Shown here: positions 1 to 64,000 of the stretch, piece after piece | How positions within the stretch are numbered: the first letter of the stretch is position 1 | Layout of the letters: each line of letters begins with the position of its first letter | Sequence record: KC801932 | Source of the DNA: Escherichia phage Lw1 | Direction: 5' to 3' (one strand) | Length of the DNA stretch: 64,000 bases | The notes under the pieces: model-generated | The model's input: the letters and a program-made list of their open reading frames with translations, nothing else | Database searches by the model: none | Told to the model about the DNA's origin: nothing | Program-made: the position numbers and the translations under genes

Positions 1-404
1 CGGTTTTCATTAACTCCGGTTTATCGATGACGCATAGTGAAACGATAATTGATATCCTTCGAAACTATCGTTTTGATAGTGGGTATCCTAAGTTCTGGCC
101 CGATCGTGTTGCGCGTCTGGATGGTAACGGAAACCAGACATTTGACCTTGTGACAGGCGAAGCATTGTACGAACCTCACCCTAACGCGGGGCAACCGTTC
201 GATGTTCCTCCAGAATACGACATTGACGAACAACCGCTGAATGGTGTATTGCCGTCCGCGCGTAGATTCGATCAAAGTCCGCTGTTCGATAGTTCTGCGG
301 TTAAATACTCTCAGTTCCGTAACTTAGTGGAAAAACGATTGAAAGACGACGCGGGTAATCCTCGCGATCCGAATCCACCGACTCAGATAAAGGTAGGAAA
401 ATAA
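1..404 (+). CDS. 7: baseplate wedge protein gp7-like, C-terminal part (5' end upstream of window)
   Basis: Reading frame is open from nt 3 with no stop before the first ATG at 27; lies directly upstream of gp8 as in T4 order 7-8-9-10-11-12; identity to gp7 inferred from synteny only. Confidence 0.5.
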   Translation, partial: VFINSGLSMTHSETIIDILRNYRFDSGYPKFWPDRVARLDGNGNQTFDLVTGEALYEPHPNAGQPFDVPPEYDIDEQPLNGVLPSARRFDQSPLFDSSAVKYSQFRNLVEKRLKDDAGNPRDPNPPTQIKVGK

Positions 405-1396
405 TGGCTCAACAAAACATCTACCGTGCGGTCGTAACTGGTAAGTTCCGCACGGAAAACATGATGAACTTTCGTGATATGATCGGGGATGACCCCGATC
501 ACAACTCGATTTATATGTCAATCGGGAGAACAGAACAATGGGCTGATAATGAATCAGATCCTGAGTTTGCTCCCCCGTATCCGAACGATGATACAGATGG
601 TATTGTTGATATGTGGACGCATATGATCGGCACGACGAAAGTTCCTGGCGAAATGATTGATGCAATCGTTCCGCGTAAAGACTGGGGCGATACTCGATAC
701 CCAAACCCGAAAATATTCTATGTGAATGATATCGTGGTTGTCAACTCCGCTCCTTATAACCGTACTGACTATGGTAAAGGATGGATGGTATACCGCGTTG
801 TAGACGTTCCTGATATCGGTTCTTGCTCTATCTCCAGTATCACGGGTAAAGTTGAATGTGTGCGCATTGGTGGCGTTTGGACGCCTACTCATGAATCTGT
901 CGAACCCCCGCGCGGGGAAGCAAACGGGATTGATATGGGTGACGGGTATATTTGGGAATATCTCTATACTATCCCTCCTGATGTCGTGATCAACCGTTGC
1001 ACAAACGAACATATTGTCGTTCCATTCCCTGATGAACTTGAAGAAGATCCGGTACGCTGGGGTTACGATAACGTGATTAAATGGTATCCAGATATGTATG
1101 ATTTGGTGTTCCGTATGAAGGTACACTCAATGCGATTCCGTGCATATATGGATTCTCTGTTCTTCCCGCAAGCCTCATTACCTGGCAACCGTGGGTTCCG
1201 TCAAGTCAGCGTGATTGTTAACCCTCTGCTCAAAAAGGCGCAACCAACAGATCCAGAAGTGAAAGCAACCGGACAATTTTATACACGGGATCAGCTTGAA
1301 CTTGATTCAGGGCAAATGATCTACATGGAAAACAGACAACCGATTATTCGTTCTCCTGATCAGACCGAAGAAGTCAGTATTATTTTCGAATTCTAA
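404..1396 (+). CDS. 8: baseplate wedge protein gp8
   Basis: 330 aa; strong similarity along the length to T4 gp8 as recalled (e.g. YRAVVTGKFRTE, RKDWGDTRYP, NRCTNEHIVVP, MIYMENRQPII); synteny. Confidence 0.85.
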   Translation: MAQQNIYRAVVTGKFRTENMMNFRDMIGDDPDHNSIYMSIGRTEQWADNESDPEFAPPYPNDDTDGIVDMWTHMIGTTKVPGEMIDAIVPRKDWGDTRYPNPKIFYVNDIVVVNSAPYNRTDYGKGWMVYRVVDVPDIGSCSISSITGKVECVRIGGVWTPTHESVEPPRGEANGIDMGDGYIWEYLYTIPPDVVINRCTNEHIVVPFPDELEEDPVRWGYDNVIKWYPDMYDLVFRMKVHSMRFRAYMDSLFFPQASLPGNRGFRQVSVIVNPLLKKAQPTDPEVKATGQFYTRDQLELDSGQMIYMENRQPIIRSPDQTEEVSIIFEF

Positions 1397-1406
1397 GGAA
1401 AACATA

Positions 1407-2270
1407 ATGGCATATCAAACAGGCAAAAAATTAATTGACGTGGGGCAGATCGGCAACCCGTCAACTGGTGACCCGCTGTATGACGGCGGTGTAAAACTTA
1501 ACGAAATCATCACCAACGTGTATAACGCGTTTGGTGATGTGCGTTTACTGACTGCAAACGATGGTGTGGGTACAATGCTGCTCCACGCTACCGGATATTT
1601 TCAGAAGTTACCACGTACCTATTATTCAGGCAATCCGATCGAACTGGGTTCCTTGCATGATATGGATACGTCAACAGGACCGATCACGGTTGTTCTTCCT
1701 TCTGGCAAAGCGGGTGAAGGATGTTATTTCATAAATAGTAACGGTAGTATTTCTGTTGACCGTCCTCTGGTGTTCCGTCCTCAAGTTGGCGATAATATCA
1801 AAGGTGTCCAGGATCAGCTTTACATCACCTCTCCATACACCCAGATTAAATTGTGGTGTGTTAAGAAAGAGGGTTCTGTAACCACATGGGATTATTCAGT
1901 CGAATCAATGTTCGGCTCTAAAACAATGCCAGTGGATACTACCAAACTAATTCTGAAAGCATCACCGACCGCAATTCCTTTATTCGGTTACACTGAATTC
2001 AGCGGGGCGAAATTGCTCGTATATGCTGAAAGTATGACAGGAACAGTCAATAAAATGGCTGAAATCCTTCTCGCGGTAGACCGTATTGCTAAAGGCGTGT
2101 ATTCAACAGAATATGCTGTTCTGAAAAATAGCGATGACGATATGTACACCCTTACTTTCACTGTCGGCGCTGGTGATGTGGTATATGCAAACGTACAATC
2201 CAAAGTCGAAGATCGCATTAAGTTTTCGATTAAAGCGATTGACACCATTAAATCAGGGATCGCAGCATGA
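1407..2270 (+). CDS. 9: baseplate wedge / long-tail-fibre socket protein gp9
   Basis: 287 aa; KKLIDVGQIGNPSTGD..., CYFINSNGSISV and SVESMFG match recalled T4 gp9; synteny. Confidence 0.85.
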   Translation: MAYQTGKKLIDVGQIGNPSTGDPLYDGGVKLNEIITNVYNAFGDVRLLTANDGVGTMLLHATGYFQKLPRTYYSGNPIELGSLHDMDTSTGPITVVLPSGKAGEGCYFINSNGSISVDRPLVFRPQVGDNIKGVQDQLYITSPYTQIKLWCVKKEGSVTTWDYSVESMFGSKTMPVDTTKLILKASPTAIPLFGYTEFSGAKLLVYAESMTGTVNKMAEILLAVDRIAKGVYSTEYAVLKNSDDDMYTLTFTVGAGDVVYANVQSKVEDRIKFSIKAIDTIKSGIAA

Positions 2271-4084
2271 AACAAGAAATTATTATAGGTAACGTGGTTG
2301 ATGACGGCGCTGGCGATTACTTACGCCGTGGTGGTCAAAAAACAAACGCGAACTTTACCGAATTATATGAAAAGCTGGGTGACGGGGAAATCCCTCACCC
2401 AGCGGGTGCGTGGAAAACGCATTCCGCTCCTACATTGAACCCTATTTTTGGTGATTCATGGGCGCTGAATACCAGTAACAACCGTATTACTGTAAACCTC
2501 CCTAAAGGGGGCGTAAGCGATTATAACAAGGTTATTCGTCTGCGTGATGTTTGGAGTAAATGGGCGGTTAACAACGTGCGTATCGTTCCGGCAACGGGAG
2601 ACACCATCAAAGGTTCACCAACTTACAAAGAACTGTACAAAGATTTCATGGATGTTGAACTGGTTTATTGTGCTCCTGGGCGTTGGGAATACGTCGAGAA
2701 CAAACAGGTTGACAAAATAACAACTTCGGATCTGGCTACCGTAGCGAAAGAAACCTATATCGCAACTCAGGGACAGACAGACTTCCCGAATGTGTTCGGT
2801 CCTGGCAACATGTACAACGTTCGTGCTCTCGAAGTCTACTATCGTGGTAACTTGCTGTACATCGACGATAAGAACGGCTTTAATGAAGCAAACAGTGATT
2901 ACGGTTCGCCTGGGGCAACTGCGGGGCAACTCGTAGAACTGGATGGAACCAACATACGCCTTAAACGTCCCTGTAACGCTGGTGACACGCTTCAATTTGT
3001 CACCTATATGGATGGTATAGCAACATGGCGTTCGACGTATGAAGCGCATACAATGCGCGTATACAACACTGGAGACACTGAACTTGTGAGCGTACCTGGT
3101 GAAATCTGGGTTGGCGATCTGGCTAACAAGAAAGAATTCACCACTGCTGAATTTGGTATCAGTTCCCGTGTGTTGATTAACCCGAATTCATTCGAACTGC
3201 TGCTGAACGGTCGTCAGCTTGTAAAAGCAGGTGATGCGGATCTTCCTACGTTTGTTTGTGAAGGTGCGGAAGGTTATGATGAAGATAGCTGTTTGGCTAA
3301 CTCCGGTTTATGGGTTCCGTCTGGACAGGATTACAGTCTAATCTTTGTTAACTCTATTGTGACTGGGATTAAGTTTCATCAGGCACTGGAAACCCGCGAT
3401 GTGGTAACAATCCGTTGGTTCAATAACGATATCGGAACCGTAATGGAATGGGACGGCGTAGGCGGTATTAAAGAGCATACGGATAAACTGTATCTGAATA
3501 ACGAAGACGAATTGACTTTGGTTAATCAGATTGAATATACAGACTACAACAACCCGTCACAAAAAACAATGCGTAAGGTTGCAGATCCTTTCGTTGGTCG
3601 TCTGTTGGATTTGCAAGCGTTTTTCGATGTGATTCACCCTATTGGGACAATTTACGAAAACGCACACAACGACGCAAACCCAGGCGATTATATGGGATTT
3701 GGTATCTGGACACGATATGCAGAAGGGATGTTTATTGCTGGTTGGACTACCGATGCAGCAGATAGCGATTTTGGGCTGAACAATAACGATCTGGATGGTT
3801 CCGGTCAACCTACACACACATCAGGTGGTACTGGTGGTGAACGCGGCTACGAAATCAAACCGATCAACGTTCCACAAATCGAATCTACCGATAAAGTTCT
3901 GATTAAGGACGATAACGGGATCATTATCATTGGTGGTTGTCAGGTTGACCCAGATGCAACAGGACCAGGATACACTAAATACCGTGAGGATGTATTGAAA
4001 GTAAATCAGGGTAATACTACTCCTGATAAGCTGAAAACGCTCCCTCCGTATATTACTGCACATCGCTGGATAAGGGTAGCATAA
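2267..4084 (+). CDS. 10: baseplate wedge protein gp10
   Basis: 605 aa; N-terminus IGNVVDDGAGDYLRRGG and C-terminus YTKYRED...RWIRVA match recalled T4 gp10; start overlaps gp9 stop. Confidence 0.85.
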   Translation: MKQEIIIGNVVDDGAGDYLRRGGQKTNANFTELYEKLGDGEIPHPAGAWKTHSAPTLNPIFGDSWALNTSNNRITVNLPKGGVSDYNKVIRLRDVWSKWAVNNVRIVPATGDTIKGSPTYKELYKDFMDVELVYCAPGRWEYVENKQVDKITTSDLATVAKETYIATQGQTDFPNVFGPGNMYNVRALEVYYRGNLLYIDDKNGFNEANSDYGSPGATAGQLVELDGTNIRLKRPCNAGDTLQFVTYMDGIATWRSTYEAHTMRVYNTGDTELVSVPGEIWVGDLANKKEFTTAEFGISSRVLINPNSFELLLNGRQLVKAGDADLPTFVCEGAEGYDEDSCLANSGLWVPSGQDYSLIFVNSIVTGIKFHQALETRDVVTIRWFNNDIGTVMEWDGVGGIKEHTDKLYLNNEDELTLVNQIEYTDYNNPSQKTMRKVADPFVGRLLDLQAFFDVIHPIGTIYENAHNDANPGDYMGFGIWTRYAEGMFIAGWTTDAADSDFGLNNNDLDGSGQPTHTSGGTGGERGYEIKPINVPQIESTDKVLIKDDNGIIIIGGCQVDPDATGPGYTKYREDVLKVNQGNTTPDKLKTLPPYITAHRWIRVA

Positions 4085-4746
4085 TGACACAATTTATTTC
4101 AAAGACAAGGGAGGGGGCGAAAGTCCCTTCTCGTGAAGCAGACTTTTTGCAATATGAAATGGGTACGAAAGAACCCCTTATTGGTGGTAAACGTACCATC
4201 GGCGGTGCAAACGTTGATCAGCTTCGCAAAGGGATAGACTATCCCAACGTACAATCAGCAATCGATGACCTGTATTCTCTGACTCAACAGATCCCGATTA
4301 ACGGGGTTATCATGATGACAGAAGACAGTCCACCGACCGCTGTTCAGCAGGTAGAAACAATCACGTTTGATGGAACTGTACAAAATCCAGATCCAGACCA
4401 AACGAAAGCAACCGTTCATGTTTATGGCTTTCCGTTTGTATTCGATAACACAACGAACGCCTCTACGGTATGCGAAACAGTATTCAACAAGTTTACTGAA
4501 TTTGTCAACGACGAAAAATATTTCGATCTGGTTACGCGTAAAGGATTGAACGGGGAAATTCTGGAAGTTCGTTTTATTGATGCGGTTCCACATCCGGTAA
4601 CTAACGCAACAGAAAACGGGATCTCTATGGTTGGTGTAATCGACGTACAGGCGCGTTCTGGTTACGGTACGTGGTCGAAACTGGGTGAGATTGATCTTGC
4701 TGTAACTCCACCTGTTCCGATTTATTATTTCAAACGTATTGCGTAA
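4084..4746 (+). CDS. 11: baseplate wedge protein gp11
   Basis: 220 aa; C-terminal GYGTWSKLG...YYFKRIA resembles T4 gp11 C-terminus; synteny. Confidence 0.8.
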   Translation: MTQFISKTREGAKVPSREADFLQYEMGTKEPLIGGKRTIGGANVDQLRKGIDYPNVQSAIDDLYSLTQQIPINGVIMMTEDSPPTAVQQVETITFDGTVQNPDPDQTKATVHVYGFPFVFDNTTNASTVCETVFNKFTEFVNDEKYFDLVTRKGLNGEILEVRFIDAVPHPVTNATENGISMVGVIDVQARSGYGTWSKLGEIDLAVTPPVPIYYFKRIA

Positions 4747-4755
4747 GGATAACCA

Positions 4756-6147
4756 ATGAGTAACAACACAATTAACCACGTAAGCGATGCGTCAGTTTAC
4801 GTGACTTTCGATCCGGCTGGTACGCAATGGCCTTCGACGTTTACCAACGTACAGCAAGCCCTAGCCTCTATAGGCTCATGGGCGCGTGAAGATGTGGGTT
4901 TGCCTAACGCTGCCCCTGGTGTGCGTGGTATCGCTGCTATTGCTACCGAGGCGATGATTGACGCAGGTACTGACACCGAAACGATCGTTACTCCAGCGCT
5001 GTTGGCATATCGTTTACAGAATCCTCATGCGTCACAAACTGTATGGGGTTATACCCGTTATGCGACCGATGCAGAAGCAACCACAATCACTAACGATTTG
5101 GTTTCTGTAACTCCGCGTTCTGTTGATGTTATTTTCAACACCAGACAAGCAACAGAAACTGTATGGGGTTCTGCGAAACTGTCAACTACAGCACAAGCAA
5201 CATCAGGTACTGATGACACAACCGCAATGACTCCATTGAAGGTTAAACAAGCGATCTCCGCTCTGGTTCCGGTTCAATCTAACGCAACGGAAAGTTCGTT
5301 CGGTTTGGTTCAGTTGGCTACGGTTGCAGAAGTCCGCGCAGGTACTATCCGCGATGGATTTGCAATTTCACCATATACGTTTATTCGTCTGAATGCAACA
5401 GAATCCGATCTAGGTATTATTCGAATAGCTTCACAGGGTGAAGTCAACACAGGCGCTGATGATACAAAAGCTGTTACCCCGCTGAAACTGGCTAACTTGA
5501 AAGGTTCTGGTAGCGCGTTTGGTTTGGTTAAATTATCAACAGATGTAAACACAGGGCTGGCGAACACAGCGCTTTCTGCTGGTGCTAACGTGGTTCCGAG
5601 CAACCGTGATAGTGCAATTACTGGTGGTGCTCTGTATCAGGGTTCAGTTACTGGTGCTAATAAATACCAAACACATAGCGACGTTGAAGCAAATATTCCT
5701 ATTGGGTGTATGATGCTCGCGGCATTCAACTCAGATTACGGAAACCTGTTTATCGCAAACGGTCGCGCGATGAATAGAAACGCAAACCCAGAACTATTTG
5801 CACGTATTGGCTACGCATATGGCGGTAGTGGTGATATTTTCAACCTCCCAGATATGCGCGGGGTTGCTGCTCGTGGTTTCGATGCGGGACGTGGGTTAGA
5901 TCCTGGTCGCGGGTTTGGTACATATCAGGCCGATGCGTTTGCGTATCACGAACATAACCTACAGATGATTTTGCTGAACGGCGGTAATATTCCATCAAGT
6001 CAGGCTGTTTATGAACTGAAATGGGCCAAGAAAAATGACCAACGAATCTATGATTTAGATCCGAACTATAGCAAAGCTAAGGGTGTTGGTGCTAACGAAA
6101 CGCGAATGAAAAACGTTGCGGTCAACTATGTAATTCGAGTACGATAA
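4756..6147 (+). CDS. 12: short tail fibre protein gp12
   Basis: 463 aa; repeated A-x-x-G-T/A-DDT-x-A-x-TP fibre repeats; C-terminus NVAVNYVIRVR resembles gp12/gp37 C-terminal receptor-binding region; synteny. Confidence 0.8.
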   Translation: MSNNTINHVSDASVYVTFDPAGTQWPSTFTNVQQALASIGSWAREDVGLPNAAPGVRGIAAIATEAMIDAGTDTETIVTPALLAYRLQNPHASQTVWGYTRYATDAEATTITNDLVSVTPRSVDVIFNTRQATETVWGSAKLSTTAQATSGTDDTTAMTPLKVKQAISALVPVQSNATESSFGLVQLATVAEVRAGTIRDGFAISPYTFIRLNATESDLGIIRIASQGEVNTGADDTKAVTPLKLANLKGSGSAFGLVKLSTDVNTGLANTALSAGANVVPSNRDSAITGGALYQGSVTGANKYQTHSDVEANIPIGCMMLAAFNSDYGNLFIANGRAMNRNANPELFARIGYAYGGSGDIFNLPDMRGVAARGFDAGRGLDPGRGFGTYQADAFAYHEHNLQMILLNGGNIPSSQAVYELKWAKKNDQRIYDLDPNYSKAKGVGANETRMKNVAVNYVIRVR

Positions 6148-6159
6148 AGGGGTTAATCC

Positions 6160-8448
6160 ATGATTTCAAAACTTAACCCGTTACCAAAGATCCCGTTTGT
6201 TGATGGTGTCCCTTCGGACACCACACAAACCCCGATCAGTTGGATTCTTAACGGTGAGACTCTCGACGGGGCCAAAACAAAGGTCACTAGCGAGGGTTCT
6301 TTAAACAGATGCGGCGTTCTGGTTCAAAAGAACGCGGTGCAATTGGAAACAAACACCATTACGCAAACGGCAAAAATCAACGAAGTTATCGATCAAGTTA
6401 ACCTCATTAGTGAAAACCTCGCGGCTATTTCTGATGAAAGCGTGATCGAAAAACTGGATCAGGTCGTTGCTGATGTGGAAGTGTTAAAAGTCGATATGAC
6501 TGCGGTTCAAGGTTCTACCGCAAGCAATACCCTGAAAATTCAGGATCTCGATAAAGATATCGGGACATGGGATGCTACAACAGATCCAAAACACCGAACC
6601 ATTCGCAAAGATATTATTTTTCTGAAAGGGGAAATGGGCGCATATCCTGGATTTAATCAGGACGGTGACGTAGATCCTACTTCAACTGGCTCTGGAATGA
6701 AATACAAAATCATGACGAACGCGCAAGCGATTTCGATTCATGAAGGGCGTATTACCAGACTGGAAGACGATTGGGCCAACTCAGATGTAGGCCATTTAAC
6801 TGATGAAGTTACCGACTTGCGTAATGAAATGGGGCCGAAACATTTAGCAACGTTTGAATCGGTGTACGTTCGTCTGAATAAAATTGGTACGGATATCACT
6901 GGGATTAATACCGAACTGACAGAAATCAACCAATATATCGGTCGTACTGGTACAGGTGGTTCTGGAAGTATTTCTGCTCGAATGACTACGGCAGAAACGA
7001 ATATTGTTACTCTGCAAACGCAGATGAATGATTCTTCCGTTGGTGTTCTTCCTCGCGTAATTTCTCTTGAAAACCAAGTTGGGAATTCGCAGGTTCCGGG
7101 TAGTATTCGTTATGATATCAGTAATATCAAACGTGACATTAGCGACCTGAATATGGTTGTTGGTGAATCAAGCGATGAAGGGCTACGGGGCGAAATGGCT
7201 CAGGTTATGTCCGATATCGGTACAGATTCACAACCTACAAGCATTAAAGGCCGTCTGCTTAACGTAGAGAATACGCAGCGCGACGATCACCAGCGTTTGA
7301 TTGATGTCGAATCTATTGTTGGTAACACCTCAAGCGGACTTGTTGCGGCTAACATCGCAATGGGTAAAGCGGTTTATGGTGATGCAACCAGTTCAGATCC
7401 GTTCCTCAAAGACGGTATTCAGAAAACGACTCGCGATAGCAAAACTGCAATTGGTGTCAACACTACAGGTTCTGAAACTGGAATCTATAAGTTGATTTCC
7501 GATCTGACTGCTCGTGTTGCTGCTCTGGAAAGTGGTTCTGGTAGTGATCTCGAACAGCGTGTTTCCGATCTTGAAGTCAATAAAGCATCGCATCAGGACG
7601 TTACAAACGCACTGGTTCCGTATATTACTGAAACTGAGGCCGATATCAAGTACGAACCGAAGAAGATTCCGCTTGCGTTCACTCAAAACCTCGTTGGTCG
7701 AAATGATTATATCGAAGGTGATGACATTTCTCTGATGGTTACTGTATCTGGTGGTAAAGTCCCTTATGCGTACCAGTGGAAGAAAGACAACGCGAACGTA
7801 GGTACGAACGCATCAAGTTTGATGATCCAGACCATCACATCGGCTAACGCTGGCGTGTATAAGGTTGAAGTAACTGACGCAGATAACACGGTTATCACTT
7901 CTAACGAATTGACAATTGCTGTTTATCCGGTTCCTCAGTTCGATACTAACCTGGCTGATAAATCAGTGGTTGACGGTGATCCTCTGACTCTGGAAGTTGT
8001 GTATAGCGGCGGTAAACCTTCGTACACTTACGAGTGGTTCAAAGATAACTCTGTTATCTCTGGGGCAACATCAGCAACATTTACCAAATCTGCGGTTACA
8101 AGTGCCGATGCTGGTGAATACTATGTTTCTGTGACTGACTCGATGAACAACCAAAATGATTCAGTGAAAGCAAATGTGACGGTAACACCACGTCCTGCAC
8201 TGGCATTCACTACGGATCTGAGTTCTACTAAATCATATAGCACAGGTGCTGATATGGACCTTGCTGTTGTCGTAACTGGTGGTAAAACACCATATACGTA
8301 CAAATGGTTTAAAGACACTGCGGAAATTTCCGGTCAGACAGGCGCAAGCCTTACCACTGTAGCAGAAGATGGAGTGTATAAAGTCGAAGTGACTGATGCA
8401 CTAACGACTAAAATCACATCAACTGAATGCACGGTAACTGTTGCATAA
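6160..8448 (+). CDS. wac: fibritin (whisker) with three C-terminal Ig-like repeats
   Basis: 762 aa; N-terminus LPKIPFVDGVP...ISWILNGE...SEGSLNR matches recalled T4 wac N-terminus; long serine/threonine-rich coiled-coil segments; last 260 aa are three tandem 85-aa repeats (GGK-x-PY-x-Y-x-W-x-KD ... G-x-Y-x-V-x-VTD). Confidence 0.75.
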   Translation: MISKLNPLPKIPFVDGVPSDTTQTPISWILNGETLDGAKTKVTSEGSLNRCGVLVQKNAVQLETNTITQTAKINEVIDQVNLISENLAAISDESVIEKLDQVVADVEVLKVDMTAVQGSTASNTLKIQDLDKDIGTWDATTDPKHRTIRKDIIFLKGEMGAYPGFNQDGDVDPTSTGSGMKYKIMTNAQAISIHEGRITRLEDDWANSDVGHLTDEVTDLRNEMGPKHLATFESVYVRLNKIGTDITGINTELTEINQYIGRTGTGGSGSISARMTTAETNIVTLQTQMNDSSVGVLPRVISLENQVGNSQVPGSIRYDISNIKRDISDLNMVVGESSDEGLRGEMAQVMSDIGTDSQPTSIKGRLLNVENTQRDDHQRLIDVESIVGNTSSGLVAANIAMGKAVYGDATSSDPFLKDGIQKTTRDSKTAIGVNTTGSETGIYKLISDLTARVAALESGSGSDLEQRVSDLEVNKASHQDVTNALVPYITETEADIKYEPKKIPLAFTQNLVGRNDYIEGDDISLMVTVSGGKVPYAYQWKKDNANVGTNASSLMIQTITSANAGVYKVEVTDADNTVITSNELTIAVYPVPQFDTNLADKSVVDGDPLTLEVVYSGGKPSYTYEWFKDNSVISGATSATFTKSAVTSADAGEYYVSVTDSMNNQNDSVKANVTVTPRPALAFTTDLSSTKSYSTGADMDLAVVVTGGKTPYTYKWFKDTAEISGQTGASLTTVAEDGVYKVEVTDALTTKITSTECTVTVA

Positions 8449-8454
8449 TTTAAC

Positions 8455-8475
8455 AAGGGGCGCAAGCCCCTTTTG
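8455..8475 (+). terminator. stem-loop plus T-run downstream of wac
   Basis: GGGGC-gcaa-GCCCC followed by TTTT. Confidence 0.55.
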
Positions 8476-8483
8476 AGGATCAT

Positions 8484-9407
8484 ATGATTACGAACAACCC
8501 TGAACAATTGAAGGATGAAATTCTTCGTCGTCTGGGCGCACCAATCATCAAAATCGAAATCACACAAGACCAGATTTACGATTGCATTCAACGCGCACTG
8601 GATCTGTATGCGGAATATCATTACAACGGAACAAACAAAAGCTATATTATTCTGACACTGGGCGAAGATAACCCACGCAACGTATTTGATTTGAGCAAAG
8701 AACACATTTTCGCGATCACAAAAGTATTGCGTACAAATATCGGTTCCCTGGTTTCTATGGATGGTACAGCGGTTTATCCGTGGTTTACCGATTTCCTGAT
8801 GGGGCTTACTGGTGGTTCATTGGGCGGTCGCTGTTCATCCAGTGTATACGGTATGAACGCATACGGTGCGGATCTGGGGTATTTTACACAGATGATGTCC
8901 TATCAGCGCTCGATGCAAGATTTGCTGGCTCCGTTGCCTGATTACTGGTACAACGATGACACTGGTCAATTTTGCGCATGGGGTAAAGTCAACTACGGTG
9001 ATATCATTGTTATTGAAGCGATGGTCCGTTCTTTCGTTGACGTTCCTAGTGCCGTAGGAAGCGTTGCAGGATACGCTACAGCGGGTTCTAACGCAGTAGA
9101 AGACCAATCTATAGCCGACATCTACGATAACCCTTATAACGCGGTTGTGGGCGGTGTACGTGCGGGGCAGGGAACAACTGTTACTGGTGGAACCTCTGCA
9201 TATAACAACCGTTGGGTAAAAGACTACTCGACCGCGCTGGTAAAAGAAATCAACGGACAAATTCTGGCTAAGTTCCAGGGTATGCAATTGCCTGGTGGTG
9301 TTGCTCCTGATGGAACGCGACTGATCCAGGAAGCAGAAACCAAATTACAAGGATTGCGCGACGAACTGATTTCTATGTCTGACGCAGTTCCTATTATTAT
9401 GGTGTAG
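8484..9407 (+). CDS. 13: neck protein gp13
   Basis: 307 aa; LRRLGAPIIKIEITQDQIYDCIQRALDLY and YNNRWVKDYSTALVKEINGQILA match recalled T4 gp13. Confidence 0.85.
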   Translation: MITNNPEQLKDEILRRLGAPIIKIEITQDQIYDCIQRALDLYAEYHYNGTNKSYIILTLGEDNPRNVFDLSKEHIFAITKVLRTNIGSLVSMDGTAVYPWFTDFLMGLTGGSLGGRCSSSVYGMNAYGADLGYFTQMMSYQRSMQDLLAPLPDYWYNDDTGQFCAWGKVNYGDIIVIEAMVRSFVDVPSAVGSVAGYATAGSNAVEDQSIADIYDNPYNAVVGGVRAGQGTTVTGGTSAYNNRWVKDYSTALVKEINGQILAKFQGMQLPGGVAPDGTRLIQEAETKLQGLRDELISMSDAVPIIMV

Positions 9408-9415
9408 GGGGAATA

Positions 9416-10162
9416 ATGCAAAACTGGGATGAAAGTTTATTCGCTCAGTTGTCAACGGGAGAGGGAGTTGATCGCAACTTAAAGGATCAAGTTACTAACC
9501 CGTATGTAAACTGGTACAAATATAACCCGACACAACAGCTACACGATTCACTGACAGCAGAATCCATACAGATGAAATCACCTGATATGTATTATGTCAG
9601 ACGTGAATTTGTGAATATAGATAAAATACTGGGTGAAGACCGAGAATCTAAATTTACGAAATCGTGGAAGATTGCGGCATATATTGAATCATACGCCAAC
9701 TACGAAGGACAGCGGGACTTCTTTAGCAAATTTGGGTTGAGTTCTAACGACGAAATGACGCTGGTACTGAATCCGCGTTTATTTGCACATCAAACTGATG
9801 GTGGTATTCCTGTGTTGGGGGATTTGATTTATTTCCCTATGGACAACAGCCTGTTTGAAATTACATGGGTGGAAGCAGATCCGTTCTATCAGTTCGGTGA
9901 TCGTCCTCAACGTAAAATCAACCTGGCTAAATTCATCTACACGGGCGAAGAATTGGCTCCTGAATTGCAGCGAAACGAGGGAATCCATATTGAACCTGAT
10001 GCAGAACTGGATCTTGAACCTATTCGAAATCTCGACGGGCTGGCAGATATCAACATTGAACAGTACGAAGAAGACAAAGAATTTGAAAAAGAAAGTGACG
10101 AGTTCATCGATTCTTTTGATGTTGTCAACGGACGCGGATCTCCATTCGCAACGTTGCCCTAA
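9416..10162 (+). CDS. 14: neck protein gp14
   Basis: 248 aa; NPYVNWYKYNPTQQLHDSLTAESIQM and DLIYFPMDNSLFEITWVE match recalled T4 gp14. Confidence 0.85.
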   Translation: MQNWDESLFAQLSTGEGVDRNLKDQVTNPYVNWYKYNPTQQLHDSLTAESIQMKSPDMYYVRREFVNIDKILGEDRESKFTKSWKIAAYIESYANYEGQRDFFSKFGLSSNDEMTLVLNPRLFAHQTDGGIPVLGDLIYFPMDNSLFEITWVEADPFYQFGDRPQRKINLAKFIYTGEELAPELQRNEGIHIEPDAELDLEPIRNLDGLADINIEQYEEDKEFEKESDEFIDSFDVVNGRGSPFATLP

Positions 10163-10219
10163 ATAGTTTATATGGGTATAGGCGAAAGTCTGTACCCTCT
10201 TCGAAGAGGATTTTATGAT

Positions 10220-10945
10220 ATGGTTGCAAAAATCTCTATAGAACAAAGAGAACATCAATTAAAAGAACGTTGTGCGGAATTAGAACTATCTTTTGATGGA
10301 TGGGTAGACCAATCAGCGATCACAAAATATTCAAAGTTTTATGTTGTTTGCAGTAAAGGACATAGAACAGAAAAACAGATCAAACCATTTGTCAACAAAA
10401 GTCGTCCAAACGGATGTTATTTGTGTTCCCCTAAGATGAAAATATCAAAGGAAAACAGAATCGAGGAAATCAAAACTCTTGCAGATTCAATTGGATATAC
10501 ATTCGTAGATTTCGTTGGGGTGTATAAAGATGCACACACAAAAATATCAATGGTTTGCGATAAAGGCCATAATTGGGATGTAAGTATAGTTGCTTTTCTC
10601 AATCAAGGTCATCGCTGTAAAAAATGCGCAACGTCTGGGTTCAATCCGAACAAACCAGCATACGTATACGTACAATCACTATCTGGAAAATTTCTGAAAT
10701 TTGGGATAACCAACAGAACACCAAAGAAAAGAATGTGTGCGCAATCAAATAAATCCGTTTATAAACACGAACTGGTTTATCAAAAATTATTCGATAAAGG
10801 TATTGATGCAATGAGTATTGAACAGAAGATCAAACAATCTCTTGTTTGTGGCGTAGTCGATAAATCAGATATGATGGATGGATATACAGAAACAACAGAT
10901 ATATCCAATTACGATAAACTGTTGAATATTATAGAAGGAGTATAA
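10220..10945 (+). CDS. putative endonuclease with tandem zinc-ribbon modules and a C-terminal GIY-YIG-like (T5orf172-type) domain, inserted between genes 14 and 15
   Basis: Two repeats of C-x-KGH-x(15-20)-GC-x-x-C; C-terminal AYVYVQSLSGKFLKFGITN resembles GIY-(spacer)-YIG; start chosen at in-frame ATG 10220, which is 11 nt downstream of a GAGG; the six-frame track ORF begins at 10172. Confidence 0.5.
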   Translation: MVAKISIEQREHQLKERCAELELSFDGWVDQSAITKYSKFYVVCSKGHRTEKQIKPFVNKSRPNGCYLCSPKMKISKENRIEEIKTLADSIGYTFVDFVGVYKDAHTKISMVCDKGHNWDVSIVAFLNQGHRCKKCATSGFNPNKPAYVYVQSLSGKFLKFGITNRTPKKRMCAQSNKSVYKHELVYQKLFDKGIDAMSIEQKIKQSLVCGVVDKSDMMDGYTETTDISNYDKLLNIIEGV

Positions 10946-10947
10946 AA

Positions 10948-11765
10948 TTGTTTGGCTACTGGTATAATAGCTCACTGCGTAACTACATTGTTCTTATGGG
11001 ACAATTGTTTAACCATGTTCAGGTTAAAAGAGTTCGCGGCGACCAAGAAAAATTTATTAAGGTTCCAATTACCTACGCATCGAAAGAGAAATTTCTTGCT
11101 TCCATGAATAAACTCAACTATGCGTATAGTCAGGAAAACGTAGCAAAGACGGAAACCATTTTACCGCGAATGAACTTATCACTGGTCGATCTGCAATATA
11201 ACGCAATTCGTAAAACCAGCATCGCGGTCAACCAAAAAATGACGCAATTGCAATCACCCCGCAAGACGATCACGCAGTTTAACCCTGTGCCTTATCGTTT
11301 AATTTTTGAACTGGGTGTGTATACGCGATATGAAGACGACATGTTTCAGATTGCAGAACAGATTTTACCGTATTTTCAACCACATTTCAACTGCAAGATT
11401 ACCGAACTGCATAAGAACGAAATCACAGTTGACCGAGACATCAAAATCAGTCTCCAGTCGGTTGCACCAGATACAACGTTTGAGGGCGAAGCATCACAGC
11501 GCCGACATGTTGAATGGTCTTTCATGTTCGAATTGCAGGGTTATCTGTACCCGCCTGTTACTGACGTTAAGGGCGAAATCAGAACAGTATACACGGATTT
11601 CTTTGCCAATATGAACCCATTGGATAAAGATAACTTTGAATCCGTTGATAGTCAAGCCGATCCGGTAGATCTGCCTTTGCAGGATTACACGGGCGAAGAA
11701 TATATTCAGACGTATTCGCACGATAAGCCGATCCCGTCTGGTGATGAACCTCCTAAGCCGAGGGA

Positions 11766-11769
<4 letters not shown>
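10948..11769 (+). CDS. 15: tail sheath stabiliser / tail completion protein gp15
   Basis: 273 aa; TTG start preceded by AGGAG; MFGYWYNSS..., YEDDMFQI.EQILPYFQPHFN and TVYTDF.AN match recalled T4 gp15. Confidence 0.85.
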
Positions 11770-14109
<2,340 letters not shown>

Positions 14110-14127
14110 ATTAGAGGAAATTCTATA

Positions 14128-16119
14128 ATGGCTTTACAATCTCCAGGTATTGAAACCAAAGAAACATCGGTACAATCTACCGTTGTTCGAAATTCAACTG
14201 GTCGCGCTGCCATTGTTGGTAAATTTTCATGGGGGCCAGCTTATCAGATCCGTCAGATTTCTAACGAAGTCGAACTGGTAAACTATTTTGGTTCCCCAGA
14301 CAACCTAACCGCTGATTATTTCATGAGTGCTGTTAACTTCTTGCAGTACGGTAATGATCTCCGTGTGGTTCGTGTTGTCGATAAAGATGCCGCAAAAAAC
14401 GCAAGCGCAATTTTTAACCAGATCAAAACAACCATTGCTTCGCAGGGTTCCAACTACACCGTTGGCGACGTAATTAAGGTAAAATATAGCAACAACGTAG
14501 TTGAAGAAAATGGTAAAGTGTCAAAAGTTGACAGTAACGGCAAAATCCTTGCGGTAGTCATCCCAAGCGAAAAAATCGTTGCTCGTGCAAAACAGATCGG
14601 GACTTATCCAGATATTTCTACTGGCTGGACTACTGAAATCGTTTCTCAGTCTTCTGGTGTGTCTGCGTCAATCACGATCGATGGTATCGAAAGCGATTCT
14701 GGTATCACTCTGCTGAACCTGGATATTGCTAAAGAAACCATTCAAGGAACTGCGTTCCAGACACTGACCCAGAAATACCAGATCCCATCTGTTGTGGCTC
14801 TGTATCCTGGCGAACTGGGTTCTACTGTAGAGGTGGAGATTATCTCCAAAGCTGCTTACGATTCTGGCGCTATGATTTCCGGTTTCCCTTCTGGGATCTC
14901 CGTTAAAAACAGCGGTCGCTCTGTGATGACTTATGGTCCACAGACCGAAAACCAGTACGCTTTTGTTGTGCGTCGTGGTGGTATTGTACAAGAATCTTTC
15001 ATCGTGTCAACAGAAAAAACCGACAAAGATATCTACGGCGTAAACATCTATATGGATGACTTTTTCGCTAACGGTGGTTCACAGTACGTATTCGGTACTT
15101 CTATGAACTGGCCTAAAGGCTTCTCCGGTATTCTAGAATTTGGTGGTGGTTTGTCCTCAAACGACACCGTAGGCGCTGATGAACTGATGACTGGTTGGGA
15201 TATGTTCGCTGATCGCGAAGCCCTTCACGTCCCGCTGCTGATTGCTGGTGCTTGTGCTGGTGAAACCGTAGAAGTAATGTCTACTGTTCAGAAGCATGTT
15301 ATCTCGATCGGTGACGAACGTCAGGATTGTACTGTGTTTGTATCGCCTCCGCGTTCTCTTCTGGTGAACATTCCTCTTGCTCAGGCAGTGGATAACATCG
15401 TTGAATGGCGTATGGGATATACAATCAGTGGTAACACTCCGGTAGACAACAACCTGAACGTAAGTTCAAGCTATGGCTTCCTGGATGGTAACTATAAATA
15501 TCAGTATGATAAATACAATGACGTGAACCGCTGGGTTCCGCTGGCAGGTGATATCGCTGGCCTGTGTGTTTACACTGATAGCGTTGCGCAACCGTGGATG
15601 TCTCCGGCTGGTTACAACCGTGGTCAGATCCGTAACTGCATTAAACTGGCTATTGAACCGCGTACTGCACACCGTGACGCGATGTATCAAGTTCAGATTA
15701 ACCCGGTAACAGGTTTTGCAGGTGGCTCTGGTTTCGTTCTGTTCGGTGATAAAACACTGACTAATGTTCCGAGTCCGTTCGATCGTATCAACGTTCGTCG
15801 CTTGTTCAACATGATCAAGAAAGACATCGGGGATAACGCGAAATACAAACTGTTTGAAAACAACGACGATTTCACCCGTGCTTCGTTCCGTATGGATACT
15901 GGTCAGTACATGACGAATATTCGTGCGCTGGGTGGTTGCTATGATTACCGTGTAATCTGCGATACCACGAACAACACGCCGGATGTAATTGATCGTAACG
16001 AGTTTGTAGCGACCATTTACGTGAAACCGCCACGTTCTATCAACTACATCACTCTGAACTTCGTAGCAACGTCTACAGGCGCAGATTTCGATGAATTGGT
16101 AGGGCCACAAGCCGTATAA
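14128..16119 (+). CDS. 18: tail sheath protein gp18
   Basis: 663 aa; N-terminus SPGIETKETSVQSTVV and C-terminus RSINYITLNFVATSTGADFDEL match recalled T4 gp18. Confidence 0.92.
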   Translation: MALQSPGIETKETSVQSTVVRNSTGRAAIVGKFSWGPAYQIRQISNEVELVNYFGSPDNLTADYFMSAVNFLQYGNDLRVVRVVDKDAAKNASAIFNQIKTTIASQGSNYTVGDVIKVKYSNNVVEENGKVSKVDSNGKILAVVIPSEKIVARAKQIGTYPDISTGWTTEIVSQSSGVSASITIDGIESDSGITLLNLDIAKETIQGTAFQTLTQKYQIPSVVALYPGELGSTVEVEIISKAAYDSGAMISGFPSGISVKNSGRSVMTYGPQTENQYAFVVRRGGIVQESFIVSTEKTDKDIYGVNIYMDDFFANGGSQYVFGTSMNWPKGFSGILEFGGGLSSNDTVGADELMTGWDMFADREALHVPLLIAGACAGETVEVMSTVQKHVISIGDERQDCTVFVSPPRSLLVNIPLAQAVDNIVEWRMGYTISGNTPVDNNLNVSSSYGFLDGNYKYQYDKYNDVNRWVPLAGDIAGLCVYTDSVAQPWMSPAGYNRGQIRNCIKLAIEPRTAHRDAMYQVQINPVTGFAGGSGFVLFGDKTLTNVPSPFDRINVRRLFNMIKKDIGDNAKYKLFENNDDFTRASFRMDTGQYMTNIRALGGCYDYRVICDTTNNTPDVIDRNEFVATIYVKPPRSINYITLNFVATSTGADFDELVGPQAV

Positions 16120-16141
16120 GTCAAAGGGGCTTTTCAGCCCC

Positions 16142-16149
16142 TATAAATA
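16142..16149 (+). promoter_or_regulatory. T4-type late promoter core TATAAATA upstream of gene 19
   Basis: Exact TATAAATA, 15 nt upstream of the gp19 ATG. Confidence 0.55.
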
Positions 16150-16163
16150 ATCCGAGGTTAAAA

Positions 16164-16649
16164 ATGCTTACTGACATTTTACGCGCCTTTGAATCCGGTG
16201 ATTTCGCACGTCCGAACTTGTTCGAAGTAGAGATCCCGTATCTGGGCAAAAACTTTAAATTCAAATGTAAAGCGGCAACAATGCCAGCGGCTACAGTTGA
16301 AAAAGTCCCTGTAGGCTACCAGAACCGCAAAATTAACGTTGCTGGCGACCGTACCTATGATGACTGGACAATCACAATCTATAACGATGACGCGCACAAT
16401 ACGAGAAACGCACTGGTAGCATGGTCAAATATGCTGCACGGTATGGGTGATCAAATTAGCGGTGATATTCCAGCGAACTACAAAAAAACTGCTACGGTGA
16501 AACAGAAAAACCGTAACGAAGAGATAACCGCTGAACACACCATTCATGGTTTATTCCCGACTAACGTTGGTGAGGTTACTTTGGACTGGGATTCGAATAA
16601 TGAAGTATCAACTTTCGAGTGTACCTTTGCGCTGGACTGGTGGGAATAA
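16164..16649 (+). CDS. 19: tail tube protein gp19
   Basis: 161 aa; size and position match T4 gp19 (163 aa) between sheath and portal; late promoter upstream. Confidence 0.85.
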   Translation: MLTDILRAFESGDFARPNLFEVEIPYLGKNFKFKCKAATMPAATVEKVPVGYQNRKINVAGDRTYDDWTITIYNDDAHNTRNALVAWSNMLHGMGDQISGDIPANYKKTATVKQKNRNEEITAEHTIHGLFPTNVGEVTLDWDSNNEVSTFECTFALDWWE

Positions 16650-16654
16650 AGAGT

Positions 16655-16662
16655 TATAAATA
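16655..16662 (+). promoter_or_regulatory. T4-type late promoter core TATAAATA upstream of gene 20
   Basis: Exact TATAAATA; followed by stem-loop AGGGGTA-gcaa-TACCCCT and a T-run. Confidence 0.5.
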
Positions 16663-16663
16663 C

Positions 16664-16690
16664 AGGGGTAGCAATACCCCTATCATTATT
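16664..16690 (+). terminator. stem-loop with T-run between genes 19 and 20
   Basis: AGGGGTA/TACCCCT stem then ATCATTATTTTT; it lies downstream of the late promoter core, so it could instead be a 5' mRNA hairpin. Confidence 0.4.
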
Positions 16691-16703
16691 TTTCGGAGTT
16701 ACT

Positions 16704-18278
16704 ATGAACTTTTTGGGCTTTGGCAATGTACTTAGCTTTTTCAAGAATTTCGCCCGTGAGGATGAAATTGAACTTGAACAGCAATTAAAAAATGATACAG
16801 GTTCGGTCGCGCCTCCTAAAAATAATGATGGTGCTTACGAGATCGAAACCGATCTGAATAACCAGAAATATGCTGGCGTATTCCAACAATTTTATTCTGG
16901 ACAAGATCCAGCGATCCAAAACAAAGAACAATTAATTAATACGTATCGCGGTATTATGTCTTATCCAGAAGTTGAAAACGCAGTGTCGGAAATTATCGAC
17001 GATGCGATCGTTAACGAACAGGGTAAAGATATCATCACCCTGGATCTGGCTAAAACGAATTTTAGTAAGGCTATTCAAGATAAGATCGTTGAAGAGTTCG
17101 ACAACGTTCTAAATATCTATGACTTTGATAACATGGGCGCACGTCTGTTCCGTGATTGGTATGTGGATTCCCGTATATACTTCCATAAAATCATGCACAA
17201 AGACGAAACCAAAGGTATCCGCGAACTGCGTCAACTTGACCCGCGTTGCATGGAACTGATCCGAGAATCTATCACAGAAACCCTTGATGGTGGCGTGAAA
17301 GTATTCCGGGGTTATCGCGAATTTTTCGTGTATAGCGCTCCTAAAGCTGGCTATACATACAACGGACAGATCTACCAGGCAAACCAGAAGATTAAGATCC
17401 CGCGCTCCGCTATCGTGTACGCTCATTCCGGTCTGGAAGATTGCAGCAACAATATTATCGGATATCTTCACCGCGCTGTCAAGCCTGCAAACCAATTGCG
17501 TTTGCTTGAAGATGCGATGGTGATCTACCGTATTACCCGTGCTCCTGAACGCCGTGTGTTCTATATCGACGTTGGACAGATGGGCGGTAACAAAGCGACT
17601 CAGTACGTGAATAACATTGCACAGGGCTTAAAAAACCGTGTTGTGTATGATGCCCGTACAGGTACTGTTAAAAACCAGCAGAACAACCTGTCAATGACAG
17701 AAGATTACTGGTTGATGCGTCGTGACGGTAAAGCGATTACAGAGGTTTCTACGCTTCCAGGCGGTCAGAACTTCTCTGATATGGATGATATCAAATGGTT
17801 TAACCGTAAGCTCTATGAAGCCCTGCGTGTGCCATTAAGCCGTATGCCTCGCGATGACGGGGGTATGCAAATTGGTGGTGGTGGTGAAATCACCCGTGAT
17901 GAACTCAAATTTAACAAGTTCATACGCACACTGCAAATTCAGTTCAGTCCTGTTCTGTCAGATCCGTTAAAAACGAACCTGATTGCGAAAAAAGTCATCA
18001 CCGAAGATGAATGGGACGAGAACGTTAGCAAAATTTCGTTTATCTTCCAGCAGGATTCATATTATGCGGAAGTAAAAGACATCGAGATCATGGAACGCCG
18101 TCTAACGTTGATGTCTCAGGTCGAGGGTGTAGTTGGGAAATATGTCTCCCATAAATACATCATGAAAGAGATTCTTCGAATGTCCGACGAGGATATTGAC
18201 GAACAAGCGAAATTGATCGAAGAAGAATCTAAAGAAGAACGTTTTAAAAATCCAGAAGCGGAAGAGGAAAACTTTTGA
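16704..18278 (+). CDS. 20: portal vertex protein gp20
   Basis: 524 aa (T4 gp20 is 524 aa); position between tail tube and prohead core genes. Confidence 0.88.
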   Translation: MNFLGFGNVLSFFKNFAREDEIELEQQLKNDTGSVAPPKNNDGAYEIETDLNNQKYAGVFQQFYSGQDPAIQNKEQLINTYRGIMSYPEVENAVSEIIDDAIVNEQGKDIITLDLAKTNFSKAIQDKIVEEFDNVLNIYDFDNMGARLFRDWYVDSRIYFHKIMHKDETKGIRELRQLDPRCMELIRESITETLDGGVKVFRGYREFFVYSAPKAGYTYNGQIYQANQKIKIPRSAIVYAHSGLEDCSNNIIGYLHRAVKPANQLRLLEDAMVIYRITRAPERRVFYIDVGQMGGNKATQYVNNIAQGLKNRVVYDARTGTVKNQQNNLSMTEDYWLMRRDGKAITEVSTLPGGQNFSDMDDIKWFNRKLYEALRVPLSRMPRDDGGMQIGGGGEITRDELKFNKFIRTLQIQFSPVLSDPLKTNLIAKKVITEDEWDENVSKISFIFQQDSYYAEVKDIEIMERRLTLMSQVEGVVGKYVSHKYIMKEILRMSDEDIDEQAKLIEEESKEERFKNPEAEEENF

Positions 18279-18523
18279 TGAAAGAATTTATCGAAGCAAT
18301 CAAAAGCGGCGATCTGGTGGAGGCTAAGAAGCAATTCTACTCCATCATGGAAGACCGTACCGAAGCCCTTCGCCAAGAAATGCGCGTTGAAATTGCAGAA
18401 GCAGTCCGAATCGAAGGTGAAACCGACGAAGACGACAGCGACGATGATAAAGACGACAAAGACGGCGAAAAAGGCGAAAAAGACAAAAAGCCGTCTGAAA
18501 AAGACGACAAAGCCGACGAATAA
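18275..18523 (+). CDS. 67: prohead core protein gp67-like (acidic)
   Basis: 82 aa; highly acidic D/E/K-rich C-terminus; position between portal and gp68/gp21 as in T4. Confidence 0.6.
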   Translation: MMKEFIEAIKSGDLVEAKKQFYSIMEDRTEALRQEMRVEIAEAVRIEGETDEDDSDDDKDDKDGEKGEKDKKPSEKDDKADE

Positions 18524-18535
18524 GAGGTGTAAATA

Positions 18536-18943
18536 ATGCAACTCGAACTCGAAGATATTAGTACCGAACTTATCGAACCCCATTTAACCGAAGCGAAAGC
18601 CCGTGTTGATATTCTGGGGATTGATGAAGGTACAATTAAAATTATCGAAAATTTGGCGGTCGATGAACCTCATTTGGCCCTGGCGATGATGTCCATTGTT
18701 GAGGGTTTGAGTTTAGATGAAGTCATTGTTAAACACGTCGATTCTCGCGGTAATGTGGAACGTAAAAAGGACCGCAAAACCCGTGAACGTAACGCGTATC
18801 AAACAACTGGTCTTACTAAATCTCAACGTCGCCAGATCGCGCGTCGTGCGATGAAAACAAAACGTGCGAATCCTTCTATTACAACCCGCGCACAACGTAA
18901 GCGCAAAAAAGCGCTCCGTAAACGCGCCGCATTAGGGCTATAA
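18536..18943 (+). CDS. 68: prohead core protein gp68-like
   Basis: 135 aa; basic C-terminal tail; position as in T4. Confidence 0.6.
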   Translation: MQLELEDISTELIEPHLTEAKARVDILGIDEGTIKIIENLAVDEPHLALAMMSIVEGLSLDEVIVKHVDSRGNVERKKDRKTRERNAYQTTGLTKSQRRQIARRAMKTKRANPSITTRAQRKRKKALRKRAALGL

Positions 18944-18945
18944 AT

Positions 18946-19593
18946 ATGAATGAATCCCAACTCAATGAAAACGGCGATATGCTGCTAATCGAGGAATGGG
19001 GTTTACCTTGTGCGGATATTTCCGATTCGATTTTAGAATCGGTCGGTGCGTCTAAAGACGGTAAACTTCGGATTGAAGGTATTTTCCTACAGGCTGAAAA
19101 AGTAAACCGTAATAAACGACTGTACCCGAAAAAAGTATTAGAAGAAGCAGTAAATGATTATATCAGAACTCAAGTTAATACCCGTCAAGCACTGGGTGAA
19201 ATGAATCACCCTCCGCGCCCGAATGTGGACCCGCGAAATGCTTGCATCCTCATTGAAAAAATGTGGTGGAAAGGTAATGACGTTTGGGGCCGTGCGGTTG
19301 TTGTCGAAGGTGACAACGCGGATGGTGATAAACTTGCGGCGTTAATTCGTGCTGGTTGGGTTCCTGGTGTTTCTTCTCGCGGACTAGGTAAACTTGCCGA
19401 TTCCGGTAAAGGTTACGGTATCGTACAAGAAGGGTTTAAATTGGCTGTAGGTGTTGATGTAGTTTGGGGGCCAAGCGCTCCAGATGCTTACGTTAAACCA
19501 ATAACCGAATCTCAGCAGACGAAACCGCTTGTTGAGAATATTAGTGCTGATGACGCTTTCAGAAAATTATCTGAACGTTTGAAAGGTCTATAA
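18946..19593 (+). CDS. 21: prohead core scaffold protein and protease gp21
   Basis: 215 aa; position and size match T4 gp21; conserved block GIFLQAEKVNRNKRLYPKKVLEEAV. Confidence 0.85.
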   Translation: MNESQLNENGDMLLIEEWGLPCADISDSILESVGASKDGKLRIEGIFLQAEKVNRNKRLYPKKVLEEAVNDYIRTQVNTRQALGEMNHPPRPNVDPRNACILIEKMWWKGNDVWGRAVVVEGDNADGDKLAALIRAGWVPGVSSRGLGKLADSGKGYGIVQEGFKLAVGVDVVWGPSAPDAYVKPITESQQTKPLVENISADDAFRKLSERLKGL

Positions 19594-19596
19594 ATA
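19589..19596 (+). promoter_or_regulatory. T4-type late promoter core TATAAATA upstream of gene 22
   Basis: Exact TATAAATA, 28 nt upstream of the gp22 ATG. Confidence 0.5.
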
Positions 19597-19623
19597 ATAT
19601 CATATCAAACAGGAAACTTAGAA

Positions 19624-20415
19624 ATGCTAAAAGAACAACTGTTGGCAGAAGCCCAGAACCTGGATACTCCAGTTGAGTTAGACAGCATTTTCGAATCAGT
19701 TGAACTTTCTGATGAAGTGAAAGCGAATTTCACCACTGTATTCGAACAAGCTGTAAAAGCTAACGCTGTAAAACTCGCAGAATCCCATATCAATCAGATC
19801 GCGGAACGTTCCGATGAACTGGTTGAAGCCCAGGTTGCCGAAAAAGCTGGCGCAATCGAAACACAACTGTACGAAGATGCAAATAAATACTTCGACCACA
19901 TCGCACAAGAATGGCTCTCAGAAAACAAAGAAGCCGTATCCCGCGATATTAAGGCCGACTTATTCGAATCTCTGGTTGCTGGTATGAAAGAATTGTTCGT
20001 TGATCACAACGTAATTATTCCAGAAGCCCAGGTTGATGTTGTTGCAGAACTCGAAGATGAACTGACCGAAAATCAGCAGGAAGTTAAGCGCCTGTTTGAA
20101 GCGAATCAGGCTCAGGCTAAAGAGATCGCCAACATGAAACGCGATACAATCGTTTCAGAAAAAACCAAAGATTTAACCGAATCCCAGGTTGAGAAAGTTC
20201 AGAACCTGATCGAAGGTTTGGAATATTCCGACAAGTTCGAATCCAAACTGACCGCAATTGTCGAAATGGTAGCGACTAAAGCGGAAAAACAGGTTGACGA
20301 GAGTACAAATACTCAGACAACCACTAAAGACGATTTTGTTCCGGTAAATGAAAATGCTCCGGCAGAGAAATCGAAGATCAATAAATATGTTGAAGCGGCT
20401 AAACGCCTTTCCTAA
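19624..20415 (+). CDS. 22: prohead core scaffold protein gp22
   Basis: 263 aa; acidic, alanine/glutamate-rich coiled coil typical of scaffold; synteny. Confidence 0.8.
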   Translation: MLKEQLLAEAQNLDTPVELDSIFESVELSDEVKANFTTVFEQAVKANAVKLAESHINQIAERSDELVEAQVAEKAGAIETQLYEDANKYFDHIAQEWLSENKEAVSRDIKADLFESLVAGMKELFVDHNVIIPEAQVDVVAELEDELTENQQEVKRLFEANQAQAKEIANMKRDTIVSEKTKDLTESQVEKVQNLIEGLEYSDKFESKLTAIVEMVATKAEKQVDESTNTQTTTKDDFVPVNENAPAEKSKINKYVEAAKRLS

Positions 20416-20436
20416 TCTTTTATAAGGTAAGAAACA

Positions 20437-22017
20437 ATGTCTAAGAAAAACGAATTGATGGAAAAATGGAACGATCTTCTGGAATCTCAGGAAGGTTTAC
20501 CGGATATCGCTACCAAATCCAAAAAACAACTGGTCGCTGCCATTCTGGAAGCACAGGAAAAAGACGCTGAAACCGATCCGGTTTATCGCGACGAAAAAAT
20601 TGTGGAATCCTTCGGTGGTTTCCTGGCAGAAGCAGAAATTGCTGGCGATCATAACTATGACCCGACCAACATCGCTTCTGGTAAATCCAGCGGTGCTATC
20701 ACCAACATCGGTCCTGCTGTAATCGGTATGGTTCGCCGTGCGATCCCTAACCTGATTGCGTTCGACATTTGCGGTGTTCAGCCTATGACTGGTCCTACTG
20801 GTCAGGTGTTCGCTCTCCGTGCTGTCTACGGTAAAGATCCTCTGGCTGGCGGTACTCCGGCAGATGTTCGTGAAGCATTCCATCCGATGTTTGCCCCGGA
20901 TACCATGTATTCTGGTCAGGGTGCTGCACCAAGCAACGGTTTCGCGAAAATCACTACTGGTACTGCAATTGCAACTGGCGCTATCGTTTACCACTTCTTC
21001 GAAGAAACTGGTATTGCGTACTTCCAGAACGTAACTTCTGGTAACGTAACCGTAACTGGTGCTACTCCGGCAGAACTGGACCTGGCTGTTACCGCAGAGA
21101 ACGAAAAAGGTACTCTGGCTGAAATTTCTCAGGCTATGGCTACCAGTGTAGCAGAACTCCAGGAAAACTTCAACGGTTCCAGTTCTAACCCGTGGAACGA
21201 AATGGCTTTCCGTATCGACAAACAGGTTATCGAAGCCCGTAGCCGTCAACTGAAAGCACAGTATTCCGTTGAACTGGCACAGGATCTCCGCGCTGTTCAC
21301 GGTATGGACGCTGACGCAGAACTGTCTGCAATCCTGGCAACTGAAATCATGCTGGAAATCAACCGCGAAATCGTTGATCTGATCAACTTTACCGCGCAGA
21401 TTGGTAAAACTGGTTTCACCAAGACTGTAGGCTCTAAAGCTGGTGCGTTTGACTTCCAAGATCCGGTAGATATTCGCGGCGCTCGTTGGGCTGGTGAAAG
21501 CTACAAAGCTCTGTTGATTCAGATCGACAAAGAAGCGAACGAAATCGCACGTCAAACAGGCCGTGGTGCTGGTAACTTCATCATCGCTTCCCGTAACGTG
21601 GTTTCCGCTCTGGCTCGTATCGACAGCGGTATTACTCCGGCAGGTCAGGGCTTGCAGAAGTCTCTGAACGTTGACACTACCAAAGCGGTATTCGCTGGTG
21701 TTCTGGGTGGCACTTACAAAGTGTACATCGACCAGTACGCTCGTAGCGATTACTTCACCGTTGGCTTCAAGGGTGATAACGAAATGGATGCTGGTATCTA
21801 CTACGCTCCATACGTTGCGCTTACCCCGCTGCGTGGTTCTGATCCGAAGAACTTCCAGCCAGTAATGGGCTTCAAAACTCGTTACGGTATCGGTATCAAC
21901 CCGTTTGCGAACTCTCGCACTCAGGCTCCGGCAGATCGTATCACCTCCGGTATGATCACTAAAGACATGGTCGGCAAAAACGCATACTTCCGTAAAGTAT
22001 ACGTTAAAGGTCTGTAA
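20437..22017 (+). CDS. 23: major capsid protein gp23
   Basis: 526 aa; long near-identical stretches to T4 gp23 (VRRAIPNLIAFDICGVQPM..PTGQVFALRAVYGKDP, EAEIAGDHNYDPTNIASG). Confidence 0.95.
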   Translation: MSKKNELMEKWNDLLESQEGLPDIATKSKKQLVAAILEAQEKDAETDPVYRDEKIVESFGGFLAEAEIAGDHNYDPTNIASGKSSGAITNIGPAVIGMVRRAIPNLIAFDICGVQPMTGPTGQVFALRAVYGKDPLAGGTPADVREAFHPMFAPDTMYSGQGAAPSNGFAKITTGTAIATGAIVYHFFEETGIAYFQNVTSGNVTVTGATPAELDLAVTAENEKGTLAEISQAMATSVAELQENFNGSSSNPWNEMAFRIDKQVIEARSRQLKAQYSVELAQDLRAVHGMDADAELSAILATEIMLEINREIVDLINFTAQIGKTGFTKTVGSKAGAFDFQDPVDIRGARWAGESYKALLIQIDKEANEIARQTGRGAGNFIIASRNVVSALARIDSGITPAGQGLQKSLNVDTTKAVFAGVLGGTYKVYIDQYARSDYFTVGFKGDNEMDAGIYYAPYVALTPLRGSDPKNFQPVMGFKTRYGIGINPFANSRTQAPADRITSGMITKDMVGKNAYFRKVYVKGL

Positions 22018-22033
22018 GACTTTACACAAGAAA

Positions 22034-22058
22034 GGCAACCTACGGGTTGCCTTTTTTT
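22034..22058 (+). terminator. rho-independent terminator after gene 23
   Basis: GGCAACC-tacg-GGTTGCC followed by TTTTTTT. Confidence 0.7.
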
Positions 22059-22109
22059 ATGGTGTAAATAGATACAGGATAAAAGCCCTCTAATTCAGGA
22101 ACCAAAGAA

Positions 22110-23408
22110 ATGAGTGAAAAACATTACACAATTCACAAGTTGATGCGTCAGTCTACGCTTCCCCCTGGTAAACGCGAAAAGGTTATCAACGAAGCAACTG
22201 GAACGACCGACATCAACGTACAGAACACGCGCCCAGAACTGGTTTCTTTGACTCGCGCTGTTAACAACCTGATCTATCATGAACTGGTTGCTGTACAAGA
22301 AACAAATTTACCCGTAGCAACTCTGTTTGGTGTTCGCTATCGTAACCCTAACGGCGACATGACTTTCTCCAGCGCTGCAACCTATTCAGGCCGCATATCT
22401 GGACGTACAGACATCGACGATATCGATCTGGCTAAGGCATACGTCAAAGGCGATTTATTCAAGCACGATGTCACTGACGTTGTGTATGAGGTCATCGAAC
22501 CTGTAACGCTAAACGCGCTGGATACTGATAAAGACACCGCAATCATGAAAGCTGTGTTCCAAAGTAAAATTCGTTTGGTTAGCGAAGCCGCAGACACTTC
22601 AAAATATGAAACCAGTGAAGATATCGCATCAACCTCTTTCCAGATGGATCGCTGGAACATTCCGGTTCGTTCACGTAAGTTTAAAACTGAAATGACCGTG
22701 GAATTGATGCAGGATCTGGAAGCAAACCAGTTTGAAGCCGATGGGGTAATTGAAGATATCCTGGGTACGGTTGCAAGCGAAGAAGTCAACAAAGATATTA
22801 TTCAGACGCTGATCACCGTTTCCAAACGATATAACGTTGATGGTGTAGTTGTCGATGGTATTTTTGACGGTACAACCGCATACACTGCGAAGGATGCTCC
22901 AGCATTGGGCCGCATACTCTATCAATTAGCGTGTGAAATGGGTCAAGAAATGAATAGAACGACTTCATTTGATGCAACCTACGTCCTCGCTAGTGCTCGC
23001 GTTGTAGGCGTTCTGGCTGCGTCTGGTTGGATGACCGAAACCGACGAACAACACCCGCTGGCAACTGGTAAACTTCAAAACGGTTATTATGTCTATACCG
23101 ACACGAATACACCGTTTGATTATCTGCTTACCGGATGCAAATACGATCTGGGTGATATGGATCACGTAGGTTCTCTGTTCTTCACTCCGTACACCGAAGC
23201 GGATGAAGCAGGTTCAATCAAGGTATCCGTAGATCCTGCATCACTGCAACCGAAAGTTGCTATTCTGATGCGTTACGGTTTATCTGTGAACCCATACACA
23301 ACGGAATCCGACTCTGAACGGTTGACCAAAGGCGATGACTGGTCGAATCTGGCTGGTAAATCCAAACTCAGTCAAATCGTAGGTATTAAATTACCTAAGC
23401 TGGGTTAA
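22110..23408 (+). CDS. 24: capsid vertex protein gp24
   Basis: 432 aa; gp23 paralogue-like fold signatures (YGLSVNPYT near the C-terminus parallels gp23 YGIGINPFA); synteny. Confidence 0.85.
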   Translation: MSEKHYTIHKLMRQSTLPPGKREKVINEATGTTDINVQNTRPELVSLTRAVNNLIYHELVAVQETNLPVATLFGVRYRNPNGDMTFSSAATYSGRISGRTDIDDIDLAKAYVKGDLFKHDVTDVVYEVIEPVTLNALDTDKDTAIMKAVFQSKIRLVSEAADTSKYETSEDIASTSFQMDRWNIPVRSRKFKTEMTVELMQDLEANQFEADGVIEDILGTVASEEVNKDIIQTLITVSKRYNVDGVVVDGIFDGTTAYTAKDAPALGRILYQLACEMGQEMNRTTSFDATYVLASARVVGVLAASGWMTETDEQHPLATGKLQNGYYVYTDTNTPFDYLLTGCKYDLGDMDHVGSLFFTPYTEADEAGSIKVSVDPASLQPKVAILMRYGLSVNPYTTESDSERLTKGDDWSNLAGKSKLSQIVGIKLPKLG

Positions 23409-23426
23409 TCAAGTTTTGAGAAGACC

Positions 23427-23455
23427 ATTATAATAACAAAGATCAAGAAGGTCAA
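23427..23455 (-). promoter_or_regulatory. sigma70-like promoter (TTGACC-N17-TATAAT) reading leftward, antisense to the 3' end region of gene 24
   Basis: Minus-strand -35 = rc of GGTCAA (23450-23455), -10 = rc of ATTATA (23427-23432); mirror image of the uvsY promoter. Confidence 0.4.
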
Positions 23456-23457
23456 AC

Positions 23458-23621
23458 GAGCGAAGCGAGTTTTCACGAACGAAGTGAGTGATGGGTACTA
23501 CTAACTACATAATTATATTTTTATATTTTATATATAGAGAAAATGTAGTTTTTGGTATGGTTTTTAACCAACTGTAAACTATCCGTCTTCGCTTCGCTCA
23601 TTCATGTACTCACTTCGTTCG
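23458..23621. repeat. interleaved inverted repeats flanking an AT-rich spacer
   Basis: gagcgaagcgag (23458-23469) vs its reverse complement in cttcgcttcgctc (23587-23599); cgaacgaagtgagt (23476-23489) vs exact reverse complement actcacttcgttcg (23608-23621); core motif CGAAG(C/T)GAG occurs four times. Confidence 0.7.
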
Positions 23622-23626
23622 TAGAT

Positions 23627-23654
23627 TTGACTTCTTGATCATGATGGTTATAAT
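23627..23654 (+). promoter_or_regulatory. near-consensus sigma70-like promoter (TTGACT-N16-TATAAT) upstream of uvsY
   Basis: TTGACT 23627-23632, TATAAT 23649-23654; 24 nt upstream of the uvsY ATG. Confidence 0.6.
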
Positions 23655-23677
23655 ACTACTTTGTTTTGAGGTGATTC

Positions 23678-24100
23678 ATGGCTGAACTAAAACTTGAAGA
23701 TTTACAGGCTGAACTCGAAAAGGATATGTTGATCGACCCTCTGAAACTACAGAGTGAATCAGCAGACATTCCTAAGATTTGGTCTAAGTGGCTTCGATAT
23801 CATTCGAATGCTAAGAAAAAACTGATCCAGCTACAGGCCAGGAAAGAAGCAGAAGTGAAAGAACGGCTTCTGTACTATACTGGAAGACACGAAACCGAAA
23901 TGACTGATGTCATTTACACGGGTTCAGGTGAAATCAAGATCGCGATCAACGGTGATCCGAAAATTGTTGAGGTTAACAAACTGATTCAGTATTTCGAACT
24001 GATTGCGGAATTCACCAGTAAAGCCCTGGACATTGTTAAGAACAAAGGATATTCTATCAAAAATATGTTGGAAATCCGAAAACTTGAAAGTGGTGCATAA
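23678..24100 (+). CDS. uvsY: recombination mediator protein UvsY
   Basis: 140 aa; LEDLQAELEKDMLIDPLKLQ, YSKWL..HS, ARLLYYTGR match recalled T4 UvsY (137 aa). Confidence 0.88.
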   Translation: MAELKLEDLQAELEKDMLIDPLKLQSESADIPKIWSKWLRYHSNAKKKLIQLQARKEAEVKERLLYYTGRHETEMTDVIYTGSGEIKIAINGDPKIVEVNKLIQYFELIAEFTSKALDIVKNKGYSIKNMLEIRKLESGA

Positions 24101-24101
24101 A

Positions 24102-24284
24102 ATGGCAGAATTACAAGAAGACTGTAAATGTGTGGTTTGCAAAAGACCGATGGTGACTGCTACTGGTTTTGTTACTGAATCTGGTCCCGTGTGTGGCCCT
24201 ATCTGTGCGCAGTATTTGATTGATCGCAACAAATCCGGTCTGAATGAAGCTGACGATCTGAACGAAGTTCAGATGTTGCTATAG
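24102..24284 (+). CDS. small cysteine-rich protein (uvsY.-1/-2-like position)
   Basis: 60 aa from ATG 24102 directly after the uvsY stop; C-x-C-x-x-C ... C-x-x-x-C pattern suggests a zinc-binding module; the track ORF 24003-24284 is the same frame extended upstream. Confidence 0.5.
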   Translation: MAELQEDCKCVVCKRPMVTATGFVTESGPVCGPICAQYLIDRNKSGLNEADDLNEVQMLL

Positions 24285-24293
24285 GTGGAAATA

Positions 24294-24431
24294 TGAACGA
24301 CTATTCGAAAATCGACTTTAACGAAGTATTTCGTTTGCTGGGATTGATGGAAGAATGTGTGAACCATGTTCATTCACTTCGAATTAAATTTGAAAGTGGT
24401 TGCAATGAAGATGAACATCCATATTTTTAGG
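24294..24431 (+). CDS. small hypothetical protein (45 aa)
   Basis: ATG 24294 preceded by AGGTGGAA; below the 60-aa cutoff of the ORF track. Confidence 0.3.
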
Positions 24432-24756
24432 GTAGGTAAAAAGTTGCCATAGGCAAGACAAATCAAACTATAGGACAAACTTACGGATAGCCTAACGCCG
24501 AGGTGAGAACGTTAACTTTTGTCCGAGGCGGGTTTGAGTTCGAAACGCAAGGATCGGACGCTCTAAATACTGGTGTACCCCTTGTGGGGCTTGGGCTTGC
24601 CGTGTGGCGTACCCTTTTGCGCCGTCCGATAGAGTTTACTTTCGGCGGGGTGATTGGTAAGATACCTTCGAGTAAAGGCCAGTTAATTGTAATTCAGAAT
24701 AGTACAGCACTGAAATAAAATAAATGTATGTGTCGGAACAAACGGTTTCCGAAATT
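24432..24756. other. G+C-rich non-coding stretch with several hairpins (candidate structured RNA)
   Basis: No convincing ORF with ribosome-binding site on either strand; local hairpins such as TTGCC-ata-GGCAA, GTCCGA...TCGGAC, CGGACG...CGTCCG, TCGGAA...TTCCGA. Confidence 0.25.
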
Positions 24757-24791
24757 AAAAAGCCCCTTCCTTTCGGTTGGGGCTTTCTTTT
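24757..24791. terminator. bidirectional rho-independent terminator between the uvsY operon and uvsW.1
   Basis: AAAA-AGCCCC-ttcctttcggtt-GGGGCT-TTCTTTTT; A-run and T-run on both sides; convergent genes. Confidence 0.7.
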
Positions 24792-25021
24792 TAAAACTTC
24801 TCTTCTTCTCCGGTTTCGAGTTCGGCTTTCAGTTCTTCTCGCCGTCCCTTGATCGCGTCACGCATTGAAATATCATCGGATGCTGCGACCTCGACTTCTT
24901 TCACGCGTGTGTTGTAATACTTTTCAAGTTCTTTCAAACCGTCCAGTGTCCGGCACGAAGCAACCTTATTCATGAAATCATCAATCGCGGCTTCGTTTAC
25001 AAATTTGGTAAAACTTTTCAT
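24791..25021 (-). CDS. uvsW.1: UvsW.1-like small protein
   Basis: 76 aa ORF immediately downstream of uvsW on the same strand, as uvsW.1 in T4 (76 aa); assignment by size and synteny. Confidence 0.55.
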   Translation of the reverse strand: MKSFTKFVNEAAIDDFMNKVASCRTLDGLKELEKYYNTRVKEVEVAASDDISMRDAIKGRREELKAELETGEEEKF

Positions 25022-25030
25022 TGTAACCTC

Positions 25031-26530
25031 TTAAATGTCTACTTGTTTGATCACGTAGTCGAATCGTTCTTCGTTGTAGATCCGCACACGTTCGATCGCA
25101 TGTTTCATGCCGTAGTTCGTCGCACTGTATTTATTTTTAGCTGTTTTTGACTTCGACAGCGTAGCCAGGTTATCGACGATATCCCATACAGTTGCAAGCA
25201 GTTTCGAACCATGCTTACGAAGAACACGTCCGATTGACTGTTTCACAACAACAGCGGATTTGCAAGGATGTGCAAAAATGATGTGATGCAGGTTCTTGAT
25301 TGAAATACCTGTACTCAGTACCCCGATCGAACCGATGACGATTAAACCTTTCGTCGATTCTGCAATCTTCTTCATTTCGTTACGATCGTCAATCCCTGTA
25401 TCACCGTTAATCAGTACAACGTTATCGTAAACCTTGCTCAACTGCTCGTATAGCCATTTTCCGTGTTCTTTGTACCGGAACATCACGAATGTGTTTTCGT
25501 TCTTCTCACGGGACAGTTTAAGGGCTAATTTAAGAATCCATGAGTTGCGCCTTGTATGGCTCGTAACGTATTTGATTTCGGTCTGGTAGTCCGCACCTTT
25601 TAACTTCTTAACCTCTTCTTCTTTGTATCGAAGAAAGATTGTGTTAATTTTCAGGTTGGTGACTTGTCCATCATCCATCAGACGACGCGTATCAACTGGT
25701 TTAAAGACTTTACCGAACGCACCGATGTATTGCATCATGTTTGTTTTCCCTTCTTTCAGGGAACCGGATAAGCCCAGTTTGAAGATACATTGATCCATCG
25801 TGTCGATAATCTTTTTGATGCTCATACCTGTTGAGAGGTGGCATTCATCAACCATCAAGCACATGAACTGTTGGAACCATTCGGCAGGCATTTTAACCGC
25901 TGATTGCCAGGTTGAAACGTAAATCAACGCGTTACTGTTTTTTGCTGTGCCGGAACGGATACCAAGCATTGCCGATTTCGGGAACAGTCGATAGTTTGCG
26001 ATGTCTTCGATCATTTGGTCAACAAGTGCGGTAGTCGGAACGATAATCAACACCTTTCCGCTGTAATGTTCCAGACACCAACGAGAGATAAGCCCCTGAA
26101 TCAGAGATTTACCTGCTGATGTTGGCAGGTTCAGGACACCGCGACGGTTTTTGATACCGTGGAATACCGATTCTCTTTGATACCAGTACGGATCTATTTG
26201 TTTGTCACCGTCATAAACTGGATGGTCTTGAATCCACTTGTCAAAACTTTCCTGCGTGATATCCTCAGTTTCATGGATTTTTGGATCAACCCAGATTGAA
26301 TACCCGCGAGACTCTGCAAATTTTGATACCAGATAGGCTAACCCATACGGAAGTTTACCGTTGTAGTCCATCAGGTAGATATACCCGTTCCATCCACCAT
26401 ATTTGTATTTGGCTTGATACTGATAGCCTGGGGGCTGGAATGAAAAATAGTCACGCAGTTCATAGACTATGTTAGCGTCTGCCTGAATCTGTACGTGGCT
26501 TGTGTTTAAATATTTGACTTCAATATCCAC
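25031..26530 (-). CDS. uvsW: DNA/RNA helicase UvsW
   Basis: 499 aa; GTG start; SF2 helicase motifs (PTSAGKS, DECH, TSTG); N-terminus MDIEVKY..., size matches T4 UvsW (about 500 aa). Confidence 0.88.
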   Translation of the reverse strand: MDIEVKYLNTSHVQIQADANIVYELRDYFSFQPPGYQYQAKYKYGGWNGYIYLMDYNGKLPYGLAYLVSKFAESRGYSIWVDPKIHETEDITQESFDKWIQDHPVYDGDKQIDPYWYQRESVFHGIKNRRGVLNLPTSAGKSLIQGLISRWCLEHYSGKVLIIVPTTALVDQMIEDIANYRLFPKSAMLGIRSGTAKNSNALIYVSTWQSAVKMPAEWFQQFMCLMVDECHLSTGMSIKKIIDTMDQCIFKLGLSGSLKEGKTNMMQYIGAFGKVFKPVDTRRLMDDGQVTNLKINTIFLRYKEEEVKKLKGADYQTEIKYVTSHTRRNSWILKLALKLSREKNENTFVMFRYKEHGKWLYEQLSKVYDNVVLINGDTGIDDRNEMKKIAESTKGLIVIGSIGVLSTGISIKNLHHIIFAHPCKSAVVVKQSIGRVLRKHGSKLLATVWDIVDNLATLSKSKTAKNKYSATNYGMKHAIERVRIYNEERFDYVIKQVDI

Positions 26531-26602
26531 TATGATTACCCTATGTACATTGTATATAGGTATTTATGCAATAAATATTGGATAAACCCACTGGAGATAC
26601 CA

Positions 26603-27256
26603 ATGAAAATTGATTACGAATTAGTAGAAGGGTTCCGTGCTCTGTCTACAAAAGAACAAAAAGGCGCACTGGCTGACTATGCGCAAAGCACCTTCGATGT
26701 AAAACTGAACAAACAGAAATCATTCGATAACATGCTGGCTGATCTGGAAGCTGCTGTACCAGCGGAAGAAGATAAACCAGAACTGTTGATTGATTCGCCT
26801 GAACCGGAAATTCTGATTAAAGTTGGTGATATAACAGTCACTTCTGACGCAATGAAAGTTGAGATTGATTCGCCTGTTGATCTATCTGGTGACTTCATGC
26901 AATACGTTAAAGACGTTGCTCCTTGTGTCGCTGATCAGATCACGCTAGTTACCGATGATGTAGAACCTCCTGTAAGCGATTCTAACGAGTCCAAACCCGA
27001 TATGGCATGGTTGGATTGTTTTAGCCCTACAATCGTTCTGATGGGGCGTAGCGCTCGTTCTAATGGGTATTACACATGCCCCTGGTGGATCTACGATTGG
27101 ATTAAGAAAAATCCAGATTGGCACAAAGATCCTGACCAGTGTCCGCACTACAGCGCACGGGATACTCTCAAATCGCTGGTGTACTACATCAAGCGTGATG
27201 GACAAGTTACGGTGCGTGAAACCCGCAACAGTAGTTTCGACACCTTCAAATTTTAG
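26603..27256 (+). CDS. hypothetical protein
   Basis: 217 aa from ATG 26603 preceded by GGAG; acidic central region; no recognised family. Confidence 0.5.
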   Translation: MKIDYELVEGFRALSTKEQKGALADYAQSTFDVKLNKQKSFDNMLADLEAAVPAEEDKPELLIDSPEPEILIKVGDITVTSDAMKVEIDSPVDLSGDFMQYVKDVAPCVADQITLVTDDVEPPVSDSNESKPDMAWLDCFSPTIVLMGRSARSNGYYTCPWWIYDWIKKNPDWHKDPDQCPHYSARDTLKSLVYYIKRDGQVTVRETRNSSFDTFKF

Positions 27257-27278
27257 CACTTTTTGCTAATAAAACTTG

Positions 27279-27307
27279 TTGACCGTTACCCTGCTTTCGC
27301 GTATATT
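27279..27307 (+). promoter_or_regulatory. sigma70-like promoter TTGACC-N17-TATATT
   Basis: Hexamers at 27279-27284 and 27302-27307, upstream of ORF 27357. Confidence 0.5.
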
Positions 27308-27356
27308 TGTATTCGAAGGCGGGGGAAAGGCTCTCGCAGTGAAGAAGGAAAGCAAA

Positions 27357-27674
27357 ATGAAAAACGAAATGATGAAAAACGCTTACTATCCAGTTCTGTT
27401 TGTTTGGGGTGATGGGAAAGTTAAGAAAGTCGTCAATTCAAAAGCTCCTTATTACACTGTTGGAGAAGCTCTCCGTCATGCTGCTGAGGCTAATTATCCG
27501 GTAGCTTTCGAACCTGGTTATGCTCGTTGGAACGGTTCTAAATGGGTTGCTGATAGTTGGGATAATTACGAAGAAGAAAGAATGGAATGTGATCCTGATT
27601 ACGTTTCTCGTCAGATGGAAGCACATATGATTGCAGATCGCCGTCTTGATAACGAAGCTCGCGGTTTCTACTAA
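27357..27674 (+). CDS. hypothetical protein
   Basis: 105 aa from ATG 27357 preceded by GAAGGAAAG; terminator follows. Confidence 0.5.
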   Translation: MKNEMMKNAYYPVLFVWGDGKVKKVVNSKAPYYTVGEALRHAAEANYPVAFEPGYARWNGSKWVADSWDNYEEERMECDPDYVSRQMEAHMIADRRLDNEARGFY

Positions 27675-27682
27675 AATTTGAA

Positions 27683-27706
27683 AGGGGCTACGGCCCCTTT
27701 TTTCAT
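27683..27706 (+). terminator. rho-independent terminator
   Basis: GGGGC-tacg-GCCCC followed by TTTTTT. Confidence 0.7.
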
Positions 27707-27715
27707 AGGTGAATT

Positions 27716-28279
27716 ATGTTGAACCATGAATGTTTGAAAGATTTAAGTGACGGTAAAGAGATCGGGAACGTTATATTTCTCGATATTGATGGAGTTCTAA
27801 ATAATATGCGGTCTATGAAATTCGGTGAACATATGGACATCGAATGTGCGCGACACTTGCGCCGGATCGTGAACCATGCAGATTGTGATATCGTTGTTTC
27901 TTCAACATGGCGTATAGGAAACACGACACACAACCTACGTGAAATTCTGTACCCCTGGGGGCTTTATCGCGTTATCGGTCGAACTTGTAGTAATATGCAG
28001 GGTGCTTACCAACGTGGGGATGAAATCAAGGCATGGATCGACGCTTTCGGATGTAAGAATTATCTTATTCTGGATGATGATCGCGACATGTTACAGGAAC
28101 AGAATGAACACTTCATTCGAACCGATCCTTACATTGGGTTGACAGAAGAACAATCAACCTTTGCGATCCGTAATATATTTGGAATAACGACCCCGTTTTG
28201 TCCTGAATGCAATGGCTACGGGCGCGTGAATGAATATGATAAATGCGGTAGCTGCAACGGTAAAATTTTACGTCTATAA
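27716..28279 (+). CDS. HAD-superfamily phosphatase-like protein with C-terminal zinc ribbon
   Basis: 187 aa; N-terminal VIFLDIDGVLNN is the HAD motif I (DxDGxL); C-terminal C-P-E-C...C-G-S-C. Confidence 0.55.
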   Translation: MLNHECLKDLSDGKEIGNVIFLDIDGVLNNMRSMKFGEHMDIECARHLRRIVNHADCDIVVSSTWRIGNTTHNLREILYPWGLYRVIGRTCSNMQGAYQRGDEIKAWIDAFGCKNYLILDDDRDMLQEQNEHFIRTDPYIGLTEEQSTFAIRNIFGITTPFCPECNGYGRVNEYDKCGSCNGKILRL

Positions 28280-28282
28280 ATA
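28275..28282 (+). promoter_or_regulatory. T4-type late promoter core TATAAATA
   Basis: Exact TATAAATA, 25 nt upstream of ORF 28307. Confidence 0.5.
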
Positions 28283-28306
28283 TAGAAAAATTAAGAGGTT
28301 TCAACA

Positions 28307-28810
28307 ATGGCTACTGAAAAATGGACTACGGTTCACCCTATCCCGTGGCGTAATACCAGTTTTACCTATCTCCCGTGGTGGATCTTCGATATTATCGTTG
28401 CTGCTAATACGGCTGGTGATGACTGGCGAGGTTACGCCGAAGAAAAATATGCGAAAGAATTCGACACTCTGAAACAGGCATACATCGATTATACCGATGT
28501 TGATTTCATCGAATCTCGCAACGGTTATCTGTATAAACTGAGTGATTTTACTCCTGCTGATCCTGTCGTAACAATTACACCAAAAACCGCTCCTGCTGAT
28601 TTCAAAGTAGGTGATGCTGACCTAGCTGCAACTGATCTGTTTACCATCGATCCTTCTGGTACAGCAATGACTCTGAGTGTTGACTCTTCCGGTCATGGTT
28701 CTATCGTTGGTGGTAAACTCCATGCGGTTAGTGAAGGTGATGTTGTCGTAACAGCAACCTCTGGATCTGTTACTGCAACTCTGACGGTAAACGTTAAACC
28801 TGCACTATAA
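28307..28810 (+). CDS. hypothetical protein with C-terminal bacterial Ig-like (Big_2-type) domain
   Basis: 167 aa; C-terminal 80 aa (FKVGDADLAATDLFTIDPSG...LHAVSEGDVVVTATSGSVTATLTVNV) fits the Big_2 pattern. Confidence 0.6.
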   Translation: MATEKWTTVHPIPWRNTSFTYLPWWIFDIIVAANTAGDDWRGYAEEKYAKEFDTLKQAYIDYTDVDFIESRNGYLYKLSDFTPADPVVTITPKTAPADFKVGDADLAATDLFTIDPSGTAMTLSVDSSGHGSIVGGKLHAVSEGDVVVTATSGSVTATLTVNVKPAL

Positions 28811-28827
28811 CAACTAAGAAGGTAAAA

Positions 28828-29328
28828 ATGCTGCTATTTGAATTCAATGATGTATTCGCAAAATTCAGCGATGCAATCGAAGCTAAATTTGGCAAACGTC
28901 CACAAAACATGACAGAAACAGAATATAACGATGCTGTTTCGTCCCTGGTTCGTACAGATTTCTATGAAAAGCTGGCGATCGAGGTTTTGGGCTGGGATAT
29001 GATGAAATGGGGTATGACTTATCGCGATCGCGAAGTCGGTTTTATTCTCGTCAACGAAGTCAAAAGCCCGTCCTGGGTGAATAACCAGAAAATAGCATAT
29101 ATGGATAAAGTATGTGCGGAAATGGGGATTGTTCGACTGGACTTCTGGACTTGCCGTGATCTGAACGAACTGAAAGGTCACGCGTACCGTTGCCCGTTGA
29201 TTTCTCGCAATGAGAAACACCGTCAAGCATGGGATAGCGCTGGGAAATATCGTAGCGTGTTCCTGAACGACGACATTAACATCACTATTCAGGACGTGAA
29301 TCGAGCGTTCACTGAATACCATCCATAA
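28828..29328 (+). CDS. hypothetical protein
   Basis: 166 aa ORF with AGGT upstream; no recognised family. Confidence 0.5.
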   Translation: MLLFEFNDVFAKFSDAIEAKFGKRPQNMTETEYNDAVSSLVRTDFYEKLAIEVLGWDMMKWGMTYRDREVGFILVNEVKSPSWVNNQKIAYMDKVCAEMGIVRLDFWTCRDLNELKGHAYRCPLISRNEKHRQAWDSAGKYRSVFLNDDINITIQDVNRAFTEYHP

Positions 29329-29330
29329 TA

Positions 29331-29360
29331 AAAAAGGGAACCGCAATGGTTCCCTTTCTT
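29331..29360. terminator. bidirectional terminator between convergent genes
   Basis: AAAAA-GGGAACC-gcaat-GGTTCCC-TTTCTT. Confidence 0.6.
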
Positions 29361-29828
29361 CTAGGCTATTTTTCTTATTTCTTTCAAGGCTTCTTCTTTG
29401 CTTCCAACGAAGAGGATCGCTTTACCTCCGGCTTTTCTGAATGGCAACACGGCTTTTGCTCTGTCGTCTATCAGTATGCCCTGGCTCGCGTAGGCTGCTT
29501 TGTCTTTGCTGCTTTTGGTGTAGTGGAATTCAGGTAAGTATCCCAATTCTCTCAACAGCGCTTTTTTCTTCTGTTCTGCTACTTCTTCTGAATCATACTT
29601 CCCAACACTGGTCAAGATCGCAACCTGTCCCAATGTTTTCAGGTGGTGGAACAATTCAAACCCTTCTTTTAAAGGTTTCAGGTTTTCGTAGAAGTCGGTT
29701 TTTGCGATTGCTTGTTTAGCCTTTTTCAGTTCTTCTTCTGGCATTCTCGCCGGATCACCATACATCGGTATGAAAGAACCTTCCCAATCAAACAGTACAC
29801 CATCCATATCAAAGAAAAACTTATTCAT
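29361..29828 (-). CDS. HAD-family 5'(3')-deoxyribonucleotidase-like protein
   Basis: 155 aa from ATG at 29828 (GAGG upstream); N-terminal FFFDMDGVLFDW matches the DMDGVL motif of 5'(3')-deoxyribonucleotidases; the track ORF extends to 29915 but overlaps the upstream gene. Confidence 0.6.
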   Translation of the reverse strand: MNKFFFDMDGVLFDWEGSFIPMYGDPARMPEEELKKAKQAIAKTDFYENLKPLKEGFELFHHLKTLGQVAILTSVGKYDSEEVAEQKKKALLRELGYLPEFHYTKSSKDKAAYASQGILIDDRAKAVLPFRKAGGKAILFVGSKEEALKEIRKIA

Positions 29829-29877
29829 ATCAATTCCTCGCCTTGTGTGTGCATAATATTCATATATGTTCTCATTG

Positions 29878-30711
29878 TCAACCCCATGTATCGGTTTTAG
29901 GTGCGTATGCTGCAACTTTAGCCACTAATTCCTTATCAAGCTGATCAATGGATTTCTGCGGTTTGCCTTTTGCCTTAACTTTGATGTAATTAGACTTGAC
30001 AACGAACATACCGCCTTTGTCGGATTTCTTAACTTCGCTATCAATACCAACTTTGTTAAAGCTGATCCAGATGTCACCATCCATGTACTGTTTCAGAGAA
30101 TCGCCCATGTTAAGGATCTTAGCCATAGTAAGCGCGGCCCCTTCGTGGGTATCCATGAGGATCTCTTTTGGAACAACACGGTCGCGTTTCAGGTTCTGCT
30201 GCATGGCAATATGAACATCGTTCATTACCCAAACGATATGGATGTTTTCTTTCTTGTACCCCAGCGCTTCAACATCACGGGCGATACTTGCCAGTTTGCT
30301 CATGCTTTTCAGGGTTACGTCAAAAATCAGGTTTGGTTTGCGATCTTCCGGTGCTGCTGCGATACCAGCATAAACACGCGCCTGGTTTTTGTTTGATACG
30401 TTGAAAACGTCTGCGATCACATGGTGAAGTGTTGCAACGTTATCAGGGTTTTTCAGGTTCATTGTTTTAACGTCATGACCTGTTTTTGCTTTAATTTCTG
30501 CTGCTAGTTTGGTGCTACCCATTACCAGCTTTTTCAATGCGTCAACGTCCAGTGTGATCCCTTCGATGCCTAACAGCTTTTCGAGAGTGAAGCCTTTACC
30601 GGAACCCGCACCGCCAGCCAGGATCACGACCTGACCGAATTTCTGATAAGCCTTACCGCCGAAGGTAATCAGCGCTTCATCAAGGCTCACAAAGTCTTTG
30701 AATGATTTCAT
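29878..30711 (-). CDS. nucleoside-monophosphate-kinase-like P-loop protein
   Basis: 277 aa; P-loop ILAGGAGSGKG resembles the adenylate/UMP-CMP kinase G-x-x-G-x-GKG loop; precise substrate unknown. Confidence 0.5.
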   Translation of the reverse strand: MKSFKDFVSLDEALITFGGKAYQKFGQVVILAGGAGSGKGFTLEKLLGIEGITLDVDALKKLVMGSTKLAAEIKAKTGHDVKTMNLKNPDNVATLHHVIADVFNVSNKNQARVYAGIAAAPEDRKPNLIFDVTLKSMSKLASIARDVEALGYKKENIHIVWVMNDVHIAMQQNLKRDRVVPKEILMDTHEGAALTMAKILNMGDSLKQYMDGDIWISFNKVGIDSEVKKSDKGGMFVVKSNYIKVKAKGKPQKSIDQLDKELVAKVAAYAPKTDTWG

Positions 30712-30743
30712 TTTAGAACTCCAGGGTTATTTTAATATATTTA

Positions 30744-30773
30744 TTGACATCGTTTTGCTGATGGATTTATAGT
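30744..30773 (+). promoter_or_regulatory. sigma70-like promoter TTGACA-N18-TATAGT
   Basis: Hexamers at 30744-30749 and 30768-30773, in the divergent intergenic region upstream of ORF 30824. Confidence 0.45.
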
Positions 30774-30823
30774 GAAGATGTTCGACGGATAGGCCGGAAG
30801 AACTTTAACCATAAGGTGACATT

Positions 30824-31717
30824 ATGAAACTTGAATTAAACCGCTTCATCAAAGCCGCTGCTGCTGGCGACCAGTCAAAATATACATCACGCCGCAACCA
30901 CACATTGTCAAACGATTTCGCTGACCTGCTTGGGTTCAAGCGCTGGCATACTCCGGTTATGCGTCCCGACTGCGATCCTAAATGGGATTACTTTCGTTGG
31001 AGTATTCCCAAACATGCCATTGTGAAAAAGATCCGTGTGATGTCTTTCCGTTTTCTGTATCCTAACTGTATCATCGAAATCGCAAAAGAACGAGATATCA
31101 CCCTCCCTAATGGTTGGAAACTTGCTGACCTGATGGAAACACTGATCCAGATGCGTAGAGAATACAAAGCTGGATACATCCGTTCCTTTGATAAGTTGGG
31201 TGATTACTCAGACAGCGATAATTACAAAGAATGGCAAATGATCGCAAAGTACCTGTTAAACAGCATATGGATTATTATTTGCGGCAAAGGTTCTGCGATC
31301 AACCTGGGAGGTCATGAAATTATTGCCCGTGCTCGCGAAAAGGTTTGTGATGCGGTAAACAAAATCATTTCTTCAGGTGGCGTTGTTCTGCATGTAAACG
31401 TTGACGAAATCGTGTATTACGGCGAACAGGTGGAAGTTGATAATGTCCATCATGAAAAACACTGGAAAGCTATTTTTACTGGTGGCGGTGCTGCATGGGG
31501 TGATAATATGATAACAAGTGGCCCCATTCCAACGATTAAATTTGACCTTGATGACTGGGAACCGCAAAACAACGGTATTCGTTCGGTCGAGGAACAACGC
31601 GCAATGGCTGAACGTATGGCTGCAACGCGAATCAAACGTTTCACCAATGAAATCATAGAGTATATGAACCGCACAAAAGAAGACGTGTTGAAAGATGTTG
31701 ACTTGTCCGGTGAATAA
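30824..31717 (+). CDS. hypothetical protein
   Basis: 297 aa ORF with GGTGA upstream; no recognised family. Confidence 0.5.
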   Translation: MKLELNRFIKAAAAGDQSKYTSRRNHTLSNDFADLLGFKRWHTPVMRPDCDPKWDYFRWSIPKHAIVKKIRVMSFRFLYPNCIIEIAKERDITLPNGWKLADLMETLIQMRREYKAGYIRSFDKLGDYSDSDNYKEWQMIAKYLLNSIWIIICGKGSAINLGGHEIIARAREKVCDAVNKIISSGGVVLHVNVDEIVYYGEQVEVDNVHHEKHWKAIFTGGGAAWGDNMITSGPIPTIKFDLDDWEPQNNGIRSVEEQRAMAERMAATRIKRFTNEIIEYMNRTKEDVLKDVDLSGE

Positions 31718-31753
31718 CTGTAAGCTGTAATCACTGAAAACAAGGAGATAACC

Positions 31754-32071
31754 ATGAAAACGATTCACTGCCGCGAAGAACACGTTGTTTATTACCACGG
31801 ATCTTGTACTGCTGCTGGGATTGAGAGCATGTTGTTGCCTCCTTGTGCTTCTGAAACTCTGTCTGAAAAAGGCAGAAAGAAAAATCTGGATCGTGTTTTC
31901 TTCACTGCTGACATCGGACTTGCTCGGATCTATGCTGGAAGGGCTGCACGTTCTATAGGTGGTGATCCGGTACTGTATCGGGTTGTGTGTCCGGTTGATG
32001 CTGTATGTATGAACGACGACAAAGGCGCGAGCGTTTACCATGCTGCATGGGCTTTCTGTGAGGAAGTATGA
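31754..32071 (+). CDS. hypothetical protein
   Basis: 105 aa; AAGGAG 6 nt upstream; first gene of a translationally coupled five-gene string. Confidence 0.5.
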   Translation: MKTIHCREEHVVYYHGSCTAAGIESMLLPPCASETLSEKGRKKNLDRVFFTADIGLARIYAGRAARSIGGDPVLYRVVCPVDAVCMNDDKGASVYHAAWAFCEEV

Positions 32072-32235
32072 ATGACCGTGTTTTAGCAGTTCTCGTTTTC
32101 CTTCTGGGTTATCGAGTTGAAGTAATGGGTGGTATCATGGCGATGGACGGTGACCTGACCGCAATTTGGGTTACTGCTTTAGGTGTGATGTTCACGTTTC
32201 TTTCTTTTGCGATTGTTAACGAGGCAAACAAATGA
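32068..32235 (+). CDS. small hydrophobic (two-helix membrane) protein, 55 aa
   Basis: ATG 32068 overlaps the upstream stop (ATGA) and its own stop overlaps the next ATG (ATGA); two hydrophobic segments (VLAVLVFLLGY, AIWVTALGVMFTFLSFAIV); absent from the ORF track because it is under 60 aa. Confidence 0.4.
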   Translation: MNDRVLAVLVFLLGYRVEVMGGIMAMDGDLTAIWVTALGVMFTFLSFAIVNEANK

Positions 32236-32558
32236 AACTATTTCATGTAGTGTATGGCGGTATACGTAATCTTGATGTACCATTGCTTGCTGCGGGAACA
32301 GTTGATACACTTGAAGGTAAGATCGGGAAGCGTTTTAAAACTACCGTATCCGAAATCAAAACGGTGTTTGTTGACCATCCGTCAGATATGGAAAATTTAA
32401 TCAATACTCTGGATGACTTGATGATTCCGTTTGCGGAAGAATTTCATTATCAATCAGGACTGTATTTGATTGTGACATTTGTTCTAAAAAATGTTGACAA
32501 TCGAAATCCAGAAGTGTTAGATTTTGTAAGAAAAATCGATTCAATTAAAGGAAAGTGA
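32232..32558 (+). CDS. hypothetical protein
   Basis: 108 aa; start overlaps the preceding stop. Confidence 0.5.
   Translation: MKLFHVVYGGIRNLDVPLLAAGTVDTLEGKIGKRFKTTVSEIKTVFVDHPSDMENLINTLDDLMIPFAEEFHYQSGLYLIVTFVLKNVDNRNPEVLDFVRKIDSIKGK
32494..32522 (+). promoter_or_regulatory. possible internal sigma70-like promoter TTGACA-N17-TTAGAT
   Basis: Good -35, weak -10; lies inside ORF 32232-32558. Confidence 0.3.
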
Positions 32559-32899
32559 TTATGAAAATCGTTCAGCGTAATATCAGCGAAGTTAGCCAGG
32601 AAGAAAAAGTTCAGATTCATTTCAAATTTAATGATCTGAAACGTGGTTATGCAGAAATTGCCCGTGTTCATGGGCTGGACAATGGGGATATTTATATGAT
32701 TGTCCAAGAAATTGAGCGAATTCGTGCTTTCCGTGCGGAGAACCCGAAAGTAAAACGCGTTCTGCGTCGTGTATATGTCAACAAACACCGCAAAGCGGCG
32801 AAACAAGTTAAAACCAAACGCGAACCGCGTCCAGATAACAAACGTAAAGCAATCAACGGTGCTATGGCGCTGGCTTTCCAGGAAGCGGGTTTAGTGTAA
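32555..32899 (+). CDS. hypothetical basic protein
   Basis: 114 aa; lysine/arginine-rich C-terminal half; start overlaps the preceding stop. Confidence 0.5.
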   Translation: MIMKIVQRNISEVSQEEKVQIHFKFNDLKRGYAEIARVHGLDNGDIYMIVQEIERIRAFRAENPKVKRVLRRVYVNKHRKAAKQVKTKREPRPDNKRKAINGAMALAFQEAGLV

Positions 32900-32908
32900 G
32901 GGGCTGAC

Positions 32909-33439
32909 ATGAGTCGTAGACAAAATATGGAACGTTGGACTGGTGTTGTAACCAGCAGTGTTAAACCAGTTACCGCTGTAGTGAAAGAAGTTGTTGAAGA
33001 AACTCCGGTTAAAACTCAGATGGTTATTTCTCTGAGTGATGAAGAGTTAGAGCATCGTCGCCGTGCGAATCAAATTGAATTCGATCTGCGTATCGCTCGT
33101 TCATACAACAGCAAAAATGATGATGCTCGTAGCCGGAATCTGCAATTTGCTCTTACGTTGAGTGATTGGACCTCTTTAATGAGTCAACCAACTTGCTTGT
33201 ATTCTGGGAAGGTGTTTAGTTCTCGTGGAGATAGCCCGAATTCTCGAACGATGGAACGAATTAACCCGATGCTGGGTTACACTCCAGAAAATACGATCGC
33301 AGTGACAAAAGCCGCTAACAGTGAAAAATCATCACTTGATGCGTTTATGAAGGGTTCGGTAATCCTTCCAGAAGTAAAACTGAAACTGTTACGCAAAGCC
33401 GCGTATCAAATTGAAAAACAATTGAAAATCAAAGGTTAA
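32909..33439 (+). CDS. hypothetical protein with degenerate HNH-like motif
   Basis: 176 aa; C-LYSG...ERINP..GY..EN...V.KAAN.EK aligns to the HNH scaffold (CxxCG...HHIxP..GG...N....C..CN..K) but lacks the catalytic His and most zinc ligands. Confidence 0.4.
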   Translation: MSRRQNMERWTGVVTSSVKPVTAVVKEVVEETPVKTQMVISLSDEELEHRRRANQIEFDLRIARSYNSKNDDARSRNLQFALTLSDWTSLMSQPTCLYSGKVFSSRGDSPNSRTMERINPMLGYTPENTIAVTKAANSEKSSLDAFMKGSVILPEVKLKLLRKAAYQIEKQLKIKG

Positions 33440-33443
33440 TATT

Positions 33444-34490
33444 ATGTTTGTGAAATATTCTTCTCTTACTAACCATTACGAAGGTAAGTTCATTAATGGC
33501 GTGATCATGAATGGCCTTACTGGTGGTGTGTGGTGTGCTCGTGAAAAGATACACGGTACAAACTTTAGTCTGATTACTTCGGACGGTGAAAAAGTCATTC
33601 CAGCAAAACGTAGCGGTGAAATCCTTCCTACTGAACAGTTTTACGGTTGTGAACCTGTCGTTGCAAAATATTCTAATGCTGTGCGCGAGTTGTGGGAAAC
33701 CCTCGCAAATACCTGTGAATATAAGGAATACGCTGATATCGGTTCTCTGGTTGTACAGGTATACGGCGAATTTGCGGGGCGTGGTGTTCAAAAAGATGTT
33801 GATTACGGAGAAAAAGATTTCTATGTATTCGATATCCGTGTGAATGATAAATTTTTACCAGATAACATTGTTGCATCGGCTGCTGTTTGTGTTGGTTTGA
33901 AAATGGCTCCATTGCTGGCATATGGTACGTTTGAAGAGATCCGCGAACTGCCTATCACGTTTGATTCTGTTGTCAACCTGGCTAATTCCGGCGCAATTGT
34001 TGCGCAAAATGGCGTTGAACCTGCGTTCAAAAACTTCATGACTCTGAAAGATGGTGAAGGTGAAAACATCGCGGAAGGTTTCGTGATGAAGCCCGTCGAA
34101 CCTGCTTTCATGCCGAACGGTGAACGCGTTGCGATCAAATGCAAAACGACGAAGTTCACAGAGAAGAAGAACAAGCAAGCGAACCGCTTCAATGCTCCTG
34201 TTGAACTGTCTGAAAATGATAAAGTTAAACTGGATGTGTTTACCTGTTACCTGAACGAAAACCGCGTGAAAAATGTTTTGTCTAAAATTGACAGCGCAAA
34301 TCTCACTGCAAAAGATTTCGGTCGCGTAATGGGCCTGACGGTACAGGATGCGCTGGAAGAAATCGAACGTAATTATGGCCCGTTCCTGGAACAGTTCGAG
34401 AATCCAACGCTGGCGAAGAAAACCTTCACTAACGAAGCGTCAAATCTGGTTCGTGAGAACTGGGGCGCAATCCTGAACAATGAATTTTAA
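33444..34490 (+). CDS. rnlB: RNA ligase 2
   Basis: 348 aa; strong similarity to T4 Rnl2 as recalled (AREKIHGTNFSL, KDFYVFDI, RVAIKCK.SKF.EKK, MGLTVQD.LEE). Confidence 0.88.
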   Translation: MFVKYSSLTNHYEGKFINGVIMNGLTGGVWCAREKIHGTNFSLITSDGEKVIPAKRSGEILPTEQFYGCEPVVAKYSNAVRELWETLANTCEYKEYADIGSLVVQVYGEFAGRGVQKDVDYGEKDFYVFDIRVNDKFLPDNIVASAAVCVGLKMAPLLAYGTFEEIRELPITFDSVVNLANSGAIVAQNGVEPAFKNFMTLKDGEGENIAEGFVMKPVEPAFMPNGERVAIKCKTTKFTEKKNKQANRFNAPVELSENDKVKLDVFTCYLNENRVKNVLSKIDSANLTAKDFGRVMGLTVQDALEEIERNYGPFLEQFENPTLAKKTFTNEASNLVRENWGAILNNEF

Positions 34491-35064
34491 AACGGTTCTG
34501 GACAACGCGAAGACGGCTACCCTGATCGGTAGCCGTGAACCCCCCGAACGTATCGCAAACCTCGCAATCAAGATCGGACGCGCTTTAAGTGATCGGGAAA
34601 TATTCGCTTACTCTGGTGGTGCTCCAGGAATGGATAGTCATTTTTTATTTGATTACTCACCAGAAAGACGGCGTATAATTCTTCCTGAGAACGGTTTTAA
34701 CGGGTTGTACTCAAATGGTAAGGATATCATCGACTATACAGAATACGACACGTACAAAGCCGCTGACGAAGCGAGAAAGGTAGCTGGACACTTCGACAAC
34801 CAAAACGAATGGACACAGCGCCGATATGCTCGAAATTCCATGCAGGTGCTAACCGAACATCTGGATACGCCTACGGATTTTGTGTTATTCTGGGCTGTTG
34901 AAAAAGAGTTTTGTGTGAAAGGCGGTACTGCGATCGCAGTAAGATTGGCCCGACTGTATGGCATACCCTGTTTCAATCTCTGGAATGAACGGGTATTAAA
35001 TGAAGTTTGCGACACTTTGGGGATTAATACTAAACCTCCAACTTTGGATTTTCTCTGGTGCTAA
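34480..35064 (+). CDS. DprA/SLOG-like Rossmann-fold protein
   Basis: 194 aa; YSGGAPGMDSHF resembles the DprA/Smf SG-x-A-x-GID-x-x-H nucleotide-binding loop; start overlaps the rnlB stop. Confidence 0.45.
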   Translation: MNFKTVLDNAKTATLIGSREPPERIANLAIKIGRALSDREIFAYSGGAPGMDSHFLFDYSPERRRIILPENGFNGLYSNGKDIIDYTEYDTYKAADEARKVAGHFDNQNEWTQRRYARNSMQVLTEHLDTPTDFVLFWAVEKEFCVKGGTAIAVRLARLYGIPCFNLWNERVLNEVCDTLGINTKPPTLDFLWC

Positions 35065-35130
35065 CTCCTGAACAATCACGTAATTACGAACGCCTCGCAG
35101 TTGAAGAGGCATTAAAAAAGGCGGAATATA

Positions 35131-35559
35131 ATGGTAGAAATCAATGGGATCGGGGTAGTCGGTGTAACCCCCGCAAATCGCAGTCAAAAGGATGATCCGC
35201 GCTGTGGGCGTAGTCCAACACTGGCAGAACGTGCGCGTAAGCTGGTAGACGACATGAACGCGAAGATGGTCGAAGAGTCGCGGAACGATATCACGGCGTA
35301 TGTTCTGAAATATGCGACAAAACAATCATATACATTTGATATGAAACGTTTTGTTGGTGCTAATTTAGGTCAAGAATGCACACAAAAAGCATACGATGAT
35401 CTGGGTGAATGGCTGAAATCAGAAGGGTTGACTTTTGATACTATGGCGAACCGTCTGAATGCGTATTCGAATTATCCGAGTGGAATCCGTTCTCGTCGTA
35501 TTCAGACGAGTAATGATCGCGACGTGTACAGCGAATTCACTTACTTCATCACTTGGTAA
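35131..35559 (+). CDS. hypothetical protein
   Basis: 142 aa ORF; no recognised family. Confidence 0.5.
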   Translation: MVEINGIGVVGVTPANRSQKDDPRCGRSPTLAERARKLVDDMNAKMVEESRNDITAYVLKYATKQSYTFDMKRFVGANLGQECTQKAYDDLGEWLKSEGLTFDTMANRLNAYSNYPSGIRSRRIQTSNDRDVYSEFTYFITW

Positions 35560-35578
35560 AAATAATTCGAAATAGTTG

Positions 35579-35606
35579 TTGACGGGAGTTGTGAGTGTGG
35601 TAATAT
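35579..35606 (+). promoter_or_regulatory. sigma70-like promoter TTGACG-N16-TAATAT with flanking inverted repeat
   Basis: Hexamers at 35579-35584 and 35601-35606; GGGAG (35584-35588) and CTCCC (35609-35613) bracket the -10. Confidence 0.5.
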
Positions 35607-35646
35607 AGCTCCCGTAGATAAGACACTAACCCAAAAGGAAAACATC

Positions 35647-35916
35647 ATGGAAATCAGATTAATCCCTACTTGCGCTGGTTACTGCTTGGCCCTGAACGGC
35701 GTAGCAAACAACGGCAAAGGCTTACGGGCTAACGTTGAAGCAATGCTGAACGAATTAGCGTTGCGGAGTGAACCAGGGATGCAGTATGAGTATGATGACG
35801 TTGCAACCAGCGTTAAAATCTCTAATTTGGTTTTGGACGGTGTTGACTGTGCGGGTTGGTGGGACTGTTACATCGACTACACTGACAACCGGGTTTTCTT
35901 ATTGACCAGCAATTAA
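35647..35916 (+). CDS. hypothetical protein
   Basis: 89 aa ORF downstream of the promoter, with AAAGGAAA before the ATG. Confidence 0.45.
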   Translation: MEIRLIPTCAGYCLALNGVANNGKGLRANVEAMLNELALRSEPGMQYEYDDVATSVKISNLVLDGVDCAGWWDCYIDYTDNRVFLLTSN

Positions 35917-35924
35917 GGAATATC

Positions 35925-36338
35925 ATGAAAGATTATATTTCAGAAGCTGAGGCTCTTGAACAAAGCGGTTATTGTGTCAACGTCGAAGATGAAGACGAAG
36001 ATGACGGCTATGATGGTGGTGTTATGTGGGGGCTTAAACGTCCTCAACGCAAAACCCCAGTTCAGTATTCCGATGGTTCGGTAAGATACGAAACGGTTGT
36101 CAAAGAAGTAAACGGGCGTGTCATTACGTCCGAGCGACAGAAGGACATCAAACAGTTGTATGATGTTGCGAAAGCCGCTAAAGTGGGAACCATGATTGTT
36201 TGCCCTACGTGCAAAGAGTTGCACAATAAGACGACTTATCACAAGGTGTTCTGCTCTAATGGCAAAAAATCCAGGAAAGACTGTAAGAGTAAATACTGGA
36301 ACACGATCCATCCAGAACGGTTAGATCGTATCTTTTAA
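35925..36338 (+). CDS. hypothetical protein with C-terminal zinc-ribbon-like cysteines
   Basis: 137 aa; CPTC...C..C cluster in the C-terminal third. Confidence 0.5.
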   Translation: MKDYISEAEALEQSGYCVNVEDEDEDDGYDGGVMWGLKRPQRKTPVQYSDGSVRYETVVKEVNGRVITSERQKDIKQLYDVAKAAKVGTMIVCPTCKELHNKTTYHKVFCSNGKKSRKDCKSKYWNTIHPERLDRIF

Positions 36339-36361
36339 ATCAAAACGTGGAGTACGTTTAA

Positions 36362-37795
36362 ATGCAAAAATTTACTGAACTGAATAGCCTGATCACCTCA
36401 ACTGATTCCTACAAAGTGTCTCACTGGATGCAGTATCCACAAGGCACTGATGCAACGATGTTCTATATCGAATCTCGTGGTGGTAAATTTGATGAAGTCG
36501 TAACTGCTGGCGTTAACTACGTTGCGCGGGTACTGGCTGAACCTGTTACCATGAAACAAGTTGAGTTGGCGCGGGTGCTTTACCGTAAGCACTTCGGGAA
36601 AGAAATTTTCAACTATGAAGGATGGAAAGAGATCGCAGAACTGGGTTACACCCCTGTGATTTTCCGTTCTATTCCAGAAGGTACAGTTGTTCCGGTTAAA
36701 AACGCCGTTGCGACCGTGTTCTCTGAGAATCAATTCTCCTGGTTGGCTGGTTGGTTGGAAACAATGACGATTCGCGGTATCTGGTATCCGTCATCTGTTG
36801 CGACTCTATCCCGTGAGTGTAAAAAGGTTCTGGCTCAGTACCTGAATATGACTTCTGACCTGACTGGCGAAGCATATAATGTTACACTGGGTACACGTCT
36901 GCATGACTTTGGGGCGCGGGGCGCGACCTCTGCTGAGTCTGCGGGTATTGGTGGGCTGGCGCACCTTTACAACTTCGTTGGAACTGATACCGTCGAAGGG
37001 ATGATTATGGCAATCAGCCTGTTTGCGGATCATCAGACTCTGTTTGATGAACTGGAAAATGTCGAAGCCGCTGGCATTTCGATTCCTGCTCGCGAACACT
37101 CAACGACGATTTCCTACGGTAAAGAAAACGAAGAAGACGCATACAAAAACAGCATCAAAATGTTCGGTACTGGGTTCTACGCTTGTGTGTATGACTCATG
37201 GGACTATAAAGCCGCTGTTGATCGCATTGCTGAGTATAAAGAGAAAATCATTGCTGCGGGTGGTACTCTGGTAGTTCGTCCAGATTCAGGGGATATGATC
37301 GATAACATCATGTATACCCTTCGTAAATTGGCGCAAATTTTCGGATACACCGTAAACAGCAAAGGTTATAAAGTTCTGCATAACGCAGTTCGTATCATCC
37401 AGGGCGACGAGATCCACGGGCCTGAGACAATCAACCGTGTGTTAAGCTGGATGGAAGCGAACAAGTGGTCAAGCGAGAATATCGCGTTTGGTATGGGTGG
37501 AGGTTTGCTGCAAGAAGTTACCCGCGATACTCAAAAGTATGCCGAAAAGCTGTGCGCTATCCGTGTGAATGGTAAGTGGACAGGCGTTTACAAATGTCCG
37601 AAAGGTTCTGAGTGGAAAAAGAGTAAAAAAGGTTTGCTGATGACCATCACTAACGGTATGGAATTCAAGACCATTGATATTCTGGAAGACTCAATTCCTG
37701 ACGGTTGGTTCGATGCGATGGTGACTTATTACGATAATGGTTACTTGAACACCGACGACACTTTAGGGGAAATTCGTGAGCGTAGCCGGATTTAA
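36362..37795 (+). CDS. nadV: nicotinamide phosphoribosyltransferase (NAMPT / NadV)
   Basis: 477 aa; diagnostic blocks SYKVSHW, HDFGARG, VRPDSGD, IQGD, IAFGMGGGLLQ shared with eukaryotic and bacterial NAMPT. Confidence 0.88.
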   Translation: MQKFTELNSLITSTDSYKVSHWMQYPQGTDATMFYIESRGGKFDEVVTAGVNYVARVLAEPVTMKQVELARVLYRKHFGKEIFNYEGWKEIAELGYTPVIFRSIPEGTVVPVKNAVATVFSENQFSWLAGWLETMTIRGIWYPSSVATLSRECKKVLAQYLNMTSDLTGEAYNVTLGTRLHDFGARGATSAESAGIGGLAHLYNFVGTDTVEGMIMAISLFADHQTLFDELENVEAAGISIPAREHSTTISYGKENEEDAYKNSIKMFGTGFYACVYDSWDYKAAVDRIAEYKEKIIAAGGTLVVRPDSGDMIDNIMYTLRKLAQIFGYTVNSKGYKVLHNAVRIIQGDEIHGPETINRVLSWMEANKWSSENIAFGMGGGLLQEVTRDTQKYAEKLCAIRVNGKWTGVYKCPKGSEWKKSKKGLLMTITNGMEFKTIDILEDSIPDGWFDAMVTYYDNGYLNTDDTLGEIRERSRI

Positions 37796-38084
37796 TATCC
37801 GCGCCAACGATAACGGATCTGTAATCTTCTATAACAATCAGCCCCTTGTTGCTCGCAAGGGGTTTTTTTGTAAGCTGGTTGGTTACGGGTTCAAGTTGGA
37901 GGAAGTGGATAATTCAACTCTGAAAGAGATAGTGCGAATAGCCTATCTCCTGAAAGACAAAAAAGATGAACATAAAGCGGTTGCAATGTTGGAGAAATTA
38001 GGCGAAACTCATTGCTTCATTATCAATCGTGGGTACAAATATGACACGATCGCTTTATTCGAAAAGGGGCTTTGTGAATTATGA
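37776..38084 (+). CDS. questionable ORF spanning the nadV terminator
   Basis: 102-aa track ORF that overlaps the nadV 3' end and contains the terminator hairpin; a shorter real ORF may start downstream of 37868. Confidence 0.2.
   Translation: MSVAGFNIRANDNGSVIFYNNQPLVARKGFFCKLVGYGFKLEEVDNSTLKEIVRIAYLLKDKKDEHKAVAMLEKLGETHCFIINRGYKYDTIALFEKGLCEL
37841..37868 (+). terminator. strong rho-independent terminator after nadV
   Basis: CCCCTTG-ttgctcg-CAAGGGG followed by TTTTTTT. Confidence 0.75.
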
Positions 38085-38932
38085 ATTATTTGGGTGTGAT
38101 TCCCTATACGGGCAACAAGCAGAATTTATTGCCTAAGTTGTTTGAACTCTTTCCAGATCGCAGACATTATCATCGATTCGTTGATTGTTTTTGTGGTGGA
38201 TTGAGTGTGTCGCTAAACGTCCCCAAACCCGTTCTAAGCAACGATTACGATAAGACACTGATTGATGTGTATAAGATGCTTAAACGCGCTCCTGATCTCT
38301 CTGAGGTGCGAGAATTGATTGCTAAGAAGGGACTGAACAAAGAAAACAAGGAAGCGTATCTGGCTTTTCGTGAAGAATACAACCAGCATCGTGATCCGTT
38401 GTGGCTATACGTTCTGATCCTTCATTCGTTCAGCAATGTCAACCGCACCAATGAGAAAGGGGAGTTTAACGCGCATTTCGGATACCGGACGATAAACACA
38501 TCGACCGTGAAGAGGTTCGAACACTTCAAAAATAACGTGGCTGGAATTGAGTTTCGTTCTGGTTCATACTCTGATATTGAAATCAACGATAACGATTTTG
38601 TTTATTGCGATCCTCCGTACCTGATAACCGATGCGGTGTATAATAAATTCTGGAACGCAGATCGCGAACGCGAGTTATATGCTTTCCTTGACTCCCTGCA
38701 TGAGCGGGGCATTTGGTTTGGTTTGTCTAACGTGACGCACCATGCCGGAAAACAAAACGATATCCTGATTGAATGGATGAAGAAATACACCGTTCATAAC
38801 CTGGATAAAAAGTATCTGTTAGGGCAACACACAGAATCCTATGAGCAAAACAAAACACAGGAGGTGTACGTGTGCAACTACCAGAAACGAGAAGTAAATA
38901 CATTCCCACAAACACTAGATGATTTAATGTAG
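38081..38932 (+). CDS. dam: DNA adenine methyltransferase Dam
   Basis: 283 aa; YTGNKQ.LLP, FVD.FCGGLSVSLNV, DPPYLIT and NKFW match recalled T4 Dam. Confidence 0.88.
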   Translation: MNYLGVIPYTGNKQNLLPKLFELFPDRRHYHRFVDCFCGGLSVSLNVPKPVLSNDYDKTLIDVYKMLKRAPDLSEVRELIAKKGLNKENKEAYLAFREEYNQHRDPLWLYVLILHSFSNVNRTNEKGEFNAHFGYRTINTSTVKRFEHFKNNVAGIEFRSGSYSDIEINDNDFVYCDPPYLITDAVYNKFWNADRERELYAFLDSLHERGIWFGLSNVTHHAGKQNDILIEWMKKYTVHNLDKKYLLGQHTESYEQNKTQEVYVCNYQKREVNTFPQTLDDLM

Positions 38933-38938
38933 GTTAAC

Positions 38939-39211
38939 ATGTTTAAAATTTATGGCTATATCCCTTCCGTATACAATTGCGCTCCGTGCCTGAACTCGAA
39001 ACGACTGCTGGACGCAAAGAAACATGAATATGAATTCGTATCTGTTGCTGATTCCAAAGGCGAAGACGGCAAACCGATCCTGAATGAAAAAGTGATTGAC
39101 GAACTCGAAGGTCTTTTGGGTACTCGCAAAATGACCATGCCTCAGATTTTCCACGATGGGAAACACATTGGCGGGTTCGACCAACTTCGTGAGTATGTCC
39201 GCACCCTGTGA
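38939..39211 (+). CDS. nrdC: glutaredoxin/thioredoxin NrdC
   Basis: 90 aa; MFK.YGY...C.YC..AKRLL and TMPQ.F..G.HIGGFDQLREY match recalled T4 NrdC. Confidence 0.8.
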   Translation: MFKIYGYIPSVYNCAPCLNSKRLLDAKKHEYEFVSVADSKGEDGKPILNEKVIDELEGLLGTRKMTMPQIFHDGKHIGGFDQLREYVRTL

Positions 39212-39243
39212 TAAATAATGACACCTTACTGAATGGTGTTATT

Positions 39244-39726
39244 ATGCTGACGAAACGAATTACCAAAAAAGATTACCCAACAATCAAGCAAGCTCTCTTT
39301 GACAAACAAGGGGGCTGCTGTGCTCTCTGTAAACGTCCTCTTGAGGGTGATATAGAGAAACATCACCTTGACCATGACCATGCTTTAGACGGCGAAAACG
39401 CCGGACGTGTGCGCGGGCTTCTGTGTAACCTATGCAACGGTACAGAAGGTATTGTAAAGCACAAATTCAATCGATCCGGTCTGGTTTCCCGTGATGTTTA
39501 TTACATCGCCTGGTTAGAGAATCTGCTTGCATATCTCAAGCAAGACTATTCCGAAAACCGTATTCATGACAAATTCATACCAGATAAGGTAAAATGGTTT
39601 TCAAGACTTACCAAACCTGATATGATTGCCGAAATGGTTTCTATGGGCTTCGAGTACGCCGACAAAGACGAACGCAAAGCCTTAACCGCAAAATATAGAA
39701 AGCAATTAATGAAGGCAACCAAATGA
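39244..39726 (+). CDS. 49: recombination endonuclease VII (gp49)
   Basis: 160 aa from ATG 39244; HLDHDH.L.G..AG.VRGLLCNLCN..EG..KHKFNRSGL and WLENLL.YLK.DY matches recalled T4 gp49; the track ORF starts at GTG 39208. Confidence 0.82.
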   Translation: MLTKRITKKDYPTIKQALFDKQGGCCALCKRPLEGDIEKHHLDHDHALDGENAGRVRGLLCNLCNGTEGIVKHKFNRSGLVSRDVYYIAWLENLLAYLKQDYSENRIHDKFIPDKVKWFSRLTKPDMIAEMVSMGFEYADKDERKALTAKYRKQLMKATK

Positions 39727-41852
39727 AAGTAGAAAAGCGCGACAATACAATTGTCGATTTCGACAAAGAAAAAATCCGTAATGCAGTGTATAAAGCTGGA
39801 GGAACATCAGACGATGCTGATGCGGCTGTAGAATCTGCTATCGGTTCGTATCACCTGGATGGTAAACCAAACACAATTGCACGTATTCAAAGTGCTGTTG
39901 AAGAATCCTTGATGAAAACGAACCCAGCGGTCGCCCGTTCATACATTGAGTATCGCCACGATCGCGACATTGCCCGTGAACAGAAAAGCAAGCTGTTCTC
40001 TGATATCTCCGGCATGGTGAACCTGTCCAACAAAGAGATCACCAACGAGAACGCGAACAAAGATGCAAGGGTATTCCCGACACAGCGCGATTTGCTGGCG
40101 GGTATCGTAGCGAAGCATTTCGCCCGTAATCATATCCTCCCGAAACATATCGTAGAAGCGCATGATTCCGGTGACATCCACTATCACGATCTGGACTATA
40201 GCCCGTTCACCCCTTACACTAACTGCTGTCTGGTTGACCTGAAAGGTATGCTGGAGAACGGTTTTAAAATGGGTAACGCGGACATTGAACCGCCTAAATC
40301 GATCGGTGTTGCTACCGCTCTCATGGCGCAGATCACCGCACAGATTGCCTCTCACCAGTACGGCGGGACAACCTTTGCGAACGTGGATAAAGTGCTGGCT
40401 CCATACGTCGAAATGACATTCTTCAAACATCTGCACGATGCTGAACATTACGGTATCGAACACTATAATGATTATGTGTATGCGATTGAAAAGACTGAAA
40501 AAGATGTGTATGATGCGTTCCAGTCCTATGAGTATGAAGTAAACACCCTACATACTGCCAACGGACAAACCCCGTTTGTTACCATCACTTTCGGTACTGG
40601 TACGAGCGATTATGAACGCATGATCCAGAAAGCGATCCTGAAAAACCGTATTCGCGGCCTTGGTAAAGAGGGTATTACTCCGGTATTCCCGAAACTGGTT
40701 ATGTTCATGGAAAAAGGAATTAACCTTGATCCAGAGGATCAAAACTATGACATCAAACAACTTGCCCTGGAATGTGCTTCGAAACGCATGTACCCAGATA
40801 TCATTAGCGCATCTAATAACCGCCGTATCACTGGTTCTAGCGTTCCTGTATCTCCTATGGGTTGTCGCAGTTTCCTTAGCGTGTGGCATGATGATAACGG
40901 TAATGAAATTCTGGATGGACGTAATAACCTTGGTGTGGTGACAATCAACCTCCCGCGCATTGCGATCGAAGCTGAAGCACAGGAAGATGAAGACGCACAC
41001 GACGCATTCTGGCGCATCCTTGATGAACGTCTGGATCTGTGCTTTGAAGCCCTGATGACTCGTATCGAAAGCCTACGCGGTGTTAAAGCCAGTGTTGCGC
41101 CGATCCTGTACACAGAAGGTGCTTTTGGTGTCCGACTGAAACCGGATGATGAAATTCTGGAACTGTTCAAAAATGGGCGTAGCTCTATCAGCCTTGGTTA
41201 TATCGGACTACATGAAACACTGTTGATGTTCGGATCTGGACAACACCCATTCGATCGGGTTGGCTCCCAGAATTTCGGTAAACATGTTCTGGAACACCTG
41301 AAAAACAAAACCGAACGTTGGAAAGCCCAAACAGGCTTTGGATTCAGCCTGTATTCAACCCCTGCTGAATCTCTCTGTCACCGTTTCTGCAAACTTGATT
41401 ATCAGAAGTTCGGAAGCATCAAAGGGATCACTGATAAGGGTTGGTATACAAACAGTTTCCATCTTGACGTTGACCGCAAGGTAACACCGTTCGAGAAAAT
41501 CGACTATGAAGCCGATTATCATTACATTGCGACTGCTGGACATATCAGCTATGTAGAATTTCCTGATATGAAAAACAACCTGGAAGCACTTGAAAAAGTC
41601 TGGGATTACGCGATGGAAAAACTGGACTACTTCGGAACTAACCTTCCGGTCGATAAGTGCTTTGTATGTGGCTCTGATGACGAGTTCACGCCTACAGAAG
41701 ACGGTTTCCACTGTAAGCACTGCGGTAATCACGATCCGGCTAAAATGAGCGTCACGCGCCGTACATGCGGTTATTTGGGTGCTCCTGCTGTTCGTGGATT
41801 CAACGAAGGTAAGAACAAAGAAATGATGCACCGAACTAAGCATCAAAATTAA
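39723..41852 (+). CDS. nrdD: anaerobic ribonucleoside-triphosphate reductase NrdD
   Basis: 709 aa; N-terminal ATP-cone-like segment; C-terminal CxxC...C..C zinc site and glycyl-radical motif RTCGYLG; no intron interruption evident. Confidence 0.9.
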   Translation: MKVEKRDNTIVDFDKEKIRNAVYKAGGTSDDADAAVESAIGSYHLDGKPNTIARIQSAVEESLMKTNPAVARSYIEYRHDRDIAREQKSKLFSDISGMVNLSNKEITNENANKDARVFPTQRDLLAGIVAKHFARNHILPKHIVEAHDSGDIHYHDLDYSPFTPYTNCCLVDLKGMLENGFKMGNADIEPPKSIGVATALMAQITAQIASHQYGGTTFANVDKVLAPYVEMTFFKHLHDAEHYGIEHYNDYVYAIEKTEKDVYDAFQSYEYEVNTLHTANGQTPFVTITFGTGTSDYERMIQKAILKNRIRGLGKEGITPVFPKLVMFMEKGINLDPEDQNYDIKQLALECASKRMYPDIISASNNRRITGSSVPVSPMGCRSFLSVWHDDNGNEILDGRNNLGVVTINLPRIAIEAEAQEDEDAHDAFWRILDERLDLCFEALMTRIESLRGVKASVAPILYTEGAFGVRLKPDDEILELFKNGRSSISLGYIGLHETLLMFGSGQHPFDRVGSQNFGKHVLEHLKNKTERWKAQTGFGFSLYSTPAESLCHRFCKLDYQKFGSIKGITDKGWYTNSFHLDVDRKVTPFEKIDYEADYHYIATAGHISYVEFPDMKNNLEALEKVWDYAMEKLDYFGTNLPVDKCFVCGSDDEFTPTEDGFHCKHCGNHDPAKMSVTRRTCGYLGAPAVRGFNEGKNKEMMHRTKHQN

Positions 41853-41856
41853 TCAA

Positions 41857-41887
41857 AAAGCCCCTTGCGAAAGTGAGGGGCTTTTGT
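41857..41887 (+). terminator. rho-independent terminator after nrdD
   Basis: GCCCCT-tgcgaaagtg-AGGGGC followed by TTTTGTT. Confidence 0.6.
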
Positions 41888-41923
41888 TATATTGCACATA
41901 CCTAAACTATGAGGTATTGAAAA

Positions 41924-42406
41924 ATGATGTACTGGACAAAAGATTATTTTGAATTTCGTGATGAAGAAAGTTTTGGGACGGTGTACCGCAACTTAGCTTT
42001 GCGTGGTAGTCCTCTGTCGCCTAATCAACTATCATCTGTCGTGTTTCCAATCAAGGTAACGCACTGTGATCGGAAAGGTGTCAATGGGATCGTTGATGCC
42101 AATGGCACAACCTGGTATTCCGAAGATTCATATCTGTTTGACAACGAGGATCGCGGATTCTTTAAAAAGTTTGTCGCGCTTAAACCTGCTGTTGAAAAAG
42201 CAGACGCACAACAACTGCTGGACTGTTCGCATCTTCTGGGACGAATCTACGTAGATGGTAAACTGGTGACGAAACCTGGTGATCTGGAAAAATTCTTGCG
42301 TAAGGCGCGGGAAACTACCCTGAAAGACACCGAAAAACGACACGTCACAGCAACCGCCGATCTACAGCGTTTATCTGGTGAACTGAAAGTTCTGTGGGGT
42401 GAATGA
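41924..42406 (+). CDS. hypothetical protein
   Basis: 160 aa; TGAGGT 8 nt upstream of the ATG; first gene of the nrdD-nrdG insertion. Confidence 0.5.
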   Translation: MMYWTKDYFEFRDEESFGTVYRNLALRGSPLSPNQLSSVVFPIKVTHCDRKGVNGIVDANGTTWYSEDSYLFDNEDRGFFKKFVALKPAVEKADAQQLLDCSHLLGRIYVDGKLVTKPGDLEKFLRKARETTLKDTEKRHVTATADLQRLSGELKVLWGE

Positions 42407-42906
42407 TGTTCGAGAAAATCCTTGATACTCTGTTTCCCTCCCGTGTACGCGCACGGGTAGAGCGAGAAAACCGACTCGAAGAAATCCGTTTTAACAAGTT
42501 CCTTGAGGACAAGAAGAAGCGCGAAGACGAGAAACACCCAAACGCGGTAATGGCTGAGGGTGTATCGAAATGTTCTGTCGGGCGGTTCTGGGTTGAAAAG
42601 GATTATCTTGATCTGATAGGTGCAATTGCACCTGGTGTTACGCTGGAGGACTTATCCCGTGCAACAGGACGTTCGTATACAGGATGTATAAATCGTCTCC
42701 GTATGTTGTCTATAGTGGTGCGTGGTGCGCATTTTGGCTATCGTGACGTTATCCTTCCGGTGATCCCAGTAAGCAGATTAAAAATTCACCTTGCAAACGG
42801 AAAAAGAATTGACTTAACCGAAGAACTATGTAGAATAGGCTATATCAGAGAGGGGAAATTCGTGAAAGCCCCTGAATGGTTCATCAAACAATTTGAAATC
42901 AAATAA
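42403..42906 (+). CDS. hypothetical protein
   Basis: 167 aa; start overlaps the preceding stop. Confidence 0.5.
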   Translation: MMFEKILDTLFPSRVRARVERENRLEEIRFNKFLEDKKKREDEKHPNAVMAEGVSKCSVGRFWVEKDYLDLIGAIAPGVTLEDLSRATGRSYTGCINRLRMLSIVVRGAHFGYRDVILPVIPVSRLKIHLANGKRIDLTEELCRIGYIREGKFVKAPEWFIKQFEIK

Positions 42907-42915
42907 GGTAATATT

Positions 42916-43512
42916 ATGTTTAAGAAACTGATGTCTTTCATTAACAATAAAGCAGAAACCGCCATCGAAAAGAACACTTCCCCAGAAGACGCATGGCGTA
43001 GTGCTGGACGTATTCTGATCAAAGAGATCGACCGTCTGCGACATACTCGCATTACCGCTGCACACGAAATCAAGAAGCTGGAGAAGAAGGTCGCGGAACA
43101 TAAAGCGCACCATGAGAACAAAGAAGCAGAAATCAAAAAACTGCTGGCGGCTAATCAGGAAGTTTCGAACAGCCATTACATCCTGGCGCTGCAACATCGC
43201 AATATCTGGCAAGGGTTGCAGGACAAGATTGAAGATCTTCGCAGCATGAATGTTCAGATCGACCTTTCGGTTGTCGAACTGGATAAGAAAATGGCTGAGG
43301 TTAAAATCAACCTTGACATTATCGAACTGAACAAAGAAACCGAAAACATGGGCCTGACAATACCGGAAGATGTGATCGCCAGCGTGGGACATACCACTGT
43401 GAACGTCGATACAATCGTAACGAAAATTGATGTGTTGCTGGGTGGCAAGAACGCCGCTTCCGTAACCTCTGCCGATGTCAGCGCGTATATCGATGCCCTA
43501 AAAGCAAACTAA
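42916..43512 (+). CDS. PspA/IM30-like coiled-coil protein (putative)
   Basis: 198 aa, heptad-rich; N-terminal 45 aa (MFKKLMSFINNKAETAIEKNTSPEDAWRSAGRILIKEIDRLR) align in pattern with E. coli PspA N-terminus ([44 protein letters not shown]). Confidence 0.45.
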   Translation: MFKKLMSFINNKAETAIEKNTSPEDAWRSAGRILIKEIDRLRHTRITAAHEIKKLEKKVAEHKAHHENKEAEIKKLLAANQEVSNSHYILALQHRNIWQGLQDKIEDLRSMNVQIDLSVVELDKKMAEVKINLDIIELNKETENMGLTIPEDVIASVGHTTVNVDTIVTKIDVLLGGKNAASVTSADVSAYIDALKAN

Positions 43513-43517
43513 GAGGA

Positions 43518-43538
43518 AGGGGCGAAAGCCCCTTTTTT
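43518..43538 (+). terminator. rho-independent terminator
   Basis: AGGGGC-gaaa-GCCCCT followed by TTTTTT. Confidence 0.75.
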
Positions 43539-43542
43539 CATT

Positions 43543-44430
43543 ATGTATAGTATTGAGAAAGATTATGGCGGTGGTTGCTGGGTAGTAGATCATGTTACTC
43601 TTGTAAAAGAAAAACTTCCTGATAACTGGGAATTTTTATCTACATCCACGAAAAATCGTATTGCTGATACTGTTTACCGTACAGCAATGGAACGACATAA
43701 AAATGATATTCATCGACGAAAAGCACAGATGTTGAAATCTCGTAATATCGATGTTAGTCATTTGGATATAATAGGAACTCAACCGATGACGCTTTCAAGC
43801 ATCACCAACGCTTACGTGAATGGCGAAACCCGCGAGGAAGAAAAAATGATGTGGGAACCTGGATTATCAGAACCGGATAATGGATATAAAAAGCAAATGC
43901 AATCTCTTGATTTTAATGAGAAAATCAATAATTTGCTTAATTATTGCGCATCGAGCGTTTCGTCGTGGGAATATCATGGCCCGATTGATATAGCAGGTTT
44001 TACTGCTCGTGGTGTTGAGGTTTTTAACTTCGAAAAACTGATGAATGGTATCATGTCTTCTGACTATATCGTTTCTGTGAATGTCCCTGTTGTTGCGACA
44101 TCCCGTTTTTCATCTCCTTGTAACGTTGTTACGGATAAACTTAATATTGTTGCTGTCGATAATAGCGATGTTAATATTAGCGATGGTGATAGAATCGGAA
44201 GCATCCTGGTTGCCCTAGAACTGACTTGCGAAGACGGCTATACTTGTAGTATGTTTGTTGTTTCTTGTGTTGATGATGCCGTGAACTCAGTGTTTACTAA
44301 TTTCAGCAAGAAATTAAATGCTCTGCATATTGAAAAATTTATACACAAATGTAAAAAGAACGTGATGGGGAATTATGATCCGTCATTAACATACACGAAA
44401 ATTGATGAAAACATGGTGGACTTATGCTGA
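43543..44430 (+). CDS. hypothetical protein
   Basis: 295 aa ORF; no recognised family. Confidence 0.5.
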   Translation: MYSIEKDYGGGCWVVDHVTLVKEKLPDNWEFLSTSTKNRIADTVYRTAMERHKNDIHRRKAQMLKSRNIDVSHLDIIGTQPMTLSSITNAYVNGETREEEKMMWEPGLSEPDNGYKKQMQSLDFNEKINNLLNYCASSVSSWEYHGPIDIAGFTARGVEVFNFEKLMNGIMSSDYIVSVNVPVVATSRFSSPCNVVTDKLNIVAVDNSDVNISDGDRIGSILVALELTCEDGYTCSMFVVSCVDDAVNSVFTNFSKKLNALHIEKFIHKCKKNVMGNYDPSLTYTKIDENMVDLC

Positions 44431-44714
44431 TTAATACGGCGCAATGTAAAGCCCTGAACTTTCTGATTCATGAACTGGTTGAATACGATATTCCTTTTGA
44501 GTTCGTCGATCCGATAAACTCAGAATACAACTATACGTTTTTCTGGTCGTCTGGTGATGACAGTATCGACGCGGTGGATAAAATCGTTAGAAGTGCTCTA
44601 CGTAATAATAGCATGGTGATGATCGGAAGCGTAAACGCTAACACCTGGAACGGTGCTGATGCGTATTTCATCGGCTATCGGACTATGTTTGATACGGTAG
44701 TAGAAATATGTTGA
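44424..44714 (+). CDS. hypothetical protein
   Basis: 96 aa ORF overlapping the preceding stop. Confidence 0.45.
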   Translation: MLINTAQCKALNFLIHELVEYDIPFEFVDPINSEYNYTFFWSSGDDSIDAVDKIVRSALRNNSMVMIGSVNANTWNGADAYFIGYRTMFDTVVEIC

Positions 44715-44739
44715 CAGCGGATTCATGAACGCGTACTAT
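44711..44739 (+). promoter_or_regulatory. sigma70-like promoter TTGACA-N17-TACTAT followed by a 5' hairpin
   Basis: Hexamers at 44711-44716 and 44734-44739; hairpin GCCCCTGTAG...CTATAGGGGC at 44740-44767 directly downstream. Confidence 0.5.
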
Positions 44740-44773
44740 GCCCCTGTAGACAACAAACTATAGGGGCTAAATC

Positions 44774-45010
44774 ATGAAAATCAAAAATACTGCTACTGAA
44801 AATCTTTGCAACGAAATCGCGGTGACTTACTGGAAAGAAGGTCACGCAAAAGCAATGAAGGATTTTCAACACTGGAAAGAAGGTCACGCAAAAGCAATGA
44901 AGGATTTTCAACCGTGGTGTGATACCCAGAAGTTAGCCAAATGGGAATACATCGTAATCGTGGAACGGATCAAAGAACTGATCCTTGAGAAGAAAGGCAC
45001 TATAAAATGA
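44774..45010 (+). CDS. hypothetical small protein containing an in-frame 14-codon tandem duplication
   Basis: 78 aa; WKEGHAKAMKDFQH / WKEGHAKAMKDFQP encoded by the 42-bp tandem repeat. Confidence 0.45.
   Translation: MKIKNTATENLCNEIAVTYWKEGHAKAMKDFQHWKEGHAKAMKDFQPWCDTQKLAKWEYIVIVERIKELILEKKGTIK
44830..44913 (+). repeat. perfect-over-40-nt tandem duplication, period 42 bp, 2 copies
   Basis: ctggaaagaaggtcacgcaaaagcaatgaaggattttcaa at 44830-44869 and again at 44872-44911. Confidence 0.9.
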
Positions 45011-45068
45011 TTCAACTGAAATTAGACACCTATACGCTGAACAATCTGTTCCCAGAGGCAAAAGGCTG

Positions 45069-45560
45069 ATGAACTTTGACCGCATCTACAACATGGATGT
45101 GGTCAACGGTAAAGGAATCCGTGTAGTGTTGTTTGTCACTGGCTGCAATCATAAATGCGAAGGTTGCTACAACAAATCAACATGGAATCCCCGCAACGGT
45201 ACACCATACACCGAAGAGACTGAAAACGAGTTGATTAAACTCCTTTCAAATCCTTATGTGGACGGATTGACGCTTACAGGTGGCGATCCGTTTTACCGCA
45301 CCAATCATCCAACACTGTTAAACCTGCTCCAGCGCGTTCGTGCTGAGTTGCCGGATAAGAACGTATGGGTTTGGACAGGCTACACACTGGACGCCTTACA
45401 AAGCGATACAGAACGTTCTAAGCTACTTCCGTTTATTGATGTTCTTATCGACGGGAAGTATGAAAAAGATTTGCCGACTAAGAAACCGTTTCGCGGTTCT
45501 GATAATCAGCGATTGATTGAGTTTCAGAAAGATTCAATAGAAATTAAAAATATCGCTTGA
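45069..45560 (+). CDS. nrdG: anaerobic ribonucleotide reductase activating protein NrdG
   Basis: 163 aa; radical-SAM C-x3-C-x2-C (CNHKCEGC) and GLTLTGGDP motifs. Confidence 0.85.
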   Translation: MNFDRIYNMDVVNGKGIRVVLFVTGCNHKCEGCYNKSTWNPRNGTPYTEETENELIKLLSNPYVDGLTLTGGDPFYRTNHPTLLNLLQRVRAELPDKNVWVWTGYTLDALQSDTERSKLLPFIDVLIDGKYEKDLPTKKPFRGSDNQRLIEFQKDSIEIKNIA

Positions 45561-45626
45561 CCTGGTTGGTGATTCTGATAAGATGTAGCACGTAACGAAA
45601 CATAAACTTTAATTGAGAGAAACATT

Positions 45627-46574
45627 ATGATCCTGAATTTCAAAACCCGTAATGAAGCCCGTAAGTATTGCTGGAAGTGGAACATTCCGCCGAAAAACAT
45701 CAAAAAGCATAACGATGGTTCAAACCATCCGTGGCGCGTAACAACCGAAGAAACCATGTTCAAAGTAGGACGTGATTATAAACTGGTTGATGTTGAAGGT
45801 TTTACCGAAGGTGGTAAAAATCGCGCAAATAAAGTACAGGCAGAACAAATCAATGCTCATTTGAATGGCGTGATCTCCCTGGTAAGCAAAGACGGCGACA
45901 AGTTCCGTTTTAAATCTCCGGCTAACGTAGCAATGGACGTTGTGCGTCCGTGGGAAGCGCGTTTCTTCAAAGAAGTTGCATCAGTTGTCAACGCAAAGCC
46001 GAAGAAAGCCGCTGCTGCTAAAAGACCAACGAAAGTAACACCAGTGAAGCCTGAAATCAAACCTGCTCCGGTTGAAGATCTGGACGCGGTGCTTGATGGT
46101 GGTGTTAACCTCGCTCCGGTTGAAGAAAAAACGTTTAGCGAAGCATGGCCTGGTATTTTTGTAACCAATACACCTTACGTTCTGGTTGACGAAGATGGTT
46201 TCATTGCTGCACATCACGGCGATGCAAATAAAATCATTGTCGATTACATGAAATCGAACAATAATGTTCTCGTGTTCGACTTTTTTGACCAAGACGGTGA
46301 CGCTATTATAAAAACCAACGGGCAACGTCTACCGTATGTTATGAAACGTGAGCGTAAATTCTTCCGCGAACTGGGTACTGGTAAAGCTCCAGAAACTCCA
46401 GCAGTACAGGCGGTTGATATCGAAGCTCAGAAACGTGATCAAGAAATCATCGCTGCTGCTCAGAAAGTAGAAGACGCACTGGCAGAACACCAGAAAGCAA
46501 TCGAAATCGTACAGAAAGCCGCTCGCGCTGTTCGCGAAGCTGCACAAGAACTTGCGCTCCTGGCACGTAAGTAA
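45627..46574 (+). CDS. hypothetical protein with lysine/alanine/proline-rich linker
   Basis: 315 aa; central low-complexity AKPKKAAAAKRPTKVTPVKPEIKPAPV; no recognised family. Confidence 0.5.
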   Translation: MILNFKTRNEARKYCWKWNIPPKNIKKHNDGSNHPWRVTTEETMFKVGRDYKLVDVEGFTEGGKNRANKVQAEQINAHLNGVISLVSKDGDKFRFKSPANVAMDVVRPWEARFFKEVASVVNAKPKKAAAAKRPTKVTPVKPEIKPAPVEDLDAVLDGGVNLAPVEEKTFSEAWPGIFVTNTPYVLVDEDGFIAAHHGDANKIIVDYMKSNNNVLVFDFFDQDGDAIIKTNGQRLPYVMKRERKFFRELGTGKAPETPAVQAVDIEAQKRDQEIIAAAQKVEDALAEHQKAIEIVQKAARAVREAAQELALLARK

Positions 46575-46582
46575 TACAATTT

Positions 46583-46609
46583 GGGGATGCTGAAAAGCAT
46601 CCCCTTTTT
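46583..46609 (+). terminator. rho-independent terminator
   Basis: GGGGATGC-tgaaaa-GCATCCCC followed by TTTTT. Confidence 0.75.
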
Positions 46610-46623
46610 ATTTGAGGTATATT

Positions 46624-47340
46624 ATGGAATTGTTAGCTGGAAAAACTTACGGGTTGACCGTATCCCCAGAAGTGTTTGCTGAAAAGACCTGGAAAACTGG
46701 TATCGCTGGAATCCTTCGTGATAAAGGTTATATTACTGTTGACAGAACTTCTATTGGTGAATTTGAAGACCGCGCATTTATTGTCGATGGTGGATATGAA
46801 TACGAAATTCCATCTTCTGAATGGAAATGGTTTAAAGAAGTAACCCCGCAAGATGGTGAATTCGTGGAACCTACACAGGAAGTTCAGTCTGATACGCGAG
46901 AAATGGATGGTTTCGTTGCTCAGAATATAGAAAAACTGGACATCCCTTCTTTTACGTTTCAGGATTCAGACGGTTTTAAAACGATGCCACTCGCACCGTA
47001 CAACCCGATTAAAAATCTGGACATCCACACCACTTTCGGAAAAGAACTGGAAGAGATCCGCATCGTTCCTGATCCCTGCAACAAATCTGGACTGCATTTG
47101 CGTTTCGCGTTGCAACATCTTTTCAATGGTGGTAGCATCTATCAAATCGATATGGAAAGCTCGCTGAAAACTCAGGAAGAAGAGATCGAAAAACTTTTCA
47201 ATCTTCATGCCCGATTAGAAGCAGTTGAACACATCGAAAAACTGTTAGGCAAAGAGAAAGCGCGAATTGTGCAAGAACTCGCGCCATACGGAAAGAAAGA
47301 TGAAAGTAGAAATTTACGGAATTCCCGAAAACGTTCATAA
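46624..47340 (+). CDS. hypothetical protein
   Basis: 238 aa from ATG 46624 (TGAGGT upstream); 3' end overlaps the nrdH start in another frame. Confidence 0.45.
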   Translation: MELLAGKTYGLTVSPEVFAEKTWKTGIAGILRDKGYITVDRTSIGEFEDRAFIVDGGYEYEIPSSEWKWFKEVTPQDGEFVEPTQEVQSDTREMDGFVAQNIEKLDIPSFTFQDSDGFKTMPLAPYNPIKNLDIHTTFGKELEEIRIVPDPCNKSGLHLRFALQHLFNGGSIYQIDMESSLKTQEEEIEKLFNLHARLEAVEHIEKLLGKEKARIVQELAPYGKKDESRNLRNSRKRS

Positions 47341-47578
47341 GTGTTATGGATGTATAGAGGCGCAAAAGTTACTTAAAGAAAAGGGAATTGAATACGTATT
47401 CTACCCTGTTCTGAAAGAAGCAAAGAATGACCTGGGCTTTGAGTACGATCGTCCACGAATTCAGGAATTAGCAAAGAGGGCGCGACAACGTAGTTTAGCG
47501 TTCCAGTACCCTCGAATTTTTGTCGATGAAAAACTCATTGGCGGTTATCTGCAATTGAAACAACTTATTGGTGATTAA
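47300..47578 (+). CDS. nrdH: glutaredoxin-like protein NrdH
   Basis: 92 aa from ATG 47300; MKVEIYG.P...C.GC..AK.LL...G glutaredoxin signature (C-x-x-C active site). Confidence 0.7.
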   Translation: MKVEIYGIPENVHKCYGCIEAQKLLKEKGIEYVFYPVLKEAKNDLGFEYDRPRIQELAKRARQRSLAFQYPRIFVDEKLIGGYLQLKQLIGD

Positions 47579-47890
47579 ATGAGCCGTGAAATTTTACTCC
47601 CTGCTGCAAACGCGATCCACGCTGAAACGATGGAATACATGGAAAATTTTGTTGAACGTGATAACACCGCGATCATCACTCCTATTCACTTGGACGCGCT
47701 TGAAGATAGTCTTCATAAGCAGATTAAAAATCAATTCCCTGAAAAAGTTAGTCGCAATTTTGTTCGTCAGGAAATCGTTGCAATGATCCTGAAACATTAC
47801 GGTGTCGAAATGTTCGGCGTTAAACCTATTGCGAAAACACAAAATGAAATTTCGGAAAAGACGATTAAGAAGTACGCTAAGAAGAAATGA
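47579..47890 (+). CDS. hypothetical protein
   Basis: 103 aa ORF; start overlaps the nrdH stop. Confidence 0.5.
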   Translation: MSREILLPAANAIHAETMEYMENFVERDNTAIITPIHLDALEDSLHKQIKNQFPEKVSRNFVRQEIVAMILKHYGVEMFGVKPIAKTQNEISEKTIKKYAKKK

Positions 47891-49314
47891 TTTTTGAAAC
47901 GATTGAATGTGTTCCGTCAAGTGGTAAGACAAAGGCGATTCTGAACCATATCAATCAAACGGGCGAAAAAGCAATCATAGCGTCGATTTCCATGATGTTA
48001 TCAAAGCAGTCTTACGACTACTACATCAATGAAGTAAAAGGGAAACGCGCTGTGATTGTGGACACGGATCACCGAACAAAACGAACCAACAATGATGCAC
48101 TGAAAGAAGTAATCAAAGATTACGATGTGATTTTTATCACTCATGCAGCGCTTAAAAATATCAATGACTTTGATTTGTATAAGGATTATTCCTTGTATAT
48201 TGATGAAGTTCCTGATTTGGTATCGTTCGAAAGTTTGCGATTTAATAGCAATATCAAGCACATACGCGAGATTTGCTTGCCGTTTAGTTGCAATGCCGAT
48301 GACATCGTTGATTTAAAACTTGACGAAGAAAAACGAGAACTGGTTACACGATTAGCCTATGATGGGCTAAGAAAACGTGATGATATCGCAGTTAAAATGT
48401 TCCCGCTTTACCGCGCTCTGTTGGGCGAAATTCCGGTAAAGATGCAATGCAGTGATACGGGATACGTATGCTACTTCGTAGAAGATCATGACGTTAGCCA
48501 GTGGAAGTTTAAAAATGTGACCATTGCTTCATCTAACATCAAGGACACGATAACAGGAAAAATCCTGAAAACGTTTCATGATGTGGAATTCGAAGAATCA
48601 CCGCTTCAAAAACTGGTGGACTTCAAGCAATACAAAAACACTGGGCGCATACATATACATGTGCTCGCAGAGGGGGATTATTCGCGTTATACGGGCGATC
48701 TCTCTCAATCTGGAACGACAGTATACACCCAGATTAAAAAACGCGTAGAGGCGCTTTTAGGGGGCGAACAGTTCATCTATTGCACCAACACGTACAGATC
48801 GAAGTTTAGTGAAGGGCAAGAAATTCCTTACAACTCGCATGGGTTGAACTTCTATTCAAGTTACACAAATGTGGTTGCGCTATTCAGTTACAACCCGTTA
48901 CCCTGGCTGCGTCAAATGCTTCGAGCGGTGGCGGTATCCTCTGGATTAGAAGAGGAAGAATTGGTTGATGCGTATGTTGTCAGTAAATACTATGAACCAG
49001 CCTTTCAATTATGCGCTCGTTCTGATATTCGCCACAACAACAGCAAACGCAAAATTAATTTGTTTGTGCCTGATATGCGGTTAGCAAAATACATGAAGGA
49101 AAAATATTTTCCTGATGCTGTTATCGAAACCACAGAAGCAGTACAAACGAAAAGGCAACGCAGATCATTTCAGTCTCTTTTCCAGATGACAGCACAAGAA
49201 ATAAATGCTTTCAACTGGTACAAAAAGAAACATAAACTTGAATTTGCTAATCCTCTTCATCACGCAATTGTGAAAGATTGGCTTAACAATTACCGTGAGA
49301 AAAAGGCGACTTGA
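47887..49314 (+). CDS. hypothetical P-loop protein
   Basis: 475 aa; Walker A-like VPSSGKTKA near the N-terminus and Walker B-like LYIDEV; family not recognised. Confidence 0.5.
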   Translation: MIFETIECVPSSGKTKAILNHINQTGEKAIIASISMMLSKQSYDYYINEVKGKRAVIVDTDHRTKRTNNDALKEVIKDYDVIFITHAALKNINDFDLYKDYSLYIDEVPDLVSFESLRFNSNIKHIREICLPFSCNADDIVDLKLDEEKRELVTRLAYDGLRKRDDIAVKMFPLYRALLGEIPVKMQCSDTGYVCYFVEDHDVSQWKFKNVTIASSNIKDTITGKILKTFHDVEFEESPLQKLVDFKQYKNTGRIHIHVLAEGDYSRYTGDLSQSGTTVYTQIKKRVEALLGGEQFIYCTNTYRSKFSEGQEIPYNSHGLNFYSSYTNVVALFSYNPLPWLRQMLRAVAVSSGLEEEELVDAYVVSKYYEPAFQLCARSDIRHNNSKRKINLFVPDMRLAKYMKEKYFPDAVIETTEAVQTKRQRRSFQSLFQMTAQEINAFNWYKKKHKLEFANPLHHAIVKDWLNNYREKKAT

Positions 49315-49329
49315 TGGTCGCCTTTTTTG
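49304..49329 (+). terminator. rho-independent terminator overlapping the stop codon
   Basis: GGCGAC-ttgatg-GTCGCC followed by TTTTTT; the TGA stop sits in the loop. Confidence 0.75.
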
Positions 49330-49331
49330 TT

Positions 49332-49339
49332 TATAAATA
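49332..49339 (+). promoter_or_regulatory. T4-type late promoter core TATAAATA upstream of gene 34
   Basis: Exact TATAAATA, 31 nt upstream of the gp34 ATG. Confidence 0.55.
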
Positions 49340-49369
49340 TCAATATTGAATAGATAAAGGAAAACGATA

Positions 49370-52300
49370 ATGGTAGCTAAATCATTCCGCGCCACAAGTG
49401 GCCTTGATGCTGCTGGCGAAAAGGTTATCAACGTTGGTAAAGCATCCCGCTCTGTGTTGAGCGACGGCGTGAACGTTGACTTTTTTAACGAATTTAACAC
49501 CGTGCAACAGTATGATCCCGATCGCGGATATTCTGCATACATGGCGATCATCTATGCGCGTCGTATTTGGTATGCTCGTGCTGATATTGCATCACCTGCT
49601 GGGGCATTCGATGAAACAAAATGGATCTCAACTCGTAACGATCCAAAATGGGTTTATAATAACGTAACCAGTGTTGACGGTCTTCCCGTTGAATCTGGCA
49701 CATACTTAATGGCTGATGGACGTTTTTCTGAACTGACCTATGTTCTGCCTGATTCCCCTGTAGAGGGTGATATTGTCACGATTAAAGATGGTGGCGGTAT
49801 GGTTGGTGTCAACAGTATGTTGGTACGTTCCAACACTCGTCAGATCCGTCTTCGTGATGCTCAGTCAAGTTCTTATCGACTGACTCACCCATATATGACC
49901 GTTGCGTTTATTTTTAACGGTAACTTATGGCGCGTTTCTGAAATGCGTGATAACAGGGATTCCCAGTTTGTTAACGCAACTGGTGCGGGTTCTTTCCAGA
50001 TGCAGTCCGGTATGGTTACGTTCCGTAATAGCGGTACTGGTAAAATCACTCTGCAATTGCCGAAATATGCAAACGATGGTGACTCAATCACAACCTATGA
50101 CCTGGATAAACTCAGTTCTGTAAACGTTGCGACTTTGCAGGTTTACCCGAACAGCGGACATACTATTACGTATGATAGCATTAACGGCGTAACCTCTGTT
50201 GCTTCACAGCGTTCCGGTTATGGTATATTCATCTTTGACCAGACTAACAACCGCTGGGTTGTCTATGATGGTGATAACCGCGTTCGTCTGCGTCGTATCA
50301 GTGACGACCTGAACATGCTCCCGAATGATTATGTTTTCGTTACTCCTATTGCTGGGAACCCCCCTACAGTACGTAACGTAACATTAACCCTCCCGCAAGA
50401 TGTTGCAGAAGGGGATCGCGTGTACATCAGTATGTACATGATGGGTAAAACGCAGAACTGTACGATCAAAGTTAAAGATGGTTCTGGTGAAACGATCCGT
50501 ACCAACAAAAACATGATGCAGTTCCCACAGCGTAAAGATTATCCACCTGATGACTGGTTCAGTGTAACTACGCTTTCGTTTAACGCTGATACTGACTATC
50601 TTCCGTATATGGAATTGTCTTATCTGAAAGCAACGAAAGAATGGGTTGTTGCACAATATCGACCACTGGTTGAACGTGTCGATCCGACTAACCGTTCTCG
50701 TCTGGGTGTTATCGCTCTGGCTACTCAAGCAGAAGTGAACAAGAACCATGAAGATACACCGTCCGATGAACTGGCAGTAACCCCGCGCACACTGGCGAAT
50801 AAAACTGCTACTGAAACGCGTCGTGGTATTGCTCGCCTGGCGACAACTGCGGAAGTAAACCAGAACACTACGGCTACTTTTTTGGATGACGTAATCGTAA
50901 CGCCTAAAAAGCTGAACGAACGTACAGCAACAGAAGATCGTCGCGGTATACTGGAAATTGCAACTCAGGCAGAAACAAACGCTGGTACTGATGACAATAC
51001 CGCAATCACGCCTAAAAAGCTCGATGCGCGTCGTGCGTCCGAAACTTTAGCAGGTATCGGTAAACTCGTCACAACAGGCGATACGACTGCTGAGGGGGCT
51101 TTACGTGGGGATGCTGGCACTAACGTCTATAACTTCAATAACGGTGTTGATCTGATCACTCCGAAATCGTTGAACGAAAAGACGGCAACCGAGAAATCAA
51201 AAGGTTTGGTTGTTCTCGCGACTGAAAACGAAGTGGTTACGGGTGCTGCTGCGGGATCTGCTTCAATGCCGATCGTAGTTACTCCTGAAATGCTGCATCG
51301 TAAAACGTCTACTGAGGCGCGGATCGGTTTGATTGAGATCGCTACCCAAACAGAAACAAACGCGGGTACTGATGATTTACGTGCGGTTACTCCTAAGAAA
51401 CTGAACGATCGTAAAGCGACGGAAACCCTTGACGGCATTATTGCACTGGCAACCACTGCGGAAGTTGCGGCAGGGACAGTAACCAATAAGGCAGTTGTTC
51501 CGGTTAAACTGAAAGAGTTCTTCGACGTTACGAGTCATGTTGCTGTTGCGACTGTTGACGGCTTGACTCAATCAGGTACTATCTGGACAACGGTTAATCT
51601 GGGGATCGCGGCTGCTACTGAAACTCAACGTGGTACTTTACGCGTTGCAACTCAGGCAGAAACAAACGCGGGTACTCTTGATACTGTTATCATCACTGCG
51701 AAGAAACTGCAAGCGAAAAAAGCAACTGACACAGCAGAAGGTATCATTCGTTGTGCAACTAACAGCGAAGCGGCTGCGGGTACTTCAACGACTCTTGCAA
51801 TCACTCCGGCTACCATGCAATATCTGAATGGTAACGATCCGGCGTGGGGTGCAACCACTGTTCGTCGTGGTGCTGTGTTTATCACGACTAAATCGAATAC
51901 GTTTATCGGTGATAATCTGGTCGGTTCTACACAGCCAGTGGATAACTATCTGGAAGATTTCTACGCTGTATCGCCTCGCGGTTTGAACTATGCTTTGCAG
52001 AACTTCTTACCTTTGAATGCGACAGCACAGAATAGCCTGAAACTGGGTGGCGTTGTTGCTGCAAGCTGGATGCGTCGTGATGCTGATCAAACCGTAACGG
52101 GCAACAACACGTTCAACGGTACGAGTAACTTTGTGGGTAACGTAACCACTAACGGAACTCTGACGGCTAACGCGGCGGTGACTGTAAACAATACCGTAAC
52201 GACGAACAACAACATTAACCAGTCTGCGAAAGCAAACACTGTTTATGCAAATACGGTTCTGAGTTCTGCGGCTGCTGGTACTAAAAACCTGCTTCGTACT

Positions 52301-53029
52301 TTCCGTGGTGGTACAACGGATACAACGTGGCATGAAACGGTACAAGCAAGTGCATATCGCCTGGCGACTGGTACAACGGATACTGTTGATGTTCTGACGG
52401 TTGGTGATACCACAAACGGTGTTCTGGCTTACTACGGTAACACGTTGCGCCTGAACAGCAAAGCACTGGCGAATATTAACGCAAACGGTGATGTTGCTAT
52501 TGCAAGTGACGCAAGTCCTTCGATACAATTACGAACCGCTGCAACAAACGGCTGGAACGGGGTTGTTATCAGTAACGACAACGGAACTACCACAGCGACG
52601 GTGATCAACACTCGCAACTTTACCCAACACCTTGACAGTACCTATGTCAACGTAACGGGTGACACGATGACTGGCACACTGTCAGTTAACGTTAGCGGTA
52701 CGGGTGGACGCTTTACCAGTGTAAGCGGTACAGCACATATTCAGGCAGGTGATTTCGCTGGGGCAACTCAGAAAATGCGTCTGACTGGTATCAATGACCA
52801 GGTATTGACTGAATTTAACATCAATATCACCGATTACAATAAAGCGATGATCAACGGCAACCTGATCTATCATGCAGGTCGTAAGCCTACTCCGGCAGAA
52901 ATCGGGGCGGTTGCGGTTGCAGGTTCGACGGTTGATACGCTGGTTGTTCGTGACTACATCAAGATCGGAAACGTGAAAATCTACGCAAATCCAGTCACTA
53001 AGACTTGTGAATTTGAGTGGGAGGAATAA
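49370..53029 (+). CDS. 34: long tail fibre proximal subunit gp34
   Basis: 1219 aa; N-terminus FRATSGLDAAGEKVINV...GVNVDF...NTVQQYDPDRGY...KPAGAFDETKW matches recalled T4 gp34; many repeats of the fibre motif A-T-Q/T-A-E-x-N-A-G-T-DD-x-x-A-x-TPKKL. Confidence 0.88.
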   Translation: MVAKSFRATSGLDAAGEKVINVGKASRSVLSDGVNVDFFNEFNTVQQYDPDRGYSAYMAIIYARRIWYARADIASPAGAFDETKWISTRNDPKWVYNNVTSVDGLPVESGTYLMADGRFSELTYVLPDSPVEGDIVTIKDGGGMVGVNSMLVRSNTRQIRLRDAQSSSYRLTHPYMTVAFIFNGNLWRVSEMRDNRDSQFVNATGAGSFQMQSGMVTFRNSGTGKITLQLPKYANDGDSITTYDLDKLSSVNVATLQVYPNSGHTITYDSINGVTSVASQRSGYGIFIFDQTNNRWVVYDGDNRVRLRRISDDLNMLPNDYVFVTPIAGNPPTVRNVTLTLPQDVAEGDRVYISMYMMGKTQNCTIKVKDGSGETIRTNKNMMQFPQRKDYPPDDWFSVTTLSFNADTDYLPYMELSYLKATKEWVVAQYRPLVERVDPTNRSRLGVIALATQAEVNKNHEDTPSDELAVTPRTLANKTATETRRGIARLATTAEVNQNTTATFLDDVIVTPKKLNERTATEDRRGILEIATQAETNAGTDDNTAITPKKLDARRASETLAGIGKLVTTGDTTAEGALRGDAGTNVYNFNNGVDLITPKSLNEKTATEKSKGLVVLATENEVVTGAAAGSASMPIVVTPEMLHRKTSTEARIGLIEIATQTETNAGTDDLRAVTPKKLNDRKATETLDGIIALATTAEVAAGTVTNKAVVPVKLKEFFDVTSHVAVATVDGLTQSGTIWTTVNLGIAAATETQRGTLRVATQAETNAGTLDTVIITAKKLQAKKATDTAEGIIRCATNSEAAAGTSTTLAITPATMQYLNGNDPAWGATTVRRGAVFITTKSNTFIGDNLVGSTQPVDNYLEDFYAVSPRGLNYALQNFLPLNATAQNSLKLGGVVAASWMRRDADQTVTGNNTFNGTSNFVGNVTTNGTLTANAAVTVNNTVTTNNNINQSAKANTVYANTVLSSAAAGTKNLLRTFRGGTTDTTWHETVQASAYRLATGTTDTVDVLTVGDTTNGVLAYYGNTLRLNSKALANINANGDVAIASDASPSIQLRTAATNGWNGVVISNDNGTTTATVINTRNFTQHLDSTYVNVTGDTMTGTLSVNVSGTGGRFTSVSGTAHIQAGDFAGATQKMRLTGINDQVLTEFNINITDYNKAMINGNLIYHAGRKPTPAEIGAVAVAGSTVDTLVVRDYIKIGNVKIYANPVTKTCEFEWEE

Positions 53030-53034
53030 TTTAA

Positions 53035-54615
53035 ATGGCGAATAACGAATTCATGGCGTTATTCGGCCCTGATAGTTTCACGGCGAATGTGTTTTCAGAA
53101 GCAAACGCCGTGAAATATCGGCTTGTTGTGCGTGGGGCTAATTTAAGCTCTACGCTCAACACGGTCGAGGTTTCTATTAACGGGGCTGATATTATCAACC
53201 GAAACACACAACGCGATCGCGGAATTAACCTAGCTATTATTGACGGAACAACTTTAGCATTATTGGATCACAAGACATTTGATATGTACGGCGATCCTGC
53301 TACGAACGGGAATGCACTTAGGGATTATCTGGATTCTCTTCCCGCGAATAGAATTGTGTGTTTTTATACCTACGACGCAATAGGCGGTGATGCTAACTTT
53401 ACTACAATCATGCGTAAGTTGGGATCTGTTGCATGGCCCGAAGCAAGATATTTTTCAAATGACGATCGTCGTCGTTCATCATATTCTGCGATCTATTCAT
53501 CAACCATGAAGAAAATCTGTATGGAAAACTTTGTGGGTGGTGCTGGTTCTGCTTCAAAGGATGACACCAGAAGTTTTGTTGAAGTCGTATTTGACGAATT
53601 CAGCGATATAGGCGTGACGGGTATTCCTGAACGTATGGTTGATGACGTAAACACATATCAAAACAGTGGTACAATGTACGGATATCATGCGTATGGTTTA
53701 TGGAATGTTGGAACCGATGTATTCCGTGGGGATATATTCAAAGTTACAGCAGACGTTTACTGTTCGCAAGAACTCCGAGATGCTGGCGGTGATACATATC
53801 TTTATATCTGGACTGAAACGACTGGTTCGCAATGGGTAACGTCTTCACTGATCCGAACTTTGGGTCTTGCTGCTGATACATGGCATTCGTTGTCTATGTA
53901 TTTCACGATCCCACAGGGAACAGAAAACGCTAAGATGGGATGTCAGGTTTATCACTATCCGTCAACTGTTAGCGTTGGTTTGTCTCAGTGTCGTAATGTT
54001 CAGATCTCAAAAGTACCACGCGAAGAAGTAAATCGTAATGGCGCTGCAATTGGTGTGAACGGTGTACGTATGCAGACGCTTTCCGAAGTCGATGATGCTG
54101 GAACCGAAAACCCGATTGAACAGTTGCTTTCATTGCCTGTATCACCTGCTGGAACACCGAGCAATAAAACGATTGTTTCACATAACTTCGCAGAACTCGA
54201 TTATCTTGTTTCTGATCCGGTTGAATACACGTCAACGGATACAACGAAATACTTGGTTAAAGAGTGGGCGAATAAACAGTATGATTCTGCTACCGTTTCT
54301 CTAAGCAGTGTGGGGGCTAAACCTGGCGATACAATGAGAATTGCTATCCAGGCCAAACGCGATGCAACGGCGATTTCTAACGATAAACGTTCGTTGGTTA
54401 CTGCACAATTCCTTGATGCTAACGGTCAGTATCTGTCAACTGATATACGCATTCAAGATGTAAGCACTATTCCGAACGTGTATACATTCTACAAGATGGA
54501 AGGTGTTATTCCTGATAATGCTGTTACATTTAACTTCGGGTTTTATCGTTATCCGAATAATACACGAACAGGATCTGTGTCTGTTAAAGACGTTAAACTG
54601 TCTATCGTTCGTTAA
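53035..54615 (+). CDS. 35: long tail fibre hinge protein gp35
   Basis: 526 aa; N-terminus MANNEFMALFG....FSEANAVKYRL and NRIV motif align with recalled T4 gp35 N-terminus; larger than T4 gp35. Confidence 0.72.
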   Translation: MANNEFMALFGPDSFTANVFSEANAVKYRLVVRGANLSSTLNTVEVSINGADIINRNTQRDRGINLAIIDGTTLALLDHKTFDMYGDPATNGNALRDYLDSLPANRIVCFYTYDAIGGDANFTTIMRKLGSVAWPEARYFSNDDRRRSSYSAIYSSTMKKICMENFVGGAGSASKDDTRSFVEVVFDEFSDIGVTGIPERMVDDVNTYQNSGTMYGYHAYGLWNVGTDVFRGDIFKVTADVYCSQELRDAGGDTYLYIWTETTGSQWVTSSLIRTLGLAADTWHSLSMYFTIPQGTENAKMGCQVYHYPSTVSVGLSQCRNVQISKVPREEVNRNGAAIGVNGVRMQTLSEVDDAGTENPIEQLLSLPVSPAGTPSNKTIVSHNFAELDYLVSDPVEYTSTDTTKYLVKEWANKQYDSATVSLSSVGAKPGDTMRIAIQAKRDATAISNDKRSLVTAQFLDANGQYLSTDIRIQDVSTIPNVYTFYKMEGVIPDNAVTFNFGFYRYPNNTRTGSVSVKDVKLSIVR

Positions 54616-54634
54616 GGGGCTTTGGCCCCTTTTT
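54614..54634 (+). terminator. rho-independent terminator after gene 35
   Basis: AAGGGGC-tttg-GCCCCTT followed by TTTTC. Confidence 0.7.
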
Positions 54635-54718
54635 CATAAATACAGTCATTATAGGAGAATTTTATGGCTGATTTGAAATGGGGGCGCTGGTATCTGGAGT
54701 GCGTCAAACCTTCCGTTA

Positions 54719-56965
54719 ATGCCGTCCGGTGGACAAATAACGTATAAAGGCTGGCGTATCTATACCGAAAATGATCGCCCGACAGCGGAAGATATAGGCG
54801 CATTATCACTTGCTAATGGTGGTACTGTAAACAATGATACAACATTCAATAAAGACGTAACCGTAGGCGTTAACGCTGTTGTAGGGGCGTTGTTTTCAAG
54901 ATCGTATATTGATATTACTCGATCAGGAACTGAACCAAACATTGTATTTCGTCGCTCAGACGTTACTACTACGCCAACAACAGAACAAGCCCTTTTAATA
55001 ATTAACGCTATGAATGGGGCTAATCTTACTGCTGGTACGTTTAATATTCATGCGCGACCTGATGGTGGAAACAAGGTTTATATTACTGCGTATAAATCAG
55101 GATCGCAAAATACCTCATTGACTCTTGATTCACAGACACAATCGGTAACGGTAGAACAAGGTACTTTCCGTGTGCAAGGAAATACTGTTCTTGCTGGTAC
55201 TACGGCAACCAGTATGGCTGTATCTGGTGCGTTGACTGCGAATACCGTTACTCCGACGAACTGGTCAAATCATGACGTTCGTTATATGACGGGTATTCCT
55301 AACAACATAACAGGAACAAGCCTGGGTGCTGCTGAGGTAACTGAAAAGAACGATGTCCTGTCTGTATCAGGTAATATTGTTGATGGGCCTTACGGGAATA
55401 CCACGTATAACGGTCAGGTGTTGAACTATCGCCGTACTTCAAACGCTGGTAATGCTCTTACTCAGTTTTATCTGGATAATGGTGTATTCCATGTTCGTAG
55501 CGGTTCTGGTTCCCCCGGTGCGTGGTCGTGGATTGGTGGTAATGCTAACGGATGGCGCAAGGTTTACGACGAAAATAATAAGCCCACTCCGGCAGAAATC
55601 GGGGCGTTGAAAAACACAACCGATACGTTGAACGGTTCGTTAACTATCAATAGTGGTTCTTCGTTTGCTGGACTTTCTATAAGAAGTACCGCTGGACAAA
55701 GTGAATATCAGTTTGGAACAGCAACAAACACTGGTCATATCGGTATCGGAACAGTAGATCTGTATATTGGAAACCTTACCTCTGGTAAGTATATCCAAAT
55801 GTCGCATAACGGGGCTTTGACTTATTCAGGCGCGAAGATTTATCGTTCTGATGATAAACCAACTCCGAAAGAAATTGGCGCACCGACAACAGAAACTGCG
55901 TATATTAGTAATAACGATTCTATATGGGTTAAAATTGGCACTGCTACCGTAGTGCAATCAGCATCAACAATGAGCATCCGTATTACTGGTGGTTCCGGTT
56001 ATAATGCAGAACCTTCACAAGCACAATATGCGGATATTATCATTCGTAGCAACAACGGGGAATCGAAATCAATCGGCATTTCTATGTTCCGTACTGGTGC
56101 TTCTGCTCCTGGACAAGTTGGTTGGATTTATACAGGGACAGGGGATGATTATGACATCTATGTAGCTGTTGGCCCGTATCAACAAGGTGTTATGTTAACG
56201 TGGGATGGGACAGCACCAACTAAGTTTGTGCATAACATTGTTCCTGGAACAGGAACACAACCTGCTGGACTTACTCTGGGTATCACAAGCACATTGTTAA
56301 ACAGTGTGGATAGAGCAGTAACCAGTAGTGCTGTATTGAACGGTAAAACAACGCTTGCTGGCTATCTTCAATTGGATGGTACTGAGAGCACTATTCGAGG
56401 GATATACGGCGATGTCATTTTAAGGGATCATAATAATGGTAACGTGTCAGTTTCTGCTTCTCGTATAAATGGTACTCCTGGTACTCTTTATGTAGGTTAT
56501 CATAACCCAGGCATTGGTATATATTGTGCGGGTATTCGATTAGAAACTCCTACATTTGCCGCGAGTACGCTAACATGTAATGCTACATTATCATGTAACA
56601 GCAATATAACCGCTACTGGTGAAATTTATACAGCGAACAACGGCAACTTTAACGATGTGTATATTCGTTCCGATGAAAAACTGAAAAGTAATTTCAAAAA
56701 GATTGAAAACGCGTTGGATAAAGTTGATTTGATTGATGGTTTAACTTACGATAAAGCAAGTTATATCGGGGGCGAAACTGTTAATCGCGAAGCGGGTTTG
56801 ATTGCACAGCAACTACAGAAAGTATTACCGGAAGCTGTTGCGGTCAGTCGTGATGCAAAAGATAACGAAGTATTGGTGATCTCGCCTACGGCTACAATCG
56901 CTTTGCTGGTTAATGCGATCAAGGAACTGCGTGAAGAAGTAAGGGAACTCAAATCCCGAATTTAA
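54719..56965 (+). CDS. distal tail fibre protein A (gp36/gp37-like) with C-terminal intramolecular chaperone (peptidase S74-type) domain; 5' end apparently frameshifted
   Basis: 748-aa track ORF; the conserved fibre N-terminus MADLK is encoded from ATG 54664 (GGAG 8 nt upstream) in the -1 frame and joins this frame across a G5 run at 54680-54684; C-terminus YIRSDEKLKSNFKKIENAL...EAGLIAQQLQKVLPEAV matches the self-cleaving chaperone domain of endosialidase/T5 pb1-type fibres. Confidence 0.7.
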   Translation: MPSGGQITYKGWRIYTENDRPTAEDIGALSLANGGTVNNDTTFNKDVTVGVNAVVGALFSRSYIDITRSGTEPNIVFRRSDVTTTPTTEQALLIINAMNGANLTAGTFNIHARPDGGNKVYITAYKSGSQNTSLTLDSQTQSVTVEQGTFRVQGNTVLAGTTATSMAVSGALTANTVTPTNWSNHDVRYMTGIPNNITGTSLGAAEVTEKNDVLSVSGNIVDGPYGNTTYNGQVLNYRRTSNAGNALTQFYLDNGVFHVRSGSGSPGAWSWIGGNANGWRKVYDENNKPTPAEIGALKNTTDTLNGSLTINSGSSFAGLSIRSTAGQSEYQFGTATNTGHIGIGTVDLYIGNLTSGKYIQMSHNGALTYSGAKIYRSDDKPTPKEIGAPTTETAYISNNDSIWVKIGTATVVQSASTMSIRITGGSGYNAEPSQAQYADIIIRSNNGESKSIGISMFRTGASAPGQVGWIYTGTGDDYDIYVAVGPYQQGVMLTWDGTAPTKFVHNIVPGTGTQPAGLTLGITSTLLNSVDRAVTSSAVLNGKTTLAGYLQLDGTESTIRGIYGDVILRDHNNGNVSVSASRINGTPGTLYVGYHNPGIGIYCAGIRLETPTFAASTLTCNATLSCNSNITATGEIYTANNGNFNDVYIRSDEKLKSNFKKIENALDKVDLIDGLTYDKASYIGGETVNREAGLIAQQLQKVLPEAVAVSRDAKDNEVLVISPTATIALLVNAIKELREEVRELKSRI

Positions 56966-56969
56966 GAAA

Positions 56970-56990
56970 AGCCCTACGGGGCTTTTTCTT
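56970..56990 (+). terminator. rho-independent terminator
   Basis: AGCCC-tacg-GGGCT followed by TTTTTC. Confidence 0.7.
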
Positions 56991-56992
56991 TT

Positions 56993-57000
56993 TATAAATA
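56993..57000 (+). promoter_or_regulatory. T4-type late promoter core TATAAATA upstream of the second distal fibre gene
   Basis: Exact TATAAATA, 27 nt upstream of ATG 57027. Confidence 0.55.
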
Positions 57001-57026
57001 TCATAAAAGCATTTGAGGATCTAATA

Positions 57027-59495
57027 ATGGCAGATTTAAAAACGGGTACTACCATAGGCGGTAATACTATCTGGAGTCAGGCGAATTTACCCTTACTCAC
57101 TAACGGAAACACATTAACGTATAAAGGCTTTAAAGTCTATACTGAAAACGACAAACCAACGAAAGCCGAAATCGGTCTGGGTAACGTAACAAACGATGCA
57201 CAGGTTAAAAAGTCCGGCGATGAAATGACAGGAGATTTGACGTTAAAGAATAACTCGCAACTTACCGTCCCTCGCTGTATTAACCTGGTATCAGACACAA
57301 CCAATTTAGCCCCTTGGTTATTAACGACTCGTTCAGATAATAACGCGGTTACAGATCCGTTTCCATCACAGCATACACGTACATTTACGTTGTTCATCAA
57401 TACGAAGTCAAATACTTCTGATCCTGGTGGTGGCGCAAACCTTGCTGCTCTATTATCACATCAGGCAACTACTGGGGCTGGTTCTATCGAACTGCAAGCA
57501 TACGATGCACCAAACAAGACAACTGGCGCTACGGGCATTCTACGCGCTCAGATTGGGCTTAATGGTTGGGATGGTTCAATTAACCTTGCCGGTGCTTCGT
57601 TAAACGTTGGAATGACAACGACAATTAACTCTAATTTATACGCGAATGAACTCATTTCGAAAGGGGCAGGAAACCGTAACGTAACTATGCAAGACACAAA
57701 CGGCAACGAACTAGCTATGCTGTTTGCAGATACGGGTAAGAACCTGTATGTTCGTACTGGTGGTTCATATGTATCTCGTTTCGCTGCTGATGGCACTCTT
57801 ATTCTGGCTAACGGCTTGACTGTTCCGCGTCAGGTATTTGTTAACGGTGCTTCACTTCCAGTGAACAATGGTCAAGTTCGACTTGATACAAGCGCTGATG
57901 GAAACGCTGTTGGTGACGGTGCAACGCATCTTGGTATGAAATTAGAAGATGGGAAATATTATCATTATTTCCGTGGTGCTGGTGTGATGTACATTGACAT
58001 GAAAGGTGGAATATCTTCTTCAACCCCGTTGTATATGAATGGAGTTGATCAAGCAATACCTAAAGTTGAAATGCTATCTACTGGTGCTGCTGGTGCTAAA
58101 AACTTTTTGCGGCGGTTTCGTGGTGGTCTTCCTGATATTATATGGCATGAAACTGTTCAGGGTGGTGATTACCGATTAGCAATAGGGGATACCGATGCGG
58201 ATTATCAGTTAAGAATTAGTGCTGATGGTGCTAATAGAGGTGGTTATGTATTTGGTGGTACGTTTACGGCTGATCGCGGTAATGATGGATTCAAGATCCG
58301 TTATAAACCTGATACTGAATCAGCAATGTTCCAGATCTGGAACAGGGATACATCAGTATTGAACTCTTATTTCGGATACGGGTCAAGTAATCAGGCAACA
58401 GTTAACCTGTATAACCGTTTAGGTGATATTGGCGTTTCTACTCCAAACGCGGCGTTCCGTCTGGATAATACTACGTTAACTCTTGGTAACTCTTCATCTG
58501 CGGAAGCCAGTCAACGTGCGTTTACTATCAGGAACTGGGGAAACAACTCGGCGGGTGGATACCGTGCTGCTGTACTTGAAGTTGGTGACGGCACAAGTTA
58601 TCACTTTTATAGCCAACGCCGTTCTGATAACTTAGTCGAAATTGCATTTGTTGGCGATGCTTATGTCAATGGGACTACATTTCTACAGAATAACGCGCGT
58701 GTTCGTGGCAGTGACGGTATTTCTATCGAAGCGGATACAAACTGTCATGTGTGGTTTAGAACCGCTGGCGGTGCGGAAAAAGCAGTATTATATGCAGAGA
58801 ATAACGGCAGCGTAAAACTTCGTACATCAAACCAGCAATATTCTCTTACGATCGCTGACGGCATGATCCTCGCTACTGGACAACAGACAACTGGAGACAC
58901 TAGAGGGTTAATCCGTGGTGCTGTTACTGGTGGTGCGTTTGTCGCATGGCGCGATCGTCCTGCTGGTTTGCTGCTGGATTGTCCTGATTCACGAAATCTA
59001 GCATACGCTATTTGGAAAGCTACTCATTGGGGTGAACAACATATCGCATCAATGGATGTCCATGCGGGTGGCGGCAATCCAGTGGTAATTATGCACGTTG
59101 GTGGCGGTGAATTTACCTTTAACAACGTTGGTTACTTTAGCACTAACGGCGCTATGTATGCAGGTGGAAACGGCGATTTTAACGATGTCTATATTCGTTC
59201 TGATATCAGACTGAAATCTAACCTGGTTGAACTGAAAGATGCACTGAGTAAAGTTGAACAGCTTAAAGGTTATATCTATGATAAGAAACAGAAAATCGAA
59301 GATGAAGAACCACAGCATCGTGAAGCGGGTATTATTGCTCAGGATCTTCAAAAGGTTTTACCGGAAGCAGTAAGAGAAAACGAAGAAACCGGAATGTTGA
59401 CGATCTCCCCGTCAAGTGTTAACGCGCTTCTGATTACGGCAATCAATGAATTGCGTGAACGTCTGGAAGCAATCGAACGGAAAATAGGGGCGTAA
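57027..59495 (+). CDS. distal tail fibre protein B (gp36/gp37-like) with C-terminal intramolecular chaperone (peptidase S74-type) domain
   Basis: 822 aa; N-terminus MADLKTGTTIGGNTIWSQANLPL...TYKGFKVYTENDKPT parallels T4 gp36 N-terminus (MADLKVGSTTGGSVIW...YKSFKIYSEYNKP); internal FRGG...WHETVQ joint motif shared with gp34; C-terminus YIRSDIRLKSNL...EAGIIAQDLQKVLPEAV. Confidence 0.8.
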   Translation: MADLKTGTTIGGNTIWSQANLPLLTNGNTLTYKGFKVYTENDKPTKAEIGLGNVTNDAQVKKSGDEMTGDLTLKNNSQLTVPRCINLVSDTTNLAPWLLTTRSDNNAVTDPFPSQHTRTFTLFINTKSNTSDPGGGANLAALLSHQATTGAGSIELQAYDAPNKTTGATGILRAQIGLNGWDGSINLAGASLNVGMTTTINSNLYANELISKGAGNRNVTMQDTNGNELAMLFADTGKNLYVRTGGSYVSRFAADGTLILANGLTVPRQVFVNGASLPVNNGQVRLDTSADGNAVGDGATHLGMKLEDGKYYHYFRGAGVMYIDMKGGISSSTPLYMNGVDQAIPKVEMLSTGAAGAKNFLRRFRGGLPDIIWHETVQGGDYRLAIGDTDADYQLRISADGANRGGYVFGGTFTADRGNDGFKIRYKPDTESAMFQIWNRDTSVLNSYFGYGSSNQATVNLYNRLGDIGVSTPNAAFRLDNTTLTLGNSSSAEASQRAFTIRNWGNNSAGGYRAAVLEVGDGTSYHFYSQRRSDNLVEIAFVGDAYVNGTTFLQNNARVRGSDGISIEADTNCHVWFRTAGGAEKAVLYAENNGSVKLRTSNQQYSLTIADGMILATGQQTTGDTRGLIRGAVTGGAFVAWRDRPAGLLLDCPDSRNLAYAIWKATHWGEQHIASMDVHAGGGNPVVIMHVGGGEFTFNNVGYFSTNGAMYAGGNGDFNDVYIRSDIRLKSNLVELKDALSKVEQLKGYIYDKKQKIEDEEPQHREAGIIAQDLQKVLPEAVRENEETGMLTISPSSVNALLITAINELRERLEAIERKIGA

Positions 59496-59520
59496 TGCCC
59501 CTCTTTAAAGAGGTAAAATT

Positions 59521-60045
59521 ATGGCAATTGTTGGAGTACCCGGATGGATCGGGTCGTCTGCGGTAGCAGAAACAGGACAGCGTTGGATGTCTGCGGCTGG
59601 TAGTGCTGTTCGTATTGGTGCGCCATTATGGATGTCGCAAATGGCAAACCAATCAGTATATAACATTTCCATTCCGATTTTTGAACGTTATTATAATGGT
59701 ATTCGTTATCGTGGGTGTTGGGGGACGGGTTGGAACTTCCCATATTCTAAACCTGGTTGGAACGCTACTCCTGGTGGTAGTTTTAACGGGCTGGCTTACG
59801 GGACTTGTGTTGCAGTGCAAAAACATCTCGATGGCGAATATAGCGTATTAACTATTCAAAACGGTCCTGCTGCAAACTTCCGACTCACTACTGATGACGG
59901 CGCGGTGTTCAACTTCGTTGATACCGGACGATATGACGCTGGTTATAGAAACTACAAAATCGATCCGACTCAACATTTTGTATGGTTCGAATATCTTAAC
60001 GCTCGTGTAGGACAAACAAGGCAAGGATTGGTAGCTATAAGATAA
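59521..60045 (+). CDS. 38: gp38-like protein (N-terminal fibre-tip attachment domain only)
   Basis: 174 aa; N-terminus MAIVGVPGWIGSSAVAETGQRWMS closely matches the recalled N-terminus of T2-type gp38 adhesins (MAVVGVPGWIGSSAVNETGQRWMS); lacks the long glycine-rich receptor-binding segment. Confidence 0.6.
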   Translation: MAIVGVPGWIGSSAVAETGQRWMSAAGSAVRIGAPLWMSQMANQSVYNISIPIFERYYNGIRYRGCWGTGWNFPYSKPGWNATPGGSFNGLAYGTCVAVQKHLDGEYSVLTIQNGPAANFRLTTDDGAVFNFVDTGRYDAGYRNYKIDPTQHFVWFEYLNARVGQTRQGLVAIR

Positions 60046-60093
60046 ATCTAAATATGATCGGGGGGTTGGGAATCCCCCGAATGAGGGTATAAA

Positions 60094-60735
60094 ATGGCGC
60101 TATTACAAGATAAATTGGCGGTGCTTGAACGGGTAATATCGTTCATCATGGCAGTCAAAACATGGAAACAACTTTTCATTAAATTGGTTCTTATCGTTAC
60201 TATATTCATTATGTTTGTTACGTGGTACAAGTGGGATGACTTATTCGCAGTCTGGAAATCATCGAGCGTCATAGACGTTCCGACGATGGAGGTTGAAAAA
60301 GCAAAAAAGTTTGAATCCGCATCCATTGAACAGTTAAACATAGTGCATTTAACTACGGGTGCGGATTTTTCGGCAGTCTTTGGGTTCAGACCTAAGAATG
60401 TTAATTATTTTGTTGATATAATTGCGTATGAAGGGAAGTTACCACACCAGATAAATCCGAAAAATTTGGGGGGCTATCCTATAGACAAAACATCGGAAGA
60501 ATACAACAGACATATAAACGGGCTGTACTACGTTTCACACGTCGCCAGCCCGTATCTTCCGACCAAAGATCTTGTTCCGGTTGCCTATACCTTTAGTTGT
60601 CCTTACTTCAATCTCGAAAACTACTATTCAGGATCAATCTTAATGGAATGGTATAAGCAGAAGCCCGAAGTCACCGATATGAAGTTAATGATCGTGTGCA
60701 ATCAGGCCGCTAGAATTTTAGGCAGGATTCGATGA
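60094..60735 (+). CDS. t: holin T
   Basis: 213 aa; one N-terminal transmembrane segment; EQL.IVH..... ADFSAV..FRPKN.NYFVDIIAYEGKLP, CPYFNL.N.Y.G and CNQAARILGR match recalled T4 holin T. Confidence 0.88.
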   Translation: MALLQDKLAVLERVISFIMAVKTWKQLFIKLVLIVTIFIMFVTWYKWDDLFAVWKSSSVIDVPTMEVEKAKKFESASIEQLNIVHLTTGADFSAVFGFRPKNVNYFVDIIAYEGKLPHQINPKNLGGYPIDKTSEEYNRHINGLYYVSHVASPYLPTKDLVPVAYTFSCPYFNLENYYSGSILMEWYKQKPEVTDMKLMIVCNQAARILGRIR

Positions 60736-60990
60736 TAATTTCAGTTTTTTACTCAAAGCCCGACTGATGAAGTTTTTAATCTTCGTCATCGGGCTTTTGT
60801 CGTATATTTCCCATACCCGCATAAGCTCGTAAGGTGTCGGAACGTATTCATCGTTCCAGTATCCCACGTTCCCTATCGTAATGCGCCGGAAACCAGCCTC
60901 TGCGTTGTAATATACAAAGAACCCAGCCTTGCCTACAGGGGATACCTTAAAACCCCGTGTAGCGGCTTTCATTGCCTCTTCGTGTGTCAT
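60718..60990 (-). CDS. hypothetical protein
   Basis: 90 aa from ATG at 60990, which overlaps the upstream stop (ATGA coupling); the track ORF extends to 61062. Confidence 0.45.
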   Translation of the reverse strand: MTHEEAMKAATRGFKVSPVGKAGFFVYYNAEAGFRRITIGNVGYWNDEYVPTPYELMRVWEIYDKSPMTKIKNFISRALSKKLKLSSNPA

Positions 60991-61277
60991 CACGCATCCC
61001 CGCACCACTGGTTGATATGGAACCGGACACCATATGCTTCCATTTCTATAAAATGTAGACAATGCAACCCGTCATGATGATCCTGTTCTGCAACTATATC
61101 CCAGTCGGTTGCCTTTTGTTCTTCAACACTGGCAATGAATACCTGGTTGATTTCAACTTTGCGATGTGACCGACGAATGATCGTATCTCCTTCACGGAAA
61201 ACGATCATATCTGGAACCGTTGGACGGTACGCGGTTTTACCCGCGCACACTACATTTAACATTTCTTCATAAGTCAT
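60990..61277 (-). CDS. hypothetical protein
   Basis: 95 aa; translationally coupled to neighbours. Confidence 0.45.
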   Translation of the reverse strand: MTYEEMLNVVCAGKTAYRPTVPDMIVFREGDTIIRRSHRKVEINQVFIASVEEQKATDWDIVAEQDHHDGLHCLHFIEMEAYGVRFHINQWCGDA

Positions 61278-62065
61278 TCTAATACCTTTACTCGCTGAAC
61301 GATTGTTTGTTTAACTTCTTTGTATTCGTTGTGAAGTTTAGGGGTAGCTTTGAATTTAATCATATCACCCTCTTCAACAATTTTGTTACCGTAGTAGATA
61401 ACCACGTTACCACCTACGTTAATTTTGGTCATGAATCTTTCTACTTCGGTATAGTAAGAAACTTGGGTGTATCCGAGAGAAACAACTTTCTCAACAACCC
61501 CGCTCATTTCCATACGCTTACCGATTACCCCGATGTGCTGTGCTGATGCAATCTTTGCCTGACGCTCTGCTTCCCATTCTGCGCGGATTTCTTCACGTTT
61601 AGCGATGTAATCCTTATCCAACGCAACACCCATACAGTAAGCGCATACAGCCTGGAATACTGGGTGATCGTTACCGTTTTCTTTGCACTGATCAGCCCAC
61701 CACAGAATCGTATACATCGGCATATCTGCAATCACTTCGCCTTTACGCTTACCGATCGGCATGATGCCTTGCTCCAACAGTTCCAGATTTTCGGTATCCT
61801 GTACAGACAGTTTACCGCGACGTTCGAACAGATCGAAATCTGCGAAGCCCTGGAACACCATCTGGAAAGTATCGGTTTGGTTCAGACGATCCACCATGCG
61901 ATCGAAGTATTCACGCGCTTTCGCTTCCGCTTTATCTGGGTCAGTAGACAGGTTGCAGATATAGTTATCAGAAGTGAAATCACCCCCGCGACGTTCTACA
62001 CGCAGAGTGTACATAGCGTTTTTAGCGCCAGAAGAAATGAAGTAAGTAGCGGTAACTTTAGTCAT
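61274..62065 (-). CDS. hypothetical protein
   Basis: 263 aa from ATG at 62065 with GGAG 7 nt upstream; the track ORF extends to 62104. Confidence 0.5.
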   Translation of the reverse strand: MTKVTATYFISSGAKNAMYTLRVERRGGDFTSDNYICNLSTDPDKAEAKAREYFDRMVDRLNQTDTFQMVFQGFADFDLFERRGKLSVQDTENLELLEQGIMPIGKRKGEVIADMPMYTILWWADQCKENGNDHPVFQAVCAYCMGVALDKDYIAKREEIRAEWEAERQAKIASAQHIGVIGKRMEMSGVVEKVVSLGYTQVSYYTEVERFMTKINVGGNVVIYYGNKIVEEGDMIKFKATPKLHNEYKEVKQTIVQRVKVLE

Positions 62066-62145
62066 GGTGAATCTCCTTTGAACGTTTCGTTTCGACAAGG
62101 CCAATATAGCAAAAGCCCCCGACCGAAGTCAAGGGCTTTTTAAAA

Positions 62146-62307
62146 TTACAGGAAGAAACCTGTTCGAACCACTAAATCAATTGGTTTCATCGGGAAGAAA
62201 GGGGAACTTCCATCGATCCCGCATTTATCAAAAATGCCTACAAGCTCATGAGGAATACCGGATTCACGCGCCCATTCCAGATTGTCATCTGTACGCGGCC
62301 CCAACAT
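62146..62307 (-). CDS. small hypothetical protein (53 aa)
   Basis: ATG at 62307; below the track cutoff; immediately downstream of ORF 62322-62474 in another frame. Confidence 0.3.
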   Translation of the reverse strand: MLGPRTDDNLEWARESGIPHELVGIFDKCGIDGSSPFFPMKPIDLVVRTGFFL

Positions 62308-62321
62308 CAGGTTTATTGTGT

Positions 62322-62474
62322 CTACCGCTTTATCTTGTTCTGGGTATTATTACCCCCATTTACGTAGTGACCGTGTGCGGTTTTCAGAATTTCGACCATG
62401 TCGTCGGTTGCTTCAACCAGAAAAAGTCTGGTATTTTCTGGGATTTCCTCAAATATAATCAAAGCGGTTTTCAT
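62322..62474 (-). CDS. small hypothetical protein (50 aa)
   Basis: ATG at 62474 with AAAGG upstream; shorter version of track ORF 62322-62561. Confidence 0.3.
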   Translation of the reverse strand: MKTALIIFEEIPENTRLFLVEATDDMVEILKTAHGHYVNGGNNTQNKIKR

Positions 62475-62579
62475 CACACTTACCTTTATGTTTTTGTTTA
62501 CGTTTTGCTTCTTTAGATACTCGCTTGCGGTCGGCGTGAGTAGAAGCGCGGTTAAAATCATGTTTCTTTACCAGGTTGT

Positions 62580-62816
62580 TTATCGAGGATATAACACGAC
62601 ATGGTTTTGAATACTGACTTCGCCTTGCAATTTAATAATACTCAGACTATCACGTCCTTTAACCATTCTGTACTTTTCAGGAACAACACGGTCAATTTCT
62701 TTTTTAACAGAATCGAGTATTTCGTAGTCATTCACTTCTGACGATACAGGGTTTACAGAAACAGAAGATAGTGCTACACGTTGACGAGAGTCGTAATATG
62801 AAGAAATGATAAACAT
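62580..62816 (-). CDS. hypothetical protein
   Basis: 78 aa; GGAA upstream of the ATG. Confidence 0.4.
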   Translation of the reverse strand: MFIISSYYDSRQRVALSSVSVNPVSSEVNDYEILDSVKKEIDRVVPEKYRMVKGRDSLSIIKLQGEVSIQNHVVLYPR

Positions 62817-62854
62817 AAATTTCCTTAATGGGGCTTTTCAGCCCCCAGTTTTAG

Positions 62855-63118
62855 TTAATCCAGCAGTTTGCGGATCTTGTCTGCAATGCGTCCGGCACGG
62901 GTTGCGCTTTCGGTATGGTCGCTTTCTTTGGTAGCCAGTTCAGCCAGGCGGCGCTGATGTTCTTCTTCCGCTGCTTTGCGGTCTGCTGCAACCTGTGCAA
63001 CCTGATCGTTGTCGTGTTGAATACGCGCTTCCAGTTCGGTCAGAGTTTTGTCGAACGTTGCAACGATTTCATCAACAGAGCGGATTTTAGAAGAAAAAGG
63101 ATTCAGTTTCATATTCAT
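62855..63118 (-). CDS. hypothetical coiled-coil protein
   Basis: 87 aa; charged alanine/glutamate-rich helix. Confidence 0.45.
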   Translation of the reverse strand: MNMKLNPFSSKIRSVDEIVATFDKTLTELEARIQHDNDQVAQVAADRKAAEEEHQRRLAELATKESDHTESATRAGRIADKIRKLLD

Positions 63119-63126
63119 AGTCTCAA

Positions 63127-63567
63127 TTAGTATGGTTGGAATTCAAAGTCAAACAGATCATTTAAAGCACGGTTGTATTCAGTGTAGTTCTCACCATCAC
63201 CGAAACGCATTTGAATCGCGCTTTCCGCTATTGTACCAGTAAGATTCGAGAAACCAAAGAGGTTTTTAATCTTATCGTGTGCAACGAAGTACAGAGAAGC
63301 ACTATCCAGCAACGCAACCATCGCAGACGGTTCGTGCTCGCGGCGTTTAATACGTAACAGGGTACGATTTGCGCCAGTCTTGCGGCGTTGATTCGGTGCT
63401 ACGTAGAAACGAAATACTACTTTGCCCGTTTTATCATCAACTACCAGGTAGAAACCGTGTTCTTTCAGGTCAACCCCTTCGAACTTGGTGAACTCACCGC
63501 GTTTCATGTCACCTATCTTAACAGCATATTTGTGGATGTCAAGCCTTGTCAGAATTCTTTTCGTCAT
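63127..63567 (-). CDS. ndd: nucleoid disruption protein Ndd
   Basis: 146 aa; FYLVVDDKTGK..FRFYVAPNQRRKTG and C-terminal LNDLFDFEFQPY parallel recalled T4 Ndd (FYFLVSKLDGRPF..ARFYVGNQRSKQG ... LADNFKFVLQAY). Confidence 0.7.
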   Translation of the reverse strand: MTKRILTRLDIHKYAVKIGDMKRGEFTKFEGVDLKEHGFYLVVDDKTGKVVFRFYVAPNQRRKTGANRTLLRIKRREHEPSAMVALLDSASLYFVAHDKIKNLFGFSNLTGTIAESAIQMRFGDGENYTEYNRALNDLFDFEFQPY

Positions 63568-63961
63568 TTTCTTTTACCAGTTTATTTCCGAATTTGGTGT
63601 TCACACCAGTTTTTGCATTAACGGTCAGCATAACCAGGACAATTGGTGATGATACCAGCAGGATCACAACACCAAAAAACAGACGTATCAAACGTATGGA
63701 TAACGTACCCAGCCACACAAGAGATTTTTCAACCCAGCGATTAACCGTTCCGAGTACCAGCATAACATATGCCATATTAAATGCAAGTGCTACTGCGATA
63801 TATCCGTAAGGTTTTTTGAAATAAGTTTGTTTTCCGTCTTCTGAATGTCCAGCAAGAGGGTTTCCACCGTTCCAGAGGTCTTTAGAATCTTCCAGCGCAC
63901 GTTTACCACGATCAATATATTCCCAGTAATCGGGAACGCCTTGCAGTAATTTCATAATCAA
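63539..63961 (-). CDS. hypothetical membrane protein
   Basis: 140 aa; two to three hydrophobic segments (YIAVALAFNMAYVMLVLG, VVILLVSSPIVLVMLTV). Confidence 0.5.
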   Translation of the reverse strand: MIMKLLQGVPDYWEYIDRGKRALEDSKDLWNGGNPLAGHSEDGKQTYFKKPYGYIAVALAFNMAYVMLVLGTVNRWVEKSLVWLGTLSIRLIRLFFGVVILLVSSPIVLVMLTVNAKTGVNTKFGNKLVKENDEKNSDKA

Positions 63962-64000
63962 ATCCTATGCGCCTGAATCGCTCCAGGCGCTGTTGTTGGG

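Follow-up and report, generated by a model that had tools for sequence, protein, structure and literature searches.

The 64,000-nucleotide stretch of Escherichia phage Lw1 analyzed here (sequence record KC801932; hereafter, the window) contains a distal tail-fibre gene that begins as its relatives do and stops after 27 codons, while the greater part of its coding sequence lies open in another frame. This raises the question of whether the gene is broken, incorrectly recorded, or expressed by an unusual mechanism. A previous sequence-only reading placed the fault within a run of five G residues, and proposed a homopolymer sequencing error, a genuine inactivating or phase-variable indel, or a site of +1 ribosomal or transcriptional slippage.

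The distal fibre locus and its reading frames

The window derives from a Pseudotevenvirus of the RB16/RB43/Miller group, with approximately 95% identity to RB16 in the capsid region and approximately 84% identity to RB43 and Miller in the fibre region. Lw1 has been described as a member of the RB43 group that lacks AP2 homing endonucleases, and two RB16 homing-endonuclease genes were found to have no counterpart in the window. Phages of this group code for two alternative distal half-fibres, each with a gp36-like adaptor (MADLK-x-GTT-x-GG-xx-IW...) at its N-terminus that would make the joint with the gp35 knee. The order of genes at the locus is gp34, gp35, fibre gene 1, fibre gene 2, the gp38 adhesin (these five on the + strand), and holin, and the placement of fibre gene 1 between gp35 and fibre 2/gp38 is syntenic with RB43, Miller, RB16, and the ERR11042283 contig. 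The gene for gp34, the proximal half-fibre (49370–53029; 1219 amino acids), is intact, being matched by RB16 gp34 over its full length in a single frame with 92% identity (tblastn). Also intact, and matched by full-length RB16 gp35, is the gene for gp35 (53035–54615, with its stop codon at 54613–54615; 526 amino acids), the knee-cap or hinge protein on which the distal half-fibre docks; the Pfam ILEI domain that it carries has been described for T4 gp35 too (cryo-EM preprint). The architecture of the T4 fibre is (gp34)3-gp35-(gp36)3-(gp37)3, in which the gp35 knee-cap joins the distal rod, (gp36)3-(gp37)3, to (gp34)3.

Downstream of fibre gene 1 lie a second distal half-fibre gene, the orthologue of RB43 '36-37.2'/gp37 (57027–59495; 822 amino acids; RB16 gp37 over its full length with 84% identity; PF13884), and a gene for a gp38-type adhesin (59521–60045; 174 amino acids; 94% identity to RB16 gp38; Pfam Gp38_N), both of them intact. 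Fibre gene 2 encodes an N-terminal adaptor and a C-terminal chaperone of the same kinds as those of fibre gene 1. The two products of the window have in common their first 62 or so residues (47% identity) and their last 120 or so (the Peptidase_S74 intramolecular chaperone; 48% identity) and only these ends, their middles being unrelated. The corresponding genes of RB43 were deposited as '36-37.1' and '36-37.2', and the function of this 36-37 duplication was called unclear (Trojet et al., 2011). The Lw1 preprint does not mention fibres, and neither a paper on RB49-like phages nor an atlas of Klebsiella RBPs gives specific information on dual distal fibres.

Each of the two distal fibre genes is preceded by its own hairpin, late-promoter-like box, and Shine-Dalgarno (SD) sequence. 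Directly 3′ of the gp35 stop codon is a terminator-like hairpin (GGGGC-TTTG-GCCCC followed by TTTTT; 54616–54634), which is kept in relatives and corresponds in position to an annotated terminator of phage Miller. The box CATAAATA (54635–54642), situated 22 nt 5′ of ATG 54664 and kept in all relatives, differs at one position from the T4-type late-promoter box TATAAATA. Perfect copies of TATAAATA are enriched in the window (nine found against 2.7 expected), and several of these stand directly 5′ of late genes, including those for gp34 and fibre 2; the copy that precedes fibre gene 2 (56993–57000) follows a second terminator-like hairpin, 3′ of fibre gene 1 (56966–56987). Counts in the window revealed no enrichment of CATAAATA itself, and for this reason we only infer that the box at 54635–54642 acts as a promoter.

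The reading frames are as the sequence-only reading had described them. The SD sequence AGGAG (54653–54657), which has an RBS annotated at the orthologous position in Miller, precedes ATG 54664 with a spacer of 6 nt, and the frame that opens there with the authentic fibre start, MADLK, continues into out-of-frame residues and ends at TAA 54745–54747, forming a 27-codon ORF (54664–54747) that translates as MADLKWGRWYLECVKPSVNAVRWTNNV. The body of the gene, an orthologue of RB43 '36-37.1', occupies the +1 frame, which is closed upstream by TGA 54674–54676 and then open to 56965. The first start codon in this frame, ATG 54719, opens a stretch of 748 codons (54719–56965) and has no usable SD sequence, since the nearest GGAG (54696–54699) is 19 nt away. 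The run GGGGG is present at 54680–54684, and removal of one G does join the frames, giving MADLKWGAGIWSASNLPLMPSGG... Over its full length, the 748-residue product has 84, 79, and 68% identity to proteins P0001, P0002, and P0003, respectively. Its residues 651–707 (approximately 56669–56839) match the Peptidase_S74 chaperone (PF13884, E = 1.2e-13), and a sequence search of the PDB with fibre 1 returned a sole match, to the C-terminal chaperone region of S16 gp37 (6F45); its gp36-like N-terminus found no match among solved structures.

The adaptor and the missing 14 nucleotides

A search of 5.8 billion proteins provided 90 homologues of fibre 1, 85 of which begin M[AS]DLK. In every one of these 85, the adaptor motif M[AS]DLK-x-GTT-x-GG-xx-[IV]W is whole, with residues M1, D3, L4, K5, G7, T9, G12, and W16 invariant and K5 separated from W16 by exactly 10 residues, whereas in the window it is interrupted; fibre gene 1 is thus a disrupted member of the RB43-type 36-37.1 distal half-fibre family. 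The first 73 or so residues of the adaptor have 45% identity to P0087, a protein bearing PF03903 (E = 2e-17), and a Pfam search with the intact orthologue P0010 returned no family at E ≤ 0.01, the PF03903 (Phage_T4_gp36) HMM included. The protein obtained on trimming the G run, with MADLKWGAGIW at its N-terminus, had been said to align with its paralogue, fibre 2, and with T4 gp36. Its alignments with the paralogue and with the orthologues require a gap of five residues inside a motif of invariant length; residues 6–10 are missing from it, G7, T8, and T9 included, and this form was found in none of the 85 homologues.

Alignments of the DNA located the fault elsewhere. At the junction 54679/54680, between AAAT and the G run, every relative has 14 nt that the window lacks, and the same 14-nt gap was seen against all 16 related sequences compared. 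The missing stretch is TAGG[C/T]ACAACGCTT or, equivalently, TTAGG..GCT, as a T leaves the placement of the junction ambiguous by 1 nt. Intact relatives, represented by five independent contigs, read AAAT-TAGG(C/T)ACAACGCTT-GGGGGCGCTG at this place or, more fully, ATGGCTGATTTGAAAT-TAGG(C/T)ACAACGCTT-GGGGGCGCTG(G/C)TATCTGG, which encodes K-L-G-T-T-L-G-G-A-(G/A)-I-W. These contigs come from five samples, and their products are four different proteins, all full-length: P0010, P0002, P0003, and P0004. The first kilobase of fibre gene 1 has approximately 82–85% nucleotide identity to RB43 '36-37.1' and its annotated orthologues. The 54 nt 3′ of the junction are identical to those of the P0010 and P0003 contigs, and the leader upstream of it to that of the P0010 contig. 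The window thus has the haplotype of its closest relatives minus exactly 14 nt, a loss that takes out codons 6–10 (LGTTL) and shifts the frame.

It follows that the run at 54680–54684 is not the lesion. All five intact contigs carry G5 as well, so that it is the native Gly11-Gly12 (GGG GGC) at its native length, and comparison of its length with these five, a check of the kind that had been proposed, returned no difference. The apparent extra G is an arithmetical coincidence, because any change of −1 within 54677–54744 restores the frame. Runs of this kind are present elsewhere in the window, which has 19 of G5 and two of G6. A deletion combined with a T-to-G change, as suggested by the GGT GG(C/T) of the RB43/Miller clade, was also considered and is ruled out by the G5 of the closest relatives.

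With microhomology at the junction limited to 1 nt, no obvious mutational mechanism is visible. No flanking direct repeat able to yield a 14-nt loss was found at the junction, and misaligned recombination with the paralogue was rejected in view of 5′ DNA that is too different. Exact searches for the 20-mer spanning the junction, ATGGCTGATTTGAAATGGGG, returned no match in viral contigs and none in metagenome contigs; its single match in genome contigs was to a Bacteroidota scaffold, where approximately one chance match is expected in 596 Gb.

Mutation, record, or recoding

Of the explanations offered by the sequence-only reading, that of an inactivating indel came closest, although it misidentified the lesion. 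The most likely interpretation is an ordinary recent inactivating deletion, with an artefact less likely. Such an artefact of assembly or consensus, in which the phage DNA would possess the 14 nt and an intact gene and the gap would exist in the deposited sequence only, is considered improbable. It would accord with the provenance of the record, as Lw1 was 454-sequenced and Newbler-assembled, and look-ups of exact products provided no independent confirmation: no exact copies of the 748-residue product, gp35, fibre 2, or gp38 are on record, and complete E. coli assemblies gave no match. Moreover, the window has one further frame break, in a homopolymer, and other records of the same fibre gene contain evident errors, the RB43 reference having four 1-nt indels and zero substitutions relative to RB43-GVA and RB43-TLS, and IME-CF2 having 1-nt losses in short A/T runs; it is by reason of its own 1-nt indel that the RB43 reference is annotated from an internal start. 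These errors, however, are all of 1 nt, and pyrosequencing and Sanger reads are not known to drop 14 nt cleanly from DNA that is neither repetitive nor homopolymeric. The remainder of the window also argues for a sound record. When 74 RB16 CDSs were compared with it, four had no counterpart (RB16p215, p243, p246, and a 20-codon ORF that was left out of the comparison), and 68 of the other 70 were matched at full length in one frame. The sole frame break besides that of fibre gene 1 is of the homopolymer type, CCC against CCCC (+ strand, 62342–62344) in the homologue of the 109-residue hypothetical protein RB16p265. The 454 chemistry would make this C3/C4 break suspect and leave the 14-nt gap unexplained. 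Indirect evidence thus favours a real deletion over an artefact. A compromise between the two, in which a real in-frame deletion of 15 nt, producing MADLKWGAGIW..., was compounded by an overcall of G4 as G5, is very unlikely. It draws on the restoration of the frame when one G is removed, on the second frame break of the window in a short run of C, and on the 454 chemistry, but two independent events would have to recreate exactly the ancestral G5 of the five intact relatives, and an adaptor shorter by five residues, without the invariant G7 and T9, occurs in none of the 85 homologues. Lacking these residues, the resulting protein would probably be defective anyway.

Explanations that leave the gene functional fare no better. 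Programmed +1 frameshifting, transcriptional slippage, or reversible indels in G5, by which the fibre would be restored or toggled, have in their favour the sole point that a +1 shift anywhere within 54677–54744 would join the frames, and they are hardly credible. The orthologues are all continuous single-frame ORFs, such that the break is not conserved, and G5 is constant among the five intact relatives. A run of 5 nt is shorter than the tracts known to slip (about 7 or more). In the 0 frame the run is read AAA UGG GGG CGC, where CGC is not a stop, hungry, or rare codon; no prfB-like motif (shifty codon, stop, and SD stimulator) was found around it, and the predicted mRNA fold of a 143-nt segment was no better than that of shuffled sequences (z = +1.0). 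A shift at the terminal GUA-UAA was rejected, given that it offers no +1 re-pairing, as was a bypass of the gene-60 type, for which motif, structure, and conservation are all absent. Recoding and phase variation are thus effectively refuted, and two of the three original proposals (homopolymer error or phase variation, and slippage) find no support. A further alternative, that fibre gene 1 still functions from ATG 54719 by reinitiation or direct initiation, is highly improbable. The 748-codon ORF is completely open, and from ATG 54719 it is 26 nt downstream to the stop codon TAA 54745–54747, a distance within the range of reinitiation; according to the scanning model of Adhin and van Duin, bacterial ribosomes can reportedly reinitiate near a stop codon in the absence of an SD sequence. 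An open ORF, however, is equally expected of a very recent lesion, and this start codon has no SD sequence. Whereas the use of an internal Met as the start by homologues had been named as an outcome that would count against a frameshift, all 85 start with MADLK or MSDLK; six of them have Met24 and none uses it as the start. The product from ATG 54719 would also be deprived of 23 residues that include the eight invariant positions of the adaptor.

Consequences for the fibre and comparison with known systems

Given these observations, it is likely that the first distal fibre gene of Lw1 has lost 14 bp to become a very recent functional pseudogene, and that the phage relies on fibre 2 and gp38. 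The recency of the event is indicated by the 2.2-kb body, which is still fully open, and by flanks identical to those of intact relatives. The strong SD sequence and ATG 54664 now direct initiation to a 27-residue peptide, and reinitiation at ATG 54719 would furnish at most very small amounts of a fibre 1 cut short at its N-terminus. Missing the 23 most conserved N-terminal residues, the restart product would probably be unable to dock on gp35, because it lacks the gp36-like adaptor that fibre 1 has in common with fibre 2. Adsorption would then proceed via the intact fibre 2 together with the gp38 adhesin.

The fibre-1 gene has 229 matching records across the genus, and a gene this common can be taken to be under selection in nature, so that only on a permissive host would its loss be tolerated. 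The recency of the event would fit a loss that arose while the phage was being grown on such a host in a laboratory or in industry. On a host recognized only through fibre 2/gp38, loss of fibre 1 may be neutral or may even give an advantage, since the useful fibre would then sit at each of the six knees. That the deletion was in fact selected, the filling of all six knees with fibre 2/gp38 having improved growth on a host devoid of the fibre-1 receptor, is a tentative and rather doubtful proposal. An E. coli B-type production strain is one example of such a host, and the two distal half-fibres would be rivals for one and the same gp35 knee. Were the proposal true, this naturally occurring knockout would show that the 36-37 duplication provides two interchangeable, individually dispensable receptor-binding modules.

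For annotation, the record of fibre gene 1 should state that a 14-bp deletion disrupts it; trimming a G to "correct" the gene should be avoided, and so should naming Met 54719 as its native start. If the deletion is real, Lw1 offers a ready-made fibre-1 knockout with which the role of the distal-fibre duplication in the RB43 group could be probed, and the lesion may account in part for the isolate's host range or attenuation. No new mechanism is revealed by the fibre-1 deletion.

The closest known system is the gene encoding 'gp 36-37.1' of RB43 (AAP04368.1, AY266307), with which fibre gene 1 shares its locus, hairpin, CATAAATA box, SD sequence, MADLK start, and Peptidase_S74 domain, and whose orthologues in RB16, Miller, CfP1, GuL6, and Xman are annotated as gp36 or 'long tail fiber protein distal subunit'. 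Compared with these orthologues, the copy in the window is out of frame, 14 nt having been lost behind codon 5, and its centre, presumably the receptor-binding part, has a full-length match in three metagenomic proteins only. The adaptor resembles T4 gp36 in its inferred role, at that end of the distal rod which meets gp35, but T4 gp36 is a separate protein of 221 amino acids, whereas the adaptor encoded in the window forms one chain with a long gp37-like shaft and its self-cleaving chaperone. In the RB43 reference (AY967407/NC_007023) and in IME-CF2 (NC_029013), the same gene is likewise split or internally started near its 5′ end; their breaks, however, are 1-nt indels typical of read errors, in contrast to the one clean 14-nt loss in the window. 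With prfB-type +1 frameshifting and phase-variable genes, the resemblance is one of geometry only, a short 0-frame ORF, a long +1 ORF, and a G run; in the window there is no arrangement of shifty codon, stop, and SD sequence, the break is not conserved, and the run is short and constant.

Frame breaks in related fibre genes and in a second gene of the window

Disrupted copies of the first distal half-fibre gene (fibre gene 1) are also found in the records of relatives. In the RB43 reference (NC_007023, 6214-8486), gene 36-37.1 differs from its counterparts in RB43-GVA and RB43-TLS by four single-nucleotide indels and no substitutions; one of these indels lies at about codon 21, and hence, gene 36 of this record is annotated from an internal start. 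The four indels are probably sequencing errors. With IME-CF2 (NC_029013, 6208-8479), the counterpart of fibre gene 1 is annotated as three separate coding sequences, and alignment revealed the loss of single nucleotides in one short A-run and one short T-run, which are likely to be read errors.

A second frame break of the window was found in the homolog of RB16p265 (62149-62474, minus strand), a gene of the relative RB16 encoding a hypothetical protein of 109 amino acids. Its reading is divided over two frames because a run of C residues (62342-62344) is CCC in the window and CCCC in both RB16 and the related ERR11042283 contig; the open reading frame beginning at ATG 62474 ends at a TAG approximately 50 codons on. 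Being of the homopolymer type, this break could reflect either an error in the reads or a genuine mutation.

The central part and upstream box of fibre gene 1

A search of 5.8 billion proteins identified only three full-length matches to fibre 1, P0001-P0003, each of which derives from a metagenome or SRA assembly, while the remaining homologs match only the N-terminal 330 or so residues and the C-terminal chaperone. Given this distribution, the central part (55650-56600), presumed to bind the receptor, is a rare variant.

The T4 late-promoter consensus, TATAAATA, is enriched threefold in the window (9 observed, 2.7 expected), with plus-strand copies at 15493, 16142, 16655, 18939, 19589, 28275, 49332, and 56993. 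Several of the copies immediately precede late genes, those for gp19, gp20, gp21, gp22, hoc, gp34, and fibre 2. Upstream of fibre gene 1, its place is taken by CATAAATA (54635-54642), a one-mismatch version conserved in all relatives; fibre 1 may accordingly be expressed less strongly or in a different manner.

RB16 genes and the knee-cap protein

The window lacks counterparts of two homing-endonuclease genes of RB16, RB16p215 (lying between g23 and g24) and RB16p243 (preceding nrdD), and of the small ORF p246; the respective sites are at ~22020-22110, ~39210-39720, and ~42400-44420, the last comprising approximately 2 kb where RB16 has p246 only. An endonuclease-like gene with a CapR-homology domain (10220-10942) is retained at 99% identity. 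The knee-cap protein gp35 (53035-54615) carries a Pfam ILEI/PANDER-like domain at residues 62-132, in agreement with the ILEI/PANDER-like domain lately described by cryo-EM in the knee-cap protein of T4.

Follow-up and report, generated by a model that had tools for sequence, protein, structure and literature searches.

The distal tail-fibre genes of Escherichia phage Lw1 (KC801932) probably encode two distal half-fibres that are alternatives at a single gp35 joint, of which only the fibre built from the second gene and gp38 is likely to be made properly in this phage; we give this reading a probability of roughly 0.6. Judged by its sequence, the locus is the distal long-tail-fibre module of an RB43/Miller-like Pseudotevenvirus, a relative of T4. 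It is an ordinary, already described RB43-type locus, and its single local twist is a 14-bp deletion in the first of the two fibre genes (gene 1 below, the second being gene 2). The window is the whole 64-kb stretch of DNA that was analysed, and the features concerned lie in it as follows.

49370–53029, plus strand: gene 34, proximal half-fibre, 1219 aa, with 45% identity to T4 gp34 over 966 aa and TATAAATA at 49332–49339
53035–54615, plus strand: gene 35, knee or hinge, 526 aa, similar to T4 gp35 and the presumed docking partner of gp36-type N-termini
54616–54634, plus strand: terminator-like hairpin GGGGC-TTTG-GCCCC followed by TTTTT, directly 3' of the gene 35 stop, read from the sequence
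54635–54642, plus strand: CATAAATA, with one mismatch to the T4 late-promoter core, before gene 1 and conserved across the genus
54664–54747, plus strand: gene 1 stub, with the native start, AGGAG at 54653–54657 and MADLK, followed by out-of-frame codons up to a stop (27 codons in total)
54677–56965, plus strand: main frame of gene 1 (RB43 ‘36-37.1’, annotated ‘36’), with ATG 54719 as first ATG of a 748-aa ORF
55637–56638, plus strand: exchanged distal cassette, approximately aa 307–640 of gene 1, unlike gene 1 of any sequenced relative
56669–56962, plus strand: predicted C-terminal intramolecular chaperone of gene 1, from Ser651 to the end, 98 aa, with Lys656 (Pfam S74; 6F45_A)
56966–56987, plus strand: 9-bp hairpin and T-run, terminator-like, between genes 1 and 2, nearly invariant across 22 relatives
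56993–57000, plus strand: TATAAATA, late-promoter core of gene 2 by sequence match
57027–59495, plus strand: gene 2 (RB43 ‘36-37.2’, annotated ‘37’), a complete distal half-fibre by homology and its intact ORF, 822 aa
59199–59492, plus strand: predicted C-terminal intramolecular chaperone of gene 2, from Ser725 to the end, 98 aa, with Lys730 (Pfam S74; 6F45_A)
59521–60045, plus strand: gene 38, monomeric tip adhesin, 174 aa, Pfam Gp38_N (PF21721)

Citrobacter phage Miller is ~89% identical to the 64-kb window. Nucleotide identity to RB43, Miller and CfP1 is 83–89% with the gene order 34-35-36-37-38-t kept, and an IMG/VR search returned CfP1 and RB43 as its only matches; no tRNA genes were found across the window. 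The duplication of the fibre gene is already on record, the RB43 pair having been named gp36-37.1 and gp36-37.2 in GenBank in 2003 (AY266307) and described by Trojet et al. in 2011 with “function unclear” (PMC3157838). Lw1 shows the orthologous RB43-type synteny 34-35-[36-37.1]-[36-37.2]-38-t, and RB43, Miller, CfP1, RB16, GAP161 and others have the identical gene order, with promoter and terminator elements before each gene and, as in Lw1, an S74 domain terminating both fibre genes. Of the two copies in Lw1 only gene 2 is an intact ORF from MADLK: gene 1 carries a frameshifting 14-bp deletion at codon 6, and differs further in possessing its own 1-kb distal cassette, which is missing from 22 of the 22 relatives compared.

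A preliminary description of this DNA had proposed two tandem paralogous fibre genes, each beginning with a gp36-type N-terminus. Two tandem plus-strand fibre ORFs are indeed present and paralogous (54719–56965, 748 aa; 57027–59495, 822 aa), and the description of the N-terminus stands for gene 2; gene 1 is not one intact gene, its ATG 54664 being out of frame. Residues 1–89 of gene 2 match residues 1–80 of T4 gp36 (E 8e-15) and its interior matches T4 gp37 and gp34 shaft segments, while gene 1 matches the T4 gp36 N-terminus at E 2e-14 after repair of the frame. The T4 gp36 N-terminal domain finds exactly two tblastn matches in the window, at 54680–54865 and 57027–57293. The T4 gp37 N-terminus (residues 1–120) and T4 gp38 have no match there, and the T4 gp36 C-terminal domain (residues 101–221) has no significant one, the best E being 0.088. 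By this combination of matches both genes are 36-37 fusions; they are old paralogues of each other. Neither has the short size of T4 gp36 (~220 aa), gene 1 measuring 748–766 aa. The two products are 48% identical over 120 aa at their C-termini and 42–48% identical over ~45–68 aa at their N-termini, with no significant similarity across the ~600 central residues between, in agreement with the earlier remark that the central parts differ. Heterotrimers of the duplicated products were one suggestion of Trojet et al. (PMC3157838); for Lw1 they were rejected because these central residues are unrelated. Over its full length gene 2 is 80–84% identical to gene 2 of Miller and RB16.

Both fibre proteins end in an S74 intramolecular chaperone, as had been predicted from end motifs that are present in both. 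A Pfam check of the C-termini assigned gene 1 residues 651–707 to PF13884 Peptidase_S74 with 51.6 bits (profile positions 1–57 of 58, E 1.2e-13) and gene 2 residues 725–783 with 59.6 bits (positions 1–58 of 58, E 3.8e-16), the curated cut-off being 22 bits, and in both proteins the domain forms the last 98 residues, at the extreme C-terminus. The S16 gp37 chain 6F45_A matches the gene 1 C-terminus at E 5.7e-9 and matches that of gene 2 as well. Each has a Ser-x4-Lys dyad (S651-D-E-K-L-K656 and S725-D-I-R-L-K730), and the cleavage position predicted earlier, before SDEKLK and SDIRLK, would agree with Ser651 and Ser725. The motif VYIRSD..LK is invariant in 10 paralogues, and gene 1 and gene 2 hardly differ in the residues that directly precede the predicted site, (N/D)FNDVYIR. 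The S74 profile also matches S16 gp37, 8JOV and the self-cleaving domain of MYRF, with the Asp and Lys of S-D-x3-K aligned in all three; the catalytic Ser is aligned in S16 and 8JOV, and MYRF chain 7DC3 has Ala there. The role of the Ser/Lys dyad is established for endosialidase and MYRF. With endosialidase and T5 pb1 (MEROPS/Pfam S74), and with MYRF, the Lw1 proteins share the full-length PF13884 domain, the Ser-x4-Lys arrangement and the C-terminal position; the passenger is a sialidase or T5 fibre in the former systems but a T-even-type fibre in Lw1, where cleavage is predicted from sequence. The chaperone is not a special feature of this phage, since T-even relatives as a rule carry such a self-cleaving domain on gp37 (PMC9569957).

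Nor has the chaperone replaced a gp38-dependent system, as the preliminary description implied, because a T2/S16-type gene 38 (Gp38_N, E 2.7e-20), overlooked there and part of the system, follows gene 2. The two genes are separated by 25 nt that contain neither a promoter nor a terminator. The S16 gp38 chain 6F45_D matches residues 8–45 of the Lw1 protein, in which, on alignment with S16 gp38 residues 6–44, Trp9, Trp22 and Trp37 correspond to the three tryptophans described as attaching the S16 adhesin (PMC6851490). Past residue 45 no similarity to S16 gp38 was found, the polyglycine-sandwich domain included; RB43 gp38 is likewise without polyglycine-sandwich similarity (PMC3157838). Lw1 gp38 is 88–92% identical to gp38 of RB43, Miller, CfP1, Xman, GuL6 and IME-CF2, and its C-terminal domain (residue 51 onward) is 94% identical to that of RB16. 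Host-range mutations of RB43 map to gp38 Q100 (PMC3157838), and Gln100 is retained in Lw1. In common with the distal fibre of T2, T6 and S16 (PDB 6F45), Lw1 has S74 on the fibre protein, the three-Trp N-domain of gp38 and the adhesin gene directly downstream; it differs in that gp36 and gp37 are fused, that there are two such chains and that gp38 ends in a domain with no relation to the polyglycine sandwich. Aeh1 has been named together with RB43 as a case of g37 duplication (PMC3157838), but each Aeh1 copy has its own small downstream ORF whereas Lw1 has one gp38 gene. T4 itself shares with Lw1 the gp36-type N-terminus, some gp37/gp34 shaft segments, the position of the locus and the holin gene t downstream. 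Compared with the T4 set of gp36, gp37 and gp38/gp57A, Lw1 is without the gp36/gp37 junction, the His-box needle tip and the T4-type gp38 chaperone, folding being assigned instead to the intramolecular chaperone.

The gene 2 product would thus provide the whole distal half-fibre in a single chain, docking on the gp35 knee through its gp36-type N-terminus and continuing as a gp37/gp34-type shaft. Trimer formation is expected to be nucleated by its C-terminal S74 chaperone, which would afterwards cut itself off at Arg724|Ser725 by means of the Ser725/Lys730 dyad, after which one molecule of the gp38 adhesin would cap the exposed tip, inserting its three tryptophans, and would carry receptor specificity.

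A promoter-like element after a terminator-like hairpin stands before each fibre gene, and this arrangement is conserved in 22 of the 22 related loci examined. The hairpin behind gene 35 is kept in all relatives, with only its loop varying, and its counterpart in phage Miller is annotated as a terminator; phage ENT3 has a perfect TATAAATA at the gene 1 promoter position. The late-promoter core and preceding terminator earlier ascribed to gene 2 were both recovered (56993–57000 and 56966–56987), and GAGG lies at 57015–57018, upstream of ATG 57027. TATAAATA occurs 9 times in the 64-kb window against 2.7 expected, a count reached in 0 of 100 shuffles, while a sigma-70 promoter scan of the window stayed at chance level (24 found, 25.6 expected).

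Comparison with RB43 and Miller places the 14-bp deletion after codon 5 of gene 1, at ~54679/54680, and it leaves ATG 54664 and the long ORF in different frames. The first of these runs for 27 codons to a stop at 54745–54747; the second opens at 54677 and has its first start codon at ATG 54719. Programmed frameshifting was considered and rejected, as the overlap of 54677–54745 is without a slippery run or a rare-codon or stop-codon context. The deletion could be an assembly error, and is not a typical base-calling error. The N-terminal 310–350 aa of gene 1 are 79–84% identical to gene 1 of Miller and RB43, and since the remainder is still a clean 748-codon ORF, any inactivation would be recent.

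In the distal part of gene 1, DNA homology to Miller ends at 55636 and restarts at 56639. The cassette DNA between has no match among 50,697 phage records, and a word-indexed protein search with the cassette gave nothing at E <= 1e-5; an exhaustive HMMER search returned one relative at 59% identity and ~130 distant ones. From approximately aa 306 to its end, chaperone included, gene 1 is 48% identical over 490 aa (BLASTP) to P0001, a classical gp37-type protein of 1055 aa, and the cassette alone is 59% identical to P0001 (phmmer). Within the cassette lies a knob domain of ~160 aa, of a type widespread among Stf-like and T-even fibres. Several different distal modules are found in gene 1 across the genus. 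Single-sequence AlphaFold2 without an alignment gave three C-terminal helices for residues 348–748, at a mean pLDDT of 35.8, too low for the model to be used.

Across the genus gene 1 is intact in 19 of 23 loci and broken in four (Lw1, RB43 AY967407, UPEC03 and IME-CF2), while gene 2 is intact in all 23. IME-CF2 has lost a single A within an A-run, which resembles a homopolymer sequencing error, and the single-base deletion in RB43 AY967407 (TT to T) may be another. Simple base-calling error does not account for at least two of the disruptions, the 14-bp deletion in Lw1 and a 91-bp duplication in UPEC03. This pattern suggests that gene 1 has a function in the genus yet can be dispensed with. 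Trojet et al. noted that fibre length fits only one gp37 trimer (PMC3157838). Gene 1 is an ancient paralogue, retained across the genus and built to the same plan: it has a late promoter of its own, the gp36-type N-terminus, Ser651/Lys656 in its S74 domain and an exchangeable distal cassette. It most likely specifies an alternative distal half-fibre competing for the same gp35 joint, so that virions could carry mixed fibres. The deletion in Lw1 would cut off the bulk of the gene from its promoter, ribosome-binding site and start, and from the first few codons. Given that deletion, Lw1 probably produces no attachable gene 1 fibre and probably depends on gene 2 and gp38 for infection.

The preliminary description saw in the two genes a possible dual host-range determinant, with both expressed and both products on the virion as alternative tips of two receptor specificities, which would require the gene 1 frameshift to be an artefact or to be bypassed. 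Conservation of gene 1 in most loci, together with its own conserved promoter-like element and ribosome-binding site, speaks for this, as do the exchange of the cassette, which implies selection on binding, and an ORF that is clean apart from the 14-bp gap. Such a gap is, however, atypical of base-calling error, the gene offers no recognisable frameshift signal, and the context for a restart at ATG 54719 is poor. The mapped RB43 host-range mutations, moreover, all lie in gp38 (PMC3157838). We found no virion evidence for either protein, and our search of the literature yielded neither a virion proteome of a Pseudotevenvirus nor a functional study of the fibre-gene duplication. With gene 1 frameshifted at codon 6 the idea is weakened in Lw1, and we regard it as unlikely for this phage.

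More speculatively, the gene 1 half-fibre may be optional and virions mosaic, their two fibre types differing in receptor specificity, with the repeated mutation near the 5' end of gene 1 (Lw1, RB43 AY967407, UPEC03, IME-CF2) acting as a crude switch of host range; Lw1 would be a natural ‘off’ variant with a newly imported cassette. We would put forward this extension of the alternative half-fibre reading only tentatively, and think it doubtful.

A branched fibre, with both half-fibres on each knee, has its model in the T5-like phages DT57C and DT571-2, in which two adjacent fibre genes, LtfA and LtfB, stand in place of one as in Lw1, and in which two chaperone-bearing fibre proteins are proposed to form a branch (PMC4728585). 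The enlarged gp35 might offer a second docking site: it has 526 aa against 372 aa in T4, and although residues 5–351 are 26% identical to T4 gp35 (E 2e-26), residues 62–132 correspond to Pfam ILEI and the protein falls in PHROG 1154 ‘proximal connector’, its ~175 C-terminal residues have no T4 counterpart. Yet LtfB of DT57C is proposed to hang on LtfA, whereas the Lw1 proteins share the same type of N-terminus, suggesting one shared docking site, and no second site could be identified from the sequence of the first fibre. Branching has not been reported for RB43-like virions, whose fibres Trojet et al. describe as of ordinary size (PMC3157838), and we consider a branch improbable.

Translation of gene 1 might also begin at ATG 54719, a codon created by a T-to-A change that is found in the Lw1 genome alone, 40 nt downstream of the deletion and ahead of an otherwise intact ORF. 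A restart there might compensate for the deletion, and the resulting protein, lacking the first 23 residues, would either still assemble or act off the virion, for example as a free receptor-binding or decoy trimer. Against it, the closest GGAG stands 19 nt 5' of this codon and, like the ATG itself, is paired in a predicted local hairpin, so that this ATG, the only one downstream, appears to lack a usable ribosome-binding site; the residues lost are, besides, the part best conserved with T4 gp36. We think such a product quite improbable.

Least probable of all is a serial fibre in which the gene 1 product, acting like gp36, would link gp35 end to end with that of gene 2, as the GenBank names ‘small’ and ‘large’ distal subunit imply: the gene order is that of T4 36-37 and the mature chains (650 and 724 aa) come near T4 gp36 plus gp37 at 1247 aa, but the gene 2 N-terminus is gp36-type and not gp37-type, the window holds no gp36 C-terminal domain, gene 1 has its own cleavable chaperone and gp37-like tip, the fibre length suits a single gp37 trimer (Trojet et al., PMC3157838), and the disruption of gene 1 in four sequenced phages is at odds with the essential role that a serial fibre would give it.

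The Lw1 locus leaves the current understanding of T-even fibres unchanged. Fibre loci decide which bacteria can be infected and are the usual target of host-range engineering, and at this locus gp38, not the fibre bodies, is the first host-range determinant to examine. Both genes are complete 36-37 fusions, and to call them ‘small’ and ‘large’ distal subunit, as GenBank does, is misleading. Gene 1 is dispensable often enough to occur broken in sequenced phages, which counts against a serial fibre, and natural gene 1 knock-outs such as Lw1 make the purpose of the duplication, a question raised in 2011, approachable.

Over 54600-59600, nucleotide identity is 81-86% to long-tail-fibre loci from the genus Pseudotevenvirus, among them those of the Citrobacter phages Miller and CfP1 and the Escherichia phages RB16 and RB43, and Miller matches the 20 kb upstream of the fibre region at 89.6% identity across 92% of its length. 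By sequence, the window is assigned to a relative of RB43 and Miller, a species-level member of the genus Pseudotevenvirus. The order of the fibre genes is that of RB43, Miller and T4, and no tRNA or tmRNA genes were detected by ARAGORN across the entire window (1-64000).

Gene order in the fibre locus
49370-53029: gene 34
53035-54615: gene 35
54664/54719-56965: gene 1 (native start ATG 54664; RB43 counterpart 36-37.1)
57027-59495: gene 2 (RB43 counterpart 36-37.2)
59521-60045: gene 38
60094-60735: holin t

The preliminary description proposed two tandem open reading frames, each beginning with a gp36-type N-terminus and ending in a self-cleaving intramolecular chaperone, with differing central parts. 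Both frames are present (54719-56965 and 57027-59495), and the N-terminal 100 residues of T4 gp36 have exactly two matches in the whole window, at 57027-57293 (E 4e-16) and 54680-54865 (E 6e-14); however, ATG 54664 of gene 1 is out of frame with its 748-codon reading frame, so that the claim of a gp36-type start holds for gene 1 only in part. The N-terminal 120 residues of T4 gp37, the gp36 C-terminal domain and T4 gp38 gave no significant match anywhere in the window, and segments resembling the shafts of T4 gp37 and gp34 are also found in gene 2. Taken together, these matches indicate that both genes encode single-chain gp36–gp37 fusions and that Lw1 is without the T4-type gp36/gp37 joint. 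RB43 has exactly the same make-up, its genes having been named 36-37.1 and 36-37.2 in a 2003 GenBank entry from the Krisch laboratory (AY266307), with the remark ‘amino-terminal region similar to amino-terminus of gp 36’; the labels ‘small’ and ‘large’ distal subunit in later genome records are misleading. Gene 34 (~aa 1005-1030) and gene 2 (aa 355-385) both carry the segment (K/T)N(F/L)LR.FRGG..D..WHETVQ...YRLA.G.TD, a further shuffled shaft module that a 1055-aa gp37-type protein (P0001) and the gene 1 copies of RB43 and Miller also contain.

Each protein has a full-length C-terminal match to Pfam Peptidase_S74 (PF13884), at residues 651-707 of gene 1 (E 1.2e-13) and 725-783 of gene 2 (E 3.8e-16). 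The two proteins are 48% identical over the last 120 residues and 42-48% over the N-terminal ~45-68 residues, and the parts between were confirmed to lack significant similarity. VYIRSD..LK is invariant among ten aligned C-termini (gene 1 and gene 2, five phages), and the profile of this alignment retrieved three solved structures: S16 gp37 (6F45_A, E 6e-13), the tail fibre 8JOV, and 7DC3, the self-cleaving domain of human myelin regulatory factor (MYRF). Within S-D-x3-K, Asp and Lys align with each of these structures; Ser aligns with S16 and 8JOV but is replaced by Ala in the MYRF chain. From endosialidase, T5 pb1 and MYRF, we take the Ser/Lys pair to be the predicted catalytic dyad, with the cut just N-terminal to Ser; this pair is Ser651/Lys656 in gene 1, where the motif begins at codon 56669, and Ser725/Lys730 in gene 2, where it begins at codon 59199, and the cut would leave a C-terminal fragment of 98 residues in each case. 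The residues just before this predicted site are nearly identical in the two proteins. Golomidova et al. described a self-cleaving chaperone on gp37 as the rule in T-even relatives, so the domain on gene 2 is the normal state and no peculiarity.

The gene 38 product is a 174-residue protein with a Gp38_N attachment domain (E 2.7e-20), which aligns to residues 6-44 of the S16 gp38 chain in 6F45, a solved complex of gp37 and gp38. Its Trp9, Trp22 and Trp37 correspond in position to three S16 tryptophans that are lodged in pockets of the gp37 trimer base (PMC6851490), whereas the remainder is unrelated to the S16 polyglycine domain. Trojet et al. (2011) described the 174-aa gp38 of RB43 as T6-like at the N-terminus, with a novel specificity domain at the C-terminus, and found Gln100 altered in all host-range mutants of RB42 and RB43, infection requiring LPS core and OmpF (PMC3157838). 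Gln100 is retained in the window, whose gp38 shares 88-92% identity with its counterparts in RB43, Miller, CfP1, Xman, GuL6 and IME-CF2 and, over the C-terminal domain, 94% with RB16 gp38. In EC-F1 (8399-9211 of fibre locus L021) and UPEC03 (8556-9368 of L007), gp38 has 270 aa and only its first ~45 residues in common with the 172-174-aa gp38 of other Pseudotevenviruses, while the gene 2 tips are still of the GAP161 class; the adhesin specificity domain has thus been swapped independently of the fibre tip.

The fate of the duplication was compared across the window and 22 related fibre-locus sequences. Gene 2 is intact in all 23 loci and gene 1 in 19; the four broken copies are an upper bound, since at least the IME-CF2 change, in a homopolymer, may be a sequencing error, and the single-base deletion of AY967407 might be another.

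Broken copies of gene 1 (first breaks all inside the first ~210 nt)
Window: 14-bp deletion
RB43 genome AY967407 (L001): 1-nt deletion at ~nt 55, absent from AY266307 and RB43-GVA
IME-CF2 (L009): one A lost from an A-run at ~nt 200, and a second break
Escherichia phage UPEC03 (MW250785, L007 3932-4320): 91-bp tandem duplication near the 5' end, splitting the reading frame

In most relatives, gene 1 and gene 2 are homologous over the last 260-400 residues (33-48% identity); in GAP161, Citrof4 and the window, homology is confined to the N-terminus and the chaperone. The searchable literature yielded neither a virion proteome nor a functional study of the duplication.

Alignment to two independent RB43 sequences and Miller places the 14 missing bp of the window directly after codon 5 of gene 1, which in relatives begins MADLK-LGTTL-GGAAIW. 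The 54664 frame now encodes MADLKWGRWYLECVKPSVNAVRWTNNV and stops at 54745-54747, and the long frame opens only at 54677, behind a TGA codon. Its first start codon, ATG 54719, arose by a T-to-A change (RB43 and Miller both have TTG); the closest GGAG lies 19 nt upstream and, like the ATG itself, is paired in the local structure prediction. No slippery sequence hinting at programmed frameshifting was seen in the 54677-54745 overlap. In the present sequence, the body of gene 1 is cut off from its promoter-like element, its ribosome-binding site and its most conserved N-terminal residues, and an attachable product is probably not expressed from this genome.

Elements upstream of gene 1
54616-54634: terminator-like GGGGC/GCCCC hairpin and TTTTT
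54635-54642: promoter-like element CATAAATA
54653-54657: AGGAG
54664: native ATG

This layout resembles that upstream of gene 2, where the previously proposed late-promoter core, TATAAATA, lies at 56993-57000 and a terminator scan recovered the proposed terminator as a hairpin and T-run at 56966-56987. Both upstream regions are kept in all 22 related loci, among which the hairpin ahead of gene 1 differs only in its loop. The core occurs nine times in the window (2.7 expected by chance), one copy standing 31 nt ahead of gene 34; five of the nine perfect copies fall within 4.1 kb on the + strand (15493-19596), probably marking a group of small late genes. Gene 2 and gene 38 are directly coupled, separated by 25 nt that hold no terminator. 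A GGGGC-GTAAT-GCCCC hairpin (59486-59502) overlaps the gene 2 stop codon 20 nt 5' of gene 38; no T-run follows it on the + strand, and it may affect translational coupling of genes 37 and 38 rather than ending transcription.

The distal part of gene 1 is isolated among the 42 tips compared. DNA homology to Miller stops at 55636 and restarts at 56639, and the intervening 1 kb had no DNA-level match in any phage record searched. Its best relative among 1.84 billion cluster representatives is P0001, which begins with a classical gp37-type N-terminus, carries an S74 domain itself, and is 59% identical over the cassette (phmmer) and 48% identical to gene 1 over 490 aa (BLASTP, in an alignment that extends through the chaperone domain). 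Some 130 further, more distant proteins have in common with the cassette a ~160-residue knob domain, also carried by lambda Stf-like and T-even fibres. The pattern is one of cassette exchange with the flanks conserved, familiar from the evolution of fibre genes. A short motif, (V/I)Y-x3-4-KPT-x2-(E/D)IG(A), occurs at the gp34 C-terminus (~52900-52960), in both gp36-type N-termini and twice within gene 1 (ORF aa 281-296 and 361-388), and, in many unrelated fibre proteins (P0001, P0004, P0015 and P0037 of the protein search), stands ahead of the knob domain; as the left cassette border (55636/55637) sits just after one copy, the motif may act in recombination or as a joint.

By homology to S16 and T2, gene 2 would yield a complete distal half-fibre, the chaperone trimerising its chains and then removing itself, gp38 capping the tip and binding the receptor, and the gp36-type N-terminus linking the fibre to gp35 and gp34. 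Gp38 may cap one of the two fibres or both. Gene 1 is built like gene 2, is old, and is maintained with diversifying tips, and so has a function in the genus. Given the same type of N-terminus and the deposited phage genomes with a broken gene 1, the simplest model is that the two products are alternative distal half-fibres for the same knee; according to Trojet et al., only one gp37 trimer fits the fibre length (PMC3157838). A branched fibre is a less probable reading, with a precedent in the T5-like phage DT57C (PMC4728585) and a gp35 exceeding that of T4 by ~150 residues in its favour. This gp35 has 526 aa (372 in T4), aligning to T4 gp35 over residues 5-351 and matching Pfam ILEI (PF15711) at residues 62-132; the ~175 C-terminal residues, which are without a T4 counterpart and conserved in the genus (PHROG 1154 spans the full length), could be a sugar-binding or docking domain. 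A serial fibre, with the two products end to end, is unlikely because it would render gene 1 essential. Heterotrimers are implausible in Lw1, the central 600 residues being unrelated.

The tandem gene pair, its 36-37 fusion nature and the gp38 adhesin are already on record, and T-even gp37 proteins are well known to carry a self-cleaving chaperone; what is specific to the window is a gene 1 that combines a foreign distal cassette with a 14-bp frameshifting deletion.

Follow-up and report, generated by a model that had tools for sequence, protein, structure and literature searches.

Escherichia phage Lw1 probably carries a full-length RB43-type long tail fibre adhesin gp38

In most T-even-like phages, the C-terminal chaperone domain of the fibre protein gp37 self-cleaves and a monomer of gp38 then attaches (PMC9569957; PMC3157838; bioRxiv 10.64898/2026.05.12.724579); what the removal of the chaperone domain creates in these phages is a docking site for a separately encoded adhesin. 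In the adhesins of the T2/T6/Ox2/S16 type (Gp38_N plus GP38 domains; structure 6F45), the C-terminal domain is a polyglycine sandwich with hypervariable segments. The gp38 of T4 is instead a chaperone for the folding of gp37, and the adhesin function of that phage lies within gp37 itself (Trojet et al. 2011, PMC3157838). The closest described relative of the protein analysed here is the gp38 of RB43, a 174-aa ORF whose first ~50 amino acids are T6-like and whose ~120-aa C-terminus is novel (Trojet et al. 2011, Genome Biol Evol 3:674, PMC3157838). All the host-range mutants of RB42 and RB43 carry Q100K or Q100R in this protein, among them the K-12-adapted RB43-GVA (Q100R) and four independently selected mutants of RB42, every one with Q100 changed to K or R (PMC3157838). 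RB43-GVA does not grow on waaG or waaP (LPS core) mutants, and OmpF is also needed (PMC3157838). RB43 has, in addition, a duplication of g37, the function of which is unclear according to the same authors (Trojet et al. 2011, PMC3157838). Short variants of gp38, made of Gp38_N and a short C-terminus that is not glycine-rich and annotated as “tail fiber adhesin,” are found in Klebsiella phages of Slopekvirus/Jiaodavirus (e.g., Matisse), and a gp38 variant of phage Miro has been modelled with AlphaFold3 (PMC13611949).

The window, i.e., the whole stretch of 64,000 nucleotides of Escherichia phage Lw1 (KC801932) that was analysed, belongs to a Pseudotevenvirus, with about 84-90% nucleotide identity to RB43, Miller, CfP1, and Xman. 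The identity is about 90% to Citrobacter phages Xman, Miller, and CfP1 from 25000 to 49000 and ~84% to RB43, RB16, Citrobacter phages Miller and CfP1, and others from 53000 to 61000. The fibre locus has the order gp34-gp35-gp36-gp37-gp38-holin t, and from gp35 to holin t this order is the same as in RB43, RB16, Miller, and CfP1; the succession of gp38 and holin t is common to RB43 and VR26. The part of the locus considered here contains the following features.

54719 to 56965, plus strand: “gp36,” 748 aa, a further distal fibre protein of the gp36/37-like kind, whose chaperone domain spans residues 651-748 (Peptidase_S74 at 651-707; PHROG 5667 over residues 1-512)
56966 to 57000, plus strand: terminator-like hairpin with a T-run (56966-56987), then the T4-type late-promoter motif TATAAATA (56993-57000)
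57027 to 59495, plus strand: gp37, 822 aa (PHROG 5667 over the full length; Peptidase_S74 at 725-783; match to the S16 gp37 tip, 6F45_A)
59521 to 60045, plus strand: gp38, 174 aa, probable RB43-type long-tail-fibre tip adhesin (ORF call, RB43 and RB16 identity, PHROG 1121)
60094 to 60735, plus strand: holin t, whose place directly downstream of gp38 is conserved in T-even-like phages (Pfam Phage_holin_T, E = 3e-54)

The ATG of gp38 lies 25 nt past the stop codon of the upstream fibre gene and is preceded, 7 nt upstream, by a GAGG ribosome-binding site. A gap-free alignment of all 174 residues of its product with RB43 gp38 shows 92% identity, and the identity to RB16 gp38 is 94.3%. An exact-sequence look-up of the protein returned no record. 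The initial annotation had called it truncated, a description that does not fit the data: its match to the “tail fiber adhesin” profile, PHROG 1121, is end to end (E = 6e-63; profile positions 1-179 of 181 aligned with residues 1-171), and its 20 closest full-length homologues in a large protein collection (P0001-P0020, 49-92% identical) are themselves 170-174 aa long, so that gp38 is a full-length member of its class and not a truncation. In the phage collection, 254 records matched at least 80% of the query, and full-length relatives were found in phages of Escherichia, Citrobacter, Enterobacter, Cronobacter, and Klebsiella. The sequence profile, the high identity to RB43 and RB16 together with Q100, and the place between gp37 and holin t in a Pseudotevenvirus fibre locus all assign the protein to the RB43 type. 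We conclude, with a probability of about 0.9, that it is the tip adhesin usually found on the tail fibres of RB43-like (Pseudotevenvirus) phages, complete in length and neither truncated nor vestigial. As such, it was already known, having been described in 2011, and adds no new phage biology; we advise annotating it as “long tail fibre adhesin gp38 (RB43 type)” and not as a truncated gp38 or an “assembly catalyst.” Published genetics of the RB42/RB43 orthologues indicate that it would be a virion component setting adsorption and host range.

Along its length, the gene divides into the two following parts.

59521 to 59655, plus strand: Gp38_N, the gp37-attachment domain, residues ~1-45 (Pfam PF21721, hhalign, S16 6F45_D)
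59659 to 60042, plus strand: C-terminal specificity domain, residues ~47-174, predicted to be β-rich with one helix, holding Q100 and the variable loop 100-108

The first part is shared with the T2/T6/Ox2/S16-type adhesins, and the two N-terminal domains are homologous. Gp38_N (PF21721) was the sole family above threshold in a Pfam scan (residues 1-42, E = 2.7e-20). Two other matches were dismissed as chance, one to Pfam LpxR (13.2 bits, cutoff 26) and one in PDB to Drosophila CG9211 (E about 0.015). Residues 1-64 are 56% identical to the Ox2/T2-type gp38 of phage VR26, and residues 1-45 are about 75% identical to other T-even gp38s. The initial annotation had noticed a match to T2-type gp38 in the first 25 residues and had suggested, as checks, a profile comparison with S16 gp38 and the mapping of host-range mutations. 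The match is indeed far beyond chance, although it extends over about 45-53 residues: S16 gp38, from a Salmonella phage and the sole solved relative by sequence (6F45_D, residues 6-44), matches at residues 8-45, and a profile-profile comparison (hhalign) of the RB43-type family with T2-type gp38 gave a probability of 99.8%, over residues 1-53 only. As to the host-range mutations, their mapping was published in 2011 for the 92%-identical orthologue and supports an adhesin role (PMC3157838). When gp38 was modelled with AlphaFold2 as a single chain, from an alignment of 26 sequences, the mean pLDDT was 78.7, with residues ~50-174 mostly >90 and residues 1-43 <50; the low values of the latter would be expected for a segment that becomes ordered only on the gp37 tip. 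When gp38 was compared with its 20 closest homologues, variability was lower in the N-terminal domain (mean entropy of 0.63 bits) than in the C-terminal one (0.94 bits).

The second part is a different matter. No GP38 domain (PF05268) was found in gp38 by the Pfam scan, whereas the same test detected it in VR26 gp38 at E = 1.1e-64. When the C-terminal domains of the RB43 and T2 types were aligned alone, hhalign gave a probability of 0.2%, and glycine makes up 12.5% of the C-terminal part in gp38 vs 24.8% in the T2 type. The glycine-rich domain that marks T2/T6/S16-type proteins, with its motifs separating hypervariable segments, is thus absent. The initial annotation was correct in that this protein of 174 aa lacks the long glycine-rich loops and has short glycine motifs, GWNF at residues 70-73 and GGSFNG at 85-90; we rejected these motifs as remnants of the GP38 glycine-rich ones on the same hhalign and glycine values. 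As judged from its sequence, the C-terminal stretch of ~125 residues is a domain unrelated to the glycine-rich T2/T6/S16 module, and, because there is no profile similarity between the two, it is a replacement and not a remnant. AlphaFold2 predicts for it a β-rich fold with one helix (149-160) and without a solved relative, in contrast to the polyglycine sandwich and with half the glycine; a model of such confidence also counts against a decaying remnant.

The RB43, RB42, and RB16 proteins resemble gp38 of Lw1 in length (174 aa, 92-94% identity), locus position, and architecture (Gp38_N plus the novel C-terminal domain), and Q100 is kept (codon 59818-59820). There are 14 substitutions with respect to RB43 gp38, 13 of them in the C-terminal domain. 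Among gp38 and its 20 closest homologues, the most variable block, residues 101-110 (1.60 bits), directly follows Q100, in the loop that joins strands 91-99 and 109-113, and blocks 131-150 and 81-90 come next in variability. This variability, together with the one mutational hot spot, points to the probable receptor-binding surface. Beside Q100, residues 101-102 are KH here and NY in RB43, and the fine specificity of the Lw1 protein may differ from that of RB43. For retargeting the host range of a Pseudotevenvirus, gp38, and notably the Q100 loop, is the obvious engineering site.

Both upstream fibre genes end in an intramolecular chaperone domain, as the initial annotation had recognised from the sequence, and it had taken this as a sign that a tip adhesin was not obviously needed. 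The second point does not follow from the first. In VR26, too, gp37 carries Peptidase_S74 (residues 980-1035), and its gene precedes one for a Gp38_N+GP38 adhesin; the S16 gp37 fragment ends in the same domain; and both fibre proteins of the window match this fragment, which was crystallised with gp38, chaperone region included. In these phages gp38 docks after cleavage. Since VR26, S16, and the literature all show the same arrangement, a gp37 that bears a chaperone domain and a gp38 encoded separately are expected to occur side by side, and the Lw1 protein occupies the same site downstream of a Peptidase_S74-bearing gp37, with the same role of separately encoded tip adhesin, as its T2/T6/Ox2/S16-type counterparts. 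Gp38 is needed because the gp37 of this lineage is left without a receptor-binding domain of its own once the chaperone domain is gone. More generally, a terminal chaperone domain in a fibre gene does not imply self-sufficient receptor recognition.

The mechanism we propose would start with the trimerisation of gp37 (822 aa), aided by its C-terminal Peptidase_S74 chaperone domain. This domain would then cleave itself off at ...NDVYIR↓SD..., after residue 724, where the conserved junction DVYIR↓SD is located (the exact bond is placed by analogy with S16/T2). Gp38_N (~45 residues) would dock onto the newly exposed gp37 tip, and the β-rich C-terminal domain of gp38 (~47-174) would contact the host surface, its specificity being tuned by surface loops, chiefly the 99-108 loop carrying Q100. 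One gp38 monomer per fibre, its presence in the virion, and the receptor of Lw1 are presumed by analogy with S16 and T2.

The distribution of late promoters bears on which fibre protein is the partner. The motif TATAAATA occurs nine times in the window (2.7 expected by chance), once at 49332, preceding gp34, and once at 56993, where 27 nt separate it from the start codon of gp37; none was found between gp37 and gp38. With a late promoter before gp37 and none before gp38, the two genes are most likely transcribed together as a single late unit, and this favours gp37 as the protein onto which gp38 docks. The hairpin at 56966-56987 ends the 748-aa gp36 gene, and gp36 and gp37 may be transcribed separately. 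Another hairpin, the G+C-rich GGGGGGUUGGGAAUCCCCC at 60058-60080 between gp38 and holin t, was considered as a terminator and rejected, as it has no T-run and its folding is equalled or bettered by 15 of 200 shuffles (z = -1.48).

As in RB43, where the GenBank record AY266307 names the two genes “36-37.1” and “36-37.2,” gp36 and gp37 each combine a gp36-like N-terminus with a self-cleaving chaperone C-terminus; the two may assemble in series or form alternative fibres. The alternative that survives best is one in which gp38 would cap both gp36 (748 aa) and gp37 (822 aa) after the chaperones are shed, giving two fibre types with the same adhesin. The two proteins do have the chaperone domain in common, as well as the ~12 residues that lead up to the cleavage junction (...NG(N/D)FNDVYIR↓SD), and the tips of RB43 gp36 and gp37 both have the motif “IWKATxW.” However, the only other part that gp36 and gp37 of the window share is the N-terminal junction motif, and upstream of the cleavage junction gp36 is unrelated to gp37 tips. 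While the gp37 tip resembles that of RB43 gp37 (“IWKATHW”), the IWKAT-type motif is absent from the window gp36, though present in RB43 gp36. Apart from the junction motif and a final stretch of ~20 residues ahead of the cleavage site, residues ~328-650 of gp36 (55700-56668) are unrelated to RB43 gp36. A search of 50,697 phage records gave no close relative of this region, every match being <60% identical. Among the matches listed, only one covered most of this region (28.6%, a hypothetical protein of Yersinia phage vB_YpM_5), and partial matches of 30-39% involved pieces of T-even gp37 and tail fibre proteins from Salmonella/Escherichia phages with genomes of ~85 kb. The distal region of gp36 looks like a module swap, one that could provide a second receptor specificity independent of gp38. 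Besides, gp38 belongs to the probable gp37 transcription unit, from which gp36 is separated by the terminator-like hairpin and the late promoter, and, according to Trojet et al. (2011, PMC3157838), the length of the fibre is consistent with one gp37 trimer. Capping of both fibres thus seems unlikely to us, and gene order, promoter placement, and tip similarity point to gp37 as the protein that gp38 caps.

A role as an assembly chaperone outside the virion, helping gp37 to fold in the manner of T4 gp38, is considerably less probable still. It would agree with the position of the gene, the same as that of T4 gene 38, and with the legacy annotation “distal long tail fiber assembly catalyst” in the records of RB43, RB16, Maroon, and Matisse. 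However, gene name and position are all that T4 gp38 has in common with the Lw1 protein, in which no similarity to T4 gp38 or to other fibre-assembly families was detected with Pfam or NCBIfam; the former yielded Gp38_N and the sub-threshold LpxR, and the latter matched no family. The N-terminus is homologous to the attachment domain that is bound to gp37 in the S16 crystal, gp37 has a chaperone domain of its own, and the Q100 host-range mutants argue for direct receptor contact (PMC3157838). The label “assembly catalyst” in the RB43 and RB16 GenBank records is a name carried over from T4, and a tip-stabilising role of gp38 may exist as a secondary one. Weakest of all, and effectively refuted, is a T2-type gp38, truncated or vestigial, that no longer has the glycine-rich receptor-binding domain and is either in decay or a mere fibre cap, a reading suggested by the 174 aa (~260 aa in the T2 type), the missing PF05268, and the short glycine motifs, but contradicted by the end-to-end match to the 181-position profile, the narrow length range of the 20 closest homologues, the full-length relatives in phages of five host genera, the confidently modelled C-terminal domain unrelated to the glycine-rich one, and the host-range mutations that map to it (PMC3157838). 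From the three possibilities in the initial annotation (minimal adhesin, vestige, or cap), it is hence the adhesin that stands, as a member of a full-length class with a distinct C-terminal domain.

The short Slopekvirus/Jiaodavirus gp38 variants are 30-38% identical to the Lw1 protein over nearly the full length, with loop insertions and deletions, and are far more divergent than the RB43-type proteins. In databases, Gp38_N is joined to several short C-terminal modules that are distinct by BLAST (P0022-P0072); apart from the glycine-rich and RB43-type modules, BLAST sorts them into four multi-member groups and six singletons. Such a variety of modules on the same attachment domain matches the modular design proposed in 2011. 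For some of the fusion proteins, the source given is a genome assembly of Salmonella enterica or Enterobacter, and P0041 bears the name of a Listeria phage LPML1 protein, a source that looks odd or mislabelled.

Elsewhere in the locus, the junction motif (I/V)Y..(D/N).(K/R)PT..(E/D)IG recurs at the C-terminus of gp34 (1166), at positions 14, 282, and 374 of gp36, and at position 37, near the N-terminus, of gp37, and is a plausible recombination site or junction linker between fibre modules. The hinge protein gp35 (53035-54615) is considerably longer here (526 aa) than in classical T-even phages, in which it has ~380 aa (Trojet et al. 2011, PMC3157838), and its residues 62-132 match the Pfam family ILEI (PF15711, “Interleukin-like EMT inducer”) at E = 3.5e-12.

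Follow-up and report, generated by a model that had tools for sequence, protein, structure and literature searches.

Two small open reading frames (ORFs) follow each other closely on the minus strand of Escherichia phage Lw1 (sequence record KC801932). They raise the question whether they encode two proteins or are what remains of a single gene and, in the latter case, what broke it. We analysed a stretch of 64,000 nucleotides, here called the window, of the 176,227-bp Lw1 genome. Lw1 is an RB16/RB43-type T4-like phage (Pseudotevenvirus, Straboviridae). In DNA, the window was about 80% identical to the closest records of the phage collection, and its plus strand was collinear with the RB16 sequence between about 112 kb and the right end. 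Sequence and ORF list confirmed both ORFs at the positions where an earlier note on this DNA had placed them, and also their location in different frames, ORF2 occupying the −1 frame relative to ORF1 (Table 1). The spacing of 15 nt given in that note holds as a subtraction of coordinates, whereas the gap between the stop codon of ORF1 and the ATG of ORF2 is itself 14 nt. From the comparisons described below, ORF1 and ORF2 almost certainly represent one gene, the Lw1 orthologue of RB16p265 and RB43 ORF287c, with its frame broken at codon 45. The gene belongs to a block of small genes that are transcribed leftward and located between holin t and ndd.

Table 1. Features at and around the disrupted gene (positions in the window).
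Feature	Position	Strand	Remarks
ORF1	62474..62322	-	50 aa, MKTALIIF...NKIKR; stop TAG 62324-62322
ORF2	62307..62146	-	53 aa, MLGPRTDD...GFFL; stop TAA 62148-62146
Whole disrupted gene	62146..62474	-	almost certain orthologue of RB16p265 / RB43 ORF287c, PHROG 4658; 329 nt against 330 nt in relatives
Frameshift site	62342..62344	-	CCC against CCCC (ACC CCA, Thr-Pro) in RB16, Dev_CS701 and L007
G5 run	62353..62357	-	owed to G at 62354, where L007 has T
12 "hidden" codons upstream of the ORF2 ATG	62308..62343	-	in the ORF2 frame, PEQDKAVDTINL, identical to intact P0003/P0005
Hairpin and T-run directly after the gene stop	62103..62140	-	matching position annotated as terminator in phage Miller
DUF7230 ORF (PF23876 / PHROG 1359)	62449..62583	-	44 codons, basic; overlaps the first 26 nt of the gene in another frame

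Two reading frames of one gene

Six relatives with an annotation of this region (RB16, RB43, IME-CF2, Dev_CS701, Miller and Matisse) all had one CDS of 330-333 nt at the homologous position. RB16p265 (YP_003858565.1; MKTALIILEE...VVRTGFFL), RB43 ORF287c (AAX78809.1) and IME-CF2 AKR16038.1 share the position of the Lw1 gene, after the DUF7230 ORF and before a terminator/promoter element and a p264-like gene. In amino acids, the Lw1 gene was 66-72% identical to RB16 and RB43, 83% to phage GuL6 and 99% to L007, a 50-kb contig from run SRR18491233 in which the gene is intact. While the relatives have a single ORF of 109-110 aa, Lw1 has one of 50 and one of 53 aa, is one base short and carries Gly41 in place of Cys41. 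When the repaired protein was searched against all six frames of 50,697 phage records, 247 records matched, all with at least 80% query coverage. Intactness was judged on 60 of these 247 rows, sampled evenly down the ranking; all 60 consisted of a single aligned piece and none was split. A protein search yielded 16 clusters, all of them single-frame and, except for two fragmentary entries, with lengths of 109 aa, or of 137-139 aa where an upstream start had been called. The earlier note had proposed that the ORFs may be halves of one disrupted gene, to be checked by looking for a longer ORF in relatives, and had named two separate small proteins in relatives as the arrangement that would contradict it. 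The relatives examined carried the single longer ORF, and the contrary arrangement was not found among the six annotated phages, the 16 clusters and the 60 sampled rows. The comparison indicates that the single-frame state is ancestral.

The two Lw1 ORFs matched the two halves of this protein. In tblastn, residues 1-47 of RB16p265 matched ORF1 (74% identity, 62474-62334) and residues 45-109 matched the frame of ORF2 (66%). When one C was inserted into CCC at 62344-62342, an uninterrupted product of 109 aa resulted, which aligned end to end with PHROG 4658 (E = 2.1e-39, residues 1-109 on profile positions 1-109 of 109). Together these matches exclude a chance pairing of the ORFs. ORF1 is made up of native codons 1-44, followed by six out-of-frame codons (QNKIKR) and TAG; ORF2 corresponds to codons 57-109 of the ancestral gene, and its ATG is the conserved internal Met57, invariant in the family alignment. 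In GenBank, the two are annotated separately, ORF1 as the 3′ part of Lw1_gp272 (a 79-aa extended ORF1, YP_008060792.1) and ORF2 as Lw1_gp271 (YP_008060791.1), both accessions being identified by exact-sequence look-up. This annotation speaks for two independent small genes, adjacent by chance. However, in each relative examined a single protein aligned collinearly with ORF1 and ORF2 as its halves, 12 conserved codons lie outside both ORFs in the frame of ORF2, and a structure model showed one domain spanning both. Judged by the sequences, the reading as two genes is effectively refuted, and we leave it almost no chance.

The structure model, obtained with AlphaFold2 for an intact homologue from an alignment of 15 family members, was a confident one (pLDDT 92.7, pTM 0.85), with strands at residues 2-11, 14-22 and 101-108 and helices at 24-33, 45-58 and 63-71. 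The family protein is predicted to be a single compact α/β domain that the break cuts mid-way. In the model, the break at residue 45 removes helix 2 (45-58). The N-terminal hairpin (2-22) and the C-terminal strand (101-108) come to lie on opposite sides of the break, so that the fragments are unlikely to fold or function alone. A profile search over 1.84 billion representatives returned 241 clusters, almost all of them proteins of 72-148 aa that stand alone. Ten of the more distant or longer clusters contained no Pfam domains except one TPR false positive, and no Pfam, PDB or defence-system match was found for the gene product.

Position of the break and start of the gene

Upstream of its ATG, the frame of ORF2 is open only to 62346, where a TAA (62349-62347) closes it, and the two frames can be joined only between 62346 and 62325. 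The G5 run on the coding strand, to which the earlier note had drawn attention, is indeed present. As site of the shift it was rejected, because this TAA lies just downstream of it; addition or removal of a G led to an immediate stop. It also follows from the TAA that the joining event must lie downstream of the run. DNA alignments pointed to the C-run 9 nt further downstream: relatives read ACC CCA GAA where Lw1 reads ACC CAG AA (62344-62342) and is one C short. This was the single gap column within the gene, and blastn placed a one-base gap at about 62342. The window reads ATAC-CCAGAAC against ATACCCCAGAAC in RB16 and Dev_CS701, and RB43 reads ACACTCCAGAAC at this site. The uninterrupted frame of about 109 codons that characterizes the PHROG 4658 group is therefore absent from the Lw1 record, owing to the −1 change at codon 45. 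With the C-run one base short, the ribosome would read six wrong codons and stop at the TAG of ORF1; the remainder would stay open in the −1 frame, where gene callers would start at the internal Met57 and report a separate ORF of 53 aa.

The earlier note had spoken of a frameshifted or decaying gene. The one-base gap bears out the frameshift; decay was not observed, as the frame downstream was intact and its amino acids equal to those of the nearest relative. Across the roughly 520-nt locus, L007 and the window differed at four places: two synonymous sites (62376 and 62287), position 62354 (T in L007, G in Lw1) and the C missing in Lw1. The difference at 62354 changes TGT (Cys41) in L007 to GGT (Gly41) in Lw1; Cys is the majority residue at column 41 of the family alignment. 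Apart from this Gly41, the sole non-synonymous change in the gene, the repaired product was the same as the nearest relative, P0005, and it was 99% identical to P0003. Neither extra stops or indels nor an excess of non-synonymous change, as expected for pseudogene decay, were seen downstream of the break: 65 codons (the 12 hidden ones and all 53 of ORF2) matched the nearest relative in amino acids. The absence of decay leaves two readings, a very recent event or a 454 sequencing error. The cluster at 90% identity that holds the Lw1 fragments also holds intact members of 109 and 138 aa from independent Logan assemblies, and L007 is the contig of one of these members.

The start of the gene was assessed from codon-position variation over ten genomes. 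In the 87 nt before ATG 62474 (62475-62561), variable sites were distributed 2/5/8 over the codon positions of the DUF7230 frame and 5/8/2 over those of the frame extending ORF1. This pattern identifies the frame of DUF7230 as the selected one and ATG 62474, the start given in the earlier note, as the true gene start. The 79-aa Lw1_gp272, annotated from ATG 62561, is probably an over-extension. In relatives, many gene callers made the same over-extension, to 137-139 aa (P0003, P0014, P0015, P0021).

The DUF7230 ORF starts with ATA in Lw1 and in L007 (about 3977-4111), and with ATG in each of the eight other relatives. This G-to-A change also converts the stop codon of the upstream gene from TGA into TAA (the ATGA overlap becoming ATAA). 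With the DUF7230 frame otherwise intact, the ATA is either a real lineage-specific loss of the start codon or a non-canonical coupled start. In P0007, a further near-identical relative (145 aa, from a Logan assembly), a frame change leads from the N-terminus of DUF7230 (MNNLVKKHD) into the extension frame, and the 109-aa protein follows. This arrangement points to a change of one base in the T-run of CATGATTTTAAC there.

On the other side of the gene, the loop and 3′ arm of the hairpin contain a strong sigma-70-like promoter for the next gene (TTGACT-18-TATATT, with TG; 10/12 in the promoter scan). This hairpin/promoter element was conserved in RB16, RB43, IME-CF2 and Miller. Dev_CS701, GuL6 and Matisse have an extra ORF of 72-75 aa between the gene and the element. 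The synteny from ndd through the DUF7230 ORF, the disrupted gene, the terminator/promoter and the p264-like gene to holin t was found conserved in the annotated regions of the six relatives, the gene maps of L007-L010 and the RB16 gene order in the window.

Recoding, sequencing error or mutation

A split gene might be tolerated if −1 slippage at an A_AAG (62332-62329) restored the full protein, or if the fragments reassembled as a split protein. In E. coli, the tetranucleotide A_AAG is prone to −1 shifts, and these are promoted when the A site holds a slow codon or a stop. Here tRNA-Lys would slip while the ribosome waits on a rare CGG codon and the TAG stop. ORF2 does lie in the −1 frame, and a simulated slip at A_AAG gave an uninterrupted 109-aa product with QNKIK in place of PEQDK. 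However, the overlap window (62346-62325; TAC CCA GAA CAA GAT AAA GCG GTA in the ORF2 frame) contained the tetranucleotide only and no X_XXY_YYZ heptamer. No stimulatory structure was found 5-9 nt downstream; the minimum-free-energy fold started 17 nt after A_AAG, with z = −1.08, and 30 of 200 shuffles folded as well. The G5 run, as a Shine-Dalgarno-like element, lies 20 nt upstream of the slip site, which is too far by the precedent of dnaX. Moreover, GAT AAA GCG GTA are ordinary in-frame codons in the intact gene of L007, so that nothing here evolved for slippage. The Shine-Dalgarno sequence of ORF2 was weak (anti-SD duplex of −3.0 kcal/mol, matched or beaten by 32% of minus-strand ATGs), and no relative had the two-frame layout (60 sampled of 247 records, 16 clusters). 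We give this tolerated split a very slim chance. Lw1 resembles E. coli dnaX and the phage tail-chaperone genes G/GT in having consecutive 0 and −1 ORFs, with A_AAG in their short overlap, but unlike them it has no slippery heptamer, no stimulatory structure and no conserved two-frame layout, and a programmed frameshift was rejected on these grounds. Taken together, functional recoding or a functional split is highly improbable, and the split is one without designed function. A real lesion combined with some full-length protein from unprogrammed −1 slippage at A_AAG, before CGG/TAG, has a slimmer chance still. If true, such leaky slippage would be a natural phenotypic rescue of a fresh frameshift by a fortuitous shift-prone site.

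As cause of the missing C, we prefer a 454 homopolymer under-call in the deposited consensus, to which we give about an even chance; it is the choice of a base-calling error over a mutation that we infer here. The Lw1 sequence was obtained by 454 pyrosequencing, with Newbler 2.5.3 as assembler (PMC3861415). In a comparison of 454/Newbler phage assemblies with Sanger references, 1-15 indels per genome were found, 88% of them in homopolymers of at least 4 bases (Henn et al. 2010, PMC2816706). The Lw1 case is like these errors in platform, in assembler and in being a single-base deletion in a run of at least 4, the run that we take to be C4 having been read as C3. The lesion splits a small gene, where curators would be least likely to notice. 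The indel was absent from near-identical independent sequences. An exact-product look-up found the 53-aa and 79-aa products on one contig alone, that of Lw1 itself. A pattern scan of viral contigs for the C3 or C4 version gave only the IMG/VR copy of Lw1 as carrier of the split allele, and a pattern scan of metagenome contigs found none. Neither read data nor, in later literature, a re-sequencing of Lw1 were found. If the C is an artefact of this kind, the phage would make the intact protein, and Lw1_gp271 and Lw1_gp272 would be annotation artefacts.

Alternatively, the C was truly lost from the Lw1 stock by recent slippage, a reading to which we give slightly less than an even chance and under which the gene would be a young pseudogene of a dispensable accessory gene. 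The product would then be truncated to 50 aa, and the 53-aa C-terminal fragment would arise through inefficient re-initiation only. Unlike in the 454 benchmark (PMC2816706), the rest of the window showed no other such error, despite 918 homopolymers of at least 4 nt, 293 of them of at least 5 nt. When 75 RB16 CDSs were compared with the window by tblastn, three had no match (two homing endonucleases and p246), and none of the other approximately 72 RB16-homologous genes showed a frame change; the remaining multi-frame matches were paralogue cross-matches, and gp55.2 was an intact 103-aa ORF. The sole disruption among about 73 such genes suggests that the consensus is generally accurate, and consensus under-calls are less common at 4 bases than in longer homopolymers. 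The frequency of frameshifts over the window was also used to gauge assembly quality; with the disrupted gene alone affected, it does not tell an artefact from a mutation. Counterparts of the RB16 homing endonucleases p215 and p243 and of the small RB16 ORF p246 are missing from the window (around 22014-22110 and 39208-39723). The paper describing Lw1 reports few mobile endonucleases in this phage, which agrees with the absence of p215 and p243.

L007 adds a comparison for the behavior of homopolymers. Over a block of 3.4 kb it was about 99% identical to Lw1, with 40 substitutions and two indels of one base, each in a homopolymer; Lw1 is the aberrant one at the disrupted gene and L007 at ndd. 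There (2745-3365 in L007; about 63210 within ndd, 63127-63567, in the window), L007 has an extra A in an A-run, which truncates its Ndd homologue (ending ...AIQNAF), and Lw1 agrees with RB16. This would attest real homopolymer frameshifts in accessory genes of the lineage, unless the base in L007 is itself an assembly error. The N-terminal 100 residues of the L007 Ndd homologue are unrelated to Lw1 Ndd, and the latter is 100% identical to RB16 Ndd. In favor of a mutation, the Gly in place of the mostly conserved Cys41, 9 nt upstream of the break, could reflect relaxed selection on a dead gene, and the loss of helix 45-58 from the single domain of the model would be expected to abolish function. 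The authors of bioRxiv 10.1101/2020.01.15.907352 moreover call the Lw1 population attenuated and mutation-prone. Against it, the amino acids past the break show no decay at all, the lesion is in kind and context exactly a typical 454 error, and the split allele was absent from the independent samples scanned. All other genomes checked had the gene intact, which implies that it is under purifying selection.

Consequences for annotation and for the gene family

Under either cause, an under-call or a mutation, the split is an ordinary one-base frameshift in a conserved phage gene. The entries Lw1_gp271 (UniProt M9UYA1) and Lw1_gp272 (M9UVQ9) should become a single one, flagged as a frameshifted RB16p265 orthologue with its start at ATG 62474 and not at 62561. 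Two spurious small "proteins" have by now spread in databases, and M9UYA1 already has a predicted structure in BFVD. Regardless of the split, the family is one of a conserved phage protein with a confident fold, without a PDB match and without a Pfam family. If the lesion is real, Lw1 would be a natural knockout, the gene being intact in all other carriers checked, and would show that the gene is dispensable on E. coli BL21(DE3).
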